The notes under the pieces were generated by a model that was not told the DNA's origin, searched no databases, and saw only the letters and a list, made by a program, of their open reading frames with translations. Source: a virus (taxonomy: Duplodnaviria > Heunggongvirae > Uroviricota > Caudoviricetes). From it: a DNA stretch of 64,000 nucleotides. Shown here one piece after another: positions 1 through 64,000 of the stretch. Location of the stretch: positions 1 to 64,000 of the IMG/VR virus record IMGVR_UViG_3300033146_004404, one strand, 5' to 3'. Positions within the stretch are counted from its first letter, which is position 1, and each line of letters opens with the position of its first letter. A program made the position numbers and the translations under genes.

Positions 1-1
1 G

Positions 2-799
2 GGAGGTAGTACGGGCTGGGAAGATGCTTATGTTGGTTCTTACGGAAATCAATTCCATGATGGTTTTCAGAGTGATACAGAGGGGACTATAGCATGTTTA
101 ATGATAACTCCTTCATCTATTGCAGATCAGACAGTAATAATAGCAGGTAATCCATTATTCTTTAAAGATGGTGACTTGAATATGGCTAATGGTGACATAA
201 TCGAGTTTACACAAGATTATTTCGCATTGGGACATACCGGATTTTCAGGCAAATATTCTGCTGCGATTGGTACAAGTGGATGGTTTGTGAACGAATGGGG
301 TAAAATAACCTTAGATTTTCAATATGATATTGGAAGTGGTTGGAACGGAACTTGGTTAGATACAAGAACACCCGCTAATTGGACGAGTATAACAGTAGAT
401 CCGAGCGTTGGAGTAAAATTAAAACATAGATTTACAGCAACAGGTAATCAGAATGACATGAGCATGTTATTGATAGATACTACCACTTCTTTAACTGCTC
501 AAAAGAATAACTTCTATCCGATTGATCAGACGTTAAGAACTTTTTCATTTTCGTTATCACCTGTTCCAACGCAAGTAGATGAGTTAGGGAGTTTGGCAGG
601 TGCAGTTGAGCTACAAGGCACCGAAACAACAAGTTCTAGTAGTCAAAGCTATGAATATGTTTATACTTCTGATATGCCAATAGCTGTTCAAGTTATATCT
701 CAACCAAACAGCGACTATGTAGAAAATACAACTTACTATACTTTAATTGACAGTGATCAGTCAACAAATATACTAATGAAAAAGGATGATAATAACTAA
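2..799 (+). CDS. virion structural / tail-fibre-like protein; 5' end lies outside the window
   Basis: The frame of the ATG at 101 is open back to nt 2, so the gene probably starts upstream. Gly/Thr/Ser/Asn-rich composition typical of fibre and baseplate proteins. Confidence 0.45.
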   Translation, partial: GGSTGWEDAYVGSYGNQFHDGFQSDTEGTIACLMITPSSIADQTVIIAGNPLFFKDGDLNMANGDIIEFTQDYFALGHTGFSGKYSAAIGTSGWFVNEWGKITLDFQYDIGSGWNGTWLDTRTPANWTSITVDPSVGVKLKHRFTATGNQNDMSMLLIDTTTSLTAQKNNFYPIDQTLRTFSFSLSPVPTQVDELGSLAGAVELQGTETTSSSSQSYEYVYTSDMPIAVQVISQPNSDYVENTTYYTLIDSDQSTNILMKKDDNN

Positions 800-1143
800 T
801 GGAAAAAAGAGAATTACTAATAGATTTACAAAATGCCCATGTTACTCAGCTCACAGATTCAGAAGGGGTTAAAAGCCCTTGGCTTGTAAGACAAAATGAG
901 ACAAATGATGATCTCTATAAGTTACCAGGTCATTGGAAAGAAGAAGATGTGTTTACAGCTTTGGATTTTGCAAGAGAGTTTGAGTTAACAGCTTTAAACG
1001 CAGGAATAAGATATGGCAATAGAATGTCAGTAGATGCATTTACTATTGAAAAGAATAATTTATTGAAAGTAATAGAGGGATTAACAGACTCAAATACAAG
1101 ACTTGCTGAAAAACTTGGTAAGTTTATTGGTGAAGAAGAGTAA
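799..1143 (+). CDS. hypothetical protein
   Basis: ORF with ATG overlapping the upstream stop (ATGA-type coupling), suggesting it is operonic with the fibre-like genes. Confidence 0.5.
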   Translation: MEKRELLIDLQNAHVTQLTDSEGVKSPWLVRQNETNDDLYKLPGHWKEEDVFTALDFAREFELTALNAGIRYGNRMSVDAFTIEKNNLLKVIEGLTDSNTRLAEKLGKFIGEEE

Positions 1144-1181
1144 AGATAATAATATAGAAATTAAACAGGAGATAAAATAGA

Positions 1182-2672
1182 ATGAGTGGTATATTAATAG
1201 ATTTAAGTAATTATGATAGTTTGCTTGTACAGAGTACTCAGGGGAGAGCAGGGACCCCTACAGGTAATGTTTTTTTTGATAAGTCAAATGGTAAAATAGA
1301 GTTTATTTTAAACAGTGAATTAGCAACAATAGATTTAACATCTAAAGGTGGAGCAGCAGATGCTGAAAATCAGCTTTACTCTTTAGAAGGAATTAAATTT
1401 GAAGCAATATATGCTTTCGAGAATCAGGAAAGACGTATAGATGAAGATTTAAGAAAGTATGACAGATGGACATCAGGTACATTTAAGTTTGGTGGAGCAT
1501 ACAATTTTATCAATGGTAGAGTACCTTCTTTACCTGCGGATACTTCGATAATTCGAGGTTCTGGATGGAATGAAATTGATGCTGGCGGAACAACACAAAA
1601 GATATATTTTGGTAACAAAGGACTATCAAACATTGAATTAAGCTCACAACCTTATTATATGATTGACTCAAACGCAGTTCCAACATTGAATGATATTGTT
1701 CCAGTAGACTTTGCAAAAGCTGGACAAATCGACGAAGCAGTTTTAGTATATGAAGATGGAGTCTCTGATAAAAGAGCTTACGAAGGTGTTTCGATAAGAA
1801 CCTTTGGATATAACTTTGATAGAAAAGAAACTGTAGCAGATTTAGGTATTGCAGAATTGGGTGGTTATTCTACTGGTTTTGCTTTAAATGAATCCTCACA
1901 TTTAACGTCAGGAGATTACTCTTTAGCAGATGTTTATGGCGGATCCCAGATTTCTCCTTGGACTGGAATGACTCTTGAGAAGTTGGCTTCTGCAGCCAAC
2001 AAAGATGAGTTTGCAGAAGCAGCAGGAAACTTTACTTGGGTTTTAAACAATACTGCTAATGGCTCAATTTATGAAATAGTTGCTTATTTAGATGCTATTG
2101 CTATGCAGGATGAAGATATTGATAATGGTACTGAAACAACTACTTATGGAAAAAGAGTAGGGACTTGGTATTCTTATAATGCGACTGGACAGATTGTTAC
2201 AAAATCAGGAGCAGATACTTTAGGACTTTATTTATATAATGTTCCTGTAGCAGATCAACAGCTAGTAGTATTTACAGATGATTCTGGAAATATTAAGTCT
2301 TATTCATTTACAGTGTCTATAGAAGCAACAGTAGGAGCAACAGCAAAAGGTGATTCAAATGCTTGGTATCATTCATTCTTTGCAGCAGCCTATAATTCAG
2401 CCGGAGCTGTTACAGTAGAAGACTCAGGAGCAGTAGAAGTAAAAGGGAATGCTAGTTCAGCTAATGGAAGTAATAAAATCGTATTTGCTTTTGATTATAC
2501 TGGAGATACAGTTGGTGGCTCAGCAGATACAAATAAGAACTGTGTATTTGTATGTGAAGGTGATGCCGCTGGTGGACTCACAGGAGCAACTCAGGCAAAA
2601 ACTCTTTACACTATTACAAAAGCAACTACAATATCCTTTTCATGCGCACCAGGATCTGAAGCGAACGCATAA
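1182..2672 (+). CDS. tail-fibre-like structural protein
   Basis: 496-aa ORF with GGAG-like RBS; Gly/Ser/Thr/Ala-rich, low-complexity beta-rich C-terminus. A strong hairpin terminator follows at 2678-2716. Confidence 0.5.
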   Translation: MSGILIDLSNYDSLLVQSTQGRAGTPTGNVFFDKSNGKIEFILNSELATIDLTSKGGAADAENQLYSLEGIKFEAIYAFENQERRIDEDLRKYDRWTSGTFKFGGAYNFINGRVPSLPADTSIIRGSGWNEIDAGGTTQKIYFGNKGLSNIELSSQPYYMIDSNAVPTLNDIVPVDFAKAGQIDEAVLVYEDGVSDKRAYEGVSIRTFGYNFDRKETVADLGIAELGGYSTGFALNESSHLTSGDYSLADVYGGSQISPWTGMTLEKLASAANKDEFAEAAGNFTWVLNNTANGSIYEIVAYLDAIAMQDEDIDNGTETTTYGKRVGTWYSYNATGQIVTKSGADTLGLYLYNVPVADQQLVVFTDDSGNIKSYSFTVSIEATVGATAKGDSNAWYHSFFAAAYNSAGAVTVEDSGAVEVKGNASSANGSNKIVFAFDYTGDTVGGSADTNKNCVFVCEGDAAGGLTGATQAKTLYTITKATTISFSCAPGSEANA

Positions 2673-2677
2673 ATATA

Positions 2678-2716
2678 CAAAACCCTATAGCGCTTATTGG
2701 CGCTATAGGGTTTTGA
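2678..2716 (+). terminator. rho-independent terminator
   Basis: aaaccctatagcgc-ttattg-gcgctatagggtttt. Confidence 0.7.
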
Positions 2717-2731
2717 AAAGAGGAAACTATT

Positions 2732-3049
2732 ATGCGAACAAAATTAAGAACACAGCAAATTGTTATAGATATGCCTAAAGAAGGACAAGATATATGGATG
2801 CACATTACTTTACAAAAAATTGATAAAGATGAAGATGGCAATACTGTAAACGTAAGTCCTCGAAATGAACAAATACATAGAACAGCGTCAAAAATGGCAG
2901 CTGACATGTATACTTTTTATGACCCTGTTCAACAAAAAGATATAACAGTCTCCGGGGCAGGAGTTCACATGGCAATAGCAGAAGCAGTTCTAGGTTGGAC
3001 TGCTGAAGAATTTAATGGTACTAGAGAAGGATTGGAAGTTTGGCTATAA
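2732..3049 (+). CDS. hypothetical protein
   Basis: ORF with RBS (aagaggaaac) before the ATG. Confidence 0.45.
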   Translation: MRTKLRTQQIVIDMPKEGQDIWMHITLQKIDKDEDGNTVNVSPRNEQIHRTASKMAADMYTFYDPVQQKDITVSGAGVHMAIAEAVLGWTAEEFNGTREGLEVWL

Positions 3050-4302
3050 TAAGTTACATTGATGGACCTAATAGAGACATTTACTTATCAGCAGATACAG
3101 TAGGGGCATCAATTCACCCAATAGATATATATAAAGAAATGCGTACTCTGAGAAAAAACAATGAAGAGCTAAGGAAATATGATGTTTTTTTATCCGCCTT
3201 TGGTAACGTAGAAAAAGGTGGAGGAAAGTTTACAGAACGATATGTACGTGAAAACCATGGAACTAGAATTATTCCTTATGATACTTCTCATACTTTAACA
3301 ATAACAGGAATAATAATAACAGATGATGGTCAAGAAGGAATATCTTGTTTTGACAGATCTCCTTTAACTTCTACTACTATTGTAGATATAAATTATACTC
3401 CACCACAAGTGGAAATTATAAAAGTTATTACTGGATCTGGAGTAACATCACAAGATAAAATAGATATAATCAATGGAGTACAGGGATTATTGCTTTACTC
3501 TGGAGAGAAAGGACCTGGCATTTGGGTTGATGATAGTGCTTTTAATATCGGTACAGTTCTAGGAACTGATGGAACTCAAAAGAACCCTGTTTCTACAATC
3601 GCTGCAGCAACTACTCTAGCTGACACAATAGGAGTACAAACTCTTTATTTATTAAATGGAATGACAGTTTTACTTGAGCAGTCATATGTAGGCTGGACTT
3701 TTGTTGGGGTTGGAGCAAGTAATGCTATAAACTTAAATGGACAAAATGTTAGAAACTCTAGTTTTAATACTTTAATACTTACAGGTCAACAAGGTGGCAG
3801 TGGCTTAATTTTAGCTTATGACTGTTGGCTTACTAATTTAACTGATTTCCTAGCGTTCGCTGACGGTTGTTGGTTAACTGGAGATAATTCACTAAGAGCT
3901 GGAAGCCATATTTATGATAAATGTAAATCAGCTATTGCCGGAAACGGCACACCTGCTCTCACACTAGCTGAAGAAGACTCAACAAATATTTCTGTAAGAC
4001 ATTATTCTGGAGGATTACAACTTAATAACGGTAGTCTAAATGACACTGTTAGTTATGAGAGTGACGGACAATTAATTATAGATTCTTCTTGTGATAATCT
4101 TGTTGTATCAGCACGTGGTAATATGATTATCACAGATAATGGAATAGACACAAAATTAACTGGAACTGCTGCTATAAATAATAAGACTATAGCTGAATCA
4201 GTTTGGGATGAAGCTGTCGCAGATCATCAACTAGAGGGTTCAACTGGTCACTGGATAAAGAAAAAACTTCTCACTCTGGGAAACTTTATTGGTTTGAAAT
4301 AA
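3040..4302 (+). CDS. tail-fibre / beta-helix-like protein
   Basis: 420-aa ORF with repeated 'CWLT..D' segments and Asn/Gly/Thr-rich repeats, consistent with a receptor-binding or fibre protein. Terminator follows at 4309-4330. Confidence 0.45.
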   Translation: MAIISYIDGPNRDIYLSADTVGASIHPIDIYKEMRTLRKNNEELRKYDVFLSAFGNVEKGGGKFTERYVRENHGTRIIPYDTSHTLTITGIIITDDGQEGISCFDRSPLTSTTIVDINYTPPQVEIIKVITGSGVTSQDKIDIINGVQGLLLYSGEKGPGIWVDDSAFNIGTVLGTDGTQKNPVSTIAAATTLADTIGVQTLYLLNGMTVLLEQSYVGWTFVGVGASNAINLNGQNVRNSSFNTLILTGQQGGSGLILAYDCWLTNLTDFLAFADGCWLTGDNSLRAGSHIYDKCKSAIAGNGTPALTLAEEDSTNISVRHYSGGLQLNNGSLNDTVSYESDGQLIIDSSCDNLVVSARGNMIITDNGIDTKLTGTAAINNKTIAESVWDEAVADHQLEGSTGHWIKKKLLTLGNFIGLK

Positions 4303-4308
4303 TAATTA

Positions 4309-4330
4309 AGTAGCATTTCTGCTACTTTTT
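4309..4330 (+). terminator. rho-independent terminator
   Basis: gtagca-tttc-tgctac followed by a T7 run. Confidence 0.6.
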
Positions 4331-4425
4331 TTATTCTGAGAGAAATTAATTTCTGACATAGAGAACTGTAGTTCTCATTAATAATATAGTAGAAATCGGA
4401 GATTTCTACTAAGTAGGAAATAAAC

Positions 4426-4454
4426 TTGACAAAAAAAGAATAATATGTTATAAT
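4426..4454 (+). promoter_or_regulatory. consensus early promoter copy 1 (TTGACA-17-TGtTATAAT)
   Basis: cTTGACAaaaaaagaataatatgtTATAATtacatatg; precedes 4460. Confidence 0.7.
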
Positions 4455-4459
4455 TACAT

Positions 4460-4903
4460 ATGAAGAAGATAACAGAGATTATTCAATTAAAGGGAATGTC
4501 AGTAGAGGAGCTTGAAGACTTAGCCGCAGAGTTTTCAACTGCTTTAGCTAGTGCGGAAAAAGAAGCTATTAGAATACAGGATTCGATAGAAAGAACATCA
4601 GCTGCTACTTATATGTCAGAGCTTTACTTAAATGATTTGAGAGAATATATAGACGACGCTCTCTTCTTTATGACAGAACTTCAGCTTTTAACAATTTATG
4701 ATTCAATAACAAAAAAATTAGATGATAAAAAAATTAATTATAAAAAAGCTGAAAGCACAGAACTAGAGAATTCTTATGATACGAGCTATGAAAACGGCTA
4801 TTATGATGGTTTTAGCGATGGGAGGCAAGAAGCAGAAAACATTAAAAGAAATTTAAGAGATTTAAAAGATAAGCTTTCAGATGTCATACTAGGAATTGCT
4901 TGA
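4460..4903 (+). CDS. hypothetical coiled-coil protein
   Basis: First gene downstream of consensus promoter copy 1; charged, helical composition. Confidence 0.5.
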   Translation: MKKITEIIQLKGMSVEELEDLAAEFSTALASAEKEAIRIQDSIERTSAATYMSELYLNDLREYIDDALFFMTELQLLTIYDSITKKLDDKKINYKKAESTELENSYDTSYENGYYDGFSDGRQEAENIKRNLRDLKDKLSDVILGIA

Positions 4904-4928
4904 CAAAAAAAGAATAATATGGTATAAT
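4900..4928 (+). promoter_or_regulatory. consensus early promoter copy 2
   Basis: TTGACAaaaaaagaataatatggTATAATtaagtataa; precedes 4956. Confidence 0.75.
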
Positions 4929-4955
4929 TAAGTATAAAGAAAATAAGGGATAAAC

Positions 4956-5306
4956 ATGGCAGAAATTGAATTGAAAGGTGCTTTCTTAGACTCATTAAAG
5001 AGAAATAACGGACAAATAAAAGCAGCAAGAGCTGCAGCAATTGGTGAAGATACCGAAATTGCTTATCGCAGAAAAGTAGAGGATCTTGAAAGTAAAATTA
5101 AAAAAGTTAAAAGAAGAAGAGATAACATGCTTGATCTTTCACCGGAATCAACAGACAGTCTTATACTTGCAAAAGATTTTAAGGAAGATGAATTTGTAGC
5201 CGAAGATATTCGCCTTTCAAGTGAGCTTCGAAATCTTACAATCTCACTTGAAATTGCAAAAGGTAGATATGATTTTCTGTTCGGTTATACAGAAGGGAAT
5301 AAATAA
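4956..5306 (+). CDS. hypothetical protein
   Basis: Consensus promoter copy 2 plus an AAGGGA RBS. Confidence 0.5.
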   Translation: MAEIELKGAFLDSLKRNNGQIKAARAAAIGEDTEIAYRRKVEDLESKIKKVKRRRDNMLDLSPESTDSLILAKDFKEDEFVAEDIRLSSELRNLTISLEIAKGRYDFLFGYTEGNK

Positions 5307-6157
5307 TGGGAAGCGGAACTTATTCAGCAGACAGATCAGCAACAAGAGCTATGATGTATTCAAACAAGGATAGAGACGAGATCTTCGTCAAAAGATCTCA
5401 ATCCAATTTAATGAGACCTTTTGACGCAGTAAGAGAATGTGTTGATTCTCAAGAACACCCAAATACAATCCCAATAATTATAGCTCTGGACGAGACTGGA
5501 TCGATGGGGCATATCCCTGAAGCATTTGTAAGAGATGAGATGTCAAAAATGATGTCCGGACTTTATAGTGCAGGTCTTGGAGATTCACAAGTTCTCTTTA
5601 TGGGAATTGGTGATATTGAAACTGATAGAGCGCCTCTACAAGTTGGTCAGTTTGAAGCTGACGATGAGCTTATGGATAAGTGGCTTAAAGAGATTTATCT
5701 CGAAGGATGTGGAGGTGGAAATGACGGAGAGAGTTATTCCCTTGCTTGGGCATTTGCTGCAAGAGGAACTAAAATCGATTCCTTTGAAAAGAGAGGAAAA
5801 AAAGGTTATCTATTTACAATAGGTGATGAAAACGATCTTCCTTCAGTTAGCAATGGTGAACTGGCAACTCTTCTTGGAACTACTTCCGGAATTGAGAATT
5901 TGTCTGGTCTTACACCAGCTTCTACGTTACTTCAGGAAGCAAGTGAAAAGTATAACGTTTTTCACATCCATACAAAGGAAACAAGAAATGGTTCAAAAAC
6001 AAAAATTCAGGATAGCTGGAAACAGAATCTTGGAGAGAACGTTCTATTTGTAGATTCATACAAGGAAATCGCAAACCTGATAGCTGAAAAAGTTAATCAG
6101 TTTGAGAAAACTGAGCCAGTAGATGAGCCAGTAGTAAGTGAAATACAATTTCTTTGA
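5306..6157 (+). CDS. von Willebrand factor A (vWA) domain protein
   Basis: MIDAS-like motif 'IALDETGSMG' (DxTGS). Confidence 0.55.
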   Translation: MGSGTYSADRSATRAMMYSNKDRDEIFVKRSQSNLMRPFDAVRECVDSQEHPNTIPIIIALDETGSMGHIPEAFVRDEMSKMMSGLYSAGLGDSQVLFMGIGDIETDRAPLQVGQFEADDELMDKWLKEIYLEGCGGGNDGESYSLAWAFAARGTKIDSFEKRGKKGYLFTIGDENDLPSVSNGELATLLGTTSGIENLSGLTPASTLLQEASEKYNVFHIHTKETRNGSKTKIQDSWKQNLGENVLFVDSYKEIANLIAEKVNQFEKTEPVDEPVVSEIQFL

Positions 6158-6182
6158 CAAAAAAAGAATAATATGGTATAAT
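6154..6182 (+). promoter_or_regulatory. consensus early promoter copy 3
   Basis: Identical core; precedes the purA-like gene. Confidence 0.75.
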
Positions 6183-6209
6183 ATTATTATACCATATTAG
6201 GAGAAATAT

Positions 6210-7334
6210 ATGAAAATAGCTGTAATTGGAATGGGTTTTGGAGACGAAGGCAAAGGTTTAGTTACAGACTATATTTGTAATAGTAGAAAAGTAGAATCTG
6301 TAACTAGATACTCTGGAGGACATCAGGCAGCACATTGTGTTGAAGAAGGAGATTTCAAACATATATTTTCCAACTTTGGATCAGGAACATATAGAGGTGT
6401 TCATACTAAATGGAAAGCAAAAACTTGTTATCCATTTAGTATCATGAATGAATATGAACTTTTAATTGATAAAATGCCGAAAGAAAAAATATCAATGACG
6501 ATAGATCCTGATACTCCTGTGACAACTCCATATGATATAGTAGCAAATTCTTTCAATAAGAGGAATATTAAAGATGGGTCTGTAGGGGTTGGTTTTGGAG
6601 AAACAATACAGAGAGAAGAAAACAACGTTCATCTTCACTTTAAGGATATTGCTTTTCCCGAAGTTTACGCAAAGAAAGTTTCTCTTGTAAAAGACTATTA
6701 CGAAAGAAAGATCGATCGTTCGATTGAAGCTCCTATAAGCCAGAAAGCATTTGACCTTTTTTTTACGGATAGCGAAAAAATTTATAAACTTTTCAGTGCT
6801 GAACCTAATATTGATCATAAACCAATAGAGTTGTTTGAAAGTTCACAGGGGCTTTTACTTGATATGGATTATGGATTTTTTCCTAATGTTACAAGATCAA
6901 GAGTTGGTATGCAAGAACTTGACTTTAATGATTCTTGTGATGAAGTTTTTTTAGTTACAAGAGCTTATCAAACAAGACATGGAAATGGATACTGTCAGGA
7001 TGAAGTTTTCTATCCTAATTATGGTGATAGGCCAGAAACAAATGTTACTGGAGAATTTCAGGGTGATTTCAAAACAAGGATTCTTGATCTTGATCTTTTG
7101 AAATATGCTATTGAATCAGATAAGTATTTGAGAAGTCGTGAAAATATAAATCTTGTTATTACTTGTCTTGACCATATAACTAACGGCAGTTATAGATATA
7201 TTGAAAAAGGTGAGCTTTATGAAACAAAGAAGATTTATGAGTTTATTGATAAGATCTGTGAGATAAAGCATTTCAATCAAGTATATGGAAGTTTTGGATC
7301 ATCAGCAGAAAATGTTAAATTGATCTACCGATAA
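6210..7334 (+). CDS. purA: adenylosuccinate synthetase-like protein (divergent, shortened PurA)
   Basis: N-terminal 'GMGFGDEGKG' P-loop (PurA GDEGKGK), 'YSGGHQAAH' (PurA GGHNAGH), and later 'TCLD' resembling the TKLD guanine-specificity motif. Confidence 0.6.
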   Translation: MKIAVIGMGFGDEGKGLVTDYICNSRKVESVTRYSGGHQAAHCVEEGDFKHIFSNFGSGTYRGVHTKWKAKTCYPFSIMNEYELLIDKMPKEKISMTIDPDTPVTTPYDIVANSFNKRNIKDGSVGVGFGETIQREENNVHLHFKDIAFPEVYAKKVSLVKDYYERKIDRSIEAPISQKAFDLFFTDSEKIYKLFSAEPNIDHKPIELFESSQGLLLDMDYGFFPNVTRSRVGMQELDFNDSCDEVFLVTRAYQTRHGNGYCQDEVFYPNYGDRPETNVTGEFQGDFKTRILDLDLLKYAIESDKYLRSRENINLVITCLDHITNGSYRYIEKGELYETKKIYEFIDKICEIKHFNQVYGSFGSSAENVKLIYR

Positions 7335-7366
7335 ATAAAGGAGCCAATTTGGCTCCTTTATTTTTA
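7335..7366. terminator. bidirectional terminator between convergent genes
   Basis: aataaaggagccaa-tt-tggctcctttattttt; A-run and T-run flanks. Confidence 0.7.
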
Positions 7367-8377
7367 GTATGGGAAGTTAGTTAATCCAGTTACACTTACT
7401 TTATGGTACATTGAATTACCATCAGTAACTTTTGTTATTCCGTATCTATTAAAGATAGCTAATTTACTTGAAAAGTTATCAGCATCTGTTTCTAATAAAC
7501 CAGTCATAACTTGATATGGTGAATAAATAATTCCGCTGCTGATATTTCCTTGACATTTTTTACCAACATACATGTCGTATGTTGTAGAGTCAAATGTATT
7601 AACATAAACATCAAGGTAATCTAATTTACCTATTTTGCTTAATACACCAAATTTTGGTTCTGGGCCAGCTACGAAGCCAGGCATTGAAACAACAACCTGA
7701 GCTAAAGTAGTTGGAACGATAACATAATTAGCAAGACCTTTTTTGGTTGCTGTTGCTATGTTTCCTGAAGCTGCCATTATTGCGGTTTTTAATTCATAGA
7801 GTTTGCTTAAGAATGTTTGTGTTGCTTTATCATAAGACCAAGGATACTCTATTGCTGTATGAAAATCTGAGTGTTCTTTTATTGCTTTCAGTACATCATA
7901 ATCAATACCAGAAGCTATTGCAACACCAACGGCAGCAGCTCTTTCTTTATCTAAATTGAACTTCAAAATTTTTAAATCTTGAGCGAGTTCTTTTGTGTAA
8001 TTAAGTAAAGCTTTTCTTGACTTAGCAACGACAATGCTCTCTCTTAATTTTAGAACGATGTTTGGAATGTCAGCATTTTCAGCAGTAGCAGAAAATGCTT
8101 CATCAAACGCAGCGCCTACTTTCAGGCCAGACAAAACATTTCCAGCTCCGTCTTCAACATCAAGGCCATATACTCTTCCTTCCTTAAAACTGACTGGCTG
8201 AGTATCTACCAAGTCTTTACTAGCTATATTTTCTTGAGTAAAGAAAATAAGCGGCTCTATTAGTTCTGGATGAAAACTACTGTTTGATGAAACTGTTCCA
8301 GCTTCATTTAAAGAGTTTTCAAGGATAGCTGAAGCTATCATTTTATCGCTTTCATTTAATTCATTAAAATATTTCAT
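7364..8377 (-). CDS. hypothetical protein (possibly structural or capsid-like)
   Basis: 337-aa ORF on the opposite strand with an AGGAGA RBS; converges on a bidirectional terminator at 7335-7366. No motif recognised. Confidence 0.4.
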   Translation of the reverse strand: MKYFNELNESDKMIASAILENSLNEAGTVSSNSSFHPELIEPLIFFTQENIASKDLVDTQPVSFKEGRVYGLDVEDGAGNVLSGLKVGAAFDEAFSATAENADIPNIVLKLRESIVVAKSRKALLNYTKELAQDLKILKFNLDKERAAAVGVAIASGIDYDVLKAIKEHSDFHTAIEYPWSYDKATQTFLSKLYELKTAIMAASGNIATATKKGLANYVIVPTTLAQVVVSMPGFVAGPEPKFGVLSKIGKLDYLDVYVNTFDSTTYDMYVGKKCQGNISSGIIYSPYQVMTGLLETDADNFSSKLAIFNRYGITKVTDGNSMYHKVSVTGLTNFPY

Positions 8378-8426
8378 TGTAATTTTTCTCCTGTGTTATA
8401 TATATGTATCTTTACATTTGAAAATA

Positions 8427-8455
8427 TTGACAAAAAAAGAATAATATGGTATAAT
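8427..8455 (+). promoter_or_regulatory. consensus early promoter copy 4
   Basis: Identical core; precedes 8485. Confidence 0.75.
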
Positions 8456-8484
8456 TAAGTATAAAGAAAAAGAGGAGATAAATA

Positions 8485-9072
8485 ATGGCGATGATAATGG
8501 CTGATTTTGATAATGTTTTTGTAGGTGCTGTGGTTTATCTTGGTGAAGAAAAACTTTATGTCTACAAAGTAAATAAGAAATCCTTATATGTTGGTTCTAC
8601 TCCTGAAGAAAAAATCAGCAAAAAATGGAATGAAATAAAAAGCAAAGCAGTAACTTGGGTAAAATACATGGAAAGAAATGGCGGAAAGAAACTGTCATTT
8701 GCTGGACTAAAGATTTCTTCAGAGGAAGCTGCAAAAAGAACTGGATTTATGGCAATAAAAGAAGCCAGAGAGTCTGGACGTGATTGGCTCGGAAAGAAAG
8801 GAAGAGAGATTGTTTCAATGCTTCTTAAAAGAGACAAAAAAGGAAAGAACTCTTTAATCTTTCCAAATGAATTTGGAACTCATACCCTTGTATTACTTGC
8901 AATTCATCCTGATAAAAACGGTCAGGTTCTCTTGAGAATAGATCAAACTTATTTCTTCTATGATGAAAAGACTGAATTGTATGATCGGTTTGATTCCTTA
9001 AAGGATAAAGACGGTAAAAATATAATTTGGCCAGATCGCATTCAGGTTGAAAACCTGGCATTAACAGTATAA
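8485..9072 (+). CDS. hypothetical protein
   Basis: Consensus promoter copy 4 plus an AGAGGAG RBS. Confidence 0.5.
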   Translation: MAMIMADFDNVFVGAVVYLGEEKLYVYKVNKKSLYVGSTPEEKISKKWNEIKSKAVTWVKYMERNGGKKLSFAGLKISSEEAAKRTGFMAIKEARESGRDWLGKKGREIVSMLLKRDKKGKNSLIFPNEFGTHTLVLLAIHPDKNGQVLLRIDQTYFFYDEKTELYDRFDSLKDKDGKNIIWPDRIQVENLALTV

Positions 9073-9235
9073 AATAAAAAAAATAATAAATTTAAAAAAG
9101 TACTATTTAAAAAAAACAATATCTTAAAATTCTTGTCGCCGAACGTCCTACCCTAGTATCGGATAAAAACCCCTAGCATATACCATGTATAAGTCTCTCT
9201 ACCTCTTTTTTTTTTATTCTAATTTTATTATTTTT

Positions 9236-9280
9236 TATTTAAATAGATAAAAATTTATCTATTTAAATAAAAAAATGGAG
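9236..9280. repeat. AT-only perfect palindrome
   Basis: tatttaaatagataaaaatttatctatttaaata. Confidence 0.7.
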
Positions 9281-9336
9281 TTTTTTGAGAAAATAGAGGT
9301 TTTTTTTAATTCCTTGTGAAATTCTCAGAAGGGATT

Positions 9337-9365
9337 GACAAAGAAAGTAAAAAATGGTATGATCG
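9337..9365 (+). promoter_or_regulatory. variant promoter TTGACA-17-TATGAT
   Basis: gggaTTGACAaagaaagtaaaaaatggTATGATcgggg; a second -35-only copy of 'gggattgacaaagaaagtaaaa' at 9481-9502. Confidence 0.45.
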
Positions 9366-9372
9366 GGGTAGG

Positions 9373-9915
9373 AGGTAAAAAAAATAATTCACTGGATTTA
9401 GAGTTTTAGGATTTTAACATTTTTTATGGAATTGCTTGTAATTGCTACAAGTGAACTCCGAGTCAGTACCTTGAAAAAAAAAGGGATTGACAAAGAAAGT
9501 AAAACCGCTCAGGAATCCGATGACATAAAGCAGGACTAAACTCCGTCAGCAGGAGTCCGAATTAGATCTTTAATAATTTAGGGAAGGGCGAGAAGACTGG
9601 TCAAACGAGATAGGTTTGTGACAATCTATCTGGTAAAGATCAAGGATTCTCTATATATCGACAATGGTATATTCGGGTTTAACCTCTATTCGAAAGGTAG
9701 GGCGATAGCCATGATTTATACGGTCGAGTAGTCAGTTAAGAGTAAGTGGCCACAGTTCGGATTAGTCCGGATGGCTGGAAATAGCTGAGGAATTGCCGGT
9801 GGAGGGTCTAACGTTCCCAAAATGGATGGCAATTCAAAGTTACGATACAGGTGGGCTGATTATAAAGATATAAAGGATAGTAAAAACCCCATAAGATTAC
9901 CTTATGGGGTTTTGC
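9373..9915 (+). ncRNA. candidate structured non-coding transcript in a GC-richer insert
   Basis: Variant promoter TTGACA-17-TATGAT at 9337-9372. No ORF longer than about 20 codons over roughly 540 nt. Multiple local stems, ending in a rho-independent terminator at 9884-9916. Confidence 0.3.
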
Positions 9916-9916
9916 T
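9884..9916 (+). terminator. rho-independent terminator
   Basis: aaaaccccataag-attacc-ttatggggtttt. Confidence 0.65.
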
Positions 9917-9917
9917 G

Positions 9918-9981
9918 TTCGGATTTTGACAAAATGGAAATGTTTCACGTGAAACATCTGCATTGTGTCAAAATGATACAA
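9918..9981 (+). promoter_or_regulatory. 60-bp palindromic operator/promoter element, copy 1
   Basis: tttTGACAAAATGgaaATGTTTCACGTGAAACATctgCATTGTGTCAaaatgatacaaagg, with nested inverted repeats; directly upstream of the RBS of 9992. Confidence 0.5.
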
Positions 9982-9991
9982 AGGAGGTAAA

Positions 9992-10270
9992 ATGATAAAT
10001 CATTTTACTGCCGAGCGAGAGATCGCTCGGAATATCACTGCTGAAGAGGCGGCCATTTCTATGGCCGCCTCAAGGAATGAGATTTATGGGGTTCATGTGA
10101 GCCCCACGAAAAAGGCAAAAAAATGCCGAAATAAGAAACCTCAGCTTGAAATAGCTGAGGTTTCCATTGAGAGACTGGATCCTAACGGGATCCAGTTTCA
10201 GGATCGTCTTGCGTCTCTGAGGGCCAAAATAGCCCTCAGAGACGGAGTGGATTTGCGCTCAGTCAACTGA
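9992..10270 (+). CDS. hypothetical protein (GC-richer island)
   Basis: Strong RBS AAGGAGG; preceded by the 60-bp palindromic element. Confidence 0.45.
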   Translation: MINHFTAEREIARNITAEEAAISMAASRNEIYGVHVSPTKKAKKCRNKKPQLEIAEVSIERLDPNGIQFQDRLASLRAKIALRDGVDLRSVN

Positions 10271-10321
10271 GCGCAAAGATCGTTTGAGCCTAAAGGGCTT
10301 GCCAGAGTGCAAGCCAGCTTT

Positions 10322-10386
10322 AAAGAAAAGTATTGACTTTTCTTGTCAGTGGGATTTTACATAAGATCCTATTGACAAGAAAAGTT
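10322..10386 (+). promoter_or_regulatory. inverted-repeat element TTGACTTTTCTTGTCA / TTGACAAGAAAAGTTGG
   Basis: Two -35-like hexamers embedded in a 14-bp inverted repeat upstream of 10431. Confidence 0.3.
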
Positions 10387-10430
10387 GGTCGTATGACCGA
10401 CTTAAATAATGAAACCGTAAGGTAGCCGAA

Positions 10431-10766
10431 GTGGTAGCTCTTCAGGTAGAGATGAAAGAGTATCTGAAGGAAAGAAAAGCTTCAGAAAAAGTCATTGCAA
10501 TCGCAATGATATCAACAAAGATTTCTGATGGTGACGAAGTCACCTGCAGATTTAAGGACGGAGTGGTTGAGGGAGTGGTTGTCGCAAAACGTGACAAATC
10601 TTTGTCTATTCTAACACCGGATGTGCTGAACCTAAAAGGGCAGCCATCCAGACTATCACGGAGCTATGACTCCGTGATAGAAATAAATGGGATGGAGCTG
10701 GAAAAGTATTCAGCTCCATCCGCTAAAGCTGAGGTTGAGGTTGAAGCTTCTGAAGCTGTAAGCTGA
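10431..10766 (+). CDS. hypothetical protein with acidic EV/EA C-terminal tail
   Basis: ORF ends '...AKAEVEVEASEAVS'. The start is uncertain. Confidence 0.35.
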   Translation: MVALQVEMKEYLKERKASEKVIAIAMISTKISDGDEVTCRFKDGVVEGVVVAKRDKSLSILTPDVLNLKGQPSRLSRSYDSVIEINGMELEKYSAPSAKAEVEVEASEAVS

Positions 10767-10800
10767 TCAAAAATCAATAGCCCGTTTAGGGCTATTGATT

Positions 10801-10864
10801 TTGACAAAATGGAAATGTTTCACGTGAAACATCTGCATTGTGTCAAAATGATACAAAGGGGTGA
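10801..10864 (+). promoter_or_regulatory. 60-bp palindromic operator/promoter element, copy 2
   Basis: Near-identical copy upstream of 10868. A partial third copy (gacaaaatggaaatgttt) lies at 10944-10962 inside that ORF. Confidence 0.5.
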
Positions 10865-10867
10865 AAA

Positions 10868-11377
10868 ATGGCTGGAAAAAATGCCAAGCCAGTTCAAGAC
10901 TTAATGACCGCATTGCGGTTCGATAGTCTTGAGCTGAAATGCTTCGACAAAATGGAAATGTTTTCTCTATCAGGAATCTTAACGACTGATAGAGAAAAGG
11001 AAAAAGTGATCTATATGAATATGGATCACACGGAGACGAAAGAGCAAAAAGATATTGTATATATCTTTGCTCTTAATAACAAAATTCTGAAGGTTGGTTC
11101 AACAGGAACTAACCTCAGACAAAGACTTGCCAGTTACAATACTGGCAAGAAAAAATACGCTGATAGTGGAACATGTTCCACTACAAACTTTTTTGTTTTG
11201 CAAAGTTTGTTAAATATAAATGAACCGATTGCGGTTTATACATATTATCCTCCGAAAATGAAAATTGATGTTTTTGGTGAAGAACAGGAAGTTTCCTGTT
11301 CTAAGCTCTTTGAGAAAGCTATTCTAAAGAGCTTAAAGGACTCAGGTAATATGTCTATGTTCTGCACTCAGACATAA
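10868..11377 (+). CDS. GIY-YIG-like nuclease domain protein
   Basis: 'VYIFALNNKILKVGSTGTNLRQRLASY' resembles the GIY-x10-YIG ... R core. Preceded by the second copy of the 60-bp palindromic element. Confidence 0.45.
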   Translation: MAGKNAKPVQDLMTALRFDSLELKCFDKMEMFSLSGILTTDREKEKVIYMNMDHTETKEQKDIVYIFALNNKILKVGSTGTNLRQRLASYNTGKKKYADSGTCSTTNFFVLQSLLNINEPIAVYTYYPPKMKIDVFGEEQEVSCSKLFEKAILKSLKDSGNMSMFCTQT

Positions 11378-11539
11378 TGATTTCAATCAAGAGGCTTAAA
11401 CCTCTTGATTGAAAAATTTTAAGGAAGAAAATGAGTTTATTGAAACTGGGGTACTTTAAATGTATCCAATACTTAAGCGAGGTGAATAAATGATCGGATT
11501 TACTATAATAGTATTCTCTTATATAGCATTTAAAGCTAT

Positions 11540-12205
11540 ATGTTGTCTAAGAAAAAATGGCCTAAAATGGCTGAAGGAATTTATATGAAACTTAGGTTTA
11601 ATTTTGATGATACGTTTTGCGATTTTGACATTCCTTACATCATAAATGAAGGATTCATGACTGAAGAGTCTAAGAAACTCTATGCCTTTAATGAATTGGC
11701 TGAAGCTATTGAAGTTTTAAGCACTAAAAAAAGCAAGTGGTTTGACTATCTTTTAGATAACTGTTATACACTCATGGAAGCTGTTGAAAATGACGCTACC
11801 TTTTTGCTCTTGAAAAAAACAGGTAACTTTGAATATTGTATAGAGGATTATTCATTATTTGAAACTTATGATGACGCTCTTGATTCTTTTTATGACAATT
11901 TTGGTGAAGATTATTGCAGACAAAAAGAAGATTTTTATGTTCTTGATATGATGGAAGATAAAATGATAGAACTTAATAAAACAATTGAGCTTTCACAAGA
12001 AAGCATTTTAATTCTTCATGACAATAAGCTTGTCGATCTTGATAAAGCTAAGGGTGTTTATGACCTATGGGTCAAAAGCAAATTAGGACTTGTTTACGTT
12101 ATGAGTGAAAAACTCAATGATATTAAGAGCTTTATTGATAACAATTCTGTTTATACTATTGATGACTTTTCAATCTTAAACCATGAAAAAAACATGGAAT
12201 TATAA
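11540..12205 (+). CDS. hypothetical protein
   Basis: ORF; the start may be at an internal ATG (11564 or 11576). Confidence 0.45.
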   Translation: MLSKKKWPKMAEGIYMKLRFNFDDTFCDFDIPYIINEGFMTEESKKLYAFNELAEAIEVLSTKKSKWFDYLLDNCYTLMEAVENDATFLLLKKTGNFEYCIEDYSLFETYDDALDSFYDNFGEDYCRQKEDFYVLDMMEDKMIELNKTIELSQESILILHDNKLVDLDKAKGVYDLWVKSKLGLVYVMSEKLNDIKSFIDNNSVYTIDDFSILNHEKNMEL

Positions 12206-12248
12206 AAATCAGGACAATCTTATTACAATAACATTCTAAGGGAAAAAA

Positions 12249-12473
12249 ATGAAAATTGAAAATGGTTTCTACGTATTAAGATATTTCTGGACTGATTCTT
12301 TTAACCAGAAAAGGACTGAATTGTTTGCCGCTAAAGTATTTGATGGTATTGTGATGGATCATGTCGGAGGTGAAGAGGATCCTATTGATTTGAATAAAAT
12401 TGAAGAAACTGACTTTGATAAAATTGAAGTAGTTGAAAAGTTTGAAGTGGAAGAGCTTTTTCAAGGGGAATAA
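12249..12473 (+). CDS. hypothetical protein
   Basis: ORF with RBS. Confidence 0.4.
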   Translation: MKIENGFYVLRYFWTDSFNQKRTELFAAKVFDGIVMDHVGGEEDPIDLNKIEETDFDKIEVVEKFEVEELFQGE

Positions 12474-12665
12474 ATGAGAAAAATAATTGTTGCAACTAAG
12501 TATGAAGTTTTTTTTGGAACAAAGGAAAATTATACTTTAGTTAGAGTGTTTACAAATAGCAAGACAGAAGCAGGTAGAACTACTTTAAATTTACAGGAAC
12601 CGTTCCTAGTAAGAAAAGCATGTTCTGATCCATTTGAAGGATCAAACGTTATAGAAGATTTTTAA
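12474..12665 (+). CDS. hypothetical protein
   Basis: ORF overlapping the upstream stop. Confidence 0.4.
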   Translation: MRKIIVATKYEVFFGTKENYTLVRVFTNSKTEAGRTTLNLQEPFLVRKACSDPFEGSNVIEDF

Positions 12666-12925
12666 ATAAGGTAGTAAAGTATGTTAAAAGAAACTGTATA
12701 TATACTTATCAAAATTAAGGATACAAGAAGCTTAAATGAAATTCAACTATATAGTTGAATCTATATTCAGTTATATAAGTGACATTGAAAGAAAGCTTTT
12801 TATCTATATTGCAGATTTACAGAAGGTGAGAAAATTAATCAGAAGTATATGAAAATATAACAGGCTAGATTTTTATTCCGAAATTGTAAAGTTGCAAAAA
12901 AGGGTTTTTAAAGGAAGGAAACTAA

Positions 12926-13807
12926 ATGAAAATACAAAGTCTGAGTATAGTAATTGCTGGTGGATGCGCAAACAGTTGTAAATTTTGTGTCTCAAAAGTC
13001 ACAAAAGATAAAGTTAATTTTGAGAACCTGATGAAGCCAGAAAATAAACAAGACTATATAGACAGACTTGAATATGCTCAAGTTCTCGGAGCTAATACTG
13101 TTATCATTACAGGAAACGGGGAGCCGGTAATGAATCAAAAGAATTTACAGTATTTCTTTGACCGAAACTCAGAAATGAAAAACCCTTTTATTAACATTGA
13201 AATTCAGACAAGCGGCATAATGCTTGATGATAATATGTTAAAGTATTTGAAAGAAAATGGGGTGAAAACTATATCCCTTTCACTTTCTAATATTTTCAGT
13301 TCTGGAATAAATGGTGAAATTAATCAGACACCAGTTAAATATTTTGTAGACATTGAACTATTATGCGAAAAAATCAAGGCATTATTTAACCTTAGACTTT
13401 CGCTGAATATGTCAATCGTATATACAAAAGGTTATAAATCTTCAAGTTTTTCTATGAAATATGGTGTAAATAAGATCTTTAATGAAGCAAGAAGACTCGG
13501 AGCAGATCAGCTAACTTTTAGAAAGCTGTATAAATCTTCTGATGACAATCCTGTAAATAAATGGATTGAAGAAAATGATGTTTCACACGAACTATGGGAA
13601 GTTTTAAAAAACTATATATATGAAAATGGCAATGCTCTTGAAAGGCTTCCATTCGGAGCATTGAAATATTCAGTTGATGGAATATCAACTGTTGTTGATG
13701 ATGACTGTATGAGTAAAAAAAATGCCGAAGCTGTAAAGTTTTTGATTCTTCAAACTAATGCAAAACTGTATACAAGGTGGGATGATAAAGGTTCACTGAT
13801 AATGTAA
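12926..13807 (+). CDS. radical SAM domain protein
   Basis: N-terminal 'GGCANSCKFC' CX3CX2C cluster and 'ITGNGEP' (GGE-like SAM motif); AAGGAAGG RBS. Confidence 0.6.
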   Translation: MKIQSLSIVIAGGCANSCKFCVSKVTKDKVNFENLMKPENKQDYIDRLEYAQVLGANTVIITGNGEPVMNQKNLQYFFDRNSEMKNPFINIEIQTSGIMLDDNMLKYLKENGVKTISLSLSNIFSSGINGEINQTPVKYFVDIELLCEKIKALFNLRLSLNMSIVYTKGYKSSSFSMKYGVNKIFNEARRLGADQLTFRKLYKSSDDNPVNKWIEENDVSHELWEVLKNYIYENGNALERLPFGALKYSVDGISTVVDDDCMSKKNAEAVKFLILQTNAKLYTRWDDKGSLIM

Positions 13808-13820
13808 CTGAGGAGGAACT

Positions 13821-13976
13821 ATGAAAGTAATAATAAAAGAAAGTGAAATAAAATATGCTCCTACATCGAAGTTAGTATATTTAAACGATGTTTTGTCCGG
13901 AAAAAATGAGTATGCAAACCTTAAAGAAAATATAAGGGCAGAGCTTAAAGAGAGAAAGAAGAAAAGACAATCTTGA
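13821..13976 (+). CDS. small hypothetical protein (51 aa)
   Basis: GAGGAGG RBS 6 nt before the ATG. Confidence 0.3.
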   Translation: MKVIIKESEIKYAPTSKLVYLNDVLSGKNEYANLKENIRAELKERKKKRQS

Positions 13977-14001
13977 CAGAAAAAGAATAATATTCTATAA
14001 T
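13973..14001 (+). promoter_or_regulatory. consensus early promoter copy 5 (spacer variant)
   Basis: TTGACAgaaaaagaataatattcTATAAT; precedes 14031. Confidence 0.65.
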
Positions 14002-14030
14002 TAAGTATAAGAAAAGCGAGGTTTGAAAAT

Positions 14031-14432
14031 ATGATAATTTTAAAGAAAGGATATACTCTGGAAGTTGTTTCATGGGAAAATGACGGAGATAATTATAACA
14101 CCAAAAGTTATACTTTTGATCTTGATAAAAAAGATGAAGCAATAGCTGTCTTACAGATGTGTAAGGATATTTTTGTTTCATGTAATAATGGAGATGGTGG
14201 AATCGGAAATAAGATGGTATTTCGTGACGACCAAAAAGAAATAATTCTTAAATATATGAAAAGCCATCCAGAGCTTTGCGGGAGCTATACGGAAGACGCA
14301 GATTTAATACAAATCTGTATTGAATGGAATTACACACTTCTTGGAAGCTCTGTTTTTTATGAGTTTCGTGTTTTTGAGAGTGGGGTAGTTCTTTATTCTC
14401 CTGAAGATATTGAAGTTGACCGTATAGCATAA
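14031..14432 (+). CDS. hypothetical protein
   Basis: Consensus promoter copy 5 plus RBS. Confidence 0.5.
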   Translation: MIILKKGYTLEVVSWENDGDNYNTKSYTFDLDKKDEAIAVLQMCKDIFVSCNNGDGGIGNKMVFRDDQKEIILKYMKSHPELCGSYTEDADLIQICIEWNYTLLGSSVFYEFRVFESGVVLYSPEDIEVDRIA

Positions 14433-14448
14433 AGAGCGTATATTAAAT

Positions 14449-15678
14449 ATGAAATATGAAAAAATAAGAGAGAAGCTTGAAAACTTAAACAGCAACAGGA
14501 ATCACTATCAAATATCAAACGATGTTTGTACTCCGATGTCATTAGTGGAAATAATGGTATCTAAAATTCCAAAAGGTTTCTGGAAAAAAAAGGATGTTCG
14601 TGTATTAGACCCGTGTGCCGGTAATGGAAATTTTCCGGCCTATATAGAAGAAAGATTCAGACAAAACAAAAATGACAGCTATGAAATTGTAGCTAATGAG
14701 ATCAATCCTTTTCGGATTGAAAACTTAAAAAAGATACTTCCAGATATAACAGTATCAGAACGGGGTTTTTTAAGTTTTCCGGATGATGAGAAATATGATT
14801 TAATTATTGCAAATCCACCTTACGCTCAATTTACAGAGAGTGGGGGAAGGGCAGCAAAAAATCATAATATGTCAAGGAGTTTTGTAAGAAAATCATTAAC
14901 TTTGCTTAATGATAATGGTTATCTTGTGTATATTATTCCTGATAATTGGATGTCACTTTCTGACAGAAATGACATTGTAAAGTTATTAAGCGAGTATCAA
15001 TTTTTATACCTTGACATTCATAACGCAAAAAAATACTTTCCTAATGTTGGAAGTAGCTTTACATGGTTTTGTTTAAGAAAATCTGAAAACAAAACTCCTG
15101 TAATTATTAACAATGGTTATAAATGGAAGCTAGTGGACTTTTGTCCTATTGATAAAGGATCTGAAAACATTCCTTTGTTTTATACAAGAGAGGTCAGATC
15201 TATTGTAAATAAAACTCTTAATGCTGATTGTAAAAGAATCGAAGTCGAGACAACATCAGACTTACATAAATACACTAAAAAGGATATGTTTGGAGAACGA
15301 AGTTCCGATTTTAAATATAAAATATGGCATACCCAGAATCAGGTAGTATGGAGTAAAAGAGAGCATAAGTTCCAGAATGGATGGAAAGTTTTTATATCAT
15401 TAACTTCCTACTACTCAACATTTATTGAGGAAAATTCTGGAATGACTCAAAGTATAGGTTTTGTTTTGTGTAATAGTGAAAATGAAGCAAAGGAAATAAA
15501 AAAGATTTTAGATCATCCTTTGTATGTTTTCTTGAATAATATTCATAGATACGGAAATTTTAATAATGTGAGAATATTGCAGAAGTTTCCTTATCCTGAT
15601 GATGTTGATGATATATATGGAAATTTTAATATAACAGACTCCGAGAAGCAATTAGCTTTGAACTTTTTGAAAACTTGA
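14449..15678 (+). CDS. N6-adenine DNA methyltransferase (gamma-type motif order)
   Basis: Motif I 'VLDPCAGNGNF' followed by motif IV 'IIANPPYAQF'. Confidence 0.8.
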   Translation: MKYEKIREKLENLNSNRNHYQISNDVCTPMSLVEIMVSKIPKGFWKKKDVRVLDPCAGNGNFPAYIEERFRQNKNDSYEIVANEINPFRIENLKKILPDITVSERGFLSFPDDEKYDLIIANPPYAQFTESGGRAAKNHNMSRSFVRKSLTLLNDNGYLVYIIPDNWMSLSDRNDIVKLLSEYQFLYLDIHNAKKYFPNVGSSFTWFCLRKSENKTPVIINNGYKWKLVDFCPIDKGSENIPLFYTREVRSIVNKTLNADCKRIEVETTSDLHKYTKKDMFGERSSDFKYKIWHTQNQVVWSKREHKFQNGWKVFISLTSYYSTFIEENSGMTQSIGFVLCNSENEAKEIKKILDHPLYVFLNNIHRYGNFNNVRILQKFPYPDDVDDIYGNFNITDSEKQLALNFLKT

Positions 15679-15703
15679 CAAAAAAAGAATAATATGCTAT
15701 AAT
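15675..15703 (+). promoter_or_regulatory. consensus early promoter copy 6
   Basis: TTGACAaaaaaagaataatatgcTATAAT; precedes 15735. Confidence 0.75.
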
Positions 15704-15734
15704 TAAGTATAAAGAAAAACAAAAGGGGTAAAAC

Positions 15735-16115
15735 ATGGATTTTACAAAAATGTCAGTAGAAGAGATTGAAGATGTTATTTCAGGTGCAAAGTCAGCACTC
15801 GTTGACGCAAAAGCAGAAGTAAAACTCTTAAAAGCAGAAGAGAAGAAAGATCGACATGATCTTTTTAAAGCTTCACTTCAGGTAGGCGATAAAGTAACGT
15901 TTCTCTATGGTTCAAAAAATGAAACCAAAGAAGGAACAATTGTAAGAGTTTCTGATAAGACAGTTACTGTCGGGTCAGATGCCTTCTCAAAAGGTTCTGG
16001 ATATGTTCGTTTTGATCGCTTTATTGAGATAGTAGAAACTGCAGAAGTAGAAGTAGAAGCAGAAGTAGAAGCAGAAGCAGAAGCAGAAGCAGAAGCAGAA
16101 GCAGAAGCAGTATAA
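15735..16115 (+). CDS. hypothetical protein with C-terminal (EA)n tail
   Basis: Ends 'EVEVEAEVEAEAEAEAEAEAEAEAV', encoded by GAAGCA/GAAGTA repeats. Confidence 0.5.
   Translation: MDFTKMSVEEIEDVISGAKSALVDAKAEVKLLKAEEKKDRHDLFKASLQVGDKVTFLYGSKNETKEGTIVRVSDKTVTVGSDAFSKGSGYVRFDRFIEIVETAEVEVEAEVEAEAEAEAEAEAEAV
16040..16110 (+). repeat. GAAGCA/GAAGTA hexanucleotide tandem repeat encoding an (EA/EV)n tail
   Basis: gcagaagtagaagtagaagcagaagtagaagcagaagcagaagcagaagcagaagcagaagcag. Confidence 0.8.
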
Positions 16116-16232
16116 AAACATATTTAAAAAAGTGGTCTTGACGAGGTGCATATATTGAAAATCCCTTTAACGTATATAATATGCTTAAGGTAACAAGTTG
16201 AAAGCCGTACCAGTTCGAGACAGTATTTAATA

Positions 16233-16262
16233 ACAAGCCCTGCAAATCAGCAGGGCTTTAAT
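16233..16262 (+). terminator. rho-independent terminator
   Basis: aagccctgc-aaatca-gcagggcttt. Confidence 0.6.
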
Positions 16263-16281
16263 TTTCTGCAAGAGAGGATGG

Positions 16282-16779
16282 ATGAGAGTAAAGACATTTA
16301 TTTTTTTTCTGTTTTTTAGTATTTCAGTGATTGCAGCAAAAGACTTTCGTTTGATAATAATCGAAAATTGTATAAAACATGAAGTACCTTACGTTGTAGG
16401 GTTCACTGTGGCCATGACTGAATCAGATATTAGAATGGACATAGAAGAAGAACTAAATCACAATGGAACATATGACATAGGGATATTTCAATTAAATAGT
16501 TATTACATCGGCTGGTTTGAAGAGAAGTATTGGAAAGAGCTTGAAAGCTTTAATCCGTACAATCCAGAACATAATATTGAAATGGGAATAATGTATTTAT
16601 CAGACTTGAGAAAGAGGTTTGAATCATGGGAATTGGCTATTCGTGCTTATAACGTAGGGCCAACAACTGTTTGGAATAACAGAGAAGCTGGGTCTTATTA
16701 TTATGGGAAATATTTGAAGAATGTTAAGAAAGTTGACATAAAAAGAATAATATGCTATAATTATAGTATAAGGAGATAG
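16282..16779 (+). CDS. secreted lytic transglycosylase / lysozyme-like protein
   Basis: N-terminal signal-like 'MRVKTFIFFLFFSISVIAA'; 'MTESDIRMD...GTYDIGIFQLNS' resembles the SLT catalytic Glu-Ser ... GLMQ region. Confidence 0.4.
   Translation: MRVKTFIFFLFFSISVIAAKDFRLIIIENCIKHEVPYVVGFTVAMTESDIRMDIEEELNHNGTYDIGIFQLNSYYIGWFEEKYWKELESFNPYNPEHNIEMGIMYLSDLRKRFESWELAIRAYNVGPTTVWNNREAGSYYYGKYLKNVKKVDIKRIICYNYSIRR
16743..16771 (+). promoter_or_regulatory. consensus early promoter copy 7
   Basis: TTGACAtaaaaagaataatatgcTATAAT, embedded in the 3' coding end of 16282-16779. Confidence 0.65.
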
Positions 16780-16780
16780 A

Positions 16781-16990
16781 ATGATATTTTTAATGTGGAG
16801 ATTATATATTGCTTATAATTCTGTAAAGCGTCAGGGTTACAAAATGGTAAATAGTAAGCAAATTAGAGAGAAGATTTCACTGGCAATGAATCCTTACTTT
16901 GGTATTTTAGCACAGGACTTTTATAAAAGCTCAATTTACTTCAGTTTTGCAATTGAATTATCAATGCTCTGGATGACGTTTTTTGTTTGA
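16781..16990 (+). CDS. small membrane protein
   Basis: Hydrophobic ORF downstream of promoter copy 7. Confidence 0.35.
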   Translation: MIFLMWRLYIAYNSVKRQGYKMVNSKQIREKISLAMNPYFGILAQDFYKSSIYFSFAIELSMLWMTFFV

Positions 16991-17015
16991 CGAAAAAAGA
17001 ATAATGTGGTATAAT
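16987..17015 (+). promoter_or_regulatory. consensus early promoter copy 8 (TTGACG variant)
   Basis: TTGACGaaaaaagaataatgtggTATAAT; precedes the cca head gene. Confidence 0.65.
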
Positions 17016-17035
17016 TAAGTATAAGGAGGCAAAAG

Positions 17036-17779
17036 ATGAGTTTTGAAAAAGCAAAAAGAATCGCACAGATTCTACAAGATAACGGATTCAAAGCTGTCTT
17101 TGCTGGCGGTGCTGTTCGGGATATGGTTCTTGGCGTCGAGCCACATGATTTCGATGTGGCAACTTCAGCAAGACCTGAAGATGTTAAAAGAATTTTTATC
17201 AACTCTAGTTTTGTAGGCGAAAGTTTTGGTGTATCACTTGTTGAAGGCATTGAAGTCGCATCATTTAGAATTGATAAAAGTCAGGTTGATGGTAGAAAAC
17301 CAAACAGTATTGAATTTGCTTCAATGGAAGAGGATTCAAAACGCAGAGACCTGACAATCAATGCTCTGTTCTGGGATCCGATTAGTGAAGAATTCTTTGA
17401 CTTTGTTGGTGGAATGAAAGACATCGAAGAAAAAATAATAAGATTTGTTGGTGATCCAATTAAAAGAATAGAAGAAGATAACTTGAGAATAATGAGAGCT
17501 ATCAGATTTGCTCATAAGTTGAACTTTACTCTTAGCAAGAGTACTACTCTTGCGATTGTTAATAATGCTGAAAAAGTAAAGAGTCTGTCAGGTGATAGAA
17601 TTCTTGAAGAACTAAAGAAGGGTATTGTCTTAGATAAACCTTCTAAGTTTATTTCTCTCTTGTTTTCACTTGGTATTTTGAGACATATTCTTCCTGAAAT
17701 AACTGATCTTTCAGGTTGCGAACAACATATAAAATGGCACCCAGAAGGTGCAACAGCTCAAAAGATTATTTGTGACTAA
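17036..17779 (+). CDS. cca: tRNA nucleotidyltransferase (CCA-adding enzyme), N-terminal head/neck fragment
   Basis: 'GGAVRDMVLGVEPHDFDVAT' class-II nucleotidyltransferase signature and 'RRDLTINAL'. Ends '...WHPEG' followed by a short tail, then stop. Confidence 0.75.
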   Translation: MSFEKAKRIAQILQDNGFKAVFAGGAVRDMVLGVEPHDFDVATSARPEDVKRIFINSSFVGESFGVSLVEGIEVASFRIDKSQVDGRKPNSIEFASMEEDSKRRDLTINALFWDPISEEFFDFVGGMKDIEEKIIRFVGDPIKRIEEDNLRIMRAIRFAHKLNFTLSKSTTLAIVNNAEKVKSLSGDRILEELKKGIVLDKPSKFISLLFSLGILRHILPEITDLSGCEQHIKWHPEGATAQKIICD

Positions 17780-17840
17780 ATATCTGCAAAACAAAAAGTT
17801 GGCGTTGGAAAAATGCTTAACTTTTTTAACGGAGGACTGA

Positions 17841-18512
17841 GTGAAACTAGGAGAAAAAATTCCTTTAGATCCAAAAAATAAAGATCATTACGATAAAACA
17901 AAATATAAAATAACTCCAGGTGACGTTTTTGTTCATACAATGAAGGTTTTGGATAACATCGAATCAAAAGATTGGCGTGTTAGACTTGCTGCTTTATTTC
18001 ACGACATTGGCAAACCTGCAACTGCTGTTGATAAAGGTGAAGGTCGAATTTCAAACAAAGGTCATGATAAAGAAGGCGCAAAGATGGTTTTTGAAATTGG
18101 TAAAAGATTGTCTATGTCAAATGAAAACATTGCCTTAATTTCAAATCTAGTTAAGGATCATATGAACTTTAAAGAAGTTAAGAATATGAAAAGATCAACT
18201 CTTAGACGTTTTCTTTCTAAACCTCATATTGTTGAACTAATCGAACTTTCCAAAGCTGATAGTCTTGGTACTGATTTTGAGCACGATATGTCATTCATTG
18301 ACTTTGCAAAAAATCAGTTGAAAAATTTTGACGATTTGAATGAACCTGTTATGCCAGATCCTTTTGTTGATGGTCATGATTTGATTGCTATGGGCTTCAA
18401 GCCTAGTCCAAAATTTAAAGTTATGTTGGATAAAGTTATGGATTTGCAATTGGAAAATAAAATCAACAGTAAAGAAGAAGGAATCGATTTCATCGTAAAA
18501 AAATTTATTTGA
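17841..18512 (+). CDS. cca: CCA-adding enzyme C-terminal HD-domain fragment
   Basis: GTG start with GGAGGA RBS; 'PGDVFVHT' and 'LFHDIGKP' HD motifs. Continues the HPEG|DVxxHT motif that is split from the upstream ORF. Confidence 0.7.
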   Translation: MKLGEKIPLDPKNKDHYDKTKYKITPGDVFVHTMKVLDNIESKDWRVRLAALFHDIGKPATAVDKGEGRISNKGHDKEGAKMVFEIGKRLSMSNENIALISNLVKDHMNFKEVKNMKRSTLRRFLSKPHIVELIELSKADSLGTDFEHDMSFIDFAKNQLKNFDDLNEPVMPDPFVDGHDLIAMGFKPSPKFKVMLDKVMDLQLENKINSKEEGIDFIVKKFI

Positions 18513-18537
18513 CAAAAAAAGAAGAATATGTTATAAT
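18509..18537 (+). promoter_or_regulatory. consensus early promoter copy 9
   Basis: TTGACAaaaaaagaagaatatgtTATAAT; precedes 18574. Confidence 0.7.
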
Positions 18538-18573
18538 TAAGTATAAGAAAAGTAAAAAGGAGAATGTTTTGAA

Positions 18574-18798
18574 ATGATAATAAATCTTATTGTTTTTATT
18601 GTATTCTTATTTTTTGCCAAGTTTGTTATTTTTAAAGCTTACTCTGCTTTCATGAGGCTGAGCATAAAAGATCCAGCTTGGCAATTAAAAGAAGAAGAGA
18701 AAATGGCAAAGATGGCGAAGAAAGTGGATTTAGAGAAGGGCGTAGAAAACAAAGTTTTCTTAAATAAAGTAAAAAAAGTTTTTAGGCTTTTAAAATAA
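18574..18798 (+). CDS. small membrane protein (possible NfeD-like partner of SPFH protein)
   Basis: N-terminal TM helix and a K-rich tail; immediately upstream of the SPFH-like gene. Confidence 0.35.
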   Translation: MIINLIVFIVFLFFAKFVIFKAYSAFMRLSIKDPAWQLKEEEKMAKMAKKVDLEKGVENKVFLNKVKKVFRLLK

Positions 18799-18894
18799 GT
18801 GATTCTTGGTTTGGGTGCAGGTATGGCTGGAAGTATCTTTGAGACAAATAACGCTGGTTTTTAACAAGTTAAACAGGCAGTAGTTTCTGGTAAT

Positions 18895-19983
18895 ATGTCA
18901 GTAAGAAATGATCCTGGAACGTATGGCCAGATGTTTGGCAATATAACAGAATATAAAATTTCTGATATGAATTACTTTAGCACATCTGATCTTGATGGTG
19001 GTGATGGTGAAGCGGCAGCTCCAATTAAAGTAAGATTTAATGATGGTGGTACTGCGGACATTTCTGGTTCTATAAAGTTTAAGCTGTCACGAAAGACAGA
19101 AAACCAGATAGCGCTACACGAAGATTTCAAAGGTTTTGATGCGGTTCAATCAGATCTTGTAAGACAGGTTTTAACAGAATCACTTATGCAGTCTGCAACG
19201 TTAATGAAGGCTGAGGAGAGTTATTCTACACGAAGAAGTGAATTTACAACACTTGCCGAAATGCAGATTAAAAACGGAATTTATGAAACAGTTTCAGAAG
19301 AGTCAATACAGAAGACTGCTGAAGGAAAAGAGTTTATCGTTCAGGAAGTTAAGGTTAAACTTGACGAAGAAGGTAATCCAATCATAAGAAAAATTTCACC
19401 TTTTAAAAGATATGAAATTGAAGTTCTACAGTTTGTAATTAAAGATATTGACTTTGATTCAACTATTGACAATCTCATAGCGAAGAAGAAAGAAGCAGAG
19501 CAGTTAAAAGTTGTAGGTCAGGCAAATGCTGAAAAAGCAAAACAGGACGCTATAACTGCTGAAGAAACTGGCAAGGCAAGAATTGCTACAGCCACAGCTG
19601 ACGCTGAAGTTAAAAAAGCAACAGCTGTAACACAAGCTCGACAGCTTAAAGAAGTTGCTGAATTGATGGCTACACAGAAATTAGAAGTTGCTAAACTTGA
19701 CGAGCAGAGAGCAAATGCAGAAGCAAACGCTTTACTTGCCAAGAAAATGGCAGATGCTAAAGCAGCAACTTTACTTGTAAAGGCTGGACTTACACCAACA
19801 CAAAGAGCGCAGTTTGAAAAAGATACTGCAATTGGAGTAGCTAAAGCATTGTCAGGAACTCAGTTCCCACAGATAATGAACTTTGGCGTTGATTCAGGAG
19901 TTTCTAGTCCAATGGAAGCAATCGGCTATAATCAAATGTTTGATCTTGTAACAAAGATGAAAGAAACTAAAGCTACTAAATGA
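18895..19983 (+). CDS. SPFH/band-7 (prohibitin-like) domain protein
   Basis: N-terminal globular region followed by a long Ala/Lys/Glu-rich coiled coil, as in stomatin/flotillin-family proteins. Terminator at 19986-20016. Confidence 0.4.
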   Translation: MSVRNDPGTYGQMFGNITEYKISDMNYFSTSDLDGGDGEAAAPIKVRFNDGGTADISGSIKFKLSRKTENQIALHEDFKGFDAVQSDLVRQVLTESLMQSATLMKAEESYSTRRSEFTTLAEMQIKNGIYETVSEESIQKTAEGKEFIVQEVKVKLDEEGNPIIRKISPFKRYEIEVLQFVIKDIDFDSTIDNLIAKKKEAEQLKVVGQANAEKAKQDAITAEETGKARIATATADAEVKKATAVTQARQLKEVAELMATQKLEVAKLDEQRANAEANALLAKKMADAKAATLLVKAGLTPTQRAQFEKDTAIGVAKALSGTQFPQIMNFGVDSGVSSPMEAIGYNQMFDLVTKMKETKATK

Positions 19984-19985
19984 TT

Positions 19986-20016
19986 TAACGAATCCCACTT
20001 CGGTGGGGTTCTTTTT
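19986..20016 (+). terminator. rho-independent terminator
   Basis: aatcccac-ttcg-gtggggtt-cttttt. Confidence 0.6.
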
Positions 20017-20032
20017 ATGTTCATATAAACTA

Positions 20033-20061
20033 TTGACATAAAAAGAATAATATGCTATAAT
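20033..20061 (+). promoter_or_regulatory. consensus early promoter copy 10
   Basis: TTGACAtaaaaagaataatatgcTATAAT; precedes 20082. Confidence 0.7.
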
Positions 20062-20081
20062 TAAGTATAAGGAAGGGAATT

Positions 20082-20432
20082 ATGTCACATTATGATGAGT
20101 GTAGAGAGGAAAACTGTTCTGTTTGCGGTCAAAATAAAACTGTTTGTTCTTGTCTTGACAGTGAAAAGACAAAGCTATTTAATAGCCTTTACAGGCAAAG
20201 AGTTAGTACTTCTTATGCAAGAATTGCATATAATGAACTAATTGAAGTTCTAAAGTTAGAAGAAGCAGATAAGCTTAAAGAAATAAAAGAATGTGCAAGA
20301 ATTATAGAAGAAGATCTTACTAAAAAGATTTTAGATTATTATAATCAAGTAACTTATCTTAATGAATTGATTGTTGATTACATTAAGGAATATGGCGCAG
20401 ACGAAGATTTTAACAGAGAGTTAAGTAAATGA
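20082..20432 (+). CDS. hypothetical protein
   Basis: Promoter copy 10 plus RBS; Cys-rich N-terminus (CxxC...CxC). Confidence 0.45.
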   Translation: MSHYDECREENCSVCGQNKTVCSCLDSEKTKLFNSLYRQRVSTSYARIAYNELIEVLKLEEADKLKEIKECARIIEEDLTKKILDYYNQVTYLNELIVDYIKEYGADEDFNRELSK

Positions 20433-20553
20433 AAGTTTTAGTTGCAGTTTGTTTGTGACAGACAAGGCTTGGGATATAATATTACTAGAAGTAGAGAAGT
20501 GTGTTGTTATATGTAGCAATTGTCATAGAAAGCTACATAATACTGACTATTAA
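20425..20553 (+). pseudogene. remnant of HNH endonuclease C-terminus
   Basis: Translates to '...KAWDIILLEVEKCVVICSNCHRKLHNTDY*', matching the C-terminal motif of the decayed HNH gene at 22431-22772. No start codon or N-terminal part present. Confidence 0.4.
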
Positions 20554-20562
20554 GAGGGAATA

Positions 20563-21855
20563 ATGATTGAGGTTAAAGGAAGATACGGAACAGCTAAAGT
20601 TTTTAATGACGTAGTAGAAGAAACTGCGTTAGAACAAATTAAAGTCGTTATGAACCAAAAAATGGTCGATGGCGCAAAAGTTAGAATTATGAGTGATGTT
20701 CATGCAGGAGCAGGATGTGTTATAGGTTATACAGCAACTATGACAGATCGAGTCTGTGTAAATTTAATTGGCGTGGACATCGGTTGCGGAGTTCTTGCAT
20801 ACAAATTGACTAATAAAGTTATTGACTTCAAAAAGTTAGATAGAACTATTAAAGACAGAGTTCCTACTGGATTTAATATTCATTCAGAAATAAATTTGGA
20901 CTTTGTTGGCTCTTTAGGTTCTGAGATGGAAGTTTTTTACAAAAATGTCTTAAATGTTTGTAAAGAAACAAAACAAGATTATGATTATGCTATGAGATCA
21001 CTTGGAACTCTTGGTGACGGAAATCACTATATTGAAATTGATAAGAATATTGAAACAGGCGAATTGTATTTAATGATCCATACTGGGTCAAGAAAATTTG
21101 GTTTCAATGTAGCTAATCACTTTCAGAATCTTGCTGTAGAAAACTGTACTAATAAAGTTGATGTAGGAAAAATCAAAAATGACTTAATAACTTCTTATAG
21201 AGAAGCTGGAAAAGAAAAAGAAATACAGGCAGCATTAGCTGAAATAGATAGTAGGCTTTTTCCTTCTACGAGAACGGTCCCTGAAGGCATGGAATTTATT
21301 CAAGGGAAAGTACGAAAAGATTATTTACGTTCAATGATGGTCGCTCAGCGATACGCAGAACTAAATAGAGAATATATTGCCAGAATTATTTTGAAATATT
21401 CAGATTTATTTGCCTGTGAGAAGATTGAATCAGTTCATAACTATATAGACAGAGGACATGATTTTACTGGCAGTATTATTAGAAAAGGAGCTATTTCAGC
21501 ATTTAGAGGAGAAGAAGTTTTAATACCTTTGAATATGGCTGATGGAACTTTGCTTGGAACTGGTAAAGGAAATCCTGACTGGAATTTCTCTGCACCTCAC
21601 GGAGCAGGACGATTGATGAGTAGAAAGAAAGCAAGAAGGAACATTGACATAACAGACTATCAAGAAAGAATGAAAGATGTCTGGTCTTCTTGCGTAAATC
21701 TTTCAACTATTGATGAAGCTCCTATGGCTTATAAAAATGCTGATGAAATAAAAAAGTATATTGAGCCTACTGTATCAATCACAGCTCATTTGAAACCAGT
21801 TTATAATTTAAAGGCGAATGACTATATGAAAAGATGTTTATTTAAAGGCGAATGA
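20563..21855 (+). CDS. rtcB: RtcB RNA 3'-phosphate/5'-OH ligase
   Basis: 'MSDVHAGAGCVIG', 'GVDIGCG' and C-terminal 'APHGAGR' RtcB signatures. Confidence 0.85.
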   Translation: MIEVKGRYGTAKVFNDVVEETALEQIKVVMNQKMVDGAKVRIMSDVHAGAGCVIGYTATMTDRVCVNLIGVDIGCGVLAYKLTNKVIDFKKLDRTIKDRVPTGFNIHSEINLDFVGSLGSEMEVFYKNVLNVCKETKQDYDYAMRSLGTLGDGNHYIEIDKNIETGELYLMIHTGSRKFGFNVANHFQNLAVENCTNKVDVGKIKNDLITSYREAGKEKEIQAALAEIDSRLFPSTRTVPEGMEFIQGKVRKDYLRSMMVAQRYAELNREYIARIILKYSDLFACEKIESVHNYIDRGHDFTGSIIRKGAISAFRGEEVLIPLNMADGTLLGTGKGNPDWNFSAPHGAGRLMSRKKARRNIDITDYQERMKDVWSSCVNLSTIDEAPMAYKNADEIKKYIEPTVSITAHLKPVYNLKANDYMKRCLFKGE

Positions 21856-21876
21856 CTATATGAAAAGATGTTTATT
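21809..21876 (+). repeat. perfect 34-bp tandem duplication at the 3' end of rtcB
   Basis: aaaggcgaatgactatatgaaaagatgtttattt repeated twice; the second copy supplies the in-frame TGA stop. Confidence 0.85.
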
Positions 21877-21908
21877 TTTGCTATAGTTTTTTACATGATA
21901 TTTTTAAT

Positions 21909-21937
21909 TTGACAAAAAAAGAATAATATGCTATAAT
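21909..21937 (+). promoter_or_regulatory. consensus early promoter copy 11
   Basis: Identical core; precedes 21956. Confidence 0.75.
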
Positions 21938-21955
21938 TAAGAATAAGGAAAATAA

Positions 21956-22171
21956 ATGAAAATATTTATCACACGTGAAGGTGAAGAAATCAATATTGGA
22001 GACATAAATAACTATACCTGCGAACAAGAAGATGATGTTTTTTATTTGGTTCTTTATTTGACAGATGGTGAAGAAGTTGAGAGCATATATAATATGGATG
22101 AGTTCTATGAGTTCATTGGAGATCTAAGAAAATTAGGAGTAGCTGAAAGTTACATTAAGAAATTTCTATAA
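21956..22171 (+). CDS. small acidic hypothetical protein
   Basis: Promoter copy 11 plus RBS. Confidence 0.45.
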   Translation: MKIFITREGEEINIGDINNYTCEQEDDVFYLVLYLTDGEEVESIYNMDEFYEFIGDLRKLGVAESYIKKFL

Positions 22172-22430
22172 AGAGTTTTTTTGGTAGATGGTAAGGTAAT
22201 AGTATGATAAAGAATTTTACGAAACAAACAGCGATTAATATGACTCCGGAACAGAACTTTGATTATAGAGCGATGAGGAAGGGTGAATTGTAATTCAAAT
22301 ACGGAATGTTTGAACTAGAATCCACCCTTCCCGAAACGGAAGGGTTTTTTTTGATCTATTATTAGATATTAGGGAAGGGATTAAACAGTTTTCACACATT
22401 GTTTCATTTGGAAGTCGTAAGGATAACTAT

Positions 22431-22772
22431 ATGAAAAAGAAAATATGTGGAAGCTGCAAAGTTGAAAAAAATTATGATGAATTTCATAAGAATCCTGCAA
22501 AAAAGATGGCTTACAGAGTATGTGTAAGGATTGCAGAAAAAAATATCATAGAGAACATTACTTAAAGAATAAGGAAAGATATTATACTCAAAATAGTAAT
22601 AGAAAGAAGATGATTCAAGAAGAATATCTTAACTTCAAAAAAACTTTAATTTGTTCTAAGCGATGATGTTTCTGCTATGGCAGGACAAGGTAGTTCAATA
22701 GAAATGATTCTTAAAGAAATTGAAAAGTGCGATGTTCTATGCTCTAACTGCCATAGAGAATTACGTTTTTAG
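22431..22772 (+). pseudogene. HNH homing-endonuclease pseudogene (frameshifted, internally deleted)
   Basis: 'MKKKICGSCKVEKNYDEFHKN' then, +1 after an A6 run, 'KKDGLQSMCKDCRKKYHREHYLKNKE...', then a third frame gives '...EIEKCDVLCSNCHRELRF*'. Typical phage HNH architecture broken by at least two frame changes. Confidence 0.55.
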
Positions 22773-22867
22773 AAAATAATGCGGGTATAGTATAGTGGTA
22801 TTATTACAGCCTTCCAAGCTGAAAACGAGAGTTCTCTCATGATGCTTTTAATTACATCAAATATTAT

Positions 22868-22896
22868 TTGACAAAAAAAGAATAATATGTTATAAT
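22868..22896 (+). promoter_or_regulatory. consensus early promoter copy 12
   Basis: Identical core; precedes the small ORF and the tRNA at 23050. Confidence 0.75.
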
Positions 22897-22920
22897 TAAG
22901 TATAAGAAAGGGGAAATGAT

Positions 22921-23043
22921 GTGAAAAACAAATTATTTGTAAATGAATATGGAAAATGGAAAGTAAATCATGAGATCTTTTCTAAGAAAGAAGAAGTAAA
23001 GCCTTTGATAAAGAAAGACTCTTTTGAAAATGGCGGTAGATAA
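22921..23043 (+). CDS. small hypothetical protein (40 aa)
   Basis: GTG start after GGGGAAATGA, downstream of promoter copy 12. Confidence 0.3.
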   Translation: MKNKLFVNEYGKWKVNHEIFSKKEEVKPLIKKDSFENGGR

Positions 23044-23049
23044 TAATTT

Positions 23050-23118
23050 GCCGGATTAACTCAAGGAAGAGTGTCAGAATTGAACTGAAAGTCGTGGGTT
23101 CGATTCCCACATCCGGTA
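23050..23118 (+). tRNA. tRNA, anticodon probably UUG (Gln)
   Basis: Acceptor gccggat/atccggt, D-stem actc/gagt, T-arm gtggg-ttcgatt-cccac. The anticodon loop has A33 and a 27:43 mismatch. Confidence 0.5.
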
Positions 23119-23163
23119 TAGACCGTTTGACACTAACAGCAATCAAATGAAGAAAAAACTGCA

Positions 23164-23199
23164 AATTTTAAGGTGTGGGTTCGATTCCCACTACGATTG
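23164..23199 (+). other. tRNA-like minihelix (acceptor stem plus T-arm only)
   Basis: aatttta-ag-gtggg-ttcgatt-cccac-tacgatt-g, with no D or anticodon arm. Confidence 0.35.
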
Positions 23200-23266
23200 G
23201 TCATCGTATGGTGTAATGGTAGCATTAATCATTAACGTGTCGAGACTAAAAAGAAAGGGGAGAAAA

Positions 23267-24127
23267 TTGTTTTATGTAAACGAACAAAAGAAAAGGAGTC
23301 TTATAAAATCTCTTCCTAGTCTTAATGAAACTACTTTAGTCAATTTTTTTGACGAAATAGATTTCAGCCTACTAGGCGAAACAAAAACTCGTGATGTTTT
23401 TGATCACATCTATTCAAAAACTGAAAAGAGAATTATTTTATTTCTTAATAAAGCGAAGGTTGAAAGTTCAAATACTTCTTCTAAAAATGGAAATAAAATT
23501 ACCATAAACAATCAAAGGTTTGATGAAGTGTTTATGTCTCATCTAGCTGCAGGAATTTCTGCAGAAAAATTTGAAGAACTCTTTCCTTATATACGCAGAA
23601 TAAATGGGGCTTTTTACTATTTTGATAAAAATGGAAATTCATTAAATAATTACTATTTTGATATGTTTGAGTATAATGCAGTAGAATCAGGTATTGCCGC
23701 CGATATGGAAGCAGTGATAGAGGCCAAAGAAAAAGATTATGGAGATAAGAAAATGGGGAAAATGACTAACACTGTAAAGAATGTTGTAGAGATGAATAAA
23801 TCAGCTGGTAAGCAGGCAGCTCTTGTAAAAATTGGAAAGACTGCAAACCATGCAGTGATTGAAGTTCTACAGAAGAAAGTCATTCCAAAGAAATACAAGA
23901 AAATTGTAGAGAGTCCTTTTTTCGGTCTGGCTATAGCTAATGTTTCAGCAGTTGCAATGAAAGAATATGCTTCCGAAAGAAGTGATGGAGCAAAAGTAGA
24001 AGCAGTCGCTGACGCAATGCTTTTAAGTTCAATGCTTGAAATTACTGATATGATTGATCTTAATAAAATCATAACAGATGTGATCGAATCAGTTGATCTT
24101 AAGTCGCTCGGGTTCAGTGAAGATTAA
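23267..24127 (+). CDS. hypothetical protein
   Basis: The six-frame ORF starting at 23147 overlaps tRNA-like sequence. A TTG start at 23267 after AAAGGGGAG is more plausible. Confidence 0.4.
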   Translation: MFYVNEQKKRSLIKSLPSLNETTLVNFFDEIDFSLLGETKTRDVFDHIYSKTEKRIILFLNKAKVESSNTSSKNGNKITINNQRFDEVFMSHLAAGISAEKFEELFPYIRRINGAFYYFDKNGNSLNNYYFDMFEYNAVESGIAADMEAVIEAKEKDYGDKKMGKMTNTVKNVVEMNKSAGKQAALVKIGKTANHAVIEVLQKKVIPKKYKKIVESPFFGLAIANVSAVAMKEYASERSDGAKVEAVADAMLLSSMLEITDMIDLNKIITDVIESVDLKSLGFSED

Positions 24128-24159
24128 GAAAATTAGCCCGAAGGGCTAATAAATAATAT

Positions 24160-24234
24160 CAGTGTGTGACGGGAAAGGCTTATCCGTGCTCCCCTGGAAG
24201 GAGGAAAATGTGGGTTCGAGTCCCACCTCACTGA
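24160..24234 (+). tRNA. tRNA, anticodon probably UGG (Pro)
   Basis: Acceptor cagtgtg/ctcactg, D-stem acgg/ccgt, anticodon loop cctggaa, T-arm gtggg-ttcgagt-cccac. Confidence 0.45.
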
Positions 24235-24414
24235 CTTTGGTAAATAGTGATAATAGAGAAATATCTCTTGGCACTGGAGAAAGTAATCTGGACGTAAGTC
24301 TTAATTCAATTCCGGAAAAAGAATTAGGATAAGAAGCGATGAAGAAATCGTAAAGGATCATACCCGAGTATAGGGAGACTGCAGGTTCGAATCCTGCGTT
24401 GCCAATATTTTAAT

Positions 24415-24443
24415 TTGACAAAAAAAGAATAATATGGTATAAT
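24415..24443 (+). promoter_or_regulatory. consensus early promoter copy 13
   Basis: Identical core; tRNA-Asp starts about 22 nt after the -10. Confidence 0.75.
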
Positions 24444-24464
24444 TAAGTATAAAGAAATATAAAT

Positions 24465-24538
24465 GCCTTAATAGTTTAATTGGCTAAAGCACTGGTCTGT
24501 CAAATCAGAGAGTCCGAGTTCAATCCTCGGTTAGGGCG
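24465..24538 (+). tRNA. tRNA-Asp (GUC)
   Basis: Full cloverleaf: acceptor gccttaa/ttagggc, anticodon loop ctGTCaa, T-arm ccgag-ttcaatc-ctcgg. Directly downstream of promoter copy 13. Confidence 0.8.
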
Positions 24539-24563
24539 TAAACAAAATTTTATGGAGTGTTAG

Positions 24564-25013
24564 TTGATAACATTAACAGAACAGAATAAAAAAGAGGCAG
24601 CAAGAGTTGTAAGTAATTTGATTCATGAATATCAGGATGTTAAAGATTATTTTATGGATTATAATGACGAGATGGAGAGCATCGAAGGCTTGATTTTTGA
24701 ATATATTGAAAATCATAAATGGCTTCTACAAGAGAAGATTCCTTTTACTGTTACAGTAAATCAGGCTTTTCACTCTTGGTATGAAAATGTATTCTTGTAT
24801 CAGACCTCAGCAATGAGAGCGACGGGAATAAGAAGAGCAGTAATTCATCAGTCGAACAAGGAATTGTTTGACTTAGTCTCAAAAGAATATTATAGTATGA
24901 CAGATAAAGATGATATCTTCTGCTATGCTATAGCTTGTCAAAGAGTCATAAAGAAATATTCTACAAAATGGATATATAAGTTTCTAGCGAAAATTTATAT
25001 GAAAAAAGCATAA
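24564..25013 (+). CDS. hypothetical protein
   Basis: ORF (TTG or a later ATG start). Confidence 0.4.
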   Translation: MITLTEQNKKEAARVVSNLIHEYQDVKDYFMDYNDEMESIEGLIFEYIENHKWLLQEKIPFTVTVNQAFHSWYENVFLYQTSAMRATGIRRAVIHQSNKELFDLVSKEYYSMTDKDDIFCYAIACQRVIKKYSTKWIYKFLAKIYMKKA

Positions 25014-25071
25014 GAGCATTTTACAGTAGTTTTACTGTTTGGAAAGAGTGTTTTAAAGTAAAATGATTTTT

Positions 25072-25143
25072 GGTCTCATAGTATAATGGTTAGTACATAT
25101 GGTTTTCATCCATAAAATCGGAGTTCGATTCTCCGTGAGACTG
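25072..25143 (+). tRNA. tRNA-Glu (UUC)
   Basis: Acceptor ggtctca/tgagact, anticodon stem tatgg/ccata with loop ttTTCat, T-arm cggag-ttcgatt-ctccg. Confidence 0.75.
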
Positions 25144-25156
25144 TAAAGGAATAATA

Positions 25157-25690
25157 ATGAAACACAGAAATGTTTTAAAGTATTCTGAAAGACCATTTAA
25201 GGACATTTCTGAGATGAACGTGAAGCTCCTAGAAAATATCAATAATTCAGTTGAACCTGGAGATGAGATATACTTTTTAGGTGACATAGGGCACTCTCAC
25301 AAAGAAGTGAAGCTCTTTTTTGACAATTTAAAGAGTGGAATTGGTTTTCATTGGATTATTGGAAATCACGATAAAAAGTTATTGACAGCAGCACCAAAGA
25401 AAAGAGTAAGTAGCATTTCATATATTAAAGAGATTTATGTGGAAAAAAAACCTATAATTCTATGTCATTATCCAATGCTTACATGGGATAAGAGTCATTA
25501 TAATTCATGGCATTTATTTGGACATCATCATAAAAACGGACATGATAAAGAAGGTCTTGAAAGTAGACTTACTGGAAAAATGTTTAATGTTAATCTTGAG
25601 TTCAATGATTACCAGATGTATAGTGAAAAAGACATTATAAGAATAATGATGGCAAAAGAAAACAATTGGGATTTTATAAAAGAACGTTAA
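25157..25690 (+). CDS. metallophosphoesterase (calcineurin-like)
   Basis: 'IYFLGDIGHSH' (GDxxxR-like) and 'IIGNHDKKL' (GNHD/E) motifs. Confidence 0.7.
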   Translation: MKHRNVLKYSERPFKDISEMNVKLLENINNSVEPGDEIYFLGDIGHSHKEVKLFFDNLKSGIGFHWIIGNHDKKLLTAAPKKRVSSISYIKEIYVEKKPIILCHYPMLTWDKSHYNSWHLFGHHHKNGHDKEGLESRLTGKMFNVNLEFNDYQMYSEKDIIRIMMAKENNWDFIKER

Positions 25691-25697
25691 AAAAAAC

Positions 25698-25726
25698 TTG
25701 ACAAAAAAAGAATAATATGGTATAAT
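25698..25726 (+). promoter_or_regulatory. consensus early promoter copy 14
   Basis: Identical core; precedes the small ORF and the Thr-Phe-Ala-Met-Asn tRNA array. Confidence 0.75.
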
Positions 25727-25744
25727 TAAGTATAAGGAGAAAAG

Positions 25745-25924
25745 ATGAAATCTTTAACCGTTAAGGAAATGATTGAGAAATTACAAGAGTTGCCGATGGA
25801 TGAAGAAGTCGTTCTTTTTGGAGAGGGAAAAATCTTCCCTTGCCTTGTGATCAATAGGCTTCAATTTGGAGAAGGACATCATATTGAAATAGCTGGTGGT
25901 TGGAACCCTTTAGAAGAAAATTAA
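25745..25924 (+). CDS. small hypothetical protein (59 aa)
   Basis: AAGGAGAAAAG RBS then ATG, downstream of promoter copy 14; precedes the tRNA array. Confidence 0.35.
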   Translation: MKSLTVKEMIEKLQELPMDEEVVLFGEGKIFPCLVINRLQFGEGHHIEIAGGWNPLEEN

Positions 25925-25928
25925 TATT

Positions 25929-26001
25929 CGCATCCATAGCACAACGGATTAGTGCAGGAGTCTTGTAAACTTCTGATCTGGGTTCGATTCCCAGTGGATG
26001 C
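25929..26001 (+). tRNA. tRNA-Thr (UGU)
   Basis: Acceptor gcatcca/tggatgc, D-stem gcac/gtgc, anticodon loop ctTGTaa, T-arm ctggg-ttcgatt-cccag. Confidence 0.8.
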
Positions 26002-26004
26002 TTT

Positions 26005-26063
26005 TAGGCACTTACAGCAATCAAAACTATAATTAGAAAGAATGTAAAAAGCAAAGTGTCTAG
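26005..26063 (+). ncRNA. conserved inter-tRNA hairpin element (copy)
   Basis: tAGGCACTtACAGCAATCAAA...AGTGTCTAg; one copy of a recurring element. Confidence 0.4.
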
Positions 26064-26070
26064 TTTTTAT

Positions 26071-26143
26071 GCCGTTTTAGCTCAGTAGGTAGAGCGTCTG
26101 TTTGAAGAGCAGAGCGTCTCCGGTTCAATTCCGGGAGGCGGCA
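26071..26143 (+). tRNA. tRNA-Phe (GAA)
   Basis: Acceptor gccgttt/aggcggc (with G-U pairs), D-arm tagctcagtaggtagagc, anticodon loop ttGAAga, T-arm tccgg-ttcaatt-ccggg. Confidence 0.75.
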
Positions 26144-26146
26144 AAT

Positions 26147-26217
26147 GGGGTTATAATATAACGGAATTATGGAAGACCTGCAATCTTCATATCGGGGTTC
26201 AACTCCCCGTAGCTCCA
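26147..26217 (+). tRNA. tRNA-Ala (UGC)
   Basis: Acceptor ggggtta/tagctcc with a G3:U70 wobble (the Ala identity element), anticodon loop ccTGCaa, T-arm cgggg-ttcaact-ccccg. Confidence 0.7.
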
Positions 26218-26224
26218 TAAACGT

Positions 26225-26296
26225 AGCGGGGTTGAGGAATTGGAACCTCATAAGGCTCATAACCCTATCATGCAAGTTCGAGTCTTGCCTCCGCCT
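26225..26296 (+). tRNA. tRNA with CAU anticodon (Met or Ile2)
   Basis: D-stem gagg/cctc, anticodon loop ctCATaa, T-arm gcaag-ttcgagt-cttgc. A1:C72 mismatch. Confidence 0.5.
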
Positions 26297-26298
26297 TT

Positions 26299-26358
26299 TA
26301 GACATTAACAGCAATCAAAAAAAACCAAACTGTTAATTTGAAAATAAAAAATGTCTAG
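26299..26358 (+). ncRNA. conserved inter-tRNA hairpin element (copy)
   Basis: TAGACATTAACAGCAATCAAA...ATGTCTAG. Confidence 0.4.
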
Positions 26359-26460
26359 TTTTACTGAAAGTTAGTGTCGGGACGAGAGAGCACAGTAGTA
26401 TGAAAATACTTCCAAGCCTTCTCCCAGACTTTTTCTGTAGTCTTAAAAGAACAGTAACAT

Positions 26461-26534
26461 TTCCTTGAAGCTTATCTGGTAAAGCGCCAAATCGTTAATT
26501 TGGAGTCTTCTTGGTTCGAGTCCAAGCAGGGGAG
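26461..26534 (+). tRNA. tRNA, anticodon probably GUU (Asn)
   Basis: Acceptor ttccttg/cagggga (all paired including G-U), D-stem gctt/aagc, anticodon stem ccaaa/tttgg with loop tcGTTaa, T-arm cttgg-ttcgagt-ccaag. Confidence 0.5.
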
Positions 26535-26674
26535 AAAGCTGAATTTTGAGTAAGGTCGCTACGAAGAACAACTCTAAAACAAAAACAAAAAGGAGAAGCT
26601 ATGAAATTCACATAGGTAAAACCGCCTTAACTGCTATATATAAATGAATAATTTATATATAGGAGAATGAAAAG

Positions 26675-27037
26675 ATGAATGAAGTGATAATGAAAAATAC
26701 TGAAATTAATTATGTAGTAAGAGATTCGATAAGAGAGTTAAAAAAGGATTTAAAGCTTTTATCTGTTAAGATTAGAGAATTTAAAAGAATTAGGGATACC
26801 TCTAAGAACATTGATGAAGTAGCCAGCTGTATGTCAGAGCTTGTAAATATAAGAGAATCTTATAGACTATGTCACATTCTTTACTGTTTAATAAGAGGTA
26901 GAAAATATCTGGAAGTTGAAAACAAGGTAGCTTATGGGAATAAGGGTTCTCTTTCAGCTTTGAAATGCAAATGCTTACAATATAATGGACTTGATCTTGA
27001 TAGTTGCACTGTCAAGCAACTAGAGGGGTTGAGATAA
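26675..27037 (+). CDS. hypothetical protein
   Basis: ORF with RBS (taggagaatgaaaag) then ATG. Confidence 0.45.
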   Translation: MNEVIMKNTEINYVVRDSIRELKKDLKLLSVKIREFKRIRDTSKNIDEVASCMSELVNIRESYRLCHILYCLIRGRKYLEVENKVAYGNKGSLSALKCKCLQYNGLDLDSCTVKQLEGLR

Positions 27038-27039
27038 AG

Positions 27040-27408
27040 ATGGTAAAACAAGTTATTATAGCGAGGACAGATTTAGATATGTCTTCTGGGAGGATGCCTT
27101 CACAGGTCGCTCACGCATCCATTGCAGTTTTTCTCGATATGGGAAAATGGGATGGAGATAATTTTACGTTGAAAAATGTCGATAAGGATATTCAGTATTG
27201 GATGAAAAAATCATTCACTAAGGTAGTTTTAAAAGTCCATAGTGAAGAAGAGTTGGTTAAACTTCAAGAGTTAGCTAAGGGATTAAAACTCCCGAGCGCA
27301 ATGATTGAAGACGATGTAATGGGTAGAGTTGAGAAAACTGCGCTCGCAATCGGGCCTGCTCTTGTTGAGGATATAGATGCTATAACAGGCAAACTATTCT
27401 TGTTTTAA
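27040..27408 (+). CDS. peptidyl-tRNA hydrolase, PTH2 family
   Basis: 'KQVIIARTDLDMSSGRMPSQVAHASIAVF' matches the PTH2 core (VxVVRTDLxMxxGKxAAQxxHA). Start chosen at ATG 27040 immediately after the upstream stop. Terminator at 27413-27432. Confidence 0.7.
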   Translation: MVKQVIIARTDLDMSSGRMPSQVAHASIAVFLDMGKWDGDNFTLKNVDKDIQYWMKKSFTKVVLKVHSEEELVKLQELAKGLKLPSAMIEDDVMGRVEKTALAIGPALVEDIDAITGKLFLF

Positions 27409-27412
27409 ATTT

Positions 27413-27432
27413 TTGGCCCTTCGGGGCCTTTT
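27413..27432 (+). terminator. rho-independent terminator
   Basis: ggccc-ttcg-gggcc-tttt after the PTH2 gene. Confidence 0.65.
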
Positions 27433-27434
27433 AT

Positions 27435-27507
27435 GTGTCTGTCGTATAATGGCTATTACGATGCCTTCTAAAAGCACCAGATCAGGGTTCGAATCCCTGC
27501 AGACACG
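27435..27507 (+). tRNA. tRNA with CUA anticodon (candidate amber suppressor)
   Basis: Perfect acceptor gtgtctg/cagacac, T-arm caggg-ttcgaat-ccctg, anticodon loop ttCTAaa with U33 and A37. The anticodon stem has terminal A-C/C-A mismatches. Confidence 0.4.
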
Positions 27508-27544
27508 ATAGGGCAATGTTGTTCACCCTATAATATTATTTCTT

Positions 27545-27615
27545 GGCACAGTGAAATTGGTTTTCAAGCTAGGCTCATATCTTAGTTTCCGTGGGTTCGA
27601 TTCCCACCTGTGCTT
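27545..27615 (+). tRNA. tRNA with CAU anticodon
   Basis: Acceptor ggcacag/ctgtgct, anticodon stem ctagg/cttag with loop ctCATat, T-arm gtggg-ttcgatt-cccac. Atypical D-arm. Confidence 0.5.
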
Positions 27616-27617
27616 TT

Positions 27618-27689
27618 GCTGGGAGGGCGTTGGAGTCCCAGATCAGGTTCATAACCTGTTTCTTCGTCGGTTCGATTCCGTCCTCAGCT
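27618..27689 (+). tRNA. tRNA with CAU anticodon
   Basis: Acceptor gctggga/cctcagc, anticodon stem cagg/cctg with loop ttCATaa. T-arm carries a U-U mismatch. Confidence 0.45.
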
Positions 27690-27975
27690 ATAATGAGAAA
27701 ATCAAGTAACGAGAGAATTAACAGTGTAGCTTGGCTGTTCGACAGACCAAAATTCTCTCAGTTTTTTAAGAGGTATTTATGAAAGACACAAAAGTAACTA
27801 TGAGTAACTATGAATATTGATGAGTATAACAAATTAGTCAATATAATTGAAAAGACTTTAATATTTAAAGAGAATTTAAAGACTAAGCTTAAGGAAGCCA
27901 TTGTCTATAAAGAAAAAGAGATAAAATCAATGACTTTCTTTGAACTTATGAAAAGGTATCTAGCTAAATAAATCC

Positions 27976-28004
27976 TTGACAAAAAAAGAATAATATGGTA
28001 TAAT
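27976..28004 (+). promoter_or_regulatory. consensus early promoter copy 15
   Basis: Identical core; precedes 28023 and the Arg/Glu tRNAs. Confidence 0.75.
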
Positions 28005-28022
28005 TAAGTACAAGGAAGGGAA

Positions 28023-28220
28023 ATGATGGATTATGTGCAAGTAAGAGTTAAAAAAGAAGGTGCTGAAATTTATCAAATGGCTTGGGTCGAAAAGTTAAAA
28101 AGTGTCGTTGAGGGGTGTAAAATAACTATTGAGGATAATGGAGTTTTTTGGGAAGTGCTTAATTTATATACAGGAAAGCAAGTTCCAAAAGAAGATCTCT
28201 TAAAGGCTTTGGAATATTAA
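28023..28220 (+). CDS. small hypothetical protein
   Basis: Promoter copy 15 plus GGAAGGG RBS. Confidence 0.4.
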   Translation: MMDYVQVRVKKEGAEIYQMAWVEKLKSVVEGCKITIEDNGVFWEVLNLYTGKQVPKEDLLKALEY

Positions 28221-28228
28221 TAAAACAT

Positions 28229-28301
28229 GTACCGTTAGCGTATTGGATGACGCAACAGGCTTCTAACCTGTTAAAACTGGGTTCGATTCCCAGACGGTGC
28301 T
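28229..28301 (+). tRNA. tRNA-Arg (UCU)
   Basis: Acceptor gtaccgt/acggtgc, D-stem gcgt/acgc, anticodon stem acagg/cctgt with loop ctTCTaa, T-arm ctggg-ttcgatt-cccag. Confidence 0.8.
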
Positions 28302-28308
28302 TTTACTT

Positions 28309-28381
28309 GTCCCTGTCGTCTAATGGTTAGGACGCAAGTTTCTCAAACTTGTAATCTTAGGTTCAATTCCTAGTAGGGGTG
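28309..28381 (+). tRNA. tRNA, anticodon possibly CUC (Glu)
   Basis: D-stem cgtc/gacg, anticodon stem caagt/acttg with loop ttCTCaa, T-arm ttagg-ttcaatt-cctag. G-U-rich acceptor; boundaries approximate. Confidence 0.4.
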
Positions 28382-28404
28382 TCAATAAAACAAGGGGTTT
28401 AAAA

Positions 28405-28833
28405 ATGATCTTGAAAGAGTTAAAGAAACAGAAAATAATACTTAAGAAAACAAACCCAGTTAGATCTGGTGTTTTAGCGTCTCTTATAGCAGAGACTGAA
28501 AAAACAGCTAAAGTAGCTAAGAGAGAAGCTCTTCAGGAAGATGTTGAAAAAGCAGCAGCAATGCTTACAAAACAGTTACAGAAAACTGTTGATGAAGTTA
28601 AAGTTGGAGAAGTAGTTGAAGGCTATAAACTCGAGATTGCTGAGCTGAAAGATTTTATTCCAGAAACAGTAAATAGAGAGCTTACTACAGAAATGATCGA
28701 AGAAGTCTTAAAGGAATATCCTGAGCCTTCTATGAAGATTATGGGAAAGGTTATCAGTGAATTGAAGAAAAGATATGGTAATAAGATTGATATGGCGATT
28801 GCTTCGAAAGAAGTGAAAGCTCTATTGAGTTAA
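28405..28833 (+). CDS. YqeY / GatB C-terminal-domain-like protein
   Basis: C-terminal '...EEVLKEYPEPSMKIMGKVISELKKRYGNKIDMAIASKEVKALL' resembles the GatB_Yqey motif (E..P...MGKVMG.VM.K..G.ADG..V...V...L). Confidence 0.5.
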   Translation: MILKELKKQKIILKKTNPVRSGVLASLIAETEKTAKVAKREALQEDVEKAAAMLTKQLQKTVDEVKVGEVVEGYKLEIAELKDFIPETVNRELTTEMIEEVLKEYPEPSMKIMGKVISELKKRYGNKIDMAIASKEVKALLS

Positions 28834-28839
28834 AAATAT

Positions 28840-28913
28840 GCGCCTATAGCTCTAATGGTTAGAGCAGCTCCCTCATAAGGAGACGGTTCTTGGTTCGAGT
28901 CCAGGTGGGCGCA
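28840..28913 (+). tRNA. tRNA with CAU anticodon (Met/fMet/Ile2)
   Basis: Acceptor gcgccta/tgggcgc, D-arm tagctctaatggttagagc, anticodon loop ctCATaa, T-arm cttgg-ttcgagt-ccagg. Confidence 0.7.
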
Positions 28914-28986
28914 TTATCAAGTCAAGAGGTTTCACGAGTGAAAAAATATTTATACGGTTCCTAGCGATAGGAGGAAATATATTATA

Positions 28987-29523
28987 ATGAAATATTACTT
29001 AATGAAAAACAATGACAATCAGGATTTAAGAAAATTTGGCGATTGGTGGGAGCTGATCGCCTTTTTAGACTATAGATGTATTAAGTGCTTTGTTCACAAC
29101 CCTAATGATTCTTACGGAGGTTCTTACGTTTCTAAAAGAATAGGGTTGAAAGAATATGAGCATGTTTATCATGACTATGATGTTTATACTGTCTTTGATG
29201 GATTGATGAGAATTATCAACAAAGTAGAACTACAAGATGGGCTGAAGAAATTTAACCCTTCCTACGGAAGACAGGTAAGAGGAAGAAAACAAAAATATTT
29301 TAATTGGATGAGAAGCAAACGAGGATATCGTTATGCTAATCCAAAAAGAAGAGGAAAACGCTTCAGAATAGAAATGGATGAGGCGAGAAAAATGTTCCCA
29401 AATAAAGGAAGGTTAAATACTTTAGAAGTTGTTACCTCTTGGGGTGACGATTGGGGAACTATAGCTATAAGTAGAAGTTGGAAAGATCAAAGTAAAAAGA
29501 GGAAACAGTGGTTATCCTCATAA
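28987..29523 (+). CDS. hypothetical basic protein
   Basis: ORF with AGGAGGAAAT RBS; Arg/Lys-rich C-terminal half. Confidence 0.45.
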   Translation: MKYYLMKNNDNQDLRKFGDWWELIAFLDYRCIKCFVHNPNDSYGGSYVSKRIGLKEYEHVYHDYDVYTVFDGLMRIINKVELQDGLKKFNPSYGRQVRGRKQKYFNWMRSKRGYRYANPKRRGKRFRIEMDEARKMFPNKGRLNTLEVVTSWGDDWGTIAISRSWKDQSKKRKQWLSS

Positions 29524-29542
29524 TACTTTAAGGGGATAGTAT

Positions 29543-29640
29543 GTCAGTTTTTTTAATTATTTCAATGGCTGTTTTTGTCTGTGCTGTGATAATATATCAG
29601 TTTTTTTAATTATTTCAATGGCTGTTTTTGTCTATGCTAT
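29543..29640 (+). repeat. ~48-bp tandem duplication spanning the start of 29618
   Basis: tcagtttttttaattatttcaatggctgtttttgtctRtgct repeated twice, with two mismatches. Confidence 0.75.
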
Positions 29641-29830
29641 GATTGGGTTTATTACTTTCAAAATATTAAATGAGCATTTATTCATTTTTGATATAGACGA
29701 CTTTGACTGTTTTGTATCTGCGTTTTGGCCGGTTGGATGGTTTGGAATAGCTGCATATTATGCAGGAACAGCTATAGTTGATTTTGTAGAAGATAGGAAA
29801 AAAAATAAAAGAATAAAGTTTGCCCCTTAG
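29618..29830 (+). CDS. small membrane protein
   Basis: Two predicted TM helices; its start lies inside the second copy of a ~48-bp tandem duplication. Confidence 0.4.
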   Translation: MAVFVYAMIGFITFKILNEHLFIFDIDDFDCFVSAFWPVGWFGIAAYYAGTAIVDFVEDRKKNKRIKFAP

Positions 29831-29891
29831 TGTAATGGCTGCACAAAACACTCTGAATGTTTTAGTAGAGGTCCGAATCCTCTAGGGGTTT
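29821..29891 (+). tRNA. tRNA, anticodon probably CUG (Gln)
   Basis: Anticodon stem aaaca/tgttt with loop ctCTGaa, T-arm agagg-tccgaat-cctct, acceptor tgcccct/aggggtt (first pair mismatched). Overlaps the stop of the upstream ORF. Confidence 0.5.
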
Positions 29892-29933
29892 ACTGTAATC
29901 CATTAAGTCTTACATAAACAAAAAGGAATTAAG

Positions 29934-30887
29934 ATGCCACAAGCTGTAATTGTTTCAGGTAGAAGTAATAGACCTTTATCAAAAGATATTCTATTCAACT
30001 TAGGATTAAAGGGAAAAGAAATTCCCACTATTATAATGGATTTTCCCAACAAAGAAATATTTGTTAAGTACAAAGAAAGTATAAGAGGAAAAGACGTATT
30101 CATAATAAATACATTTAATGGTGATCCTAATAAGGATCTAGTAGAAACTTTAATTTTAGCTGATACAGCATTTACGTCATCAGCTAGAAGGATAACGGTT
30201 GTTCTTCCAATCATTTACGGTTCTAGGCAAGATAGAAAAAGTTCGCTTAGAACTCCTGTCACTATATCAATGATGGCTAAAATCTTCAAGTCAGTTGGTA
30301 TAGATCGCATCGTAACGGTTTCGTTACATGCACCACAATCAGCAGCAGCATTTTTTGCGGCTGGTTTACGCTTTGATAATATCTCTGGAAGTGGAATTTT
30401 TCTTTCAGATATGAAAGAGCTTATGAAGACAGAGAATTTTGTCGTCGTATCTCCTGACGCCGGTGGGCTTTCTAGGGCAAGATACTATGCTAAAGTATTA
30501 GATACTGACATAGCATTTGCTGATAAGAGACGAGGAGCTGACAGAAAATCTGAAATCATGAATCTTGTAGGTGACGTTAAAGGTAGAAATGTTTTTATTG
30601 TTGATGATATGATCGATGGCGGTGGAACAATTATTGGTGTAGCAAATGCCTTGAAAGCAGGTGGAGCAGAGAATGTTTATTGTCTTGCTACACATATGGT
30701 GCTTTCAGGTGATGCTGCTGAAAAGCTGAATAACTCAGTTATTAAAACAATTTATGGCAGTAACTCTATCATAAAAAACAGTCTTCCAAGCAAATTCAAA
30801 ATCAAAAGTCTTGGGCCAACACTTTCTAATGTAATAGAGAAAATTCATAATGATGAAAGCGTTGGTGATGCTTGCGAAGAGTTATAA
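29934..30887 (+). CDS. prs: ribose-phosphate pyrophosphokinase (PRPP synthetase)
   Basis: 'RGKDVFIINTFNGDPNKDLVETLILADTAFTSSARRITVVLPIIYGSRQDRK' and 'VVVSPDAGGLSRA' match Prs signature regions. Confidence 0.8.
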   Translation: MPQAVIVSGRSNRPLSKDILFNLGLKGKEIPTIIMDFPNKEIFVKYKESIRGKDVFIINTFNGDPNKDLVETLILADTAFTSSARRITVVLPIIYGSRQDRKSSLRTPVTISMMAKIFKSVGIDRIVTVSLHAPQSAAAFFAAGLRFDNISGSGIFLSDMKELMKTENFVVVSPDAGGLSRARYYAKVLDTDIAFADKRRGADRKSEIMNLVGDVKGRNVFIVDDMIDGGGTIIGVANALKAGGAENVYCLATHMVLSGDAAEKLNNSVIKTIYGSNSIIKNSLPSKFKIKSLGPTLSNVIEKIHNDESVGDACEEL

Positions 30888-30890
30888 TTT

Positions 30891-30919
30891 GACAAAAAAA
30901 GAATAATATGCTATAATTA
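30891..30919 (+). promoter_or_regulatory. consensus early promoter copy 16
   Basis: TTGACAaaaaaagaataatatgcTATAAT; precedes the Rnl2-like gene. Confidence 0.75.
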
Positions 30920-30936
30920 AGCATAAGGAGGAAAAA

Positions 30937-31890
30937 ATGGATTTTAAAAGATGGTGTTCAATAGAGAATCATTACCAGACGGCTACTTTCAATCGCTGGA
31001 TTACAAAGCATCCAGAGGTAAATGGTGCCTCCTACAAAGTTACAGAAAAAATTCATGGTGCTAATTTTTCCATTTTGACTTCTCCTGATGGAACTTTAAA
31101 ATTTGCTTCACGAAACAACATTCTTGAAGAGACAGATAAGTTTTATGGATACAAAGAGATCATGTCTAAGTATCAGGATATTATTGACTTCTTACTTAAA
31201 GAGTCAAAAACAATGGGAGAGGAACTTCAGCTATACGGAGAGGTCTTTGGTGGATCAATCCAGAAAGGCGTATTTTACGGAAAAGAAAAACAGTTTCGTT
31301 GGTACTCTTTAAGAGTTAATGGAACTGTAATTGCTCCAATGGAATCAACTCTTAAACTTCAGGAAATCGGAGAACATGAAGCTCCTGTAATTGGTATTTT
31401 TACAATTAAAAAAGATTTACTTGAATTGATTGAAAGAATCGACACAAAATTTAATTCTAAGCTTACTCCTGTTGGCTATGCTGATGAGAATCTTTGTGAA
31501 GGTGTTGTAATTGTTCCTTATGAAAGGAATTTTTACAATCAGAATTCACTTCTTTTAATCAAGAAGAAGAATAATGAGTTCATAGACAAGCAGCGTAAGC
31601 CAAAAGTAATTAAGTCCATTCCTGAAAATATTCAGAATGTGTTTGCTAATTACTCCTCATTTGTCTGTGAGGTACGTACAAACGATTTGTTTTCTAAAGT
31701 TGGAGAATTTACTGAAATGAAAGAGATTTCAAAATTCGCCAAAGCTTATTTCGAAGACGTTGCAGTTGATTACGAAAAAGAATTTTTGACTGAATGGGAA
31801 GAGCTTTCTAAGGCAGATAAGCAAGCAGTCAAGAAGATGATCGGAACAAGAATTTTTATTGAACTGAAAGAGAGTTTGTCAAGAGCTTAA
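30937..31890 (+). CDS. RNA ligase, Rnl2-family nucleotidyltransferase
   Basis: 'IENHYQ' and 'EKIHGANFS' match the T4 Rnl2 N-terminus and motif I (ENHYN...KIHGTNFS). Confidence 0.7.
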   Translation: MDFKRWCSIENHYQTATFNRWITKHPEVNGASYKVTEKIHGANFSILTSPDGTLKFASRNNILEETDKFYGYKEIMSKYQDIIDFLLKESKTMGEELQLYGEVFGGSIQKGVFYGKEKQFRWYSLRVNGTVIAPMESTLKLQEIGEHEAPVIGIFTIKKDLLELIERIDTKFNSKLTPVGYADENLCEGVVIVPYERNFYNQNSLLLIKKKNNEFIDKQRKPKVIKSIPENIQNVFANYSSFVCEVRTNDLFSKVGEFTEMKEISKFAKAYFEDVAVDYEKEFLTEWEELSKADKQAVKKMIGTRIFIELKESLSRA

Positions 31891-31896
31891 TTTTCA

Positions 31897-31936
31897 GAGG
31901 TGAAGGAATATTGCTGGTTCGACTCCAGCCACCTCT
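31897..31936 (+). other. tRNA-like minihelix (acceptor stem plus T-arm only)
   Basis: gaggtg-(10 nt)-ctgg-ttcgact-ccag-ccacctc; no D or anticodon arm. Confidence 0.35.
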
Positions 31937-31937
31937 T

Positions 31938-31983
31938 TAGACATTAACAGCACAAAAAGCGTGGAAGCAAAAAAATATGTCTA
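31938..31983 (+). ncRNA. conserved inter-tRNA hairpin element (copy)
   Basis: TAGACATTAACAGCAcaaaa...ATGTCTAG. Confidence 0.4.
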
Positions 31984-31996
31984 GCCCCTTACGTTT

Positions 31997-32068
31997 CGTC
32001 CGTTAGAAAAATGGTTAATTCGTCAGCTTGCAACCCTGAAGGTGTGGGTTCGATTCCCACACGGATGT
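31997..32068 (+). tRNA. tRNA, anticodon probably GCA (Cys)
   Basis: Acceptor cgtccgt/acggatg, anticodon stem tcag/ctga with loop ttGCAac, T-arm gtggg-ttcgatt-cccac. Confidence 0.5.
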
Positions 32069-32320
32069 TTAAAATAAAATAAAAGGAAAGGACAGAAAGA
32101 ACTGGCTGATAGAAAATTTATTAACATTGAAGGAGTAAAATATTTTTTCGAGACAACTCTTACTGATGATAGTCCTGCTATTGGAATAGCTTACTTGAGA
32201 TCTAGTGATATAACTAGACTTAAAACGAGAAATTCAAAGAAAGCACTTGAAGAGACTTATGGCACACTAAGAAAATATAGTATAATGTTATAGTGTCATA
32301 TATACTCTAAGGAGTATATA

Positions 32321-32521
32321 ATGGTATTTATTGATGATGACATTAAGATCGAAAAAACAGAATACAATGGGCAGACTTATGTTTCAATCAGGAAGTGGTA
32401 TAAAGATAGAACTTCCGGAGAATCTAAGCCTTCTAAAAATGGTATAAATATGTCGATGGAAGCTTGGGAAGAGTTCACAAGTAAAATTAATGAGATAAAG
32501 GAAGATATTGAATTTTCATAA
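32321..32521 (+). CDS. small hypothetical protein
   Basis: ORF with AAGGAG RBS. Confidence 0.4.
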   Translation: MVFIDDDIKIEKTEYNGQTYVSIRKWYKDRTSGESKPSKNGINMSMEAWEEFTSKINEIKEDIEFS

Positions 32522-32522
32522 G

Positions 32523-32807
32523 GGGGCTGTAAAAGGTTTCGACTGGATGGTAAAGTTTGATCGGTGTTTTAAATTTTTATAGTTGACGAAACAGAAACTT
32601 ATTACGCACAGGTTGCGTAACTGACTCTTGCTTCATTTGTTCCTTCCGTGAAGTAAGAGAGAAAGGAAGGATAGTCTGTTTGTTATTCTCTGACGATAAA
32701 CAAGTAATAACAAGAGGTTTTATTATTGATGATTTCCTTTTAAAAAACAATCTTTCAACAGATCAAAATAGTCATACAGGACGAGGGTCCGATTCCCTCC
32801 AGCTCCA
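32523..32807 (+). ncRNA. ssrA: tmRNA (SsrA), CCA not encoded
   Basis: 5' 'ggggctgtaaaaggtttcgactgg' parallels E. coli ssrA 'ggggctgattctggattcgacggg'. 3' 'caggacgagggtccgattccctccagctcca' parallels 'cggacgcgggttcaactcccgccagctcca'. Acceptor has G3:U70. Internal 'ttatagtt|GAC GAA ACA GAA ACT TAT TAC GCA CAG GTT GCG TAA' gives tag (A)DETETYYAQVA, analogous to 'aatagtc|GCA...ANDENYALAA'. Terminator at 32851-32885. Confidence 0.7.
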
Positions 32808-32850
32808 TTTAGTTTTTTGTTGGTGTAGAGGTTCATGACACAAACCCTGA

Positions 32851-32885
32851 GCCGACAAGAATTTATTCTTGTCGGCTCTTTTTTT
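32851..32885 (+). terminator. rho-independent terminator after tmRNA
   Basis: gagccgacaag-aatttatt-cttgtcggctc-ttttttttt. Confidence 0.75.
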
Positions 32886-32914
32886 TTGACAAAAAAAGAA
32901 TAATATGGTATAAT
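32886..32914 (+). promoter_or_regulatory. consensus early promoter copy 17
   Basis: Identical core; precedes 32916/32934. Confidence 0.75.
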
Positions 32915-32915
32915 T

Positions 32916-33218
32916 ATGTATAGGGAAGAAAAAATGAATAAAACAAAAGAGATATGGGAAAATTTTGTAGGCTCTCAGGCTTATGACTTTATTGCAGAAA
33001 TAATTATTTTGCTAATGAAAGTTTCATTAGTTTATCTCGGCTTAATGTTTTTAGTTGGTGTTTTCTTAGGTATATTAACATCTAGTTTGACAGTGTTCTT
33101 TATGTTCGCAAATGTGTTTACATTTGTATTTGGATCTACCTCATCTTTTTTAATAATTATTTCAAGAATATTTGCATTAGTAATAGCTTCTAGCTATGCT
33201 TTAGGAGCTTTCAGTTGA
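32916..33218 (+). CDS. membrane protein
   Basis: Multi-TM hydrophobic ORF downstream of promoter copy 17; the start may be ATG 32934. Confidence 0.4.
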   Translation: MYREEKMNKTKEIWENFVGSQAYDFIAEIIILLMKVSLVYLGLMFLVGVFLGILTSSLTVFFMFANVFTFVFGSTSSFLIIISRIFALVIASSYALGAFS

Positions 33219-33291
33219 AATACAGAAGAGGTTATGTAAAAAGAAACAGCTTACAATAGAATACGTATAATGATTAAGTTTTTTGGGGGAA

Positions 33292-34374
33292 ATGATGGAA
33301 GCGAAAATTTTTGAAACAAAGGATGTTAAAATCCTAAGAGCTGAAGGGTATAACTTTAACTTTGATAAAAATACAGGATATTTTGAAAGGTGGGGAAAAA
33401 CTCAGGAAGATGATCCGGACTACTCTAAGTTTGGCCCTGAAATTCTCGACCTTGAAATCAGTTCATCTGTAAGACCTGAAGAAAAACATCTTTATGATGA
33501 AACTCGTTTAGTTAATGACGGTGGATGCTTGGGTCGATGTGCGTTTTGTTATAAGTCAAATGGAGAACATCCAACTTATAATATGACTCTCGAAGAGTTC
33601 AAAAAAATCTTTCACGCAATGCCCAAAACAATGGGGCAGATTGCATTCGGAATTTTGAATATTTATTCAAATCCAGATTTTTTCCCTATGATGGAATACG
33701 CCAAAAAAAACGGTGTAGTTCCAAATTATACATGTCACGGTTTTGATGTTGATGAAGAGACAGCAAAGAGAACTGCTGAACTTTGTGGCGCAGTAGCTGT
33801 TTCTATTTATTCAAAGACAGCTTCCTACAACGCAATAAAATCATTCACTGATGCAGGAATGGATCAGGTTAATATTCATTATATGATCGCTGAAGAAACC
33901 TTTGATAAAGTTTTTCAGATTATCGATGATATGAAATCCGATAAGAGACTTGCTAAGATGAATGCAATCGTTTTCCTATCTCTTAAAACAAAAGGTGGAG
34001 GTGAAGACTTTCATAAACTGTCAGATGAGAAATACAAAATTCTTGTTGACTATGCTCTTGAAAAAGGAGTAAGATTCGGCTTTGATAGCTGCGGCGCTCA
34101 TAAATTTTTGAATGCCATAAAGGATCATCCAAACTACAAGCAGTTTGAAGAGATGGCAGAGCCTTGTGAAAGTTCTTGTTTCAGTTCTTACATCAACTGC
34201 CTCGGAGAATATTTTCCTTGTTCTTTTACTGAAGGGCATAAACTGTTCCCTGACGGATTAGATGTTTTAAGTACTGAAAACTTTGCTGAGGAAATCTGGA
34301 ACAGTGATGCAGCAAAAGCTTTTCGGTACAAGCTTTTAAAGAATGAAAGGCGGTGCCCGCTTTATGACGTATAG
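33292..34374 (+). CDS. radical SAM enzyme with N-terminal extension and C-terminal Cys cluster (SPASM/twitch-like)
   Basis: 'GGCLGRCAFCYKS' CX3CX2C about 85 residues from the N-terminus; C-terminal 'CESSCFSSYINCLGEYFPCSF' extra Cys motif. GGGGGA RBS then ATG 33292. Confidence 0.6.
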   Translation: MMEAKIFETKDVKILRAEGYNFNFDKNTGYFERWGKTQEDDPDYSKFGPEILDLEISSSVRPEEKHLYDETRLVNDGGCLGRCAFCYKSNGEHPTYNMTLEEFKKIFHAMPKTMGQIAFGILNIYSNPDFFPMMEYAKKNGVVPNYTCHGFDVDEETAKRTAELCGAVAVSIYSKTASYNAIKSFTDAGMDQVNIHYMIAEETFDKVFQIIDDMKSDKRLAKMNAIVFLSLKTKGGGEDFHKLSDEKYKILVDYALEKGVRFGFDSCGAHKFLNAIKDHPNYKQFEEMAEPCESSCFSSYINCLGEYFPCSFTEGHKLFPDGLDVLSTENFAEEIWNSDAAKAFRYKLLKNERRCPLYDV

Positions 34375-34603
34375 AACTAGAGAATACACACAGGGAGAGA
34401 AAGGATTCTTAATTGGATTTTCTCTCGGCCTCTTTATTTTTTGCTGCCTTGGGTTTATGCTTACAGTTCCAATAACAGCTCATTACAAAAGTGGATATAT
34501 GGATGGGCAACTTGATTATCAAAAAGGGAATATAAAATATATTCTTACAGAGAAAGGTTTTACGGAGATTAATAATGAAAAAAAGAATAGGATTTGTAAG
34601 TAA
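34343..34603 (+). CDS. small membrane protein
   Basis: ORF overlapping the rSAM 3' end, with one TM helix; start uncertain (34343 or 34364). Confidence 0.35.
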   Translation: MKGGARFMTYRTREYTQGEKGFLIGFSLGLFIFCCLGFMLTVPITAHYKSGYMDGQLDYQKGNIKYILTEKGFTEINNEKKNRICK

Positions 34604-34967
34604 CAGTTCTTCAAGCTCATTTGTGATAGTAATAGATGAAACTATCGTTGAAAAAGTAGAAGAGAATCTCTCCCCTCTCAGTAAAGCAATCTTTGATAGA
34701 ATCAAGAAAACGAAATACTCATTCACATCTGTGGATTGGATAGATGGAGAATATGGTGACTTATTTGACGGTGAAGTAAAAGATGTCATTGAAGGCGACA
34801 TCACATTCAAGGCAGATCTTGATAAAGCTATTACTGAGTCAGATCGTGAAGACTTTCAAGACTGGGAATATCTTAGCGAAGTACAAAATACTTTTTCAAA
34901 AGAGCTCTTTGCTGCCTTGAAACAAGAAGATAAATGCTTTTATATCATAAGCAAAACTAATATGTAA
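34575..34967 (+). CDS. tandem paralog 1 with conserved N-terminus MKKRIGFVSNSSSSSF
   Basis: Shares an identical 16-aa N-terminus with the next three genes. Followed by 'VIVIDE', then a divergent acidic body. Confidence 0.6.
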   Translation: MKKRIGFVSNSSSSSFVIVIDETIVEKVEENLSPLSKAIFDRIKKTKYSFTSVDWIDGEYGDLFDGEVKDVIEGDITFKADLDKAITESDREDFQDWEYLSEVQNTFSKELFAALKQEDKCFYIISKTNM

Positions 34968-34977
34968 AGGAGAATAA

Positions 34978-43033: not shown

Positions 43034-44566
43034 GTGGATTACGTAGAAGAAAAAAACAAAGAAATCATTAAGGGATTGGTCAAAAACCACTTCAGTCTTA
43101 ATGAGAAAAGTCTAAAAAGATTTTGTAAGGAATATGACAATAAATTTATTGATCCTATTTATGAAAAACTTGGACTTGATGAAAATTTAAGAGTTTATAA
43201 AAAAATTGATAACTGTGACTTTTTTAGACAATTTGACAAGTCTTATGATTTATTCAAAAGTGATTTTGAAGAGGCTCTCAATATTATGTTTGAAGATGGA
43301 TTTGATGATGTTTATGAGTATTCAGCGTTTATAGACAATAAGATAACTAACAAGAAAAAGAAGTCTACAAACAAGCTCTTTAAAGCACTTAAAAAAGTCT
43401 ATAGAGAAAACTTTAATCTACAATGGGATTTAGTACATTCCCATTGTAGATTACTTTCGCCTTTTGCCAGTTACAGTGAAGAAGATAAAAAAAGGCTTGT
43501 AAAAGATCAGTTTGACAGAGTTTTTGATAGAGAAGTAGAGAAAATTGGTGAGTTTAAATTTCCGAAAGGTGAAATGTACGCAGTTTTAAGTATGAACTTT
43601 AATGACTGGTTTATGAATGCAACTGCTGAAAGTTGGTCTTCATGTCTCAATATGGAAAGTGCATGGGAAGGTGCTTATTGGGCAAACGTTCCTGGAATGA
43701 TTGTTGACGATAACAGGGCAATGTTTTATATAACAGACAAAAAAAGAAAAAAATATCATGGAATAGAGACTGACAGATTTATAATAAGATCATGGGCATC
43801 ATTAACTCTTAACGACACAGTTGTTTTGAATAAATCTTATCCAAACAAGATATTTGCAAAAGATTTATTCTCTAAGGCTTTTAACTCCAGAACAGAAGAT
43901 TTTAGAGACGGATGGGAATCAAAACATTCAATAAATTTCTTGACAAACGTGAATGGATTTTCTGTATTTATTTATCTTGATTCTAGTAGGCTTTTTCTTG
44001 ATTCTGATAGTTGTGAATGGAAGATAGCTGGTGGAAAAATGGATAACTCTTACGAGATTATAAATTCAGAAGGTGTACTTCAAGAAAGCGAAGGATTTTA
44101 CAACTACGAAAACGGTTTATCAAGACTTATCAGTAGCGGAATGAAAATTCATGAAGTTTCTACAGATGAGATTAAGTGTGAGAACTGCGGATGTATCATC
44201 CATCGTGATGATGCTCTTTCCGATCCAGATGAATGTCTTTTATGCGAATTCTGTTATGGCGACTTAGTTACCATCTGTCATTCATGCGGTAGTGCTATTT
44301 GGGAAACGGAGTCGAGTTATGCTGATGGAGAACAGTATTGTAACTCTTGCTTTGAAGATAACTTTTTAAAGTGTGAAGAATGTGGAGACACTATAGAAAT
44401 AGATGCTTCTTATTGTACCCCAAGCGGACATAGTGTTTGCGAATCTTGTTTTGATTCAAAATATAGCATATGCGTAGAATGCAGCGATCCCTTTGAGCAC
44501 AGTGAATTAAACGAAAACAACGAATGTGAAGACTGCGCAGTACAAACTTTAAGGGAGGCAACATGA
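43034..44566 (+). CDS. Cys-rich zinc-ribbon-array protein (paralog A)
   Basis: GTG start after AAGGAGCGCAC. Shares an N-terminal domain with 46177-47580 (the '...SWSSCLNME...' region); the C-terminal 130 aa carries at least 8 CxxC pairs. Confidence 0.5.
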   Translation: MDYVEEKNKEIIKGLVKNHFSLNEKSLKRFCKEYDNKFIDPIYEKLGLDENLRVYKKIDNCDFFRQFDKSYDLFKSDFEEALNIMFEDGFDDVYEYSAFIDNKITNKKKKSTNKLFKALKKVYRENFNLQWDLVHSHCRLLSPFASYSEEDKKRLVKDQFDRVFDREVEKIGEFKFPKGEMYAVLSMNFNDWFMNATAESWSSCLNMESAWEGAYWANVPGMIVDDNRAMFYITDKKRKKYHGIETDRFIIRSWASLTLNDTVVLNKSYPNKIFAKDLFSKAFNSRTEDFRDGWESKHSINFLTNVNGFSVFIYLDSSRLFLDSDSCEWKIAGGKMDNSYEIINSEGVLQESEGFYNYENGLSRLISSGMKIHEVSTDEIKCENCGCIIHRDDALSDPDECLLCEFCYGDLVTICHSCGSAIWETESSYADGEQYCNSCFEDNFLKCEECGDTIEIDASYCTPSGHSVCESCFDSKYSICVECSDPFEHSELNENNECEDCAVQTLREAT

Positions 44567-45552
44567 GTCACAAAGTAAATTATAATCTGTTAAAAGATTT
44601 GTTTAGAATACCTGCTATTAGTGGAAAAGAACAAGCAGTAATTCTTTACATAATAGAAAAGTTAAAAAAAATGAAAATAAGCTATACTATTGACAGTGTA
44701 GGAAATATCTACAATGTAGATAAAGTTGGAAAGCCTTTGCTGTCAGCTCACATGGATACTGTTCAAGGTGCTGCTGACGTATTGGCAATAAAAGATATTC
44801 AATTTTCAAGAGAAATGATTGTAGGAAAGGGAGTTATTGGAGGTGATGATAAATGTGGAATTTATATCATGCTAGAACTCTTGAGAAAAAGAAAAAAAGA
44901 TTTCAACTTCGTTTTCTCAGTCGAGGAAGAAACTGGAGGAGTTGGAATAAGATCTTTTATGGACGTTGTTGATCTAACTCATATGACATATGGGCTGGTT
45001 TTAGATAGATGGGGAAGTTCAGATATTCTATGCAGCGGAAATGAATATGGAACACAATCTTTTGAAGATGCTCTTACTAAAGTAGGGAAGGACTTTAATT
45101 ATGTTCCGGCAATTGGAGTGTTTTGCGATGCTGATTATATATCAGATGATATTAGCTGTGCTAATATCAGTGTAGGTTATTACAAACACCACACAAAAGA
45201 AGAATTTGTTATAATAGAAGATTTAAAAAGAGCAGTTGAGTTCGTAGATGCTGTGCTTGATAATGTCACACAGTATTACATAGCACCTGAAAAAACTGCA
45301 TCAATGCTTTGGAAGAAAGGATATTATGAAGATGTTGATACTAAAGATGAAGTTAGCTTTTTTGAAGGCGATGTAGAATGTGAATTTTGCGGAAAGAAAA
45401 CTGATAAAGTGTATCAAGTCAATTCTGTCTTTGATATGAAAGCGTGCGTGAGTTGCCTTGAAGCGTTGAGAGATGAAACTGATTCTACACTGAAAACTAT
45501 AGATGAAGAAGAATTCTATAGTTGCTTGTTAGATGAGGAGTGGTATGGTTAA
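44563..45552 (+). CDS. M20/M42-family metallopeptidase-like protein with C-terminal zinc ribbon
   Basis: 'ISGKEQAV', 'SAHMDTVQ' and 'GGDDKCG' motifs typical of M20/M42 peptidases; C-terminal CEFCG...CVSC. Confidence 0.5.
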   Translation: MSHKVNYNLLKDLFRIPAISGKEQAVILYIIEKLKKMKISYTIDSVGNIYNVDKVGKPLLSAHMDTVQGAADVLAIKDIQFSREMIVGKGVIGGDDKCGIYIMLELLRKRKKDFNFVFSVEEETGGVGIRSFMDVVDLTHMTYGLVLDRWGSSDILCSGNEYGTQSFEDALTKVGKDFNYVPAIGVFCDADYISDDISCANISVGYYKHHTKEEFVIIEDLKRAVEFVDAVLDNVTQYYIAPEKTASMLWKKGYYEDVDTKDEVSFFEGDVECEFCGKKTDKVYQVNSVFDMKACVSCLEALRDETDSTLKTIDEEEFYSCLLDEEWYG

Positions 45553-45679
45553 AAGCTTATTTGGAATGGCAATAATTGCTTGCATAGTGTATACAGCTGG
45601 CCTATTTCCACACGTAGCAGTAGGCTTGACAGCGATAGCAATAGTTTTTATATTTAAAATGGGGAATTGGTTAGAATAA

Positions 45680-45964
45680 ATGAAATTAGAAAAAGCACTT
45701 AGAGCAATTGAAGACAAACTTTCAATTGCTAAAGATGAAACAATTTATGAGATATGCAACGAGTATTTTCCTGAAGAAAACTTTGGGGTTAGAACAGCAG
45801 GACTTGTCGATGACTTATTCAACATAATGTTAAATACAGCACAAGAAGATAAAGAAGTTGCTGTTGATATCTACGACTTTCTATTTAATGAAAAGATAAC
45901 TATAGACGAAGAAGATCTATATCTAGAAGAGGAGATAAATCATGGCGAATCAAGTGACTATTGA
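45680..45964 (+). CDS. hypothetical acidic protein
   Basis: ORF. Confidence 0.45.
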   Translation: MKLEKALRAIEDKLSIAKDETIYEICNEYFPEENFGVRTAGLVDDLFNIMLNTAQEDKEVAVDIYDFLFNEKITIDEEDLYLEEEINHGESSDY

Positions 45965-46124
45965 ACTAGAACAACCTAGCGATATAAAAGAAGGTACTTC
46001 AGTTAAATTAACTGGCAAAGATGGAAGTAAGACTGAAACAGAAATTTCAGTTCTTGAGAGAACAGAGCCAAAGTCAGGCTTTAGTGTTTCTGTAAGTAAT
46101 TTAGATAATCCTAAAGCTTACTAA
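45942..46124 (+). CDS. small hypothetical protein
   Basis: ORF; terminator at 46128-46150. Confidence 0.4.
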   Translation: MANQVTIELEQPSDIKEGTSVKLTGKDGSKTETEISVLERTEPKSGFSVSVSNLDNPKAY

Positions 46125-46176
46125 AAAGTAAGCCTCCTCGCCAGGAGGCTTTTATAAAAAAGGGGATAGCATTAAC

Positions 46177-47580
46177 ATGATTTTAAAAGATGAATATAAC
46201 TACGTTCAAATAAAAACATTGGTAGAGAATCACTTCGCTCTTGATTCAAACAGTCTTGAAATATTCAACTCAAGACTTCAGAACAAAAACTATATGGATC
46301 AAACTATTCTTGACTTCTTTAAAGGCTCTGATGACGGGAGAGTTTACATAAAAATTAGTAAAGAAGAAGAAGAAAAGAATGGGATAAGTTGGAAAAGATT
46401 TAGAGATGCTGTCCCTGAAAACTTCAAGAAGAAATTTAACCTTAAATACTCAAATTATATTTCAGGAAAAGTTGTCTATAAAAAAAATGAACTTAAGATA
46501 GCTAAAGCTTTAAGAATATATTTTGATGAGTTAAGAGATAAAGATGAAGAAAAGTTTATAATAGAATATACAGTCTTTTATCAAGCATCTAAGGGCGCTG
46601 AGAATTGTTCTTGGAGTTCAAGTAGAAACTTGGACGTTAGAAATAGAATTGGCTCATTATATAAGAATATGTCATATGCCTTAGAAAGGTTTTCAGCTAA
46701 CAAAACTAAAGGTGGAGATGTAGATCTATATGCTGTTCTCAGTATAAACTTCGCAGACTGGTTCTTATGTTCAACTGGAGAAAATTGGTCTTCTTGTCTT
46801 AATATGAATAATGAATATTCTTACTGGACAGGACTTCCTGGATTGCTTGGTGATCCAAATAGAGTTATGATATATATAACTGCAAAAGAAAAAAAGACGT
46901 TTCATGGGATAACAGTAGATAAAGTTCTATCTAGAACTTGGGCAGAACTCGACGCAAAGGATATGTTTCACCACTTAAGATGGTATCCTTCAAAGCTCTT
47001 TAATAACGACATGGTAAAAAAAGCATTGAATATTAACTTCCCTAAGTATAGAGAACATGAGTGGAGATCAAAGAATCCTATTGAACCTATCTTTAATGAG
47101 AGAAAACAAACGTTATTTCCATTTCAAGATTTAAGCATGTTTGATTCGAACTATCCATATAATGAAATATATGTAACTGGAAATGATGAAGGCGGGTTCT
47201 ATTATTACGACTTGGAAGAATATTCAACTTTTAATTATTTAGGTGATGAAAATGAACTTTATAACCTGACTGGACTTGGCGCCTTAATTTGCTCTAATTC
47301 CAGTGTTATAGAATATTGTGAAGATGTTTATAAATGTTCTGAATGTTCTGATACCTATCACTTTTTAGAGAATATGCACGAGCATGAAGGAAGTTTTTAT
47401 TGTGGCTATTGCTACGATTCTATATTTACTACATGCTCTGAATGTGGAAAAACTATAGAGTCAAGATTCTCGTGTTATCTAAATAATTCTGACGATCCTT
47501 TATGCGATGACTGTTTTGAAGAAATTCAAGCAGAAAGGGCAGAAGCAGAAGCAGAAGCAGAAGCAGAAGAAGCGGTATAA
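46177..47580 (+). CDS. Cys-rich zinc-ribbon protein (paralog B) with C-terminal (EA)n tail
   Basis: Paralogous to 43034-44566; C-terminal CxxC array; ends 'QAERAEAEAEAEAEEAV'. Confidence 0.5.
   Translation: MILKDEYNYVQIKTLVENHFALDSNSLEIFNSRLQNKNYMDQTILDFFKGSDDGRVYIKISKEEEEKNGISWKRFRDAVPENFKKKFNLKYSNYISGKVVYKKNELKIAKALRIYFDELRDKDEEKFIIEYTVFYQASKGAENCSWSSSRNLDVRNRIGSLYKNMSYALERFSANKTKGGDVDLYAVLSINFADWFLCSTGENWSSCLNMNNEYSYWTGLPGLLGDPNRVMIYITAKEKKTFHGITVDKVLSRTWAELDAKDMFHHLRWYPSKLFNNDMVKKALNINFPKYREHEWRSKNPIEPIFNERKQTLFPFQDLSMFDSNYPYNEIYVTGNDEGGFYYYDLEEYSTFNYLGDENELYNLTGLGALICSNSSVIEYCEDVYKCSECSDTYHFLENMHEHEGSFYCGYCYDSIFTTCSECGKTIESRFSCYLNNSDDPLCDDCFEEIQAERAEAEAEAEAEEAV
47537..47575 (+). repeat. 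GCAGAA hexanucleotide repeat encoding a C-terminal (AE)n tail
   Basis: gcagaagcagaagcagaagcagaagcagaagaagcg at the 3' end of 46177-47580. Confidence 0.8.
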
Positions 47581-47581
47581 A

Positions 47582-47608
47582 AAAAGGCATCCAATTGGAT
47601 GCCTTTTT
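47582..47608. terminator. bidirectional terminator between plus-strand early genes and the minus-strand sheath gene
   Basis: aaaaaggcatcc-aatt-ggatgcctttttg. Confidence 0.7.
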
Positions 47609-47610
47609 GT

Positions 47611-49560
47611 TTATTCGTCTAGTGAAGCACCAGACTTATGAACCTGCATTGTAATCTCTATAATTTCAATTGTGTTCATAGGAATTATTTTAATAGTTCC
47701 TTTCATTATGTTCTGTGCTATTACGTCAGCTGTATTTACAGTGTCGTCGATAATAACGCTATACTTATCAATACCACCAGCCTGTCTAATAGGTTCGAGA
47801 ATTGCAGTAACTAAGTTAGATGCTTTTCTCCAAGAATCAGGATTATGTGGTTCAAAAATCATTCCCTCAAGGGAAACTTTGATTAACTTTTTAGCAAAGA
47901 TTATCATTCTTCGAACATTAAGTCTATTTAAAGAAGTGTTAGTCCGTACAAGAGTCTTTTGACCATAAACTTCAATACCTTTCGATACGAAATTAACGAT
48001 TGGGTTAACTGCATTGTAGTCACCATAAAGAATTTCTCTCTGTGCAAATGATGGTGATTTCTCATAATCAGCTGCTGTGATTTTTCCTCTAAGGTCACCT
48101 GCTGGTGCTGCCCATGGGCCATAAAGTCTATCTACTTCCATGAACTTTTCAGCCATGAAAACAGAAGGTGGACACCAAACATATTCTTTTGTATCAGTGT
48201 TATATTCTTTTAACCAACTCCAATAAAGAGTTCCATAAGATGAGTCGAGAGCAGTTGTTCTGCCGTGACCGCCAGTTCCATTATGCCAATCAGTTACTTC
48301 ATCATATTTAAGAGCAAATGGTGGATCTACTACATAGATAAAGTCTTTTCTAAATTCACACAATTCAAGAGCTTTATCTTGAACTGTTACTTCAGGCATA
48401 TCAGGTGCGATAAGGATATGGAAATCAAATGCTTCCATATTTCCAAGTTCTGCAGTTGTTTCAAGTTCTGCTATAAATAGAGCTTCATTTGCGCCTTCTG
48501 ACGCAGATGCATCATATCCATCAAGACCTAATACAAAATCATAAGCATCAAGAGTATCAGTTGTTGTGAAAGCAGTATCTCCAGATCCTAATGTATAAGT
48601 TCCATTCTGGAAATCTGTATTTAAAGCATCTGCAGTTAATCCTTCAAGAACGGTAAAACTTACATAATCTGATCCGCCATTATCTGGGTCAGCATTAACT
48701 ACTGTTGCAAAATACTCTGCATCAGCTACTACTAAAGACACTTCGTCAAAAGTTTCTTTTAATACTCCATCGTAATACACTTCAATCTTATGAACTGCTG
48801 CTCCAGATACAGGATTTGTTCTTGAAGTTTTAACTACTGAAATTAAGTTAGTAGAAGAGCCTTTTTCAAGAGATTTAATTTTAATATGATCTGTCTGAGC
48901 TTCACTTGAAGTTCCAGCTATTGCAGGAACTGTTGCCACTCCGTCAGTTCCAATAAGATTAGTTCCGCCAGTTCCTGCTTCAATTAAAACAGTACTTTCA
49001 GTTCCCATAGTTCCAGATGTAATTGTAATTACATCTGTTTCTAAAACAGATGTTGCACCAGTTCCTTCAATTAAAAGAGCTGCGTCGATTGCAGTTTTAA
49101 TCTCTGCGACTGTCATAGAAGTTGACGTAGAAGTTGCAGTTGCAGTAACTGTAGTTCCATCATCAATTGTAATATCTAATGTATAATCTGTTGCGTCTGC
49201 TACAGTAATTGTAGTACCGCCTACATCAAGGCCCATAGTTCCTGCTGTTACAGGAGCTAAATTATGAACGATAACTTCAGCTTCAATTGCTGCGTTATCT
49301 CCGGTTGCTGTTGCCACTCTATCGAAAATTATTTTATTTCCCTGATTGAATGCTCTATAAGCTGCTAATGCGGCATAAGGTGATCCAGTCACAGTTGTGC
49401 CAAAAATCTCATTAAATTCTGAACGTGATGTTACTAGAGTTGGTTCTCCAATAGGTCCTTTGGTAGCATATCCAACTATCGCAAGTACCGTATCAGAAGA
49501 AGTTACTGTATAAGCAGACATATCACTTTCTAAAATTGTAATACTAGGTGATTTAGCCAT
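47611..49560 (-). CDS. contractile tail sheath protein
   Basis: N-terminus 'SPSITILESDMSAY...LAIVGYATKGPIGEPTLVTSRSEFNEIFG', and a C-terminal domain '...LNRLNVRRMIIFAKKLIKVSLEGMIFEPHNPDSWRKASNLVTAILEPIRQAGGI...' typical of gp18/FI sheath proteins. GGAGGA RBS. Confidence 0.85.
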   Translation of the reverse strand: MAKSPSITILESDMSAYTVTSSDTVLAIVGYATKGPIGEPTLVTSRSEFNEIFGTTVTGSPYAALAAYRAFNQGNKIIFDRVATATGDNAAIEAEVIVHNLAPVTAGTMGLDVGGTTITVADATDYTLDITIDDGTTVTATATSTSTSMTVAEIKTAIDAALLIEGTGATSVLETDVITITSGTMGTESTVLIEAGTGGTNLIGTDGVATVPAIAGTSSEAQTDHIKIKSLEKGSSTNLISVVKTSRTNPVSGAAVHKIEVYYDGVLKETFDEVSLVVADAEYFATVVNADPDNGGSDYVSFTVLEGLTADALNTDFQNGTYTLGSGDTAFTTTDTLDAYDFVLGLDGYDASASEGANEALFIAELETTAELGNMEAFDFHILIAPDMPEVTVQDKALELCEFRKDFIYVVDPPFALKYDEVTDWHNGTGGHGRTTALDSSYGTLYWSWLKEYNTDTKEYVWCPPSVFMAEKFMEVDRLYGPWAAPAGDLRGKITAADYEKSPSFAQREILYGDYNAVNPIVNFVSKGIEVYGQKTLVRTNTSLNRLNVRRMIIFAKKLIKVSLEGMIFEPHNPDSWRKASNLVTAILEPIRQAGGIDKYSVIIDDTVNTADVIAQNIMKGTIKIIPMNTIEIIEITMQVHKSGASLDE

Positions 49561-49614
49561 TATTTTCCTCCATTGTTTTTTTTATTATAAAAATAAAATT
49601 ACTTATTATTACCT

Positions 49615-49773
49615 TTACTTCTTTGTTATTTTAATAAATAACAATCCTTTCTTTTCTAAATTAATCATTTGGTTAGTTTTTTCCTCAACCAATATATAAC
49701 TTCTCTGTGGAATTGTCTTACCTATTAATCTAATAGGTTGGTATGTTTTGTTAAAAATCTTATATTCAGCCAT
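49615..49773 (-). CDS. small hypothetical protein (52 aa)
   Basis: Minus-strand ORF with GGAGAAAG RBS, between the sheath gene and the upstream gene. Confidence 0.3.
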   Translation of the reverse strand: MAEYKIFNKTYQPIRLIGKTIPQRSYILVEEKTNQMINLEKKGLLFIKITKK

Positions 49774-49782
49774 TACTTTCTC

Positions 49783-50394
49783 CTATATATCGAAAACTGT
49801 ATCGATAGAAAGAATCCTTCCATAATATTCTTCGTGATTTAGAGGCAAATAAGCTCTAGGCACTACTATGTCAAATCCGTATCGAATTGATACATCTCTA
49901 GCATCTCCAGGGTCTAGCGTACTTTCTGATTGAGGTGTTTTAACTTCAATTTCCATCCATTGTCCATCAACGTTAGCAGCGTATTTTCTATTATTTGGTG
50001 CTGATGACATTGCCTGATATAATAATATATCAGCATCTGATTGTTTCGCTGTCCACATTGTAACTCTATATGTTAATGTGTACACTAAAGGGTGTATTTG
50101 CTCCTCAAAAACATTTTCGTTTGTCTGTGATTGAACATACTTCTTGAAATAACCACTAGGAGTTTGTCCAGCCGCTGGTTCCATACTTTGTAATACGACA
50201 GTTATAGTTGGAAATAAATTACTTCCATTTATTAATGGTGCTATGAGTTTAGCGAATGCCCTTTCTGGGGTTGCATAAAACACATCTACATTTGTTTCTT
50301 CTGGATATTTACTTAGCCACATATTATCCTTTAAGAACTTTTTAACTTCTATAGATTGTTGTTTAAATAAAAAATGTTCAACTAAATTTGGCAT
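49783..50394 (-). CDS. virion morphogenesis protein (unassigned)
   Basis: In the minus-strand operon with the sheath gene, with tightly coupled starts and stops. Confidence 0.4.
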   Translation of the reverse strand: MPNLVEHFLFKQQSIEVKKFLKDNMWLSKYPEETNVDVFYATPERAFAKLIAPLINGSNLFPTITVVLQSMEPAAGQTPSGYFKKYVQSQTNENVFEEQIHPLVYTLTYRVTMWTAKQSDADILLYQAMSSAPNNRKYAANVDGQWMEIEVKTPQSESTLDPGDARDVSIRYGFDIVVPRAYLPLNHEEYYGRILSIDTVFDI

Positions 50395-50663
50395 TAATAA
50401 TTTTCTCCAATTGCCTTTATCATAAAGTATTGATCGTCTATATTATCTTTACTGTTACTTTTTTTTATAGCTCCACCACGAATAAATGTATTCACAACAT
50501 TTTGTCCATCTGTATCTACTGGCTCCACAAACTCTATTTTTAAATCATACCCATCTAAATAAGCTTTCTTTACCGCTGGGTCATTGTCAATAGCTTTCGC
50601 AAGCCTTTTAAGCCTGTCGAGAATCGTACTCTTATAGGCTTTTAATATTGCTCTTGCGTTCAT
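50394..50663 (-). CDS. hypothetical protein (structural module)
   Basis: Overlapping start/stop coupling within the operon. Confidence 0.4.
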   Translation of the reverse strand: MNARAILKAYKSTILDRLKRLAKAIDNDPAVKKAYLDGYDLKIEFVEPVDTDGQNVVNTFIRGGAIKKSNSKDNIDDQYFMIKAIGENY

Positions 50664-50665
50664 CT

Positions 50666-51253
50666 TTACTTAGCGTCAGGAGTTAAAATATAAGTTCCGT
50701 CTGCTTTTCCTTGAAAGTCTATAGACCCATCATTACCACCAAAGTCTTTCCATTTTAAATTCTTTTTTATCATTGCAGCTTTTAAGTCCCGATATAAGTT
50801 CTTATATTCTGGTAATGATGTAAGATCTCCTAACGTTCCTTTAGTTACTTTTCCATCAGCTCTCTTCACAGTAAAGAGCTTTCCATTAAGCTTAATTACA
50901 TCAGCTTTAGGATCTTCAATCTCAACATTAGCTTCTTTCAATTGCTTAACGAAAGAACTTAAAACATCATCTACTTTCTCATTATACTCTTCATTTAAAA
51001 ATCTCATCATCATCTCCGATTTTAAGTGCATATCATCTTTTGATACAGTAACCCCTCCAAAAAAATCTTTATCCTCTTCAGCCTTACTGTTATTTGCTGA
51101 CAACACTTTCTTTATTACTTTCTTATATTTCCATTCAAAATCTTTTATATCAGCTTCTTTATAACCTTTTTCTTTTAATAAAGAAAATTTATTCTCTTTA
51201 TTAGTTCCGTGAAAAAGAATACTTGCGATCTCTCTTTTTTCTTTAGTTTCCAC
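50666..51253 (-). CDS. hypothetical protein (structural module)
   Basis: ORF in the operon. Confidence 0.4.
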   Translation of the reverse strand: METKEKREIASILFHGTNKENKFSLLKEKGYKEADIKDFEWKYKKVIKKVLSANNSKAEEDKDFFGGVTVSKDDMHLKSEMMMRFLNEEYNEKVDDVLSSFVKQLKEANVEIEDPKADVIKLNGKLFTVKRADGKVTKGTLGDLTSLPEYKNLYRDLKAAMIKKNLKWKDFGGNDGSIDFQGKADGTYILTPDAK

Positions 51254-51257
51254 TTAC

Positions 51258-52052
51258 CTACTCCATGTCTATTTTATTTAGACCATAACTACTTTTCTTG
51301 ATCTGGTCTATGTAGTTTCCAGGAAGGTTAAATCGATCAGGAGAAGCTAATTCCAACTGAAGGAACCACAACGTGTAATTCCAACCAAAATCTCCAGCTG
51401 GCTTAGACTCATTTATCTCATAAAGTCTATTTCTCTCAGTTAGCAAAACATCACCGACTTCTATAATATCAGTAATGTTTTCATATGTGTGATCAATTGA
51501 GTATATCTCAATTGATCTATTTACAAACGATGTCTTATTAAATTCTATTAAGTTTATACTTAAATCATTCTTTCCAGTAAATGAAGAAGACCATCCGTCC
51601 ATAGCATTAATCTTCTGAGTTACTTTTCTTACTGAACTGTTATCTGTTGATGAAAGAGCTAGCGATAGCACAACAACATTATTAACATAAAAATTCATTA
51701 CATTATTTAACTTCTCAAGTTTTGAAATTCCACGTCCAGTAAAATTTATTGTTAGAGTGCAAGCATTTTTGTTCTTTAACTCAGTAATAGTAGAAACCAT
51801 ATTGTTAAAATTTATGTGCATTTCAAGCTCTTCTTCTTTCTCGGCGATTCCACCAGAATCTAAAAAGCCAACCCATTTATTTGCATTGTAAATACTTCTT
51901 ATTTCAAAAGGAGGTAAGTAAATCCTGCCGGTTTTAGCTTCGCCATAAAATTCGTCTAGCTGAGTAGCTGTTTTGTCCATTTTAAAAATTTTTACTTTTG
52001 GCCCTACTAAATCTATATAAGATTTTGACATGTAGTTAATCCACTCTTGCAT
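51258..52052 (-). CDS. hypothetical protein (structural module)
   Basis: ORF in the operon. Confidence 0.4.
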   Translation of the reverse strand: MQEWINYMSKSYIDLVGPKVKIFKMDKTATQLDEFYGEAKTGRIYLPPFEIRSIYNANKWVGFLDSGGIAEKEEELEMHINFNNMVSTITELKNKNACTLTINFTGRGISKLEKLNNVMNFYVNNVVVLSLALSSTDNSSVRKVTQKINAMDGWSSSFTGKNDLSINLIEFNKTSFVNRSIEIYSIDHTYENITDIIEVGDVLLTERNRLYEINESKPAGDFGWNYTLWFLQLELASPDRFNLPGNYIDQIKKSSYGLNKIDME

Positions 52053-52252
52053 AAAACCTCTACTTTTTCATTTCATCATTATAACTATAGATCTCTTCTG
52101 TGCTGGTCGTGAAGGGCTGTCCTTCAACATTTTTACTTAAAAGGTCGCTGTAGTTAATTAAATTATTGTTTTTTTCTAACGACTCTCTGTCTTCGGCAGT
52201 AAGTTTATCTAAATCATTTGACACTATTTACTCCTACTATATTATCTTTACA

Positions 52253-52283
52253 ATAAAAAAGCAGAGGTAAAAACCTCTGCTTT
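52253..52283. terminator. hairpin terminator within the minus-strand module
   Basis: aaaaagcagaggt-aaaaa-cctctgcttttttat. Confidence 0.55.
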
Positions 52284-52284
52284 T

Positions 52285-52665
52285 TTATGCTAATTGTATC
52301 TTTGGGGTTACATAAACTGTTCCACCAGTTGGCGGAACTACATAAGGCCCATCGACAAATCTTTCTGCCCAAAGGACTTTATCGCCTTCTGCATTATGAA
52401 CAAAATAACCATAGACAGTTTCTCCTGCCTCAAACACAAAGCTCATCTGTGGGTAGCTTGCTTCTGTAGGATCTCCAGATATAACCCATAAACTATTGCT
52501 TGCGCCATAGGCGGTTACTGAAGTATAAACGAAATCTCCAAATACTGAGTTTTCATCAGGGGTAATATCATTCCCAAACAACCTGACAACCAGATCAGTA
52601 TTTGTTTGTCCAACTATTCTTTTGAGCATTTCTGCTTCGCCTTCATTCGGTACTACTAATGCCAT
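52285..52665 (-). CDS. hypothetical protein (structural module)
   Basis: ORF; a bidirectional hairpin at 52253-52283 follows it. Confidence 0.4.
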   Translation of the reverse strand: MALVVPNEGEAEMLKRIVGQTNTDLVVRLFGNDITPDENSVFGDFVYTSVTAYGASNSLWVISGDPTEASYPQMSFVFEAGETVYGYFVHNAEGDKVLWAERFVDGPYVVPPTGGTVYVTPKIQLA

Positions 52666-52676
52666 TTTTATCTCCG

Positions 52677-53309
52677 TTAAACTTCAGTTTCTTTATTTAT
52701 ATTAATATCTTTAACTAAAGATATTCCTTGCTTCTCAAGAGCTTTTTTTACTGCTGTTGATGCTGCCTGAGCAATCTTTATTCCCAATACTTTTTTAACA
52801 AAAAGATATGAAGGATTTCCAGTGTTTCCATGATGTAATGGAGGCTCTTTAAATACTCTAGTTGTTTCAACAATAACAAGTCTAGTCTTAGTCTTTTCAT
52901 CAACTTGAACTCTTTTGAGGAGTTCTTTTGTAAAACCAGAATCTTTTTCTCTTATAGCTTTATATACGTCAGCAAATTCTTCAATATATTTAATTTCGTC
53001 TTCTCTAACGTCCTGAAGCACTATTTTTGTTGCTCTATCGTCTTTTATATCGCCAATAGCATCTGCAACATCACCAGTAGTAAGTTCATCTCCCTTTCCG
53101 CCTTTCAACTTATTAATCATATTTTTTATAGATACATAAATTGCTTTACCAGCTTTTGTATATCCTATGTATAAAAGATAAGCACCAAACCCACCAACCA
53201 GCAGCATTGAACTTAACCCAAAAACATCAATTAGTGCTCCAACAGTGAATTGCTCATTAATATATTCCTGCTCTTCTTTTTCATCTAAAAACTCTTTAAA
53301 TCTTTTCAT
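52677..53309 (-). CDS. hypothetical protein with one TM segment
   Basis: ORF with an internal hydrophobic helix. Confidence 0.4.
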   Translation of the reverse strand: MKRFKEFLDEKEEQEYINEQFTVGALIDVFGLSSMLLVGGFGAYLLYIGYTKAGKAIYVSIKNMINKLKGGKGDELTTGDVADAIGDIKDDRATKIVLQDVREDEIKYIEEFADVYKAIREKDSGFTKELLKRVQVDEKTKTRLVIVETTRVFKEPPLHHGNTGNPSYLFVKKVLGIKIAQAASTAVKKALEKQGISLVKDININKETEV

Positions 53310-53321
53310 TATATATCTCCA

Positions 53322-55769
53322 TTAGCCGATAATAAATTCGTAAACGTTAGTACTTGATTTCCAAGATTGCTTCAACGCTGCTTTCTCTTCTTTACCATCT
53401 GCCTTTAATTCAGCTCCATTTAACTGTAACATTCCATCACCACCAGGAATTTGATTTCCAAACGTTCCTCTAATTGTTCCTAGTGTTATCTTTGCTTCTG
53501 CTAAAGTAAAGTCTTTAATTGATTGACTATTACTTATTTCACTTAATGATAAAGCTGATTTGTATTTAATACCAACTTTAACAGCCGCAGGCGGTTCTGG
53601 GAACAAGAATAATCTCTTGTTGATAAACTCCCAAGTGATCTCTGTGTTTAATATCATATTAAGGTCTTTTGTAGCAACCAATGAAATATGATAGTCAGCA
53701 GCGTTTGCCATTACACTGTTGTTATTATAGATTGCTTGAATGTAAATATTTGACATCAACTCATCTCTACCATTATAGTATGAGGTTGGATATCTAGGAG
53801 AAAGAATAACATCTGTAACATTCTCTTCTCCGCCAGTCACAGCAGGAATTTCATATCCAGAAGCTGCGGATCCATTAAGAGTAATCATCTCAACATTTTC
53901 CGAGAAGTTTCTCCATTTATTATAATGATAAACAGCTGACGAAATACAATCATCTAACTGCTCATCAGTCAATTCAACTGGAACCTGTGGAGCTCCAAGT
54001 TTAGCTCTAACGAACCTATAAATTTCTGAGTAATCTGAGAACTCACTTATTACTTCAATGTCCTCACCAATATCAGTTGATCCTTCATTATCCCAAACAA
54101 GATCTAAAGCAGATTCTGCATCAGGATGGTCAACTGAAACAATTGCTTCGTTACCAGTATTTAAACTCATTAAAACTAAATGGTAGTTGCCGTCGTCGGC
54201 TGCTGCCGCAAGTCCTGGCACGGATGCATCATCAATAGCTAATTTTATTTCATCTAATGTTACAGCAGACACATCAATTGCAGCAGATGAAACATCAACC
54301 TGCGCTGTTCCGGCATCTGTAGATATTTCGATTATATAATTTGTCTGTAAATCTACAGTTGAACTTATTGCTATTGATCCAGTTACTATAGCTGAAGCAG
54401 AAGCTCCTTCTTCCGTAAGAATAGAAATTTCATCCATCCAAACTGTCTCATCTCCATCGGTATGAAAGAATGCTCTAATTACTACATCATAGTTTTCATT
54501 AAAGAAAAGCTCTTCAAAATTAGTAGTGAAAACTGTAGCTTCTGTTGATTGGTCGAACGTTCCATCTGAAGCTCTCCAAGTATTAGCAAAGAAATAATGC
54601 CATGTAGTTCCAATCTTTACAGAGAAGTTCATTCCAGACTCTGAAGCATTAAGTAATAATCCAGTCACTTCATTTTCTTTATATCCATCTCCAAAGTAAA
54701 TATCTACATAAGGATCACTTGAATCATATTGAGTTAATGGAGTTGTTGCTGGAGTATAGTCCTTTAAATTTCCATAGTTTTCTTGAATTATTAATTCGTC
54801 GATCTTATGATAGTCATCACCAACTTCCGCTCCTGTTAGTATTAAATCTGTTACAACATTCTCTCTAGTAAATCCAGTCATAAATACAGAAAGAAGTTTA
54901 CCTGCTAAGAAAATCTGCCCTATGTTATTATTCCAACTTAGTTCAAGTTCTTTGTATTCAAAGGATCTACTTGAATAGATACCAAGGTCTAAATCAACCT
55001 TTAAAATTCCTGTAGAGTCATACATTTTTAATAGTAAATGGCTGCTAATATCATGAGTCAATATTATAGCATTTGCTAGTCCGGAATCCGGAATCAATCT
55101 AAAAAAATCTAAGTTTAACGAAGGTGCATTTGGAATAATGTATTCATCGACTCCACCCATTAATGCAAGAAGTGATTCACCAGAATCAGGATCTTCCATA
55201 TGGATCTTATCACCTATAATCATAGAGGTTAATTTTATTTTATTTGTATCGTCATCATATAAAACATTTGCATAAGTTGTTAGTGCAATTGACAAAGCAT
55301 TATATACAGCTACTTTATCTGCGCCAATATTGAGCGATATTGAGAAGTCGCCAATTTCAGCATCATCTACAAAAAGTTTTAATCCATAATCTGTATCATC
55401 TGCTAAGACTGCATCTGGCTCTAAGTTAGTGAATAGCTGTTCGCCTCTTGCGTTATCAAAATATGGAGCCATTCTAAAGGAAATACTTCCTTCGTTTAAA
55501 AGGCTTACAAATGAGCCTTTGTCATATGTAACTGTTCCATTTATATCTGCATGTTGAGTAAGGCCAAAAGAATCAAAGTCGGCAATTACAGGATTGCCAG
55601 TTAGTGTCGGTGTATTATTTCCTAATGCGAACTGAGCATCAAAAGTTGAATTAAAATTAGATAAGAAAAGCAGTCCTTCGAAGTATTCCCGAAGCTCTAT
55701 CTTTCCATCATTTTTAATGAATTTACTTTCATCACTATATTCTATCTTTCTGAAAGTTTCTTTTATCAT
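53322..55769 (-). CDS. large virion structural protein (815 aa; unassigned)
   Basis: First gene of the minus-strand module; no consensus early promoter upstream. Confidence 0.45.
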   Translation of the reverse strand: MIKETFRKIEYSDESKFIKNDGKIELREYFEGLLFLSNFNSTFDAQFALGNNTPTLTGNPVIADFDSFGLTQHADINGTVTYDKGSFVSLLNEGSISFRMAPYFDNARGEQLFTNLEPDAVLADDTDYGLKLFVDDAEIGDFSISLNIGADKVAVYNALSIALTTYANVLYDDDTNKIKLTSMIIGDKIHMEDPDSGESLLALMGGVDEYIIPNAPSLNLDFFRLIPDSGLANAIILTHDISSHLLLKMYDSTGILKVDLDLGIYSSRSFEYKELELSWNNNIGQIFLAGKLLSVFMTGFTRENVVTDLILTGAEVGDDYHKIDELIIQENYGNLKDYTPATTPLTQYDSSDPYVDIYFGDGYKENEVTGLLLNASESGMNFSVKIGTTWHYFFANTWRASDGTFDQSTEATVFTTNFEELFFNENYDVVIRAFFHTDGDETVWMDEISILTEEGASASAIVTGSIAISSTVDLQTNYIIEISTDAGTAQVDVSSAAIDVSAVTLDEIKLAIDDASVPGLAAAADDGNYHLVLMSLNTGNEAIVSVDHPDAESALDLVWDNEGSTDIGEDIEVISEFSDYSEIYRFVRAKLGAPQVPVELTDEQLDDCISSAVYHYNKWRNFSENVEMITLNGSAASGYEIPAVTGGEENVTDVILSPRYPTSYYNGRDELMSNIYIQAIYNNNSVMANAADYHISLVATKDLNMILNTEITWEFINKRLFLFPEPPAAVKVGIKYKSALSLSEISNSQSIKDFTLAEAKITLGTIRGTFGNQIPGGDGMLQLNGAELKADGKEEKAALKQSWKSSTNVYEFIIG

Positions 55770-55850
55770 ATTAGTTCCTTGTTTTTGTTTCTATAATTAT
55801 CTTTACTGTTCCAGTTAAGATACTTATATTATATCTTATATAAGCATTAC

Positions 55851-55879
55851 TTGACAAAAAAAGAATAATATACTATAAT
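55851..55879 (+). promoter_or_regulatory. consensus early promoter copy 24
   Basis: TTGACAaaaaaagaataatatacTATAAT; precedes the M23 peptidase, marking the boundary with the minus-strand structural module. Confidence 0.7.
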
Positions 55880-55897
55880 TAACTCAAAGGATGGAAT

Positions 55898-56731
55898 ATG
55901 AAAAATGTATTAATATATCTCTTGCTTGTATCTACAGTATTACTAAGTTTTATGCTGTATCAAACAACTGAGAGAAAATATGAGGTTGAAAATAAATACG
56001 AAAAGACTTTAGATGAAATAAAAATGGAAATCATAAAGAACAGCTCTCTTGAATTAGTCATCGATAATCTTAACAGCGAGATCACTTTAAACAAAATTCA
56101 GTATACGAGCACAATAAAAGAAATAGTTGAAGTAGTTCAAATCACAGACTCGTACCTTTTTATAGGTGGTTTTAGCGAAGAAGATACTGACGATTTTAAC
56201 TTAAAAAAGTATGAAGATATGCTAACTTTAAACACAAGTCTTTCAGAGTTATTGCATAACACGGAAAACTTTTTCGACGAGAGAGTTAAGTACATCGAAA
56301 AAACTCCAAGTGTCTGGCCAATAGAGAATATAGATGACATAAGAATATCTTCTCCGTTTGGAGATAGATATTCTCCATTTTCTGGAAAGAAAACTTTTCA
56401 CAATGGGATTGATCTTGTAGCTCCAGCTTATACAAAAATAAAAGCTACTGCGGAAGGAGTTGTTGTTCAAAACTGGATCATGCACCCAATATATGGAAAG
56501 CTTGTGATTGTAGAACATGCTAACGGAATAAGAACTTGGTATGCTCACATGTCAAAAGTTTGGGTTCACGAAGGGGATAGAATCAAAAAAGGTGCGTCCA
56601 TTGGAAGAATTGGAAATACTGGAGTTTCTACAGGAAGACATTTACATTATTCAGTAGAAAGAAATGGAAAATTTGTAGACCCAACAGAGTATCTAAGATA
56701 CAAGCAAGAAATCTTGACAAAAAAAGAATAA
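55898..56731 (+). CDS. M23-family (LytM-like) peptidase with N-terminal TM anchor
   Basis: 'HNGIDL', 'GNTGVSTGRHLHY' motifs; the 3' end overlaps promoter copy 25. Confidence 0.8.
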   Translation: MKNVLIYLLLVSTVLLSFMLYQTTERKYEVENKYEKTLDEIKMEIIKNSSLELVIDNLNSEITLNKIQYTSTIKEIVEVVQITDSYLFIGGFSEEDTDDFNLKKYEDMLTLNTSLSELLHNTENFFDERVKYIEKTPSVWPIENIDDIRISSPFGDRYSPFSGKKTFHNGIDLVAPAYTKIKATAEGVVVQNWIMHPIYGKLVIVEHANGIRTWYAHMSKVWVHEGDRIKKGASIGRIGNTGVSTGRHLHYSVERNGKFVDPTEYLRYKQEILTKKE

Positions 56732-56742
56732 TATGGTATAAT
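56714..56742 (+). promoter_or_regulatory. consensus early promoter copy 25
   Basis: Identical core overlapping the M23 3' end; precedes the AAA ATPase. Confidence 0.75.
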
Positions 56743-56771
56743 TAAGTATAAATAGAAAAAAGGGGAAAATA

Positions 56772-58220
56772 ATGAAAGAATACTCAAAGCTTTATTATGA
56801 GCTACATAAACACGTAGGCTCAAATTTTGACAATGCTGCTATGAACAAGAAAATTATCAATAAGCTTTCTGAGAAGAAAGTCTACTCTTATCAAGATATG
56901 ACTTATGAATTAAATAGAGCAATCAGATTAACAGAAAAAGAACTTTACATAGACAACACAAAACACTCTCTATTTATCTATGGAGAAACAGGAACAGGAA
57001 AGACGGAAATAATAAAACAGGTCTGTGAGGCAAACAGTTGTGTTTATCACAAGCTTGAAATACAGAAAATTCCGATTGAAGAACTTCAGGGATTCCCGTA
57101 TCTTTATAAAAACAAAGATGAAAAGACGGTTGTAAGACTTGCTCCATCAACAATTCTTCCTCCAAGTGAAGATGATAGAGTTTGGGTTCTTCACTTTGAC
57201 GAGTTCAACAAAGCCGATACAGAATCAATGGCTGCTGTAATGAATCTTATTCTTAATGGAGAAATTGGAGGTTCTGCTGATTATAACGAAGAGACAGGAA
57301 AATCTGAAAAGTATTCTCTACCTAAGAGAACTGTTGTTATTGGTTCTGGCAATAGAAAAATACAAAAGAATGTTTCATCATTTAATGCTGTAAATAATTT
57401 TGATACAGCAACAGCAGAAAGATGGCATAGGAATATTTACATTGGATACAATGCTCCTTCTTGGTTATCAGCATTTGCTTTTAAACCTTTCATTTGGAAA
57501 GAAATGAAACTTCATACAAGAGTTCCATCTATTATTTGTTATTATATTTTTAACAAATATATGGAAGAAGGAAGTGTTGAAGCTCCTTTTCTCATTCCAA
57601 AGAAGAACAGTGATGATGATGAAGGTGATTCAACAATGTCACCAAGAGCTTGGACTCTTCTTTCAAACAACATGATTTACACAATGTATTTCTGGTGGAA
57701 TGAATTTACAGATCACACTCCAAAAAATGATTTTGATTCTTTTGCAGATTATTGTTCTGATCCAAATGTTCAAATTGAAGCTCTTATAGAGAACGTCGCT
57801 GAACTTGGAATCGAAAATGGTGTTGATGTAGCAAAAGATATAATTGGAAAATATGTTTACTTCGCTGAAAATAGAGTTCTTCCAGAAGACGTTCTATTTG
57901 ACTATGTTAATGTAAGACAGAAAATAAAAAATCTTTCTGAGAAGAAAGGTGCTATGCTATTCTTACTTCTTTCAATAGCTCATTCAGTAAATGACGTTAA
58001 AGAGTGGGAAATGGAAGTTAGAGTTCCAGCTTTAAATCTGTCAACATTTCTAACGGATGTTGACATTCCAGCTGAAGATATTACTGTTTTTATCTACGAA
58101 CTTGATAAAATCAAGACAGAAGCAGCAAAAGAATTGGGAGAATTTCTTTATAGCATAAATGATAGATATAAGAATGCTTATCAAGGATTCTATTATACAA
58201 GCGATAAAGAACTAAAATGA
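56772..58220 (+). CDS. AAA+ ATPase (MoxR/CobS-like)
   Basis: Walker A 'GETGTGKT', Walker B 'VLHFDEFNKA'. Confidence 0.65.
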   Translation: MKEYSKLYYELHKHVGSNFDNAAMNKKIINKLSEKKVYSYQDMTYELNRAIRLTEKELYIDNTKHSLFIYGETGTGKTEIIKQVCEANSCVYHKLEIQKIPIEELQGFPYLYKNKDEKTVVRLAPSTILPPSEDDRVWVLHFDEFNKADTESMAAVMNLILNGEIGGSADYNEETGKSEKYSLPKRTVVIGSGNRKIQKNVSSFNAVNNFDTATAERWHRNIYIGYNAPSWLSAFAFKPFIWKEMKLHTRVPSIICYYIFNKYMEEGSVEAPFLIPKKNSDDDEGDSTMSPRAWTLLSNNMIYTMYFWWNEFTDHTPKNDFDSFADYCSDPNVQIEALIENVAELGIENGVDVAKDIIGKYVYFAENRVLPEDVLFDYVNVRQKIKNLSEKKGAMLFLLLSIAHSVNDVKEWEMEVRVPALNLSTFLTDVDIPAEDITVFIYELDKIKTEAAKELGEFLYSINDRYKNAYQGFYYTSDKELK

Positions 58221-58245
58221 AAATAATTTTAATGATGGAGTTTTA

Positions 58246-58431
58246 ATGACAAAAAAAATAATTAAAGATTTACAAAAGAATGGAATTTATTTAATATATT
58301 GCCCAAACGAGAGCTTGGGGCCTGATGGCCCTTTTACTCCAATCAATACAATCGGGGAGTTCAAGTTCTATTATGATTTAGAGCCAGAAAATCCAGAGTT
58401 AAATGATGATGACGAAATAATGAATACATAA
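58246..58431 (+). CDS. small hypothetical protein
   Basis: ORF. Confidence 0.4.
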   Translation: MTKKIIKDLQKNGIYLIYCPNESLGPDGPFTPINTIGEFKFYYDLEPENPELNDDDEIMNT

Positions 58432-58441
58432 GAGAGTTTTA

Positions 58442-59224
58442 ATGGCGGATAAATTTACGTACGAACAAACAGATTGGAAAGTTCCGATAGAACAATCCTT
58501 ATTAACAAATACAGAAATCGACAATGGCTCATTAAGATTATATTTAATTTTATTGAGTTATGCTAGAAATAAAATCACAGCATTTCCATCAAGAGATACA
58601 TTAGCAAAAGATATGGGGTGTAGCGTTAGAAATGTTGATATTTTAAAGAACAAATTAAAAGCACATGGCTTATTATCTTGGGAAACAAAATTTTACGGAC
58701 AGAAGAAGCACAACACTTATACATTACTAAAGTATAAACCAATAACTTCTTCATATAAAGAGAAAAAAAGTTCTTCTCCACAGAGAAAGAAACTTCTCAT
58801 TAATAATACAAATAGTAATAATAAAACTACTAGTAGTGATTTTAAAAAAGTAATTAAGAGTTTCATGAAATCATACAGAGATACTTGTGAGAACATTGAT
58901 CCTGATATAAAGAGAAACATACAGTCAGGATGGATTAACAATAAAAATTACATAGTAACTAATGGTGACAGGAAAAACTTAGCACAGTATCTTCAGGAAA
59001 ACGGTGAAGATGGAATTGAGAAAATTGACATCAGTTTTAAATTTCTTAAATCTTATCTTGAAGATAGACTGGAGTATGGACAGTTTTATAACAGTGATGG
59101 TTCAGAATTAATTCCATCCATCAGCTTATTTCTTAAGTCAAAGATACAACATGATGCAATGATGGAATTTACAAAGCACAGATTAAGAGTAATAACAAAA
59201 GAGCTAGAAAGAGATGAAAGTTGA
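58442..59224 (+). CDS. winged-helix DNA-binding protein (replication-initiator / DnaD-like?)
   Basis: N-terminal 'LRLYLILLSYARNKITAFPSRDTLAKDMGCSVRNV' HTH-like segment. Confidence 0.35.
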   Translation: MADKFTYEQTDWKVPIEQSLLTNTEIDNGSLRLYLILLSYARNKITAFPSRDTLAKDMGCSVRNVDILKNKLKAHGLLSWETKFYGQKKHNTYTLLKYKPITSSYKEKKSSSPQRKKLLINNTNSNNKTTSSDFKKVIKSFMKSYRDTCENIDPDIKRNIQSGWINNKNYIVTNGDRKNLAQYLQENGEDGIEKIDISFKFLKSYLEDRLEYGQFYNSDGSELIPSISLFLKSKIQHDAMMEFTKHRLRVITKELERDES

Positions 59225-59255
59225 TAGTGGAATAATTTAGATATACAGAGCCAGA

Positions 59256-59621
59256 ATGGAAAGCAAGGGAGAAGGTAAGTTGAAAGAGTTTAAGATAATA
59301 AATAACGTACTTAATTACAGAAAAAATGGAGAAAATTGGATTCCATTTTCTATTGAAGAGTTATCTACAATTTTAGCGGATAAAGTTGTAAGCCAGCAAA
59401 TGATAAACGAGGCTTACTTAGAATCCGTTAAAAAACTTTTAGTTCCTTTAGTGAATTCCATATCACAACCTACTGATATGAGATATGACTTAGCTAAGTC
59501 GGTACTGAGTGAATTAATAACAAAGCAAGACAAAGATAGTGTTTACAGCACTATCGAACATTCTTTTGAATATGCTGATGCTTTTATAAAAAAATACAAA
59601 AGAGAAAACAAAAACATGTAG
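59256..59621 (+). CDS. hypothetical protein
   Basis: ORF. Confidence 0.45.
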   Translation: MESKGEGKLKEFKIINNVLNYRKNGENWIPFSIEELSTILADKVVSQQMINEAYLESVKKLLVPLVNSISQPTDMRYDLAKSVLSELITKQDKDSVYSTIEHSFEYADAFIKKYKRENKNM

Positions 59622-59658
59622 TTAATGGCTTTATCAACAATGTTATAAGGGAGAGTTA

Positions 59659-61398
59659 ATGAGAGAAATGAAAAAAAATTTTTTAGACAAAGGCTGGGTT
59701 TGCTTAGTTGATAAAATGGGAGACGACTATAGAATTTTACAGTCAGCAAGAGTTTCTACAGGTGGAGAAGCTTCAAAGGGAGATAAAGCAGATAGAGGAT
59801 TGATTCGATATTTGTATAAAAATAAACATTGCTATGACGATAAAACAGAGATTATGACAGAAAAAGGATTTATTTTATTTAAAGAGTTGAAAGATGAAAA
59901 AGTGGCCACTTTTTCAACAGACTCTTCAAAGTTTTTAAGGTATGAAACACCAAAAGAAAAAATAATTGATAACTACAGCGGAGAAATGTATCATTTTGAC
60001 GGAGATGTTGATTTATGCGTATCTCCAAACCATAAAATTTATTTTAGGAAAGCAAGAGATAAGAAATCAACATATCATTTTGATTTTGCTGCAGGAGAGG
60101 ATTCTTACAATAACCCTAAGAAGATAAAGAATGCTGAAGCACACATAAAAATGAAAAAATCTTCTTCTGGGAGTATTGTTAACTTTAAAGAAAGAGAAAT
60201 GTTTGGAATGGACATAATAAACTTTTCAAAGATTATAGGGTTTTTCATTGGAGAAGGGAACTCTAATTCAAAAAACACTATTGGGTTTCATCTAAAGAAA
60301 AAAAGAAAAATAAAATTTTTAAAAGATATAACGCTAAACTCTAATGTTGAATTAAGAAAATTAAAGAATGATGTTTATATATTTGATTTTCTTAATATAA
60401 AAGAATGGATTGATGAAAACTGCTATGATGAAAATAGAAATAAAAAGATTCCAGAGTTTTATTTCTATGAAAGCAGCATGGTTATTGATGCTCTCTTTGA
60501 AGGATTAAGGAATTCAAATGGATCTAACAAAAGAAGCACTTGGATATATTCTACAACCTCAAAAAAATTAGCTAATCAGTTACAAGCTATAGGTTCCATA
60601 AATGGAAGAACTATAACGCTAAATAGTTCAAGTGATTATTTATATATATTAAATTTTTCCACAAGAAGAGTTGAGGCAAATGTGAATGATAGTAGAGGAG
60701 GAAGTAATTTAAACATTATAAACTATACTGGAAATATATATTCAGTTACAGTTTCTACAGGTTTAATTATGGTTAGAAGAAATAGAAAAATAGTTCTTTC
60801 TGGAAATTCAACACCTTTCGAACAAGTAGTGTTTACGTTTCATTGTAAGATACCAAACTTTGTGGCAACTCATCTTTTACGTCATAGAACTTTTTCATTT
60901 AATATGATTTCACAGAGATATAGTCAAATTAAAGATGATTACTATATCCCTAAAGAGTGGAGAGCTCAGGGAATAACTAATCACCAAGGAAGCGGAGAGA
61001 AATTCGAAAGCGATGAAAACATTCGTTTGCAGAATGAATACGTTAACGAAATAGAAAATTCGTTTTTAAACTATAATGAAATGATAGAAACAAAAGTAGC
61101 AAAAGAAATGGCTAGATTGGTTCTACCTTCTTCAGTATATACAGAGTTATATTTTACTGTAGATTATCGAAATCTTTTACATTTTCTTGAATTAAGACTT
61201 CACGAACATGCGCAATTTGAGACAAGGGTTTTTGCTGAAGCAATAGAGTCTATATTAAATGAAATAGATGGATTAAAATGGTCAATGGAAATCTTCAAAG
61301 AAGACACAGAGCTTCAGTGGAAGATTCAAAAACTTCTTTCCTCAAAGAAAGAACCGGCAACAATACTAAAAGCTCTTGAAGAAGCTTTTGGAATATAG
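59659..61398 (+). CDS. thyX: flavin-dependent thymidylate synthase ThyX, interrupted by an intein
   Basis: Exteins: 'DKGWVCLVDKMGDDYRILQSARVS...RGLIRYLYKNKH' and 'STPFEQVVFTFHCKIPNFVATHLLRHRTFSFNMISQRYS' (ThyX RHRx7S motif). Between KH and STPFEQ lies an insert of about 326 aa starting with Cys and ending in Asn. Confidence 0.8.
   Translation: MREMKKNFLDKGWVCLVDKMGDDYRILQSARVSTGGEASKGDKADRGLIRYLYKNKHCYDDKTEIMTEKGFILFKELKDEKVATFSTDSSKFLRYETPKEKIIDNYSGEMYHFDGDVDLCVSPNHKIYFRKARDKKSTYHFDFAAGEDSYNNPKKIKNAEAHIKMKKSSSGSIVNFKEREMFGMDIINFSKIIGFFIGEGNSNSKNTIGFHLKKKRKIKFLKDITLNSNVELRKLKNDVYIFDFLNIKEWIDENCYDENRNKKIPEFYFYESSMVIDALFEGLRNSNGSNKRSTWIYSTTSKKLANQLQAIGSINGRTITLNSSSDYLYILNFSTRRVEANVNDSRGGSNLNIINYTGNIYSVTVSTGLIMVRRNRKIVLSGNSTPFEQVVFTFHCKIPNFVATHLLRHRTFSFNMISQRYSQIKDDYYIPKEWRAQGITNHQGSGEKFESDENIRLQNEYVNEIENSFLNYNEMIETKVAKEMARLVLPSSVYTELYFTVDYRNLLHFLELRLHEHAQFETRVFAEAIESILNEIDGLKWSMEIFKEDTELQWKIQKLLSSKKEPATILKALEEAFGI
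59830..60807 (+). mobile_element. intein with LAGLIDADG homing-endonuclease domain inside thyX
   Basis: Begins 'CYDDKTEIMT' and ends '...VLSGN' before +1 Ser. Internal 'KIIGFFIGEGNS' and 'IDALFEGLRNSNGS' LAGLIDADG-like motifs. Confidence 0.65.
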
Positions 61399-61563
61399 GA
61401 GAAAATTATGTCAGCAACGGAATTAGCGTTTATTTTAATAATGGGCGGAACAGCTTTTTACTTGATGAACAGGTGGTGGTAGATGATAAGTGTTGGCTCA
61501 GCAATCACTGCAATTATTTTTTCTTTTATAGTTGCTTGGGTAATTTTAAAGATCTTTAAAAAT

Positions 61564-61592
61564 TTGACAAAAAAAGAATAATATGGTATAAT
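61564..61592 (+). promoter_or_regulatory. consensus early promoter copy 26
   Basis: Identical core; precedes the metallopeptidase-vWA gene. Confidence 0.75.
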
Positions 61593-61612
61593 TAAGATAG
61601 AAAGGGGAGAAA

Positions 61613-63205
61613 ATGTCAAGACCAGAAACAATATCAAAACTGTCTTTCTATCTTATGGATAAAGAACCATTAATTTATCTTTTTATAATCAACTCAGATT
61701 TCATCTATGCTAAAGATGAAGAGATTGGTGGACTGGCAGGAGTGACATACAAAGATGGAAGAGTTCAATTCTATTACGGAGATATGTTTATAAATCTTCC
61801 TATAGAAGAACTTTACTTTGTATTAATACATGAAGCTCAACATATATTTAAGAATCATATAAAAATGTATAAAGAACACAAGAATAAAAAAATTCTCAAC
61901 ATAGCTCAAGATGCTATTATCAATAATGAAATAATAGCAACCAAATTTCTTGGTATCGAACCAAAAATGCCTTCGCTTGGAGGTAGTGTGATACCAGATA
62001 AATTTAAAAGAGATTACTCATCAATGGGAGAAGATGCTTATACGTCTGCCAGATTATATAACTGGTATTTAGAGAAAAAAGAAGAACTGAGTAAACTGTC
62101 TAAAAAAGAATTCCTGTTAAAAGTAAAATCTTGTAAGAACACAGTAACAGGAGAATACGGATTAGTATTAAGTGATTCAATAGATCCTGACAAATTAGAG
62201 ATTGGAGTCTTTGATTCTAAAAAAGAAATGCTTGATTCAAGGCATCAATGGAGATACAGACGATCTGAATTAACTCATATAGATGATTTAATGCCAGTAA
62301 TATCAAGAGGAGGTGAAGAAGGTGCTAGTGAAGCAGCAGAGCCAGATTTTGAAGTCGAGATTGATGATCCATTCGATTCAATCGTTAAAGAAGAAGGTGG
62401 AGAAGAAGAAATAATACCTCAGCAGATATTCATAGAGAACATCGTTAAACAAGCAGTTGAAATGGAAGATAATAACGAGGCTTTAAAGCAGGCAAAACTA
62501 ACGGCTGGAATTGGTTCTGAGAACAGCTTGATAGATGCAGTAAAGAAAATACTTGTATCTCAAATTAACTGGAAGAAAGAGTTTAAACAAAAACTAAATC
62601 TTTATATGTCAGATAGAGGTTCTGTAAAAGGGACTAAGAAAAGCTATATTACCTATATGTTAAATCCAAGAAGTCGGTACGGCATAATAGGAAAACATGA
62701 CTTAAAAACAACTATAAAGAAACAGAATTATTTAATTATGGCTGTTGATACATCAGGCTCTTGCTTCTATGACAACTTCGACAAAGAAAGGTTCTTTACA
62801 GAGATTGATGAAATAGCAAGAGAAATGAAATTTAGTGGAACTGGTAAAGTATTTATTTTAATGTGGGATGGATATGTTTCATCTAATGATATAGTTGAAT
62901 ATAATGTAGGTGACTGGAAAAATTTCAAGTTGACAGGAGGAGGTGGAACAAACCCTCATTCTGTTTTTGATTATCTAGAAAGAAGATTAGACGGAAATGT
63001 TCTTAAACTAAATGACAAGGAAAGCATTTATATTGAAAGCCTGACAAAGCTTCCGTTCTTACTATTCTTAACTGACGGATGGTTCTTCTTTAAATTGGAA
63101 AAAAAATCAACTGGGATATATCAAAAGGACTTGGAGAGCTTAATGTTTATGACAAGAGAAGAAAGATATATTGATGAATCAATAAGTAGGGTTATATATA
63201 AGTGA
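61613..63205 (+). CDS. metallopeptidase-like (HExxH) plus vWA domain protein
   Basis: 'VLIHEAQHIF' near the N-terminus and 'LIMAVDTSGSCF' MIDAS motif in the C-terminal half. Confidence 0.55.
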   Translation: MSRPETISKLSFYLMDKEPLIYLFIINSDFIYAKDEEIGGLAGVTYKDGRVQFYYGDMFINLPIEELYFVLIHEAQHIFKNHIKMYKEHKNKKILNIAQDAIINNEIIATKFLGIEPKMPSLGGSVIPDKFKRDYSSMGEDAYTSARLYNWYLEKKEELSKLSKKEFLLKVKSCKNTVTGEYGLVLSDSIDPDKLEIGVFDSKKEMLDSRHQWRYRRSELTHIDDLMPVISRGGEEGASEAAEPDFEVEIDDPFDSIVKEEGGEEEIIPQQIFIENIVKQAVEMEDNNEALKQAKLTAGIGSENSLIDAVKKILVSQINWKKEFKQKLNLYMSDRGSVKGTKKSYITYMLNPRSRYGIIGKHDLKTTIKKQNYLIMAVDTSGSCFYDNFDKERFFTEIDEIAREMKFSGTGKVFILMWDGYVSSNDIVEYNVGDWKNFKLTGGGGTNPHSVFDYLERRLDGNVLKLNDKESIYIESLTKLPFLLFLTDGWFFFKLEKKSTGIYQKDLESLMFMTREERYIDESISRVIYK

Positions 63206-63441
63206 AAAAGAAAATTAATGCCAGCAGCATTGGGACACGTTGTGGTTTTAACGATGAATCATACGGAGAAGAATTAGTTATTAAATCATCTTATGCAACA
63301 CCGGAGTTAATCTTCTATAGGATAACTATAAACAAAAAAGAAAACGAAATTTTAAATAGTTCAGTAGAAGAAAAAAAGAGTATAAATAAAAAAGCTATTA
63401 ATTCATATTGTGACATTTTTGATTCTGCGAAAGAGGCTTAG
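63202..63441 (+). CDS. hypothetical protein
   Basis: ORF overlapping the upstream stop. Confidence 0.4.
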   Translation: MKKKINASSIGTRCGFNDESYGEELVIKSSYATPELIFYRITINKKENEILNSSVEEKKSINKKAINSYCDIFDSAKEA

Positions 63442-63634
63442 CTTGTATAATAAAAAAACAATGGAATGGAAAGAGATAGCAGATGAAAATAGATCGAATT
63501 CGATTACAGTGATTAATAGTCAAGTTCATTCTCCTGGCTTTATCCGTAAAACGGAGAAGAGTTCTAAAGAGATAGTTGAATCATCAATATTGGAGTATAA
63601 TTATCTTTTTTATAGATCTACTATAAAAAAATGA
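63410..63634 (+). CDS. hypothetical protein
   Basis: ORF. Confidence 0.3.
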   Translation: MTFLILRKRLSLYNKKTMEWKEIADENRSNSITVINSQVHSPGFIRKTEKSSKEIVESSILEYNYLFYRSTIKK

Positions 63635-63682
63635 GCAGAACAACAACGCTAGGAATAAAAACAATTACATTAAGGGGATAAA

Positions 63683-64000
63683 ATGAAAGACGCACTAGAA
63701 TTTGTACTAGACAACTACGGAGAAAGTATAAGAGATTATCTTGGAACATTAGATATAATGATTGCATTTTCCACAGACTGTGAACTTGTAGCTGACAAAG
63801 TAGAAAGAAAGATTAATAACACTTTGAGATATAAGAATTTTAATTATGGAGTGATACAGGATTATTCTCTAGACACAGTTAAAGAAGTTGGAGATGTATT
63901 ATCTGACATTAATTTCTGCGAAGTAGATGGAAGTAAATTCATAAAGATAATTACTCCATTTACTCTTGAGAAGTCATATGATTTTATTATAGCAAGAAGA
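63683..64000 (+). CDS. hypothetical protein (3' end outside window)
   Basis: ATG after GGGGATAAA RBS; open to the end of the window. Confidence 0.4.
   Translation, partial: MKDALEFVLDNYGESIRDYLGTLDIMIAFSTDCELVADKVERKINNTLRYKNFNYGVIQDYSLDTVKEVGDVLSDINFCEVDGSKFIKIITPFTLEKSYDFIIARR

Follow-up and report, generated by a model that had tools for sequence, protein, structure and literature searches.

Two polypeptides of the class II family are used for CCA synthesis in some bacteria (Aquifex, Deinococcus and some cyanobacteria), in the form of CC-adding/A-adding enzyme pairs. A gene may come to lie in two parts because a mobile endonuclease breaks it; few natural cases are known in which this happened to an essential enzyme gene and function was kept without splicing. 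In the Aeh1 NrdA-a/mobE/NrdA-b system, the tails derived from the mobile element are essential for activity, and it was proposed that such splitting 'may represent a general mechanism' (PMC3045599). A second example is an SbcD-like gene that has no intein: a Vsr-like ORF breaks it, and additional tails are found at the fracture (PMC2677866). The analysis below concerns a phage cca gene, split at a conserved motif, and its relatives.

RESULTS

A predicted CCA-adding enzyme encoded by two adjacent genes

The window (the whole 64,000-nt stretch of Caudoviricetes DNA analysed) specifies a class II CCA-adding/HD enzyme as two adjacent ORFs on the same strand, in different reading frames, which together are collinear with what is normally a single gene (Table 1). 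The break lies inside the motif, between HPEG and GDVxxHT. The initial annotation had taken a contiguous HPEGDVxxHT to be canonical, and most homologues are indeed single proteins of ~440 aa with the motif intact. The coordinates of the two ORFs, the GTG start of ORF2, its GGAGGA and the distance of 172 nt from GGT 17747–17749 to GGT 17919–17921 (169 nt between them) were all confirmed in the sequence.

ORF1, whose product ends in KWHPEGATAQKIICD, matched the Pfam families PolyA_pol (head; PF01743, 2.8e-31) and PolyA_pol_RNAbd (PF12627, 4.1e-13), and its best PDB matches were CCA-adding enzymes (7e-43). It contains the catalytic motifs GGxVRD, DxD and RRD and the neck RNA-binding region, its conserved residues being G23, G24, R27, D28, D37, D39, R102, R103, D104, E146, D147 and R150. 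The ORF2 protein begins with VKLGEKIPLDPKNKDHYDKTKYKITPGDVFVHT, reaches LFHDIGK, matches the HD family (PF01966, 7.1e-10) and keeps the metal ligands H...HD...H...D (H273, H295, D296, H316, H348 and D381). The exact ORF1 protein (P0003) is called on a 201,184-bp JGI contig, and the exact ORF2 protein (P0121) was called with the same start. The position of this GTG is homologous to that of the ATG of M[KR]LG... in P0122, P0123, P0124 and L011. When 78 homologues were compared, the window halves were found to keep 67 of the 68 family positions conserved at 95% or above; ORF1 holds 53 of the conserved positions. Both halves are, judging from this conservation, under selection. Since none of the 21 tRNA genes in the window has an encoded 3' CCA, a working CCA-adding enzyme is plausibly useful to the phage; on the strength of the conserved residues the window enzyme would add CCA to tRNA 3' ends, which fits the lack of encoded CCA.

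A single sigma-70-type promoter is predicted upstream of ORF1. No promoter-like site was found between ORF1 and ORF2, and the next consensus promoter (18509–18537) overlaps the last ORF2 codons. An AGGAG or GAGG equivalent to the Shine-Dalgarno sequence of ORF2 is present at the same place in L163, L151, L166, L167 and L011. In the window only 4 nt separate GGAGGA from the start codon; this spacing, together with the use of GTG, means that expression of ORF2 may be low.

Table 1. Positions in the window of the two cca genes and of the elements at the break.
Feature	Position	Strand	Remarks
Sigma-70-type promoter, TTGACG-17-TATAAT, extended TG	16987..17015	+	Predicted to drive ORF1 and ORF2 as one unit
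ORF1, N-terminal half (head and neck)	17036..17779	+	247 aa, TAA stop; Pfam
HPEG codons, upstream flank of the cassette insertion site	17738..17749	+	Sequence, comparison with homologues
Cassette-borne C-terminal tail of ORF1 (ATAQKIICD)	17750..17776	+	Not in plain alleles, conserved in split loci
Remnant, 3' end of a Vsr-like homing endonuclease gene	17778..17840	+	Frame 0 KYLQNKKLALEKCLTFLTED, then TGA; effectively the whole ORF1–ORF2 spacer
Shine-Dalgarno sequence of ORF2, GGAGGA	17831..17836	+	Inside the 3'-terminal codons of the remnant
ORF2, C-terminal half (HD domain and body/tail region)	17841..18512	+	223 aa, GTG start
Cassette-borne N-terminal head of ORF2 (fM-KLGEKIPLDPKNKDHYDKTKYKITP)	17841..17918	+	Not in plain alleles; in all split and re-fused forms
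GDVFVHT codons, downstream flank of the insertion site	17919..17939	+	Includes the first His of the HD domain
HDIGK codons, metal-binding motif of the HD domain	18000..18014	+	Family H295, D296, G298 and K299 kept in the window

An endonuclease gene lies at the same break in relatives

The window showed no nucleotide similarity to any of 50,697 phage records, and single-protein scans of IMG/VR with ORF1 or with ORF2 yielded no relatives; these were found by an alignment-based scan. Independent contigs (L011, L013, L151, L132, L163–165, L166 and L167–169) share the break, the tail, the start position and the head of the window, and in all eight locus types the two halves are adjacent and in the same order. 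At the break of L151, L163–165 and L166 stands a full, free-standing ORF for a Vsr-like zinc-finger endonuclease of 270–287 aa, the stop codon of which abuts the start of ORF2. Remnants of this gene were found in L132 (77 aa) and L167 (42 aa), while L013 has a gap of 580 nt with an unrelated ORF and a hairpin resembling an intrinsic terminator, and L011 a spacer of 41 nt. Where a complete gene lies inside, the gap between the halves in relatives is 580–905 nt long, and only 41–46 nt on the 5' side and 0 nt on the 3' side fall outside the endonuclease ORF.

The profile of the endonuclease matched the Vsr structures 1VSR and 1ODG (2e-5). Its motifs D-F-V-V and I-E-F-N-G-D-x-x-H and its invariant D230 align to D51, F62, H69 and D97 of Vsr, with a Glu at the place of F62, and the N-terminus of the intact protein carries a C2H2 finger. 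Pfam matches were weak; a PHROG 'endonuclease' family was matched at 2.9e-5, and the phage homologues are annotated as 'putative VSR endonuclease'. The catalytic core and the separate N-terminal DNA-binding module typical of Vsr-like homing endonucleases (Dassa et al. 2009) are seen in the intact L151 and L163 genes, not in the window remnant.

In the window, the 61-nt spacer corresponds to the last ~20 codons of this gene, which also carry the ribosome-binding site of ORF2. It matches the gene ends of L151, L163 and L167 codon by codon, and in these three loci the endonuclease stop abuts or overlaps the start of ORF2. When an HMM of the endonuclease C-terminus was run against 3118 six-frame pieces of the window, the spacer was the only significant match (E = 0.002, 15.3 bits; next best, 0.44). 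BLAST did not detect the 20-codon remnant, which the profile search did; the statistical support is modest because the remnant is only ~20 codons long, and its assignment rests largely on position and frame relative to ORF2. The initial annotation missed that the insert is the leftover of a homing-endonuclease cassette. In L011 the spacer instead matches the region between ORF1 and the endonuclease gene of L163 (with CCTTCTGTAAAGGT and AAGGAG in common), which points to an independent and precise loss of the endonuclease ORF in that locus.

Conserved tail and head peptides at the break

The interruption had been described as an insertion of ~170 nt. It is real, though not one non-coding piece: it consists mainly of coding sequence, i.e. 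a 9-codon tail of ORF1 and a 26-codon head of ORF2, and only ~61–76 nt of the 169 nt that separate the GGT codons are extra, non-cca DNA, the remainder being conserved extensions. Tail and head are lacking in the continuous ('plain') alleles examined (P0001, P0002, P0007–P0015 and others) and present in all split loci. The tail follows the consensus A[TRY]V[QR][KER]I[ILT]Y(I)D before the stop codon, or ARVRRIIE in L167. Conservation of tail and head at the protein level extends to at least eight other split loci and at least ten protein clusters, and stand-alone ORF2 proteins bearing the head likewise form at least ten clusters (50% identity). Over the 34 tail and head codons, split loci differ from one another at 7–13 codons synonymously and at 10–14 non-synonymously. 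From these comparisons, the stretch is translated and under selection at the protein level.

Comparison of orthologous genes, which the initial annotation had proposed, turned up plain, split and re-fused alleles, all at this site. In the continuous homologues P0004, P0005 and P0006 (the last placed on no contig) tail and head form an in-frame loop of 31 aa, and among the re-fused genes as a whole (P0004–6, P0038 and P0147) they are retained as loops of 31–45 aa. By this comparison, some split cca genes have been fused again, the loop being the scar. In the AlphaFold model of re-fused P0004 (pLDDT 95.2) the break falls in a turn that links the strand of the tail to that of the head; the tail equivalent TVQE is a strand (238–241), and the head comprises a strand (247–249), a helix (255–258) and a second strand (263–266). 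The ORF1 tail strand and the strand-helix-strand of the ORF2 head thus probably form a small junction sheet that helps to hold the halves, a structural role read from the single-chain model of the re-fused protein and not from a two-chain complex.

The tail-stop-endonuclease-head unit appears on polyphyletic cca alleles

The claim that an ancestral continuous gene had been interrupted at this point is borne out by the plain allele P0008 (L170), which reads GAA GGT GAT GTT across the insertion site, is 80–90% identical in nucleotide sequence to the C-terminal half of L163 and is nearly identical to that locus at both flanks. This near-identity marks a clean insertion of ~965 nt in L163. In a neighbour-joining tree, built on distant sequences (40–80% identity), every split allele paired with a plain one with a bootstrap of 75–100%: L163 with P0008 (200/200), L011 with P0001/P0002 (200/200), L167 with P0053 (195/200), L151 with P0030 (170/200) and L013 with P0028 (151/200). 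Monophyly of the split alleles was recovered in none of the 200 bootstraps. The endonucleases are 46–54% identical to one another, as against 32–48% for the cca halves that host them. Since the split alleles are polyphyletic, the tail-stop-endonuclease-head unit behaves as a mobile cassette, and on this phylogenetic evidence the cassette looks mobile. The pattern is consistent with site-specific cleavage and homing by the endonuclease, which may have spread the unit; repeated precise loss, or recombination between cca alleles, could also have produced the polyphyly in place of repeated homing.

A proposed history of the locus

The explanation we regard as probable is that cca was split by a homing-endonuclease cassette that has since decayed, and that the two separately translated halves assemble into an enzyme. 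A continuous phage cca gene (class II tRNA nucleotidyltransferase with an HD domain) would have been invaded between HPEG and GDVxxHT by a free-standing cassette consisting, in order, of ~9 codons followed by a stop, ~41 nt containing a ribosome-binding site, the gene for the C2H2-zinc-finger, Vsr-like endonuclease (270–287 aa), and a start codon abutting the endonuclease stop and followed by ~26–39 codons read in frame into GDV. Insertion would have left two cca genes, each with a short new peptide at the break. In the window lineage the endonuclease gene would later have been deleted from just past the ORF1 stop to its last ~20 codons, the surviving 61-nt spacer still giving ORF2 its ribosome-binding site. 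One transcript from the promoter at 16987 would cover ORF1 and ORF2, each of which would be translated on its own (ORF2 from GTG 17841), and the two proteins would assemble non-covalently into an active heterodimer. Of the two options put forward in the initial annotation, two polypeptides or halves joined by an unconventional mechanism, the former is the better supported by the comparison of loci; the most likely mechanism would be that tail and head bring the two polypeptides back together.

Alternative explanations

An alternative that we consider unlikely is that the halves have separate functions and do not reassemble, ORF1 being a nucleotidyltransferase fragment and ORF2 an HD phosphohydrolase involved, e.g., in healing tRNA 3' ends. 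The HD region is a Pfam domain of its own and lies wholly on ORF2, and the HD domain of E. coli Cca reportedly has its own phosphatase/phosphodiesterase activity. Moreover, the terminator-like hairpin after ORF1 and the unrelated ORF between the halves in L013 indicate that the halves can be expressed independently. However, class II enzymes need their C-terminal body/tail region for tRNA binding, and since this region is on ORF2, ORF1 alone would be without the substrate-binding part. The invariable adjacency and order of the halves in the eight locus types speak against separate functions as well, as does the joint conservation of tail and head, which are neighbours in the P0004 model.

Far less probable is a pseudogene, or an artefact of assembly or sequencing. 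In favour of this, the DNA was assembled from a metagenome, the two ORFs do not share a reading frame, and no closely related genome was found among the 50,697 phage records or in the IMG/VR single-protein scans. The initial annotation had envisaged that correction of a sequencing error or frameshift might restore a single ORF; however, the extra 61 nt have stops in all three frames, so no indel correction can remove them, and the same split recurs in independent contigs. The retention of nearly all the conserved positions also argues against decay, as does the same architecture in at least eight independent locus types and at least ten protein clusters that diverge by 40–70%.

Still more improbable is the synthesis of one polypeptide by recoding, be it a bypass of the T4 gene 60 type or a +1 frameshift plus read-through of TGA. 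The bypass variants considered were GGT 17747 to GGT 17919, which the initial annotation had likened to T4, and GAC 17774 to GAT 17868. Some features can be read this way: in the window GGT is identical on both sides, ORF1 ends in GAC-TAA and ORF2 has an in-frame GAT, a pair readable as take-off and landing sites, L011 has TAC GAC TAA ... TAC GAC CCA 74 nt apart, and frame 0 is open from 17733 to a TGA at 17838. Against this, the stretch to be skipped is translated and conserved at the protein level; the take-off GGT is followed by GCA and not by a stop, as the initial annotation had itself remarked; in L011 (GGG/GGC) and L163 (GGG/GGT) the Gly codons on the two sides are not the same; and no stable RNA structure was predicted at 17740–17880, where folding was no better than that of shuffled sequences (z = -0.22). 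The gap to be bypassed would be 169 nt in the window and 580–905 nt, with a full gene, in relatives, compared with ~50 nt in T4, and the start codon and ribosome-binding site of ORF2 are conserved. Hopping from GAC to GAT or GAC was rejected because of these long gaps and the conserved ORF2 start. Reassignment of TAG or TGA was considered because the window has a tRNA with anticodon CTA; with TAG read as sense, no more than two pairs of small ORFs merged, and 10 of the 27 long ORFs of the window stop at TGA. Neither reading gave a sign of recoding.

The least credible explanation is that the halves are rejoined by an element that splices RNA or protein, be it a group I intron, a group II intron or a split intein. 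In its favour, the cassette lies in a highly conserved motif of the active site, as introns and inteins typically do, and Vsr-like endonucleases are known from group I introns and from between the halves of split inteins (PMC2677866). Rfam introns, however, were found neither in the window (E up to 10; 16900–18700 gave only chance-level matches to eukaryotic snoRNAs and miRNAs) nor in six split loci, and the 61 nt of non-cca DNA in the window, like the 41–46 nt outside the endonuclease ORF in relatives, suit no intron (a group I intron had already been thought not to fit). Tail and head were also considered as a miniature split intein. With 8–10 aa plus 26–39 aa they fall far short of a HINT fold, for which ~130 aa or more together would be needed; they have Gly and not C, S or T at position +1, end in TP, NH, YP or NK with no terminal HN, and stay in the re-fused proteins P0004–6, P0038 and P0147.

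DISCUSSION

The decayed-cassette explanation can be taken a step further. On a reading to which we give somewhat better than even chances, the Vsr-like endonuclease is a self-contained cassette that makes the fracture of its target tolerable: along with its own gene it would carry in a stop codon, a ribosome-binding site and a start codon, and with them tail and head adaptors that match each other, the sheet formed by the adaptors would staple the enzyme together again, and homing into the catalytic HPEG/GDV motif of very different cca alleles could proceed with neither intron nor intein, the adaptors outlasting the endonuclease. If so, once the endonuclease has decayed the adaptors stay in an enzyme stably encoded by two genes (the case of the window) or become, via an in-frame deletion, a loop of 31–45 aa; this would be a traceable route, driven by a mobile element, to gene fission and to the insertion of a loop into a domain. 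The cca family displays the whole life cycle, with intact cassettes, at least three independent decay products (that of the window included) and several re-fused scar loops. For annotation, both ORFs are best described as subunits of one tRNA nucleotidyltransferase and not as a frameshifted pseudogene, and short unexplained spacers or odd insertions in conserved phage motifs can be fossils of homing endonucleases. For protein engineering, the family offers a natural split site and candidate adaptor peptides in class II CCA-adding enzymes.

The split in the window is one more case of a rare, already described kind of breakage, by an endonuclease without RNA or protein splicing. The resemblance to nrdA-a/mobE/nrdA-b of phage Aeh1 (Friedrich et al. 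2007; Crona et al. 2011, PMC3045599) is close: there, too, a free-standing homing endonuclease split a conserved catalytic part of an enzyme gene, the gene of the endonuclease runs up to or into the downstream half, each half gained a unique tail from the insertion, and no RNA or protein splicing is involved. The target in Aeh1 is nrdA and the endonuclease the HNH protein MobE, whereas here they are cca and a Vsr-like protein with a C2H2 finger, decayed in the window to ~20 codons. For Aeh1, biochemical work showed that the split enzyme functions, while the function of split cca is predicted here from sequence comparison. The cca family adds a large number of loci, which cover every stage of decay and include re-fused genes, and its phylogeny gives evidence that tails and endonuclease move together. 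Like the loci described here, the SbcD-like locus (PMC2677866) has a free-standing Vsr-like endonuclease between the halves of a conserved enzyme gene, an arrangement found mostly in DNA from phages and metagenomes; it, too, lacks an intein and carries additional short peptides where it is broken (there of 25 aa and 9 aa). In the systems of that study gene-control elements arrive with the endonuclease, as they do here, but the window itself has lost the endonuclease.

More distant is T4 gene 39/mobA/gene 60, with its 50-nt bypass. An enzyme gene was broken by a mobile endonuclease cassette there as well, and a short untranslated gap lies beside a Gly codon; the window, however, is without the defining signals of bypassing, and its 'gap' is translated as the ends of two ORFs. 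The bacterial CC-adding and A-adding enzymes differ again, being two complete paralogues that divide specificity between them, unlike the N-terminal and C-terminal fragments encoded at this locus.

The window carries two cca ORFs

Pfam assigned ORF1 to the PolyA_pol head plus RNA-binding neck of a class II CCA-adding enzyme, and ORF2 to its HD domain. A virtual fusion of both products matched solved CCA-adding enzymes and thousands of single-chain homologues of ~440 aa, most of which have a contiguous HPEGDVxxHT, and the two halves keep 67 of the 68 positions conserved in the family. The initial annotation had described both ORFs, the GTG start of ORF2 with its GGAGGA (4 nt upstream) and the break after HPEG, all of which were confirmed (see table). 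A one-base correction restored a single frame nowhere, and both ORFs were called exactly so in a 201,184-bp JGI contig (proteins P0003 and P0121). The two ORFs are under purifying selection.

Features of the window and of related contigs
Feature	Sequence	Position	Strand	Details
ORF1	window	17036..17779	+	247 aa; C-terminus ...KWHPEG-ATAQKIICD-TAA
ORF2	window	17841..18512	+	223 aa; GTG start; frame differs from ORF1; N-terminal part VKLGEKIPLDPKNKDHYDKTKYKITP-GDVFVHT...LFHDIGK
Endonuclease 3′-end remnant	window	17778-17840	+	frame 0: KYLQNKKLALEKCLTFLTED-TGA, GTG immediately after
Hairpin	window	17793-17826		A/U-rich, then T-run (AAAAAGTTGGCGTT-GGAAA-AATGCTTAACTTTTTT); within remnant, just 5′ of ORF2 ribosome-binding site
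Sigma-70 promoters, near-perfect	window	16733-16761, 16987-17015, 18509-18537		TTGACA/G-17-TATAAT + extended TG
126-aa ORF	window	15735-16115		C-terminal (Glu-Ala/Glu-Val)n low-complexity run (EVEAEVEAEAEAEAEAEAEAV); GAA/GCA-type repeat
SLT-like lytic transglycosylase	window	16282-16779		upstream of cca genes; judged by eye
362-aa ORF	window	18895-19983		downstream of cca genes; judged by eye
tRNA/tmRNA cluster	window	23049-41579		21 tRNA genes + tmRNA gene
tRNA call	window	24160-24235		aberrant two-base 'anticodon'
tRNA gene	window	27434-27508		anticodon CTA, potential amber suppressor
tmRNA gene	window	32523-32807		tag DETETYYAQVA
RtcB RNA ligase gene, two pieces	L002 (JAPOGW010007865.1, related phage)	3901-6098		164 aa at 3901-4395; 265 aa at 5301-6098; ~900 nt apart
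cca fractured in head domain	L012	3367-6062		between ...ATF and DGRRPD
Vsr-like endonuclease, same family	L092	2030-3307		downstream of uninterrupted cca gene, not inside
Vsr-like endonuclease, same family	L138	1374-1724		upstream of uninterrupted cca gene, not inside

The annotation had also placed a ~170-nt insertion at this point; the interruption between HPEG and GDV is real, but it is mostly coding. In the alignment of the closest homologues, the continuous proteins P0004, P0005 and P0006 contain a peptide of 31 aa, in frame, that separates HPEG from GDVF (e.g. ATVEKKGTKLKIPYDPKNPDHNDETKYKFNH). Since the C-terminus of ORF1 (the tail, ATAQK...) and the N-terminus of ORF2 (the head, KLGEKIPLDPKNKDHYDKTKYKITP) are homologous to this peptide, only 61 nt, from the TAA to the GTG, are not cca-related. 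In the tail and head codons, synonymous and non-synonymous differences were about equally numerous.

The same break recurs in other phages

When IMG/VR, metagenomes and a protein collection were scanned, an architecture identical to that of the window was found, among the matches listed, at loci L011, L013, L151, L132, L163-165, L166 and L167-169. The comparison with related cca genes proposed in the annotation showed the same break at independent loci, most homologues being uninterrupted. ORF1 always ended in HPEG-A[TRY]V[QR][KER]I[ILT]Y(I)D-stop (ARVRRIIE-stop in L167), and ORF2 began with M[KR]LG.KIP.DP.N..H... in five locus types; in L013 and L151 its start was ~12 residues longer and contained INGRKA.LG. 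When 1.84 billion representative proteins were searched with a profile, stand-alone ORF2 proteins bearing the head fell into at least 10 clusters at 50% identity.

A second cca fracture site was seen in L012, L024 and L028 (gaps of 0.9-1.35 kb), the halves having Cys-rich extra tails (…THDYSCKNFEPKKR* and MNKTMCNKCKWFEGHCIHPEGECITLES…); in L012 an opposite-strand 346-aa ORF with KYG.EN-type repeats lies between them. The divided RtcB gene of L002, in whose gap Rfam found no intron, is possibly another tRNA-repair gene that was fractured in this group of phages.

In relatives, a Vsr-like endonuclease gene separates the halves

In L151, L163 and L166 an ORF of 270-287 aa lies between the two halves, its stop codon adjoining or overlapping the start of ORF2. 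The encoded protein has a C2H2 zinc finger at its N-terminus and a Vsr-like nuclease core at its C-terminus. Its profile matched PDB 1VSR (2e-5); residues equivalent to D51, H69 and D97 of Vsr are retained, and Glu occupies the position of F62. A PHROG 'endonuclease' family also matched, and phage homologues are annotated as 'putative VSR endonuclease'. Remnants of 77 and 42 codons persist in L132 and L167. In L011 the spacer is 41 nt long and matches the stretch between ORF1 and the endonuclease gene of L163 (common: CCTTCTGTAAAGGT + AAGGAG), indicating precise loss of the endonuclease ORF. In L013 an unrelated Pro-rich ORF lies between the halves, with a terminator-like hairpin directly 3′ of ORF1. 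The genes in L092 and L138 suggest that this endonuclease family frequents the cca neighbourhood.

On sequence similarity, the window spacer is the 3′ end of such a gene. Its translation resembles the endonuclease ends DYLRDKEKTIKKCLDFIKES* (L163), DYRNNKKKVTKECIAFLKRE* (L151) and EFFKNKENAIKKCIDFLESL* (L167); an HMM of the endonuclease C-terminus found it as the sole significant match among 3118 six-frame window pieces (E=0.002, next 0.44), an earlier three-sequence profile having given E=0.029. The GGAGGA of ORF2 falls in the final remnant codons, and an equivalent motif occurs in intact endonuclease genes. A decayed homing-endonuclease cassette (tail, stop, endonuclease gene and head) probably explains the split in the window. 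The hairpin within the remnant could act as a brake on ORF2 expression; it was not significant against shuffled sequence, and a terminator scan made no call there.

Apparent cassette mobility and re-fusion

Over the C-half of L163, the plain (uninterrupted) allele P0008 (L170) shows 80-90% nucleotide identity, and the two hardly differ at either flank (...TGG CAT CCA GAA GGT | GAT GTT CTT ACT CAT TCA...), which makes the cassette (~965 nt, with one additional Gly codon) a clean insertion. When the cassette was excised and a tree of the cca backbone was built by neighbour joining, each split allele paired with a plain one: L163 with P0008 and L011 with P0001/P0002 (bootstrap 200/200 each), L167 with P0053 (195/200), L151 with P0030 (170/200) and L013 with P0028 (151/200); all split alleles grouped together in 0/200. 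The endonucleases (46-54% identity) and tail/head peptides (up to 71%) are similar to each other at or above the level of the carrier cca halves (32-61%). The cassette is a discrete unit and apparently mobile. At NCBI, P0053, the nearest uninterrupted relative of L167 (58-60% identity), is labelled as coming from a Nitrosarchaeum MAG; a viral contig was perhaps binned among archaeal sequences, or these elements may have a wider host range.

Junctions differ among the continuous genes that keep the loop, for example ATVQEVNSD-I-KIPYD (P0004), ATVEKKG-TKL-KIPYD (P0005/6), SKVRKIFLD-ENDRY-KLGPIEEFD (P0038) and ARVRRI-CIG-LGPFEKLD (P0147). These genes look like independent in-frame re-fusions that followed endonuclease loss.

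How the split enzyme may work

The annotation's two-polypeptide reading is supported by conservation of the stop, ribosome-binding site and start between the ORFs, and by the purifying selection on both halves. The predicted promoter at 16987 drives transcription of ORF1-ORF2; no promoter-like site was found in the spacer. The two products would then assemble non-covalently. AlphaFold models re-fused P0004 (pLDDT 95.2) with the tail as a strand (238-241), the break point in a turn after D245, and the head as a strand (247-249), a helix (255-258) and another strand (263-266), with GDVF following at residue 268; in this geometry tail and head could serve as an assembly element. Selection for a working CCA enzyme is plausible, since none of the 21 tRNA genes encodes CCA.

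That the two products function independently is a weaker alternative, itself compatible with assembly. The gene 60-type bypassing raised in the annotation was rejected: the take-off codon lacks a following stop, no stable RNA structure is predicted, the skipped region is conserved as protein, the flanking Gly codons are non-identical in L011 and L163, and gaps in relatives measure 580-905 nt. A split intein would need longer pieces and other junction residues, and the peptides are kept in re-fused proteins. The annotation rightly saw too little room for a typical group I intron: Rfam found no intron in the window or in six split loci, and a ribozyme would not fit. Stop-codon recoding had no signal, and conservation across many loci rules out a pseudogene or assembly artefact.

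Of the neighbouring genes, the 362-aa ORF occupies the position of a Band_7 gene (a weak Pfam match) in related L001, and L002 likewise has an SLT gene near cca. Behind the promoters at 16987 and 18509, the two closest to the cca genes, lie similar AATTAAGTATAAG leaders, in what looks like a repeated promoter cassette heading successive small operons.

Comparison with known systems

Among known cases, phage Aeh1 nrdA/mobE (PMC3045599) comes closest, together with the 'fractured genes' of the Vsr-like type, chiefly an SbcD-like locus that lacks an intein but has extra tails (PMC2677866). The mobE-derived tails of Aeh1 NrdA-a/NrdA-b are essential for activity (PMC3045599), and the role proposed for tail and head would parallel theirs. 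In the literature searched, a cca gene fractured in this manner was unreported. What goes beyond the known cases is the full endonuclease decay series, the re-fusion scars and the evidence of tails moving with the endonuclease.

What the first reader, a model, noticed from the sequence alone, without database searches (positions are those of the whole stretch)
27435..27507. Candidate amber-suppressor tRNA (anticodon CUA)
A tRNA with perfect acceptor and T-arm has the anticodon loop ttCTAaa (U33, CUA, A37). CUA decodes UAG. The anticodon stem has A-C/C-A mismatches at both ends, so the call is uncertain. If real, it could signal stop-codon read-through or TAG recoding of some (late?) genes, as in certain large phages, or suppression of host nonsense-based defences. 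All long ORFs in this window are intact under standard code, so any recoding would lie elsewhere or be limited to read-through extensions.
Basis: inference. Interest (0 to 1): 0.6.

Follow-up and report, generated by a model that had tools for sequence, protein, structure and literature searches.

The report
Conserved phage amber-suppressor tRNA gene
This is a genuine phage tRNA gene whose anticodon reads the UAG stop codon, and relatives keep it next to a peptidyl-tRNA hydrolase gene, but the phage still uses UAG as an ordinary stop, so it joins the known cases of suppressor tRNAs in standard-code large phages whose targets are unknown.

Summary
Window 27435-27507 (+) is a tRNA gene: Rfam tRNA model 51 bits against a threshold of 29, and ARAGORN calls anticodon CUA. 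The loop is UUCUAAA.

It is not a chance hit or a decaying copy. Ten distinct related phage contigs carry a CUA tRNA 27-95 nt downstream of an orthologous PTH2 peptidyl-tRNA hydrolase gene. In an alignment of nine of these tRNAs, 15 of 21 stem pairs show compensatory changes and the anticodon is invariant.

The two annotated suppressor tRNAs of the cultured Xanthomonas phage XacN1 have the same two mismatches. Published work links mismatches at both positions to stronger or broader stop-codon decoding.

The recoding idea is not supported. TAG ends about 10% of ORFs in the window, including structural genes. Reading TAG as sense merges no ORFs. No conserved gene in the window or in relatives has an in-frame TAG.

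The window is part of a large T4-like myovirus with about 23 tRNAs, a tmRNA and RNA-repair genes.

Best reading: a working amber suppressor in a standard-code phage. Its inserted amino acid and its targets are unknown. It is a new member of a known kind, with a tight PTH2 linkage that I did not find reported.

The parts
27435..27507 (+). tRNA gene with anticodon CUA (amber suppressor). Type I, 73 nt, with a 5-nt variable loop and discriminator G73. No CCA is encoded; the next bases are ATA.
   Evidence: Sequence. ARAGORN. Rfam RF00005 at 51 bits. Covariation with 8 orthologues. Following bases.
27468..27470 (+). Anticodon CTA, inside the loop TTCTAAA (27466-27472).
   Evidence: The five loop columns U33-C34-U35-A36-A37 are invariant in alignment A3.
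27461..27477 (+). Anticodon arm with three Watson-Crick pairs (28-42, 29-41, 30-40) flanked by A27·C43 and C31·A39 mismatches.
   Evidence: Recurrence in the family is shown. XacN1 has the same architecture.
27040..27408 (+). PTH2-type peptidyl-tRNA hydrolase gene (122 aa from the ATG at 27040). It ends 26 nt before the tRNA.
   Evidence: Pfam PF01981 at E = 1.8e-26. Translation. Orthologues are followed by a CUA tRNA in 10 distinct contigs. Clade structure.
27415..27428 (+). GC-rich hairpin GGCCC-TTCG-GGGCC followed by TTTTAT, which ends one base before the tRNA 5' end. It may be a terminator or attenuator, or a 3' stabiliser of the PTH2 mRNA.
   Evidence: Terminator-like hit. A stable hairpin of different sequence sits in the same spacer in all 9 relatives examined.
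26675..27037 (+). Upstream gene of unknown function (120 aa, helical hairpin). Homologues directly precede PTH2 in 8 relatives.
   Evidence: No Pfam or PHROG hit. tblastn synteny. Family of about 50 representatives. AlphaFold model at pLDDT 94. No fold match.
25698..25726 (+). Perfect sigma-70 consensus promoter (TTGACA-17-TATAAT with TG). It is the nearest such promoter upstream of the unit that runs tRNA-Thr/Phe/Ala/Met, ORF, PTH2, tRNA-CUA, two tRNA-CAU. The next one is at 27976-28004.
   Evidence: This is a consensus scan only, so function is inferred.
27545..27691 (+). Two tRNA genes with anticodon CAT directly downstream (27545-27615 and 27616-27691). A CAT tRNA also follows the CUA tRNA in several relatives.
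   Evidence: The second is weak in Rfam at 18 bits.
17036..18512 (+). CCA-adding enzyme encoded as two ORFs: a nucleotidyltransferase head with RNA-binding domain (17036-17779) and an HD domain (17841-18512). It would supply the CCA end that the tRNA gene does not encode.
   Evidence: Pfam PolyA_pol, PolyA_pol_RNAbd and HD. The link to this particular tRNA is inference.

Best explanation
The locus is a functional, vertically conserved, phage-encoded amber-suppressor tRNA, tRNA(CUA). It sits in the host-type (sigma-70) promoter-driven tRNA and translation island of a large T4-like myovirus that otherwise uses the standard genetic code.

Proposed mechanism:
- The tRNA is transcribed with or just after the PTH2 gene.
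- It is cut out by host RNase P and 3' processing.
- It receives CCA from the phage CCA-adding enzyme.
- A host aminoacyl-tRNA synthetase that tolerates the CUA anticodon charges it. Gln or Lys is most likely by precedent.
- It competes with release factor 1 at UAG codons and gives partial read-through.

The unpaired 27·43 and 31·39 positions are a conserved property of this tRNA family, not damage. By analogy with published mutants, they probably tune suppressor efficiency or synthetase choice.

Shown here: it is a tRNA, the anticodon is CUA, the anticodon and cloverleaf are under purifying selection, the linkage to one PTH2 subfamily is conserved, and TAG is a normal stop in about 64 kb of this phage and about 100 kb of relatives.

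Inferred: expression, charging, the amino acid inserted, the degree of read-through, and the biological purpose. The most economical purpose is low-level or conditional UAG read-through, or the 'pre-recoding insurance' state proposed for standard-code relatives of recoded phages.
For: - tRNA model score and structure.
- Conservation: ten distinct contigs (PTH2 47-100% identical to the window's protein) have a CUA tRNA 27-95 nt after PTH2.
- Covariation in alignment A3: 92.6% of cells paired, 15 of 21 pairs with changes on both sides, 0 of 500 shuffles reach this, and slid controls give 32-48% paired. The loop columns U33-C34-U35-A36-A37 are invariant.
- Clade structure: in a neighbour-joining tree of about 154 phage PTH2 proteins, all 13 distinct PTH2 sequences (tree tips) with a CUA tRNA within 2 kb form one clade. 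Only one locus outside it has one.
- Mismatches recur: 31·39 is unpaired in 11 of 16 unique CUA tRNAs against 27 of 661 other phage tRNAs (Fisher p = 1.4e-11). Both positions are unpaired in 5 of 16 against 0 of 661. The XacN1 tRNA-Sup genes have the same A27·C43 and C31·A39.
- Literature on 27·43: a G27·A43 mismatch raised UAG read-through, and unpinning 27-43 let a CUA tRNA read UAA (PMC13092985 citing Komine & Inokuchi 1990 and Schultz & Yarus 1994).
- Literature on 31·39: an A·C mismatch at 31-39 makes yeast sup70-65 an efficient suppressor (PMC3664417). The 31-39 pair sets LysRS against GlnRS acceptance of amber suppressors, and C31 disfavours Lys (PMC1483225).
- Standard code.
- Precedent: XacN1 carries CUA suppressors in a standard-code genome with no identifiable targets (PMC5852040). 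Standard-code relatives of recoded phages acquire suppressor tRNAs (bioRxiv 10.1101/2021.08.26.457843).
- A CCA-adding enzyme is present.
Against: - There are no expression, charging or proteomic data.
- A terminator-like hairpin ends one base before the tRNA, so transcription into the tRNA may be limited.
- The isotype could not be assigned. An anticodon-masked profile classifier was only 66% accurate in cross-validation and gave inconsistent answers for the family.
- The closest homologue (L001) needs a bulged base, or two mismatches, in its acceptor stem.
- The mismatch enrichment is not phylogenetically independent and is not universal. Five of six further IMG/VR CUA tRNAs have fully paired stems, and related tRNA-Lys(CUU) genes also have a C31 mismatch.
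- Two thirds of the source genome were not available for inspection.
Confidence: 0.7

Rival explanations
1. The tRNA serves genuine TAG recoding (code 15-like, TAG to Gln) of a subset of genes, such as lysis or head genes, that lie outside the 64-kb window, as in crAss-like, Lak and other recoded phages.
For: Suppressor tRNAs correlate strongly with recoding in phages, and recoding concentrates in late and lysis genes. The genome is low in GC (33%) and TAG is the rarest stop, which fits the proposed path to recoding. About 137 kb of the 201-kb source contig could not be examined.
Against: The window already contains late genes: a gp23-like capsid protein, the tail sheath, an adaptor-like 815-aa protein, and an M23 peptidase or endolysin-like gene. 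All are intact, and two genes in the structural block end in TAG. Structural modules of three relatives align with no in-frame TAG. Candidate merged ORFs in other clade members are adjacent genes with their own start signals. No release-factor or synthetase homologue was found among the window ORFs of 200 aa or more that were scanned.
Confidence: 0.12
2. The loosened-stem tRNA(CUA), the PTH2 subfamily and the phage tmRNA act together as a termination-manipulating module. The tRNA would read UAG, and possibly UAA through C34·A wobble, on host and/or phage mRNAs. PTH2 and tmRNA would recycle the resulting dropped-off peptidyl-tRNAs and non-stop ribosomes. The purpose would be host takeover or counter-defence.
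For: PTH2 and tRNA(CUA) are strictly co-inherited within one PTH2 clade, while most other flanking genes differ between members. 27·43 and 31·39 are unpaired. Published mutants show that unpinning 27-43 in a CUA tRNA allows UAA reading. A phage tmRNA lies 5 kb away.
Against: Co-inheritance can be plain synteny within one phage lineage. TAA ends about 60% of the phage's own genes, so efficient UAA reading would be costly. 27·43 is paired (A-U or G·U) in 4 of 9 family members. PTH2 genes are common in tRNA islands of large phages without any CUA tRNA. There are no functional data.
Confidence: 0.1
3. The gene is a non-decoding or decaying tRNA. It could be a mutated paralogue (Glu, Gln or Lys-like) kept only as a processing signal or a decoy, and the weak anticodon stem would reflect loss of function.
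For: It has a three-pair anticodon stem and a U13·U22 mismatch. The L001 homologue has an acceptor-stem irregularity. A terminator-like hairpin lies immediately upstream.
Against: The anticodon and the U33 and A37 context are invariant across relatives whose PTH2 proteins are only 47-70% identical, while the stems change by compensatory substitutions. A pseudogene would not keep both. The acceptor and T arms are perfect, and the score of 51 bits is in the range of the window's other tRNAs.
Confidence: 0.06

Closest known systems
tRNA-Sup(CUA) genes of Xanthomonas jumbo phage XacN1 (AP018399.1, 36047-36122 and 36130-36205; PMC5852040)
   Same: Both are CUA tRNAs in a tRNA-rich large myovirus that uses the standard code. 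The XacN1 authors found no read-through targets. The anticodon-arm architecture is identical: A27·C43 and C31·A39 around three Watson-Crick pairs, with a CUCUAAA or UUCUAAA loop. XacN1 also encodes a PTH2 homologue (38.5% identity).
   Different: Body sequences differ. The XacN1 D arm is GCTCAGCGGTCAGAGC and its nearest GenBank phage tRNAs are annotated Lys. The window's D arm is GTATAATGGCTATTAC. XacN1 encodes CCA and has A73, while the window tRNA has G73 and no CCA. In XacN1 the PTH2 gene is about 138 kb from the suppressor tRNAs, not adjacent.
Suppressor tRNAs of TAG-recoded (code 15) phages: crAss-like, Lak, Garnet, Amethyst and others (bioRxiv 10.1101/2021.08.26.457843; PMC9523058)
   Same: These are also phage-encoded CUA tRNAs, produced from standard-code-compatible regions, in low-GC genomes where TAG is the rarest stop.
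   Different: [quoted passage not shown] Here none was found in the window or in relatives. The nearest state described in that work is the standard-code relative that has acquired a suppressor tRNA.
Laboratory amber suppressors with weakened anticodon stems: E. coli tRNA-Thr2(CUA) with G27·A43, Su7 tRNA-Trp(CUA) 27-43 mutants, yeast sup70-65 (A·C at 31-39)
   Same: The same two positions (27·43 and 31·39) are unpaired. In those systems the mismatch raised suppression or broadened decoding.
   Different: Those are engineered or selected mutants tested one position at a time. Here both mismatches occur naturally and together, and their effect is untested.
Short-anticodon-stem tRNA-Trp(CCA) that reads UGA (Blastocrithidia, Condylostoma, Ca. 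Zinderia; PMC13092985)
   Same: Both have an unpinned top pair of the anticodon stem and are associated with stop-codon decoding.
   Different: That tRNA keeps a sense anticodon and reads a near-cognate stop. This one is fully cognate to UAG and also lacks the bottom pair.

Membership tests
tRNA (Rfam RF00005) | Cloverleaf that scores above the curated gathering threshold of the covariance model | tested here: met
   51.0 bits against 29, full-length match over model positions 1-71.
tRNA (Rfam RF00005) | Stems supported by compensatory substitutions in homologues | tested here: met
   15 of 21 pairs have changes on both sides, 92.6% of cells are paired, and 0 of 500 shuffles reach this.
Amber suppressor tRNA | Anticodon 5'-CUA-3' at positions 34-36 of a 7-nt loop, with U33 and a purine at 37 | tested here: met
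   The loop is UUCUAAA. These columns are invariant in 9 homologues.
Amber suppressor tRNA | Is aminoacylated and inserts an amino acid at UAG in competition with RF1 | not testable with these tools
   Needs charging assays, a reporter or proteomics. Conservation of the anticodon is indirect support only.
tRNA-Pyl (the ARAGORN label) | Atypical structure: 6-bp anticodon stem, 3-nt variable loop, short D loop without GG, no T-psi-C consensus, one base between the acceptor and D stems | tested here: not met
   The window tRNA has two bases (UC) at positions 8-9, an 8-nt D loop with GG, a 5-position anticodon stem, a 5-nt variable loop and a TTCGAAT T loop. The ARAGORN label follows from the anticodon alone.
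tRNA-Pyl (the ARAGORN label) | Accompanied by pylS and pylBCD genes | tested here: not met
   No such domains appeared among the window ORFs that were scanned. Only the window was checked.
TAG-recoded (code 15) phage genome | In-frame TAG codons inside conserved genes, with ORFs that merge and coding density that rises when TAG is read as sense | tested here: not met
   Open stretches of 200 codons or more stay at 33. No in-frame TAG occurs in 69 tblastn alignments to relatives. This holds for the window and sampled relatives only.
TAG-recoded (code 15) phage genome | TAG not used as a terminator | tested here: not met
   TAG ends 15 of 97 ORFs, including 49783-50394(-) and 51258-52052(-) in the tail module. 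Orthologues keep TAG in 5 of 7 comparisons.
TAG-recoded (code 15) phage genome | Phage-encoded RF2 or a dedicated synthetase (seen in some members) | tested here: not met
   No RF or synthetase domain appeared among window ORFs of 200 aa or more scanned with Pfam or PHROGs. The rest of the genome was not seen.
Short-anticodon-stem read-through tRNAs | Top pair of the anticodon stem (27-43) unpaired | tested here: met
   The window has A27·C43. The position is unpaired in 5 of 9 family members.
Short-anticodon-stem read-through tRNAs | Enhanced or near-cognate stop decoding that depends on the short stem | not testable with these tools
   Needs reporters that compare the wild-type tRNA with variants in which the stem pairs are restored.

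The most novel reading that the evidence does not exclude
A distinct subfamily of phage PTH2 peptidyl-tRNA hydrolases has co-evolved with an amber-suppressor tRNA whose anticodon stem is deliberately loosened at 27·43 and 31·39. Together with the hairpin placed just before the tRNA and the phage tmRNA, they would form a dedicated device that rewrites translation termination during infection. The device would give efficient UAG (and perhaps UAA) read-through on host or phage messages, and PTH2 would clear the peptidyl-tRNA by-products. This would be more than a passive 'spare' suppressor.
Probability: 0.12. Interest if true: 0.75.

Novelty: new member of a known kind. Interest (0 to 1): 0.42.

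Why it matters
Phage-encoded suppressor tRNAs are how recoded phages switch the genetic code, but several standard-code jumbo phages also carry them and nobody knows why. This locus adds a well-supported lineage that is conserved across about ten uncultivated relatives.

It also offers two concrete handles that I did not find reported:
- an invariant pairing with one PTH2 hydrolase subfamily;
- an anticodon arm with exactly the two mismatches that laboratory genetics associates with stronger or broader stop-codon reading.

If these features prove functional, they would explain how a phage makes an efficient suppressor from a host-charged tRNA. They might also supply natural scaffolds for genetic-code-expansion tRNAs. 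If they do not, this remains one more orphan suppressor tRNA in a tRNA-rich phage.

Tried and rejected
- **Finding the source genome.** Exact-protein look-ups for PTH2 and the YqeY-like protein failed, although an identical PTH2 exists on a 201-kb JGI contig. The rest of the genome could therefore not be checked.
- **Nucleotide and protein searches of GenBank phages** with the tRNA region and the 815-aa protein found nothing.
- **Exact and degenerate tRNA patterns in IMG/VR** found nothing. A single-protein PTH2 scan of IMG/VR also found nothing. Only the alignment-based scan worked.
These were recovered one at a time by contig look-up.
- **Isotype assignment.** Nearest-neighbour identity and anticodon-masked nhmmer profiles (66% cross-validated accuracy) gave no consistent isotype. 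The initial impression of a tRNA-Glu(CUC) origin is not established.
- **HDV-like or theta ribozyme, or another RNA family, next to the tRNA.** No Rfam hit at E up to 1.
- **Read-through fusion proteins.** The 55-codon and 27+33-codon open stretches after two TAG stops are independent small genes. The frame relationship is not conserved in L170 and L171.
- **TAG-merged ORFs in clade members L009, L106 and L168** were rejected on inspection.
- **ORF120 as a clue to function.** It has no Pfam hit. The single-sequence model was poor. The alignment-based model was good but matched no solved fold. A distant member is not next to PTH2.
- **The idea that all phage CUA tRNAs have weakened stems** was rejected. 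Five of six further IMG/VR examples are fully paired.
- **A-to-I or C-to-U editing to repair the A·C mismatches.** I considered this, but other family members have C·C, U·U and G·A, which editing cannot repair.

Full report
**1. The observation**

The 73 bases at 27435-27507 (+) fold into a canonical cloverleaf.
- The acceptor stem has seven Watson-Crick pairs (GTGTCTG/CAGACAC).
- U8 and C9 follow, then a D arm with GG in its loop.
- The anticodon loop is UUCUAAA, with 7 nt.
- The variable loop has 5 nt, and the T arm is perfect (CAGGG-TTCGAAT-CCCTG).
- The discriminator is G73.

ARAGORN reports anticodon cta. It shifts the ends by one base and labels the gene 'Pyl' purely from the anticodon. 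The Rfam tRNA covariance model matches exactly 27435-27507 at 51 bits against a gathering score of 29. It marks three non-standard pairs: 13-22, 27-43 and 31-39.

**2. Context**

The window is a 33%-GC segment of a large myovirus that is only distantly related to sequenced phages.
- The tail sheath's best GenBank match is 35% identical.
- The 815-aa adaptor-like protein has no GenBank phage match.
- No nucleotide match was found.

The window encodes these proteins and RNAs:

| Feature | Coordinates |
|---|---|
| gp23-like capsid protein | 7364-8377 (-) |
| Tail sheath | 47611-49560 (-) |
| RtcB | 20563-21855 |
| RNA ligase 2 | 30937-31890 |
| Ro60/TROVE-like protein | 37031-38503 |
| CCA-adding enzyme, in two ORFs | 17036-18512 |
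| YqeY/GatB-tail-like protein | 28405-28833 |
| tmRNA | 32523-32810 |
| About 23 tRNA genes | across 23-42 kb |

The CUA tRNA lies 26 nt after a PTH2-type peptidyl-tRNA hydrolase gene (27040-27408; Pfam E = 1.8e-26). It is separated from that gene by a GC-rich hairpin and TTTTAT. Two tRNA(CAU) genes follow it. All of this lies between two perfect sigma-70 consensus promoters at 25698 and 27976.

**3. It is conserved, so it is real**

A protein search with PTH2 found an identical protein on a 201-kb JGI contig, presumably the source, plus homologues at 36-70% identity. Every close homologue whose contig could be fetched carries a CUA tRNA immediately downstream:
- L001/L002/L004 (66% identity), L005 and L163 (65-67%), L164 (63%), L165-167 (63%);
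- L168 (52%), L083 (52%), L003 (47%) and L106 (47%).

The gaps are 27-95 nt.

A neighbour-joining tree of about 154 phage PTH2 sequences puts all 13 distinct PTH2 sequences (tree tips) with a CUA tRNA within 2 kb into a single clade. Of the roughly 140 outside it, one has such a tRNA.

Nine of these tRNAs were aligned (A3). The result: 92.6% of stem cells are paired, 15 of 21 pairs have compensatory double changes, no shuffle out of 500 does as well, and register-shifted controls pair at 32-48%. The columns U33-C34-U35-A36-A37 are invariant.

A stem-loop of unrelated sequence occupies the PTH2-tRNA spacer in all nine. The upstream 120-aa ORF is also syntenic in eight.

**4. The mismatches**

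In A3 the three central anticodon-stem pairs covary and are always paired. In contrast, 27·43 is unpaired in 5 of 9 and 31·39 in 7 of 9.

Across all tRNAs called in the fetched loci:

| Position unpaired | CUA tRNAs (unique) | Other tRNAs | Fisher p |
|---|---|---|---|
| 31·39 | 11 of 16 | 27 of 661 | 1.4e-11 |
| 27·43 and 31·39 together | 5 of 16 | 0 of 661 | 3.7e-9 |

They are not corrected for shared ancestry.

Cultured phages show related patterns:
- The two annotated tRNA-Sup genes of phage XacN1 have the arm AGAGC-CUCUAAA-ACUCC. This is the same A27·C43 and C31·A39 pattern with different central pairs.
- Unannotated CUA tRNAs in Xanthomonas phage Xoo-sp13 and Synechococcus phage BUCT-ZZ01 also have weakened stems.

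The trait is not universal. Five of six further IMG/VR CUA tRNAs with the XacN1-type D arm are fully paired. Related tRNA-Lys(CUU) genes have a C31 mismatch too, so part of the pattern may be inherited.

Published experiments make the mismatches functionally plausible:
- G27·A43 increased UAG suppression by a CUA-mutated tRNA-Thr.
- Unpinning 27-43 let tRNA-Trp(CUA) read UAA (PMC13092985).
- An A·C mismatch at 31-39 makes yeast sup70-65 an efficient suppressor (PMC3664417).
- The 31-39 pair shifts amber suppressors between LysRS and GlnRS, and C31 disfavours lysine (PMC1483225).

**5. No sign of recoding**

In a greedy non-overlapping ORF set the stops are TAA 59, TGA 23 and TAG 15. Among ORFs of 100 aa or more they are 38, 15 and 6. 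Several of the short TAG 'ORFs' are antisense to tRNA genes.

Reading TAG as sense leaves the count of open stretches of 200 codons or more at 33. Post-stop extensions after TAG are not distinctive: the median is 15 codons, against 10 for TAA and 6.5 for TGA.

Two long post-TAG open stretches turned out to be small genes with their own AGGAG and ATG:
- The stretch after 49783-50394(-) is a conserved 52-aa ORF at 49615-49773(-). It is out of frame with the upstream gene in relatives L170 and L171.
- The stretch after the ThyX-fusion gene holds two hydrophobic mini-ORFs at 61408-61482 and 61483-61581.

tblastn of all window ORFs against relatives gave 69 alignments with no in-frame TAG. These relatives include the structural modules L169, L170 and L171, with sheath proteins 49-70% identical. 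The only internal stops were TAA codons at true C-termini. Apparent merges in L009, L106 and L168 are adjacent genes. No release factor or synthetase domain was found among the larger ORFs.

**6. What it most likely is and does**

It is a functional amber-suppressor tRNA maintained by selection in a clade of standard-code large phages. It is expressed from the early, host-type tRNA and translation island, completed by the phage CCA-adding enzyme and charged by a host synthetase.

Gln or Lys is the likeliest inserted amino acid by precedent. The identity could not be derived from the sequence.

The purpose is unknown. The closest documented situations are XacN1, which has CUA suppressors but no detectable targets (PMC5852040), and the 'suppressor acquired before recoding' state.

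The tight PTH2 linkage may be functional. PTH2 could recycle peptidyl-tRNA produced by read-through or drop-off. The linkage may also be simple inherited synteny. PTH2 genes are common in phage tRNA islands without CUA tRNAs.

**7. Comparison and novelty**

The locus meets the sequence-level definition of an amber suppressor tRNA. It fails the structural definition of tRNA-Pyl. The genome fails the definition of a TAG-recoded phage wherever it could be tested. It is therefore a new member of a known kind.

Three points appear unreported: the conserved PTH2-tRNA(CUA) pair, the conserved spacer hairpin, and the recurrent three-pair anticodon stem shared with XacN1. These lift interest above a routine tRNA call, but none has been shown to matter functionally.

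**8. Verdict**

- Observation: confirmed.
It is a suppressor tRNA, but recoding and read-through find no support.
- Interest: 0.42.

Noticed in passing
window 32523-32810 (+): Phage-encoded tmRNA (Rfam 72.9 bits). ARAGORN predicts the tag peptide DETETYYAQVA. It lies about 5 kb from the suppressor tRNA and PTH2.
   Followed up: no
window 22868, 24415, 25698, 27976, 30889, 32886 (+): Six perfect 12/12 sigma-70 consensus promoters (TTGACA, 17 nt, TATAAT, each with an upstream TG) punctuate the tRNA island. All face the same direction. 61 promoter-like sites were found against 38 expected.
   Followed up: no
window 17036-18512, 20563-21855, 30937-31890, 37031-38503, 39934-40356, 28405-28833: A dense RNA-repair and tRNA-maintenance toolkit: a CCA-adding enzyme split into two ORFs in different frames, RtcB, an Rnl2-like ligase, a Ro60/TROVE-like protein (DUF2828/DUF7788), a cREC_REC cyclic-phosphate receiver domain, and a YqeY/GatB-tail-like protein. 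XacN1 likewise carries an annotated glutamyl-tRNA amidotransferase alongside CUA suppressors.
   Followed up: partly
window 26675-27037 (+); homologues in L001, L163, L165, L083, L106, L168: A small protein family of unknown function with the conserved motif YRHxHIAYCLLRGxxYxEIE, about 50 representatives at 50% clustering. The alignment-based AlphaFold model is confident (pLDDT 94) and shows a long helical hairpin, but no solved structure matches. The gene sits directly upstream of PTH2 in this clade, often with an overlapping stop and start (ATGGTAA). A distant member (P0040) is not next to PTH2.
   Followed up: partly
window 49783-50394 (-) and orthologues in L169, L170, L171: The gene just upstream of the tail sheath ends in TAG in all four phages (42-77% aa identity). 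Overall, orthologues of TAG-terminated window genes keep TAG in 5 of 7 comparisons against 3 of 49 for other genes (Fisher p = 2.8e-4). Overlap with the next gene's Shine-Dalgarno sequence (TAGGAG) explains only some cases.
   Followed up: partly
window 49615-49773 (-): A conserved 52-aa ORF (MAEYKIFNKTYQPIRL...) lies between that gene and the tail sheath. It is present in all three relatives, and ORF lists with a 60-aa cut-off would miss it.
   Followed up: partly
window 61396-61581 (+): After the TAG stop of the 579-aa ThyX-fusion gene come two hydrophobic mini-ORFs (24 and 32 aa). Both are in the same frame as ThyX and are separated from each other by a second TAG. An amber suppressor would fuse all three.
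   Followed up: no
window 59659-61398 (+): ThyX (Thy1 domain at residues 376-535) is fused to an N-terminal region of about 370 aa with no Pfam match.
   Followed up: no
window 24160-24235, 23141-23199, 26461-26534 (+): Odd tRNA-like elements. ARAGORN gives one a 2-base 'anticodon'. One is a truncated 59-nt Rfam tRNA hit at 31.9 bits. One is an Rfam-only tRNA (47.5 bits) whose loop reads GTT (Asn) and which ARAGORN missed.
   Followed up: no
L029 (IMGVR_UViG_3300037086_000360, 250 kb): This clade member has two adjacent CUA tRNAs after PTH2. Its ORF statistics improve more when TGA, rather than TAG, is read as sense: median ORF length goes from 95 to 151 aa and coverage from 0.78 to 0.85. That hints at possible TGA recoding.
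   Followed up: no
L175 294-369 (Xanthomonas phage Xoo-sp13, MN047793.1) and L177 294-369 (Synechococcus phage BUCT-ZZ01, ON615601.1): CUA-anticodon tRNA genes that are not annotated in the GenBank records of two cultured phages. Both encode CCA and have weakened anticodon stems.
   Followed up: partly
L172 584-1033 (Pseudomonas phage Astolliot, OM982621.1): A gene annotated as tRNA-specific adenosine deaminase lies about 1.5 kb upstream of that phage's PTH2 homologue. I noted it because the window tRNA's two mismatches are both A·C.
   Followed up: no

Follow-up and report, generated by a model that had tools for sequence, protein, structure and literature searches.

The locus examined here raises the question of whether a short interval flanked by phage tRNA genes encodes a working tmRNA (ssrA), and what a phage would gain from carrying it. 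The locus lies in a 64,000-nt stretch of viral DNA, referred to below as the window. An earlier note, made from the sequence alone, had proposed a phage-encoded tmRNA with the predicted tag (A)DETETYYAQVA, and two independent programs agree with it. ARAGORN called a tmRNA at 32523-32807 (+) with a length of 285 nt, as had been estimated, and with the same tag frame (coding part at gene positions 63-98), and the Rfam model RF00023 matched 32523-32810 over its full length (model positions 1-374) with 72.9 bits against a gathering score of 47, i.e. the no-match case that had been set against the proposal did not occur. Since the Rfam match has an E value of 2.1e-26, a chance match is excluded, and the sequence at 32523-32807 is a genuine phage-encoded tmRNA gene. 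Taking its structure, relatives and surroundings together, it very probably is a functional gene for a one-piece tmRNA, carried by an uncultured jumbo myophage. The features of the locus and of its relatives are given in Table 1.

Table 1. Features of the tmRNA locus, of its genomic surroundings and of homologous tmRNAs (positions of the homologues are those of their own contigs)
Feature	Position	Strand	Details
tmRNA (ssrA) gene	32523..32807	+	ends at discriminator A; ARAGORN, Rfam RF00023, six homologues in related phages
Acceptor stem, 5' strand GGGGCUG	32523..32529	+	pairs with CAGCUCC 32800-32806; contains the G3·U70 alanine identity pair
Helix 2, 5' strand	32543..32562	+	gene positions 21-28 / 34-40, pairing with 239-245 / 250-257 (window 32761-32779)
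U-rich linker, 22 nt, at the usual place of PK1	32563..32584	+	ends in frame-setting UAUAGUU, A at -4
Tag reading frame GAC..GCG UAA	32585..32620	+	DETETYYAQVA + stop; ARAGORN, sequence inspection
Helix 5 hairpin UUACGCA-CAGGU-UGCGUAA	32602..32620	+	gene positions 80-86 / 92-98; UAA stop in stem
Pseudoknot 2 (PK2)	32625..32671	+	stem 1 gene positions 103-114 / 126-137; stem 2 119-125 / 143-149
Candidate pseudoknot 3 (PK3)	32677..32716	+	gene positions 155-161 / 174-180 and 160-169 / 184-194; from stem listing
Weak 3' hairpin at PK4 position	32726..32758	+	gene positions 204-207 / 233-236 and 209-212 / 227-230
T-arm GAGGG-UCCGAUU-CCCUC	32783..32799	+	C at usual U55 position
Intrinsic terminator	32849..32887	+	13-bp stem (7 G-C pairs, 32849-32878), 4-nt loop, T9
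PC4-like 66-aa ORF	32321..32521	+	Pfam PF02229, E 2.9e-14; ends 1 nt before tmRNA
tRNA-Cys	31997-32068		between Rnl2-type ligase and PC4-like ORF
T4 Rnl2-type RNA ligase	30937-31890		upstream of tmRNA
PRPP synthetase	29934-30887		upstream of tmRNA
PTH2 peptidyl-tRNA hydrolase	27004..27408	+	Pfam PF01981, E 1.8e-26; tblastn; ribosome-rescue-related
RtcB	20563-21855		E 6e-55
CCA-adding enzyme homologue, split	17036..18512	+	head ORF 17036-17779, HD-domain ORF 17841-18512
DNA methyltransferase	14449-15678		Pfam match
Ro/TROVE-like protein (DUF2828/DUF7788)	37031-38503		Pfam match
Tail sheath	47611-49560	-	phrog_23, E 5e-58
Head-tail adaptor-like protein	53322-55769	-	PHROG match
ThyX	59659-61398		Pfam match
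L001 tmRNA	4565-4858		tag DEFDYAVAA; Rfam 81.8 bits
L094 tmRNA	3968-4251		tag DEFELMAA; Rfam 82.3 bits
L095 tmRNA	5197-5484		tag DEFDYAIAA; Rfam only, 51.3 bits; T-loop one nt short, missed by ARAGORN
L090 tmRNA	5304-5595		tag DESNYALAA; directly 3' of intact CCA-adding enzyme gene
L092 tmRNA	5472-5769		tag DETVEYAYAA; ARAGORN only
L091 tmRNA	5815-6139		tag DNYVAEDSFYSDSYELAVA

The tRNA-like domain

Both halves of the tRNA-like domain, which had been likened to those of E. coli SsrA including the G3:U70 pair, are in place, i.e. the acceptor stem, the discriminator A and the T-arm. The window tmRNA also has the elements UUCGAC (5') and GGAC (3'), which we take to be the SmpB-contact region. In a fixed-register comparison of the seven family members (the window copy and the six homologues), the discriminator A and G3·U70 are invariant (7/7), and fixed-register counts show covariation at acceptor stem positions 5 and 6 (C-G, G-C, A-U; U-A, C-G) and at four of the five T stem positions. 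As had been noted before, CCA is not encoded, TTT following directly on the discriminator A; none of the seven family tmRNAs encodes it, nor does any of the 21 phage tRNAs.

The T-loop of the window tmRNA reads UCCGAUU, with a C where U55 is normally invariant. Since the same change is found in tRNA-Gln(CUG) and tRNA-Trp of the window phage and in tRNA-Cys of the related contig L003, we read C55 as a habit of this phage clade and not as decay.

Tag reading frame and internal helices

The internal resume region was confirmed as well: UAUAGUU is followed by the resume codon GAC (Asp), and both this codon and the A at -4 are found in all seven family members. The counterpart of this A in E. coli is A86, which fixes the frame four nucleotides further on and is the sole upstream position where a mutation leaves the tmRNA inactive (PMC2481249). 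The frame is short, has its UAA stop inside helix 5, a hairpin also found in the relatives, and ends in a hydrophobic, Ala-rich C-terminus. All seven tags begin with Asp and six of them with Asp-Glu, and five carry a canonical, degron-like YA(L/V/I/Y)AA or LMAA end. The AQVA end of the window tag is the least canonical of the family; five of the six relatives end in xAA. Since in E. coli a tag ending in -LVA leads to breakdown nearly as quickly as one in -LAA (PMC3511798), the -VA end of the window tag would be compatible with proteolytic targeting, and the tag probably still marks products for proteolysis.

Covariation analysis of the whole molecule in the manner of MAFFT and RNAalifold was abandoned, as the pseudoknot region and the ends of the L095 copy were misaligned; it was replaced by fixed-register counts and by own-versus-other strand pairing energies for the seven members. 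In this duplex test, the strands of helix 2 pair with their own partners at -16.5 kcal/mol versus -7.1 ± 2.5 kcal/mol with mismatched ones, the own partner being the best in six of the seven members and ranking second in the window copy. For stem 1 of PK2 the own partner is the best in every member (-11.2 versus -3.4 kcal/mol mismatched), and stem 2 (UCCUUCC/GGAAGGA) is conserved in sequence among members. The compensatory change in helix 2 and PK2 shows that the tmRNA is under selection as an RNA. The hairpin at the PK4 position is better formed and shows compensatory changes in L001, L094, L095 and L090, and is weak in the window copy.

The earlier note had expected some pseudoknots to be reduced in so short a molecule, and this proved right: PK2 stands, with covariation, and PK3 is a candidate, whereas PK1 is missing and no more than a weak hairpin is seen in place of PK4. 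The spacing between helix 2 and the resume codon is 22 nt in the window and about 22-31 nt among the seven members, and about half of the 22-nt linker is the single-stranded frame-setting stretch. Given this spacing, the deletion of the PK1 columns in the RF00023 alignment and the failure of the stem listing to yield a two-stem arrangement between helix 2 and the resume codon, PK1 is absent from the window tmRNA. A small hairpin occurs at this place in L091 only, and a search for a long-range partner of the linker motif GGYGUUUU that could substitute for PK1 returned nothing convincing, the A-rich candidates being weak and in competition. PK1 is an almost universal element of bacterial tmRNAs (PMC1168896). 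Because the E. coli tmRNA stays active when PK1 is exchanged for another structure (PMC2481249), we regard its loss as unusual, yet not disqualifying for a tmRNA, PK1 being a typical and not a strictly defining element.

Homologues and insertion site in related phages

Searches that started from the Ro-like protein recovered seven syntenic phage contigs from other metagenomes. Homologous tmRNAs were found in six related contigs, each a few kb upstream of the Ro-like gene, and the Ro-like proteins across the phages with a tmRNA are only 53-63 % identical. A family profile detected no further copies in the 99 fetched loci besides a truncated twin of L001. No matches came from exact-end scans of viral contig DNA, nor from a single-protein locus search; a metagenome scan gave four chance matches that are not tmRNAs, in a collection that returned neither the window nor the L001 contig, and a genome-collection scan with a degenerate family pattern gave two chance matches and no bacterial tmRNA of the family type. 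Six of the more distant Ro-carrying IMG/VR contigs that were fetched carry unrelated tmRNAs, four of them permuted, and a separate viral contig, L099, carries a CCA-encoding tmRNA with the tag DEPQLLAA.

L003, the closest syntenic relative, shares the local order of the window (RNA ligase, tRNA-Cys, PC4), and no tmRNA was found in the 21 kb of it that were fetched. Its PC4 stop codon abuts a promoter, TTGACAAAAAAAGAATAAT.TG.TATAAT, which in the window stands after the terminator. Compared with L003, the window therefore has a clean insertion of ~368 nt (about 32513-32880) that comprises the tmRNA and its terminator. The interval 32523-32885 delimited in the earlier note thus matches a natural unit. 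As L003 has no tmRNA at this site, the gene is dispensable at least there. In L001 and L094 the tmRNA lies after a hemerythrin-like gene, and in L092 between tRNA-Cys and tRNA-Gln. Judging from these positions, the tmRNA behaves like a mobile accessory cassette inside the tRNA region. There is no integrase among the annotated neighbours of the window tmRNA. An origin as an attP site containing an ssrA fragment, or from host DNA, was ruled out, the gene being full-length, with a divergent tag and in conserved phage synteny.

Transcription and genomic context

A promoter scan found no promoter of its own directly upstream of the window tmRNA. Promoter-like sites are located at 32259-32286 and 32293-32322, from which the PC4-like ORF and the tmRNA are probably co-transcribed. 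In the relatives L001 and L090, consensus promoters lie a few nucleotides upstream of the tmRNA. The strong terminator that had been reported downstream is there, with a 13-bp stem and nine T, and 3' of it lies a perfect TTGACA-17-TATAAT promoter (32886-32914), followed by the genes of a small membrane protein and then of a radical-SAM/SPASM protein.

The window has a G+C content of 30-37 %, with nearly all genes in the same direction. A protein identical to its Ro-like protein is encoded on a JGI contig of 201,184 bp; this match, the tail sheath and the other phage genes indicate that the window belongs to a jumbo phage with a contractile tail and a contig of at least 201 kb. The phage context claimed earlier is thus shown by the genes for the tail sheath, the head-tail adaptor, RtcB and the Ro-like protein, by the 201-kb contig and by the syntenic phage relatives. 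No similarity to 50,697 deposited phage records was detected at the DNA level (blastn, megablast); at the protein level, the best match of the tail sheath is to a Bacillus phage (35 % identity).

The tRNA arrays mentioned in the earlier note flank the tmRNA on both sides, with 16 tRNAs at 23049-32068 and five at 40560-41579, i.e. 21-22 in total according to ARAGORN and Rfam. The split CCA-adding enzyme is a candidate for the maturation of both the tmRNA and the phage tRNAs by CCA addition. Because CCA-less tRNAs, this enzyme, PTH2, RtcB, the Rnl2-type ligase and the Ro-like protein surround the tmRNA, it sits in an island for making, maturing and repairing translation RNAs. A suppressor tRNA(CUA) lies directly 3' of the PTH2 gene. 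Recoding of TAG as the reason for this tRNA was ruled out, since the window is filled by standard-code ORFs and read-through of TAG merges no real genes. No riboswitch scored above the Rfam gathering thresholds in the window.

The search for a phage SmpB-like gene that had been suggested came out negative: tblastn with approximate SmpB query sequences found no SmpB in the 64-kb window of this genome of at least 201 kb, nor in the 99 fetched loci (1.69 Mb in total). The function of the tmRNA would therefore depend on its compatibility with the host SmpB, which is its presumed partner.

Proposed function and alternative explanations

Based on the established biology of trans-translation (PMC3968760, PMC3985003, PMC4131195), the tmRNA would be made by transcription that starts at the promoter-like sites in front of the PC4-like gene, reads through this gene and stops at the tmRNA terminator. 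Its 5' end would be generated by RNase P cutting at G1, and its 3' end by endonuclease trimming, followed by addition of CCA by the phage or the host CCA-adding enzyme. Charged with alanine by the host AlaRS via G3·U70, it would join host SmpB and EF-Tu and enter the empty A site of ribosomes that have stalled at the 3' terminus of a broken or stop-less mRNA. Resuming at GAC would append ADETETYYAQVA (A-DETETYYAQVA), and the ribosome would be freed at UAA.

The phage tmRNA most likely serves to free stalled ribosomes during infection. The earlier note had likewise put forward ribosome rescue upon mRNA cleavage or tRNA depletion, or else a phage-specific degron, as possible roles. The benefit would probably be a ribosome supply that is kept up while phage or host-defence nucleases cut mRNAs and tRNAs, and this fits the location of the tmRNA amid RNA-repair and tRNA-maturation genes. 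More speculatively, the suppressor tRNA(CUA) in a standard-code genome might lead to read-through and stop-less translation and so give an extra reason for a tmRNA. In the literature searched, we found no experiment showing the role of any phage tmRNA during infection.

A more specific proposal, which we consider rather unlikely, is that this PK1-less tmRNA with its Ala-Asp-Glu tag is part of an RNA-damage survival kit of the phage, countering host nucleases that cut tRNAs and mRNAs or clearing ribosomes driven to mRNA ends by the amber-suppressor tRNA, and that the divergent tag routes products differently from the host tag. The members of such a kit would be the CCA-less tRNAs, the CCA-adding enzyme, PTH2, RtcB, the Rnl2-type ligase, the Ro-like protein and the suppressor tRNA.

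Instead of rescuing ribosomes, the phage RNA might mainly act as a competitor that sequesters SmpB, EF-Tu or AlaRS of the host, or takes the place of the host tmRNA, thereby blunting host tagging, quality control or stress sensing, with tagging being only incidental. There is a precedent in the mycobacteriophage DS6A, whose RNA has little beyond the tRNA-like domain, as molecules of this kind are strong inhibitors of tmRNA, perhaps because they titrate SmpB (PMC4131195). The missing PK1 would be in line with such a role, as would the fact that a phage RNA for which no phage SmpB was found must compete for that of the host. However, a decoy needs none of the A at -4 conserved in 7/7 members, the resume codon, the degron-like tag frame, the stop in helix 5 and the compensation in PK2, which makes this explanation unlikely.

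It could also be argued that the tag is not a standard degron, and that its acidic A-D-E start and AQVA end direct the products to another protease or adaptor, or leave them stable, to the benefit of the phage. The Asp start common to the family (7/7, with Asp-Glu in 6/7), the Asp-Glu start in the separate lineage of L099 and the departure of AQVA from the xAA of five of the six relatives agree with this, and for the phage Melnitz it has been proposed that host proteins are tagged selectively (PMC9004378). We nevertheless regard it as very unlikely, given that five of the seven tags have canonical ends, that a -VA ending functions as a degron in E. coli (PMC3511798) and that some of the tag sequence is dictated by base pairing in helix 5 (UUACGC/GCGUAA) and not by the peptide; moreover, a tag can be judged 'phage-specific' only against the host's own tag.

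That the gene is a decaying, non-functional hitch-hiker acquired with the tRNAs and no longer used, as could be read from C55 in the T-loop, the least canonical tag of the family, the lack of a promoter of its own directly upstream, the absence from L003 and the L095 copy with its shortened T-loop, is hardly credible, since the identity and frame-setting elements are all intact, the Rfam score is far over the threshold, the helices still pair despite sequence change among phages with Ro-like proteins as diverged as those described above, the dedicated strong terminator is retained and C55 also occurs in the phage tRNA-Gln and tRNA-Trp.

The clade provides a compact natural set, i.e. seven diverged copies with different tags and L003 without the gene at the exact site, that can be used to ask whether phage tmRNAs rescue ribosomes, whether the tag is relevant and whether PK1 is dispensable in nature. 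The placement of the gene by RNA-repair and tRNA-maturation genes supports the notion of large-phage kits that sustain translation under RNA attack.

Comparison with known tmRNAs

The window tmRNA resembles E. coli SsrA and other bacterial one-piece tmRNAs in G3·U70, the discriminator A, the T-arm, the UUCGAC and GGAC elements and a long helix 2, as well as in the A at -4, the Ala-ending tag, the stop in helix 5, the H-type PK2 and the full-length RF00023 match. It differs from bacterial one-piece tmRNAs in the 22-nt linker that stands in place of PK1 of roughly 30 nt plus linker, and in the reduction of PK4 to a weak hairpin. With 285 nt it is shorter than E. coli SsrA (~363 nt), its resume codon is GAC (Asp) instead of GCA (Ala) and its tag ends in QVA instead of LAA. 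In contrast to E. coli SsrA, it is also phage-borne, does not encode CCA, has C55 in the T-loop and has no SmpB gene nearby.

The earlier note had implied that a phage-borne tmRNA is a rarity, and this surprise was overrated because phage tmRNAs are already documented (PMC4131195, PMC7162821, PMC9004378). In the survey of the tmRNA Website, ssrA was recorded in Bacillus phage G and in at least eight cluster C mycobacteriophages (Bxz1, Wildcat and others), and DS6A was listed with no more than the tRNA-like domain (PMC4131195). Both tmRNAs and SmpB occur in huge phages (PMC7162821), and tmRNAs were found in 402 of 18,146 phage genomes (about 2.3 %), among them many two-piece ones from marine phages (PMC9004378); further tmRNA phages are Melnitz-like phages and pelagi- or cyano-myophages (PMC9004378, PMC7474061). 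The discovery is therefore incremental, phage tmRNAs having been catalogued before. Our tmRNA resembles these in being a complete ssrA of a large tRNA-rich myophage with an assumed role in translation maintenance and in its patchy occurrence within the phage group (PMC4131195, PMC7162821, PMC9004378, PMC7474061). It is one-piece, unlike the permuted tmRNAs of marine phages (PMC9004378), and it also differs from known phage tmRNAs in lacking PK1, in the Asp-Glu tag starts of its family, in showing no DNA similarity to the deposited records and in having no detected riboswitch. The lineage is a new one, and its distinctive features are the lack of PK1, the Asp-Glu tag starts, the lack of CCA and the cassette-like mobility.

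Reduced cellular tmRNAs, such as those of Oenococcus oeni, plastids and Carsonella, share with the window tmRNA a shortened pseudoknot domain together with a retained tRNA-like domain and tag frame (PMC1168896, PMC4131195). The tmRNAs of Oenococcus oeni and plastids are without helix 4 of PK1, and that of the endosymbiont Carsonella measures ~202 nt (PMC1168896, PMC4131195); PK3 and PK4 were lost in plastids and some cyanobacteria, and PK2 was lost in Rickettsia (PMC1168896). The pattern of loss is a different one here, as both helices of PK1 are gone and PK2 is fully kept, whereas the reduced cellular tmRNAs keep PK1 almost everywhere (PMC1168896), and the carrier is a phage instead of a reduced cellular genome.

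tmRNA and Ro-like proteins in other phages

Other phages carrying the Ro-like protein (DUF2828) also harbour tmRNAs, which are unrelated to that of the window (IMG/VR loci L019, L022, L035 and L065, as well as L014, L042 and L099:6163-6447), so that the co-occurrence of tmRNA and Ro-like protein spans several phage lineages. These unrelated tmRNAs include permuted two-piece forms with the tag AN(K/N)IVAFSRQTALV and one, in L099, that encodes CCA and has the tag DEPQLLAA.

tRNA genes and genetic code

The window contains a tRNA with the amber-suppressor anticodon CUA, which is also present in L089 and L090. TAG nevertheless terminates 9 of the 81 long ORFs in the window, and reading through TAG there merged no real genes; the window therefore uses the standard code despite this suppressor.

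A further oddity recurring among the tRNA-like genes of this phage clade is a T-loop C in place of the normally invariant U55, i.e. in the window's tRNA-Gln(CUG) (29821-29891), tRNA-Trp (41115-41184) and tmRNA (T-loop at 32788-32794), as well as in the tRNA-Cys (L003:1263-1335) of L003, a syntenic relative lacking a tmRNA at the same site.

In three relatives with a homologous tmRNA (L001, L090 and L091), the length of certain Rfam tRNA matches (111-118 nt) suggests intron-containing tRNA genes. HNH endonuclease genes are found near these matches.

Irregular tRNA calls were also obtained in the window, at 24160-24235 (ARAGORN, with a two-base 'anticodon (gg)'), 26461-26534 (Rfam alone) and 23141-23199 (short and weak, Rfam alone).

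Features of the window and corresponding positions in related loci
Feature	Window	Other loci	Remark
CCA-adding enzyme homolog, nucleotidyltransferase-head ORF	17036-17779
CCA-adding enzyme homolog, HD-domain ORF	17841-18512
Amber-suppressor tRNA (CUA)	27434-27508	L089:3517-3589; L090:12342-12415	window copy immediately 3' of peptidyl-tRNA hydrolase (PTH2) gene
Perfect sigma-70 consensus promoter	32886-32914	L003:1566-1594	TTGACA-17-TATAAT with TG
Four tandem paralogous small ORFs	34575-36189		130, 95, 135, 172 aa
Long Rfam tRNA matches		L001:8133-8243, 8252-8369; L090:9156-9269; L091:9695-9811, 9813-9927

Promoter and protein-coding genes

The promoter downstream of the tmRNA is nearly base-for-base identical in the window and L003, while the flanking sequence differs; its conservation amid differing surroundings suggests strong early transcription by the host RNA polymerase. 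All four tandem small ORFs share the N-terminus MKKR(I/R)GFVSNSSSSSF.

The head and HD-domain ORFs of the CCA-adding enzyme homolog lie in different frames, separated by a short gap; the gene could be split or frameshifted, or the assembly could be wrong here. In the relative L090 the enzyme is encoded by a single intact gene (443 aa).

Follow-up and report, generated by a model that had tools for sequence, protein, structure and literature searches.

Reading the 64,000-nucleotide stretch of viral DNA analyzed here (the window) directly, we found on the plus strand an open reading frame (ORF) at positions 59659..61398 that runs from an ATG to a TAG and encodes a 579-amino-acid (aa) product. 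A Shine-Dalgarno-like GGGAGAG lies 5 nt 5' of the ATG, and the stop codon is followed on its 3' side by a ribosome-binding site and a new small ORF. A recoding of TAG that would change the end of the ORF was discarded, as TAG terminates 6 of the 43 long ORFs and read-through would gain at most 27 aa. An earlier sequence-only reading had described exactly this ORF as a thyX gene interrupted by an intein carrying a LAGLIDADG homing endonuclease. Its features are as follows.

59659..59829, plus strand: ThyX N-extein, aa 1-57, with the C-terminal end ...LIRYLYKNKH; matches residues 9-58 of 6j61 and 12-65 of 1kq4
59830..60807, plus strand: predicted intein of 326 aa (978 nt; precursor residues 58-383), from Cys1 to Asn326
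59830..60054, plus strand: predicted N-terminal splicing (Hint) subdomain, with block A CYDDKTEIMT and block B VSPNH (Ser65 = B:7, His68 = B:10)
60193..60669, plus strand: predicted LAGLIDADG homing-endonuclease domain, intein aa ~122-280, supported by profile and Foldseek
60229..60264, plus strand: LAGLIDADG motif 1, KIIGFFIGEGNS, intein residues 134-145, with the catalytic acid Glu142 present
60484..60525, plus strand: LAGLIDADG motif 2, IDALFEGLRNSNGS, intein residues 219-232, with Asn230 (AAT, 60517-60519) in place of the catalytic Asp
60703..60807, plus strand: predicted C-terminal splicing subdomain, with block F NIYSVTVSTG (Ser305 = F:4) and block G VRRNRKIVLSGN
60808..61398, plus strand: ThyX C-extein (aa 384-579, from Ser+1: STPFEQVVFTFH...) and TAG stop; the ThyX motif RHRTFSFNMISQRYS lies inside

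Judged by its sequence, the host protein is ThyX, a flavin-dependent thymidylate synthase. It matched both Pfam Thy1 PF02511 (5e-45, 154 bits, cut-off 24.8) and TIGR02170 thyX (8e-46, 156 bits, cut-off 87.9), and RHRTFSFNMISQRYS in the C-extein satisfies the ThyX signature RHRxxSxxxxSxRY. As had been claimed for homologs, the exteins are contiguous in solved ThyX structures. Indeed, residues 1-57 and 384-542 match 6j61 in two segments that are adjacent in the target: query 8-58 aligns with chain residues 9-58 and query 384-542 with chain residues 58-213 (E = 5e-33 for the C-extein), and the 57/384 junction falls on chain residue 58. Similarly, T. maritima ThyX reads ...HGHETPFEHIVFTFH... across the junction, just as the earlier reading had quoted it. 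The product spliced in silico (253 aa) shares 64-69% identity, across 96-99% of its length, with the ten best intein-free matches, which measure 243-300 aa, and it aligns end to end with ThyX proteins of 243-267 aa. Alignment with intein-less ThyX, which had been proposed as a check, thus joins the exteins without a gap, and the insert is absent from all of the best 120 ThyX matches (identity up to 69%). By calculation, the precursor weighs 67.5 kDa, the intein 37.7 kDa and the spliced ThyX 29.8 kDa, the last in agreement with the ~29 kDa expected.

The boundaries of the insert were found at the predicted positions: its first codon is TGC (Cys, 59830-59832), its last is AAT (Asn), and the next is TCA (Ser+1). 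The break point lies between a conserved histidine (His53 in T. maritima numbering) and the S/T-P-F-E motif, and the empty (intein-free) site reads ...TATAAAAATAAACAT|TCAACACCTTTCGAA.... H57, P60, F61 and E62 are invariant among ThyX homologues. We take this site to be the flavin/substrate-binding region of ThyX; a search of open papers found none giving a function for His53 in T. maritima ThyX. The proposal that the intein targets a conserved ThyX motif is borne out by 13 other ThyX genes that carry homologous inteins in it, namely 8 metagenomic genes, gp22 of Corynephage P1201 and 4 genes of Gaiellales.

We then asked what supports the insert being an intein. As a single sequence, it reached no Pfam or NCBIfam intein threshold, and LAGLIDADG_3 was matched below threshold (E = 0.031) together with spurious beta-propeller and peptidase matches. 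The profile search suggested by the earlier reading would therefore be nearly blind with the insert alone, and a family profile or a fold comparison was needed. A profile built from the insert and its homologues matched solved inteins: PI-PkoII 2cw7 at 1.1e-10 over the whole sequence, the AceL NrdHF-1-1 intein 6zgq at 2.5e-7 (profile positions 6-81, blocks A-B), the Tli VMA (V-ATPase) intein at 9e-6 and PI-SceI at 0.01. Furthermore, the AF2 model of the insert (pLDDT 73.6, pTM 0.73; pLDDT <50 at intein residues 73-122 and 281-291) had intein-endonucleases as all of its 16 best Foldseek PDB matches (E 5e-12 to 1e-8, TM ~0.5), and the matches of the full model include PI-SceI, the Tli/Pho VMA inteins, PI-PkoII and PI-PfuI. 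The model has predicted beta strands at the intein N terminus (pLDDT ~90) and across residues 294-325, and the profile and fold matches support a Hint (Hedgehog/intein) fold of the splicing domain. Blocks A/B and F/G, whose absence would have spoken against an intein, flank the endonuclease domain. Profile and predicted fold thus support the insert being an intein that carries a LAGLIDADG homing endonuclease. Searches for close copies gave nothing: blastn of positions 59000-62000 against 50,697 phage records returned zero matches, a look-up of the 579-aa protein by exact sequence gave no record, a scan of IMG/VR with the insert matched 16 patterns of which 0 were confirmed, and hmmsearch of six-frame ORFs found no further copy in the window.

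To compare the splicing residues, 22 clade members, the window copy included, were aligned. Cys1 (precursor Cys58) is present in 22/22, the block B His68 (B:10) and the C-terminal Asn326 are likewise invariant, and the +1 residue is Ser, Thr or Cys throughout. By sequence, the insert carries the class 1 nucleophile set of Cys1, C-terminal Asn and Ser+1 (...LSGN|STPFE), and splicing of the precursor is predicted from these intact nucleophiles and the conserved exteins. We rejected a class 3 mechanism: the insert has Cys1, whereas class 3 inteins lack an N-terminal nucleophile, and it does not show their Trp(B:12)-Cys(F:4)-Thr(G:5) signature. At B:12 the window has Ile and the other members have Ile, Leu, Met or Val, and F:4 and G:5 are both Ser in the window. 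The penultimate (G:6) residue is Gly325 instead of His, as is the case in 21/22 members, with ThyX, NrdD-like and other hosts; only P0009, an intein in a T4-type prohead protease, has His, with a canonical ...THN|C end and a Pfam Intein_splicing match of 1.4e-9. Among functional inteins, about 5% have no penultimate His (PMC4031507). In block G, which is conserved in all homologues, R316, R317 and N326 are invariant. Three positions set the window copy apart: B:7 is Ser65 against Thr in all 21 other members, a conservative variant; F:4 is Ser, the sole such case in 22, the others having Cys or Asp; and it reads RRNRK against RRNGK in almost all ThyX-borne homologues. In inteins generally, Asp is the commonest F:4 residue and Cys the next (PMC4031507). 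Together with the penultimate Gly, these three changes could slow or abolish splicing.

Both LAGLIDADG-like motifs that had been noticed are present and align with the LAGLIDADG helices of PI-PkoII, and sequence and model place the two helices in a pseudo-dimeric alpha/beta fold. Profile positions 124-286 matched PI-PkoII 2cw7 at 8.9e-8 for that stretch, Foldseek returned I-DmoI, I-SceI and I-Tsp061I at ~1e-5, and Pfam LAGLIDADG_3 is present in 8/9 family members (best 2.3e-9). Motif 1 aligns with the family liGffigdG and with LLGYYVSEGY of PI-PkoII and ends in Glu142. In motif 2, however, the earlier reading needs correction: the acidic catalytic position, which aligns with GDGD of PI-PkoII, is Asn230. 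This residue is Asp in 20/22 clade members and Tyr in P0006. Every LAGLIDADG motif supplies a catalytic residue, and in monomeric enzymes each domain cuts one strand (PMC3017599). The Asp-to-Asn change therefore suggests that the window endonuclease is probably crippled, being inactive or at best a nickase. Since Asn can still ligate metal weakly, we infer this loss of activity with some reserve.

The closest relatives of the insert are the metagenomic and Gaiellales ThyX inteins (P0001-P0008; L006-L009), with 27-36% identity at 100% coverage (E 5e-44 to 8e-25). They share its ThyX motif and SGN/CGN terminus, but come with exteins of other ThyX subfamilies. The syntenic relative L004 carries no intein at this site, a candidate cleavage target for the endonuclease; its DNA is identical at 51/60 positions around the insertion point versus 69% over the whole gene. 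In one relative, a GIY-YIG gene adjoins thyX. An intein in the 'thymidylate synthase' of Acinetobacter phage B9 was considered as an allele and rejected because its host is a divergent ThyX-like protein in which it is inserted elsewhere. Among the 13 ThyX homologues, 11 have the insertion register Hx|[TS]PFE, and the window register, H|[ST][TS]PFE, is common only to P0002 and P0006; the window intein thus sits one codon upstream of the register found in most ThyX relatives. At the window-register +1 position, 8/9 aligned intein-free ThyX proteins have Met, Leu or Phe, and only P0013 has Ser, so that invasion would need co-conversion or a prior change in the extein. Tentatively, and with the odds somewhat against it, we suggest that this is one lineage in two registers one codon apart, in which the intein slid to a neighbouring nucleophile and reshaped the motif, and in which the Arg-Arg pair replaces His G:6/F:13 in Asn cyclization. 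If true, this would be a natural case of intein sliding that remodels a conserved, active-site-adjacent motif of the host protein, and the clade as a whole would cyclize Asn without His G:6 or His F:13, with the invariant block G Arg-Arg as the candidate substitute.

Taking these data together, we consider it very likely that the ORF encodes a ThyX precursor with a class 1, two-motif LAGLIDADG intein that splices to a 253-aa ThyX and whose endonuclease is crippled. After translation, the two Hint halves would fold together, Cys1 would undergo an N-to-S acyl shift, and Ser+1 (Ser384) would attack the thioester to give a branched ester. Asn326 would then cyclize and release the 37.7-kDa intein, without the usual penultimate His, because the whole clade ends in Gly-Asn, and an O-to-N shift would yield the intact 253-aa, 29.8-kDa ThyX. 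The mobile lineage would home into intein-free thyX alleles, NrdD, NAMPT and other phage or cell genes. The window copy has probably left the mobile phase of this homing cycle behind, and would persist solely because losing it imprecisely would destroy ThyX.

We next weighed other explanations. The one that survives best, although we hold it to be improbable, is that the intein is a decayed, splicing-dead relic, the ThyX fusion being non-functional or merely tolerated while the phage uses host dTMP synthesis. The changes unique to the window at assisting positions (B:7 Thr to Ser, F:4 Cys to Ser, RRNGK to RRNRK), the penultimate Gly and the already degenerate endonuclease motif would fit such a decay. 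However, the three nucleophiles and the B:10 His are all intact, the B:7 change is conservative, and a Gly at G:6 that is common to 21/22 members across many hosts cannot be a lesion. Moreover, the frame is uninterrupted for 1737 nt although the DNA is AT-rich (the insert has 27.7% GC), and the exteins, at 56-68% identity of the C-extein to intein-free ThyX proteins, retain about 100 ThyX columns that are invariant in intein-free relatives, RHR...SQRY among them. Such a pattern is expected where purifying selection keeps ThyX functional, which would require splicing.

A still less probable explanation is a conditional intein, whose splicing would be gated by redox, temperature or nucleotide state and would switch ThyX on post-translationally during infection. 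With the intein placed beside the conserved His and the S/TPFE active-site motif, the precursor is bound to be inactive, and the Cys1 and F:4 Cys pair found in 19/22 clade members could form a regulatory disulfide. In the window, however, F:4 is Ser, so the candidate disulfide switch is absent; we saw no sign of regulation in sequence or context, and insertion at conserved sites is a general rule for selfish inteins (PMC5050341). Finally, an assembly chimera, a group I intron or a free-standing homing-endonuclease gene read in frame is very hard to credit: phage thymidylate synthase genes are classic homes of introns and free-standing endonucleases, and one relative has the abutting GIY-YIG gene, but the insert is in frame with zero stop codons, Hint blocks A/B and F/G flank its endonuclease domain, Rfam intron families were not found in the window, and 13 other thyX genes show this architecture independently.

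The main value of the spliced-precursor reading lies in annotation: the 579-aa product would be an intein-bearing ThyX precursor with a mature enzyme of 253 aa, rather than a fusion or a long form of thymidylate synthase. The hosts of a widespread Gly-Asn-ending clade of phage and cell inteins thereby come to include an AT-rich, uncultured T4-like phage. In addition, a compact (326 aa) natural Cys1/Ser+1 intein with a natural Asp-to-Asn endonuclease variant may be of use to intein engineers. The ThyX intein opens no new biological question.

Compared with solved intein-endonucleases, the window intein resembles PI-PkoII, PI-SceI and the Tli/Pho VMA inteins in having a Hint domain split by a monomeric double-LAGLIDADG endonuclease, at a sequence identity of 9-13%. 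Where these have His as the penultimate residue and a full pair of catalytic acids, it has Gly and one acid changed to Asn, and it is smaller (326 aa versus chains of 454 residues for PI-SceI and 537 residues for PI-PkoII). An intein in ThyX of Trichodesmium erythraeum (Ter ThyX) is reportedly the subject of an article by Liu and Yang (2004, J Bacteriol 186:6316). The Trichodesmium intein splices in E. coli, with ~100% efficiency as a mini-intein (PMC3620165); we liken it to the window intein by host gene. In mycobacteriophages of cluster C1, inteins occur in a ThyX-like 'TdS' and in a nucleotidyltransferase (Kelley et al. 2016, PMC5050341). As in the window, these are phage nucleotide-metabolism enzymes with inteins in active-site motifs; TdS is likened by description only, and the nucleotidyltransferase inteins are distant relatives of the insert (21% identity, 2e-6) in a different host protein.

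A known counterpart is gp22 of Corynebacterium phage P1201 (DQ499600.1, annotated 'contains hypothetical intein'), which has a homologous intein in a phage ThyX at the same His / S-T-P-F-E motif, the two inteins being 26% identical across the full 326 residues (tblastn 8e-14). Like the window intein, it has Cys1 and two LAGLIDADG motifs, with its own block B TPNH and the end ...VRRNGKPVWSGN|S. It is inserted one codon further downstream (KHH|SVLEH versus KH|STPFE) and, unlike the window intein, retains the Asp of LAGLIDADG motif 2 together with a B:7 Thr and an F:4 Cys. P1201 is an actinophage, and phage and exteins are unrelated to those of the window. Overall, the window intein is an ordinary addition to a lineage already known at the same spot in ThyX.

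The thyX gene of the window has a Shine-Dalgarno-like GGGAGAG 5' of its ATG and carries an in-frame insert, with the coordinates and frame that the sequence-only reading had claimed:

59659-61398, + strand: thyX ORF, 579 aa, ATG start, TAG stop
59830-60807, + strand: insert, residues 58-383; first residue Cys, last residue Asn, then Ser

The host family is secure, since the ORF matched both Pfam Thy1 (5e-45, 154 bits, cut-off 24.8) and NCBIfam TIGR02170 thyX (8e-46). In a search against solved structures, the ThyX homology fell into two separate stretches, such that in Thermus ThyX 6j61 residues 9-58 corresponded to residues 8-58 of the ORF and residues 58-213 to residues 384-542. Because these alignment ends meet at residue 58, the two ThyX halves abut exactly in the target, so that the exteins are contiguous in a homolog to the residue, as had been proposed. 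The T. maritima junction quoted in the same reading was also recovered (...HGHETPFEHIVFTFH...), and the Cys start and the Asn end before Ser+1 were read directly.

The profile check proposed earlier worked with the family, but curated profiles nearly missed the single sequence. Alone, the insert reached only a sub-threshold Pfam match (LAGLIDADG_3, E = 0.031), no relevant NCBIfam match and, in a single-sequence PDB search, a weak match to the AceL NrdHF-1-1 intein (5e-4). A database search with the insert retrieved homologues in eight ThyX proteins (27-36% identity, 100% coverage, E 5e-44 to 8e-25) and one that splits a T4-type prohead protease; the latter has a canonical ...THN|C end and matches Pfam Intein_splicing (1.4e-9). 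A profile of nine inserts matched the intein-endonuclease PI-PkoII (1.1e-10), the AceL NrdHF mini-intein over blocks A-B (2.5e-7), the Thermococcus V-ATPase intein (9e-6) and PI-SceI (0.01). The AlphaFold2 model of the window insert (mean pLDDT 73.6, pTM 0.73) was confident at the termini and in the endonuclease core, and not confident at residues 73-122 and 281-291. In a Foldseek search of this model against the PDB, the best 16 matches were all bifunctional intein-endonucleases (E 5e-12 to 1e-8), namely PI-SceI, Tli and Pho VMA, PI-PkoII and PI-PfuI, followed by the free-standing monomeric LAGLIDADG enzymes I-DmoI and I-SceI. Family profile, predicted fold and junction chemistry thus support the insert as an intein carrying a LAGLIDADG homing endonuclease, in line with the sequence-only reading.

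Joined in silico, the exteins give a ThyX of 253 aa with up to 69% identity over 96-99% of its length to intein-free ThyX, and a calculated mass of 29.8 kDa, close to the ~29 kDa predicted before (precursor, 67.5 kDa; intein, 37.7 kDa). Its best 120 matches are all 215-317 aa long and therefore lack an intein. About 100 columns are invariant between the spliced protein and eight intein-free relatives, including the ThyX motif RHRTFSxN..SQRYS, and the 1.7-kb frame stays open even though the GC content of the insert is only 27.7%. The conserved exteins argue that the intein would splice.

We then compared the catalytic positions across 22 clade members. All 22 have Cys1, the B:10 His and a C-terminal Asn, and the +1 residue is Ser, Thr or Cys throughout. 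The penultimate residue (G:6) is Gly in 21 of the 22, in hosts as diverse as ThyX, NrdD-like reductases and unannotated Lak phage proteins, indicating that the missing His is a clade trait rather than a lesion; this His is absent in about 5% of functional inteins (PMC4031507). Two positions set the window copy apart: B:7 is Ser instead of the Thr found in all others, and F:4, where Asp is commonest in inteins and Cys next (PMC4031507), is Ser instead of Cys (19 members) or Asp (2 members). Because of the F:4 Cys in the relatives, a class 3 mechanism was considered; it is ruled out by the presence of Cys1 and the absence of the Trp/Cys/Thr signature. In the endonuclease, LAGLIDADG motif 1 keeps its acid (Glu142), and the second motif ends in Asn230 (AAT, 60517-60519), a position occupied by Asp in 20/22 members. 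Catalysis draws one residue from each motif, and the two halves of a monomeric enzyme cleave one DNA strand apiece (PMC3017599). We infer from this substitution that the window endonuclease would be inactive, or a nickase at most.

Aligning the spliced exteins of 14 intein-bearing ThyX with nine intein-free ThyX revealed that the intein sits in the His/S-T-P-F-E motif in either of two registers, which differ by one codon. The window and two metagenomic proteins (P0002 and P0006) use H|[ST][TS]PFE, and the other 11, including Corynephage P1201 and the Gaiellales genes, use Hx|[TS]PFE. At the position of the window's +1 Ser, eight of the nine intein-free proteins have Met, Leu or Phe, and only one (P0013) has Ser. 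Judged from this alignment, the nucleophile must either have been co-introduced with the intein or have been present already.

The window derives from an uncultured, AT-rich (33.5% GC) T4-like myovirus. Its major capsid protein is of the Gp23 type, and its tail sheath shares no more than 35% identity with any in 50,697 phage records. Further genes in the window are for a family M23 peptidase, an AAA_5 ATPase, HTH_36 and DUF2201 proteins and an RtcB ligase, and there is a large island of tRNA genes that includes a tmRNA:

20563-21855, + strand: RtcB RNA ligase (Pfam 6e-55), about 1.2 kb upstream of the tRNA island
23049-41579: tRNA island, about 21 phage tRNAs
27434-27508, + strand: amber-suppressor tRNA, anticodon CUA (ARAGORN label 'Pyl'; Rfam tRNA, 51 bits)
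32523-32810, + strand: tmRNA inside the island (Rfam RF00023, 72.9 bits, E 2e-26); ARAGORN tag peptide DETETYYAQVA
43034-44566 and 46177-47580, + strand: two paralogous ORFs, about 470-510 aa, common motif ...YAVLS(M/I)NF(N/A)DWF...W(S)SCLNM...
61409-61483 and 61484-61582, + strand: two tiny hydrophobic ORFs directly 3' of thyX (MSATELAFILIMGGTAFYLMNRWW and MISVGSAITAIIFSFIVAWVILKIFKNLTKKE)

The location of RtcB by the island suggests tRNA repair against host anticodon nucleases. Genome-wide TAG recoding is not evident within the window, as TAG is the stop codon of thyX and other long ORFs (6 of 43 in all), which read-through would lengthen by just 1-27 aa. ARAGORN also called a 'tRNA-???' with a 2-nt anticodon (24160-24235, +) that has no Rfam call, and Rfam called tRNAs at 26461-26534 and 23141-23199 (+) that ARAGORN missed. 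The C-termini of the paralogous ORFs are Cys-rich (CxxC); a Pfam scan of one of them, 43034-44566, gave no match. The tiny ORFs may encode small membrane peptides; an AGGAG ribosome-binding site for the first of them overlaps the thyX stop codon.

A syntenic metagenomic contig (L004/L005) shares the gene order gp13-like, M23, AAA_5, HTH_36, thyX and 541-aa protein with the window, and its thyX is intein-free. The two thyX genes are identical at 51/60 nt near the insertion point and at 69% over the whole gene; such high local identity would suit a homing target. The window holds one intein copy of this family, with a GC content slightly below that of the exteins (27.7% versus 32.6%) and a similar GC3 (21% versus 23%). 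In L004, a GIY-YIG/NUMOD homing-endonuclease gene (5306-6004; ENA ERZ27316312 k141_64111) shares 4 nt with the start of thyX, and the counterpart position in the window (59256-59621) holds an unrelated 121-aa ORFan without matches in Pfam or PHROG. The same gene is thus the target of two different selfish elements in sister phages.

Inteins in ThyX have been described before. That of Trichodesmium is reported to splice in E. coli (PMC3620165, which cites Liu & Yang 2004), and mycobacteriophage cluster C1 has two ThyX-like proteins with inteins (PMC5050341). PHROG 85, 'thymidylate synthase', aligns across the window insert (residues 54-537 against profile 85-576 of 866), so we read this profile as including intein-bearing ThyX proteins. 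Our finding matters mainly for annotating the gene correctly; the Gly-Asn end of the intein, the Asp-to-Asn change in its endonuclease motif and the register shift of one codon are minor points. The intein of Acinetobacter phage B9 'thymidylate synthase' lies at a different site in a divergent protein. The intein of Corynephage P1201 gp22, annotated as 'putative thymidylate synthase ... contains hypothetical intein' and translated as ...RQKHH|CYSSDTEVLT...VRRNGKPVWSGN|SVLEHTSF..., is homologous to the window intein (tblastn 8e-14) and occupies the same ThyX motif, as do those of four Gaiellales ThyX genes. Other clade members reside in NrdD-like, NAMPT (Staphylococcus phages), nucleotidyltransferase (mycobacteriophages) and Lak phage genes. 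The window element adds a new, somewhat degenerate member to this intein lineage, and both the lineage and the ThyX site were known before.
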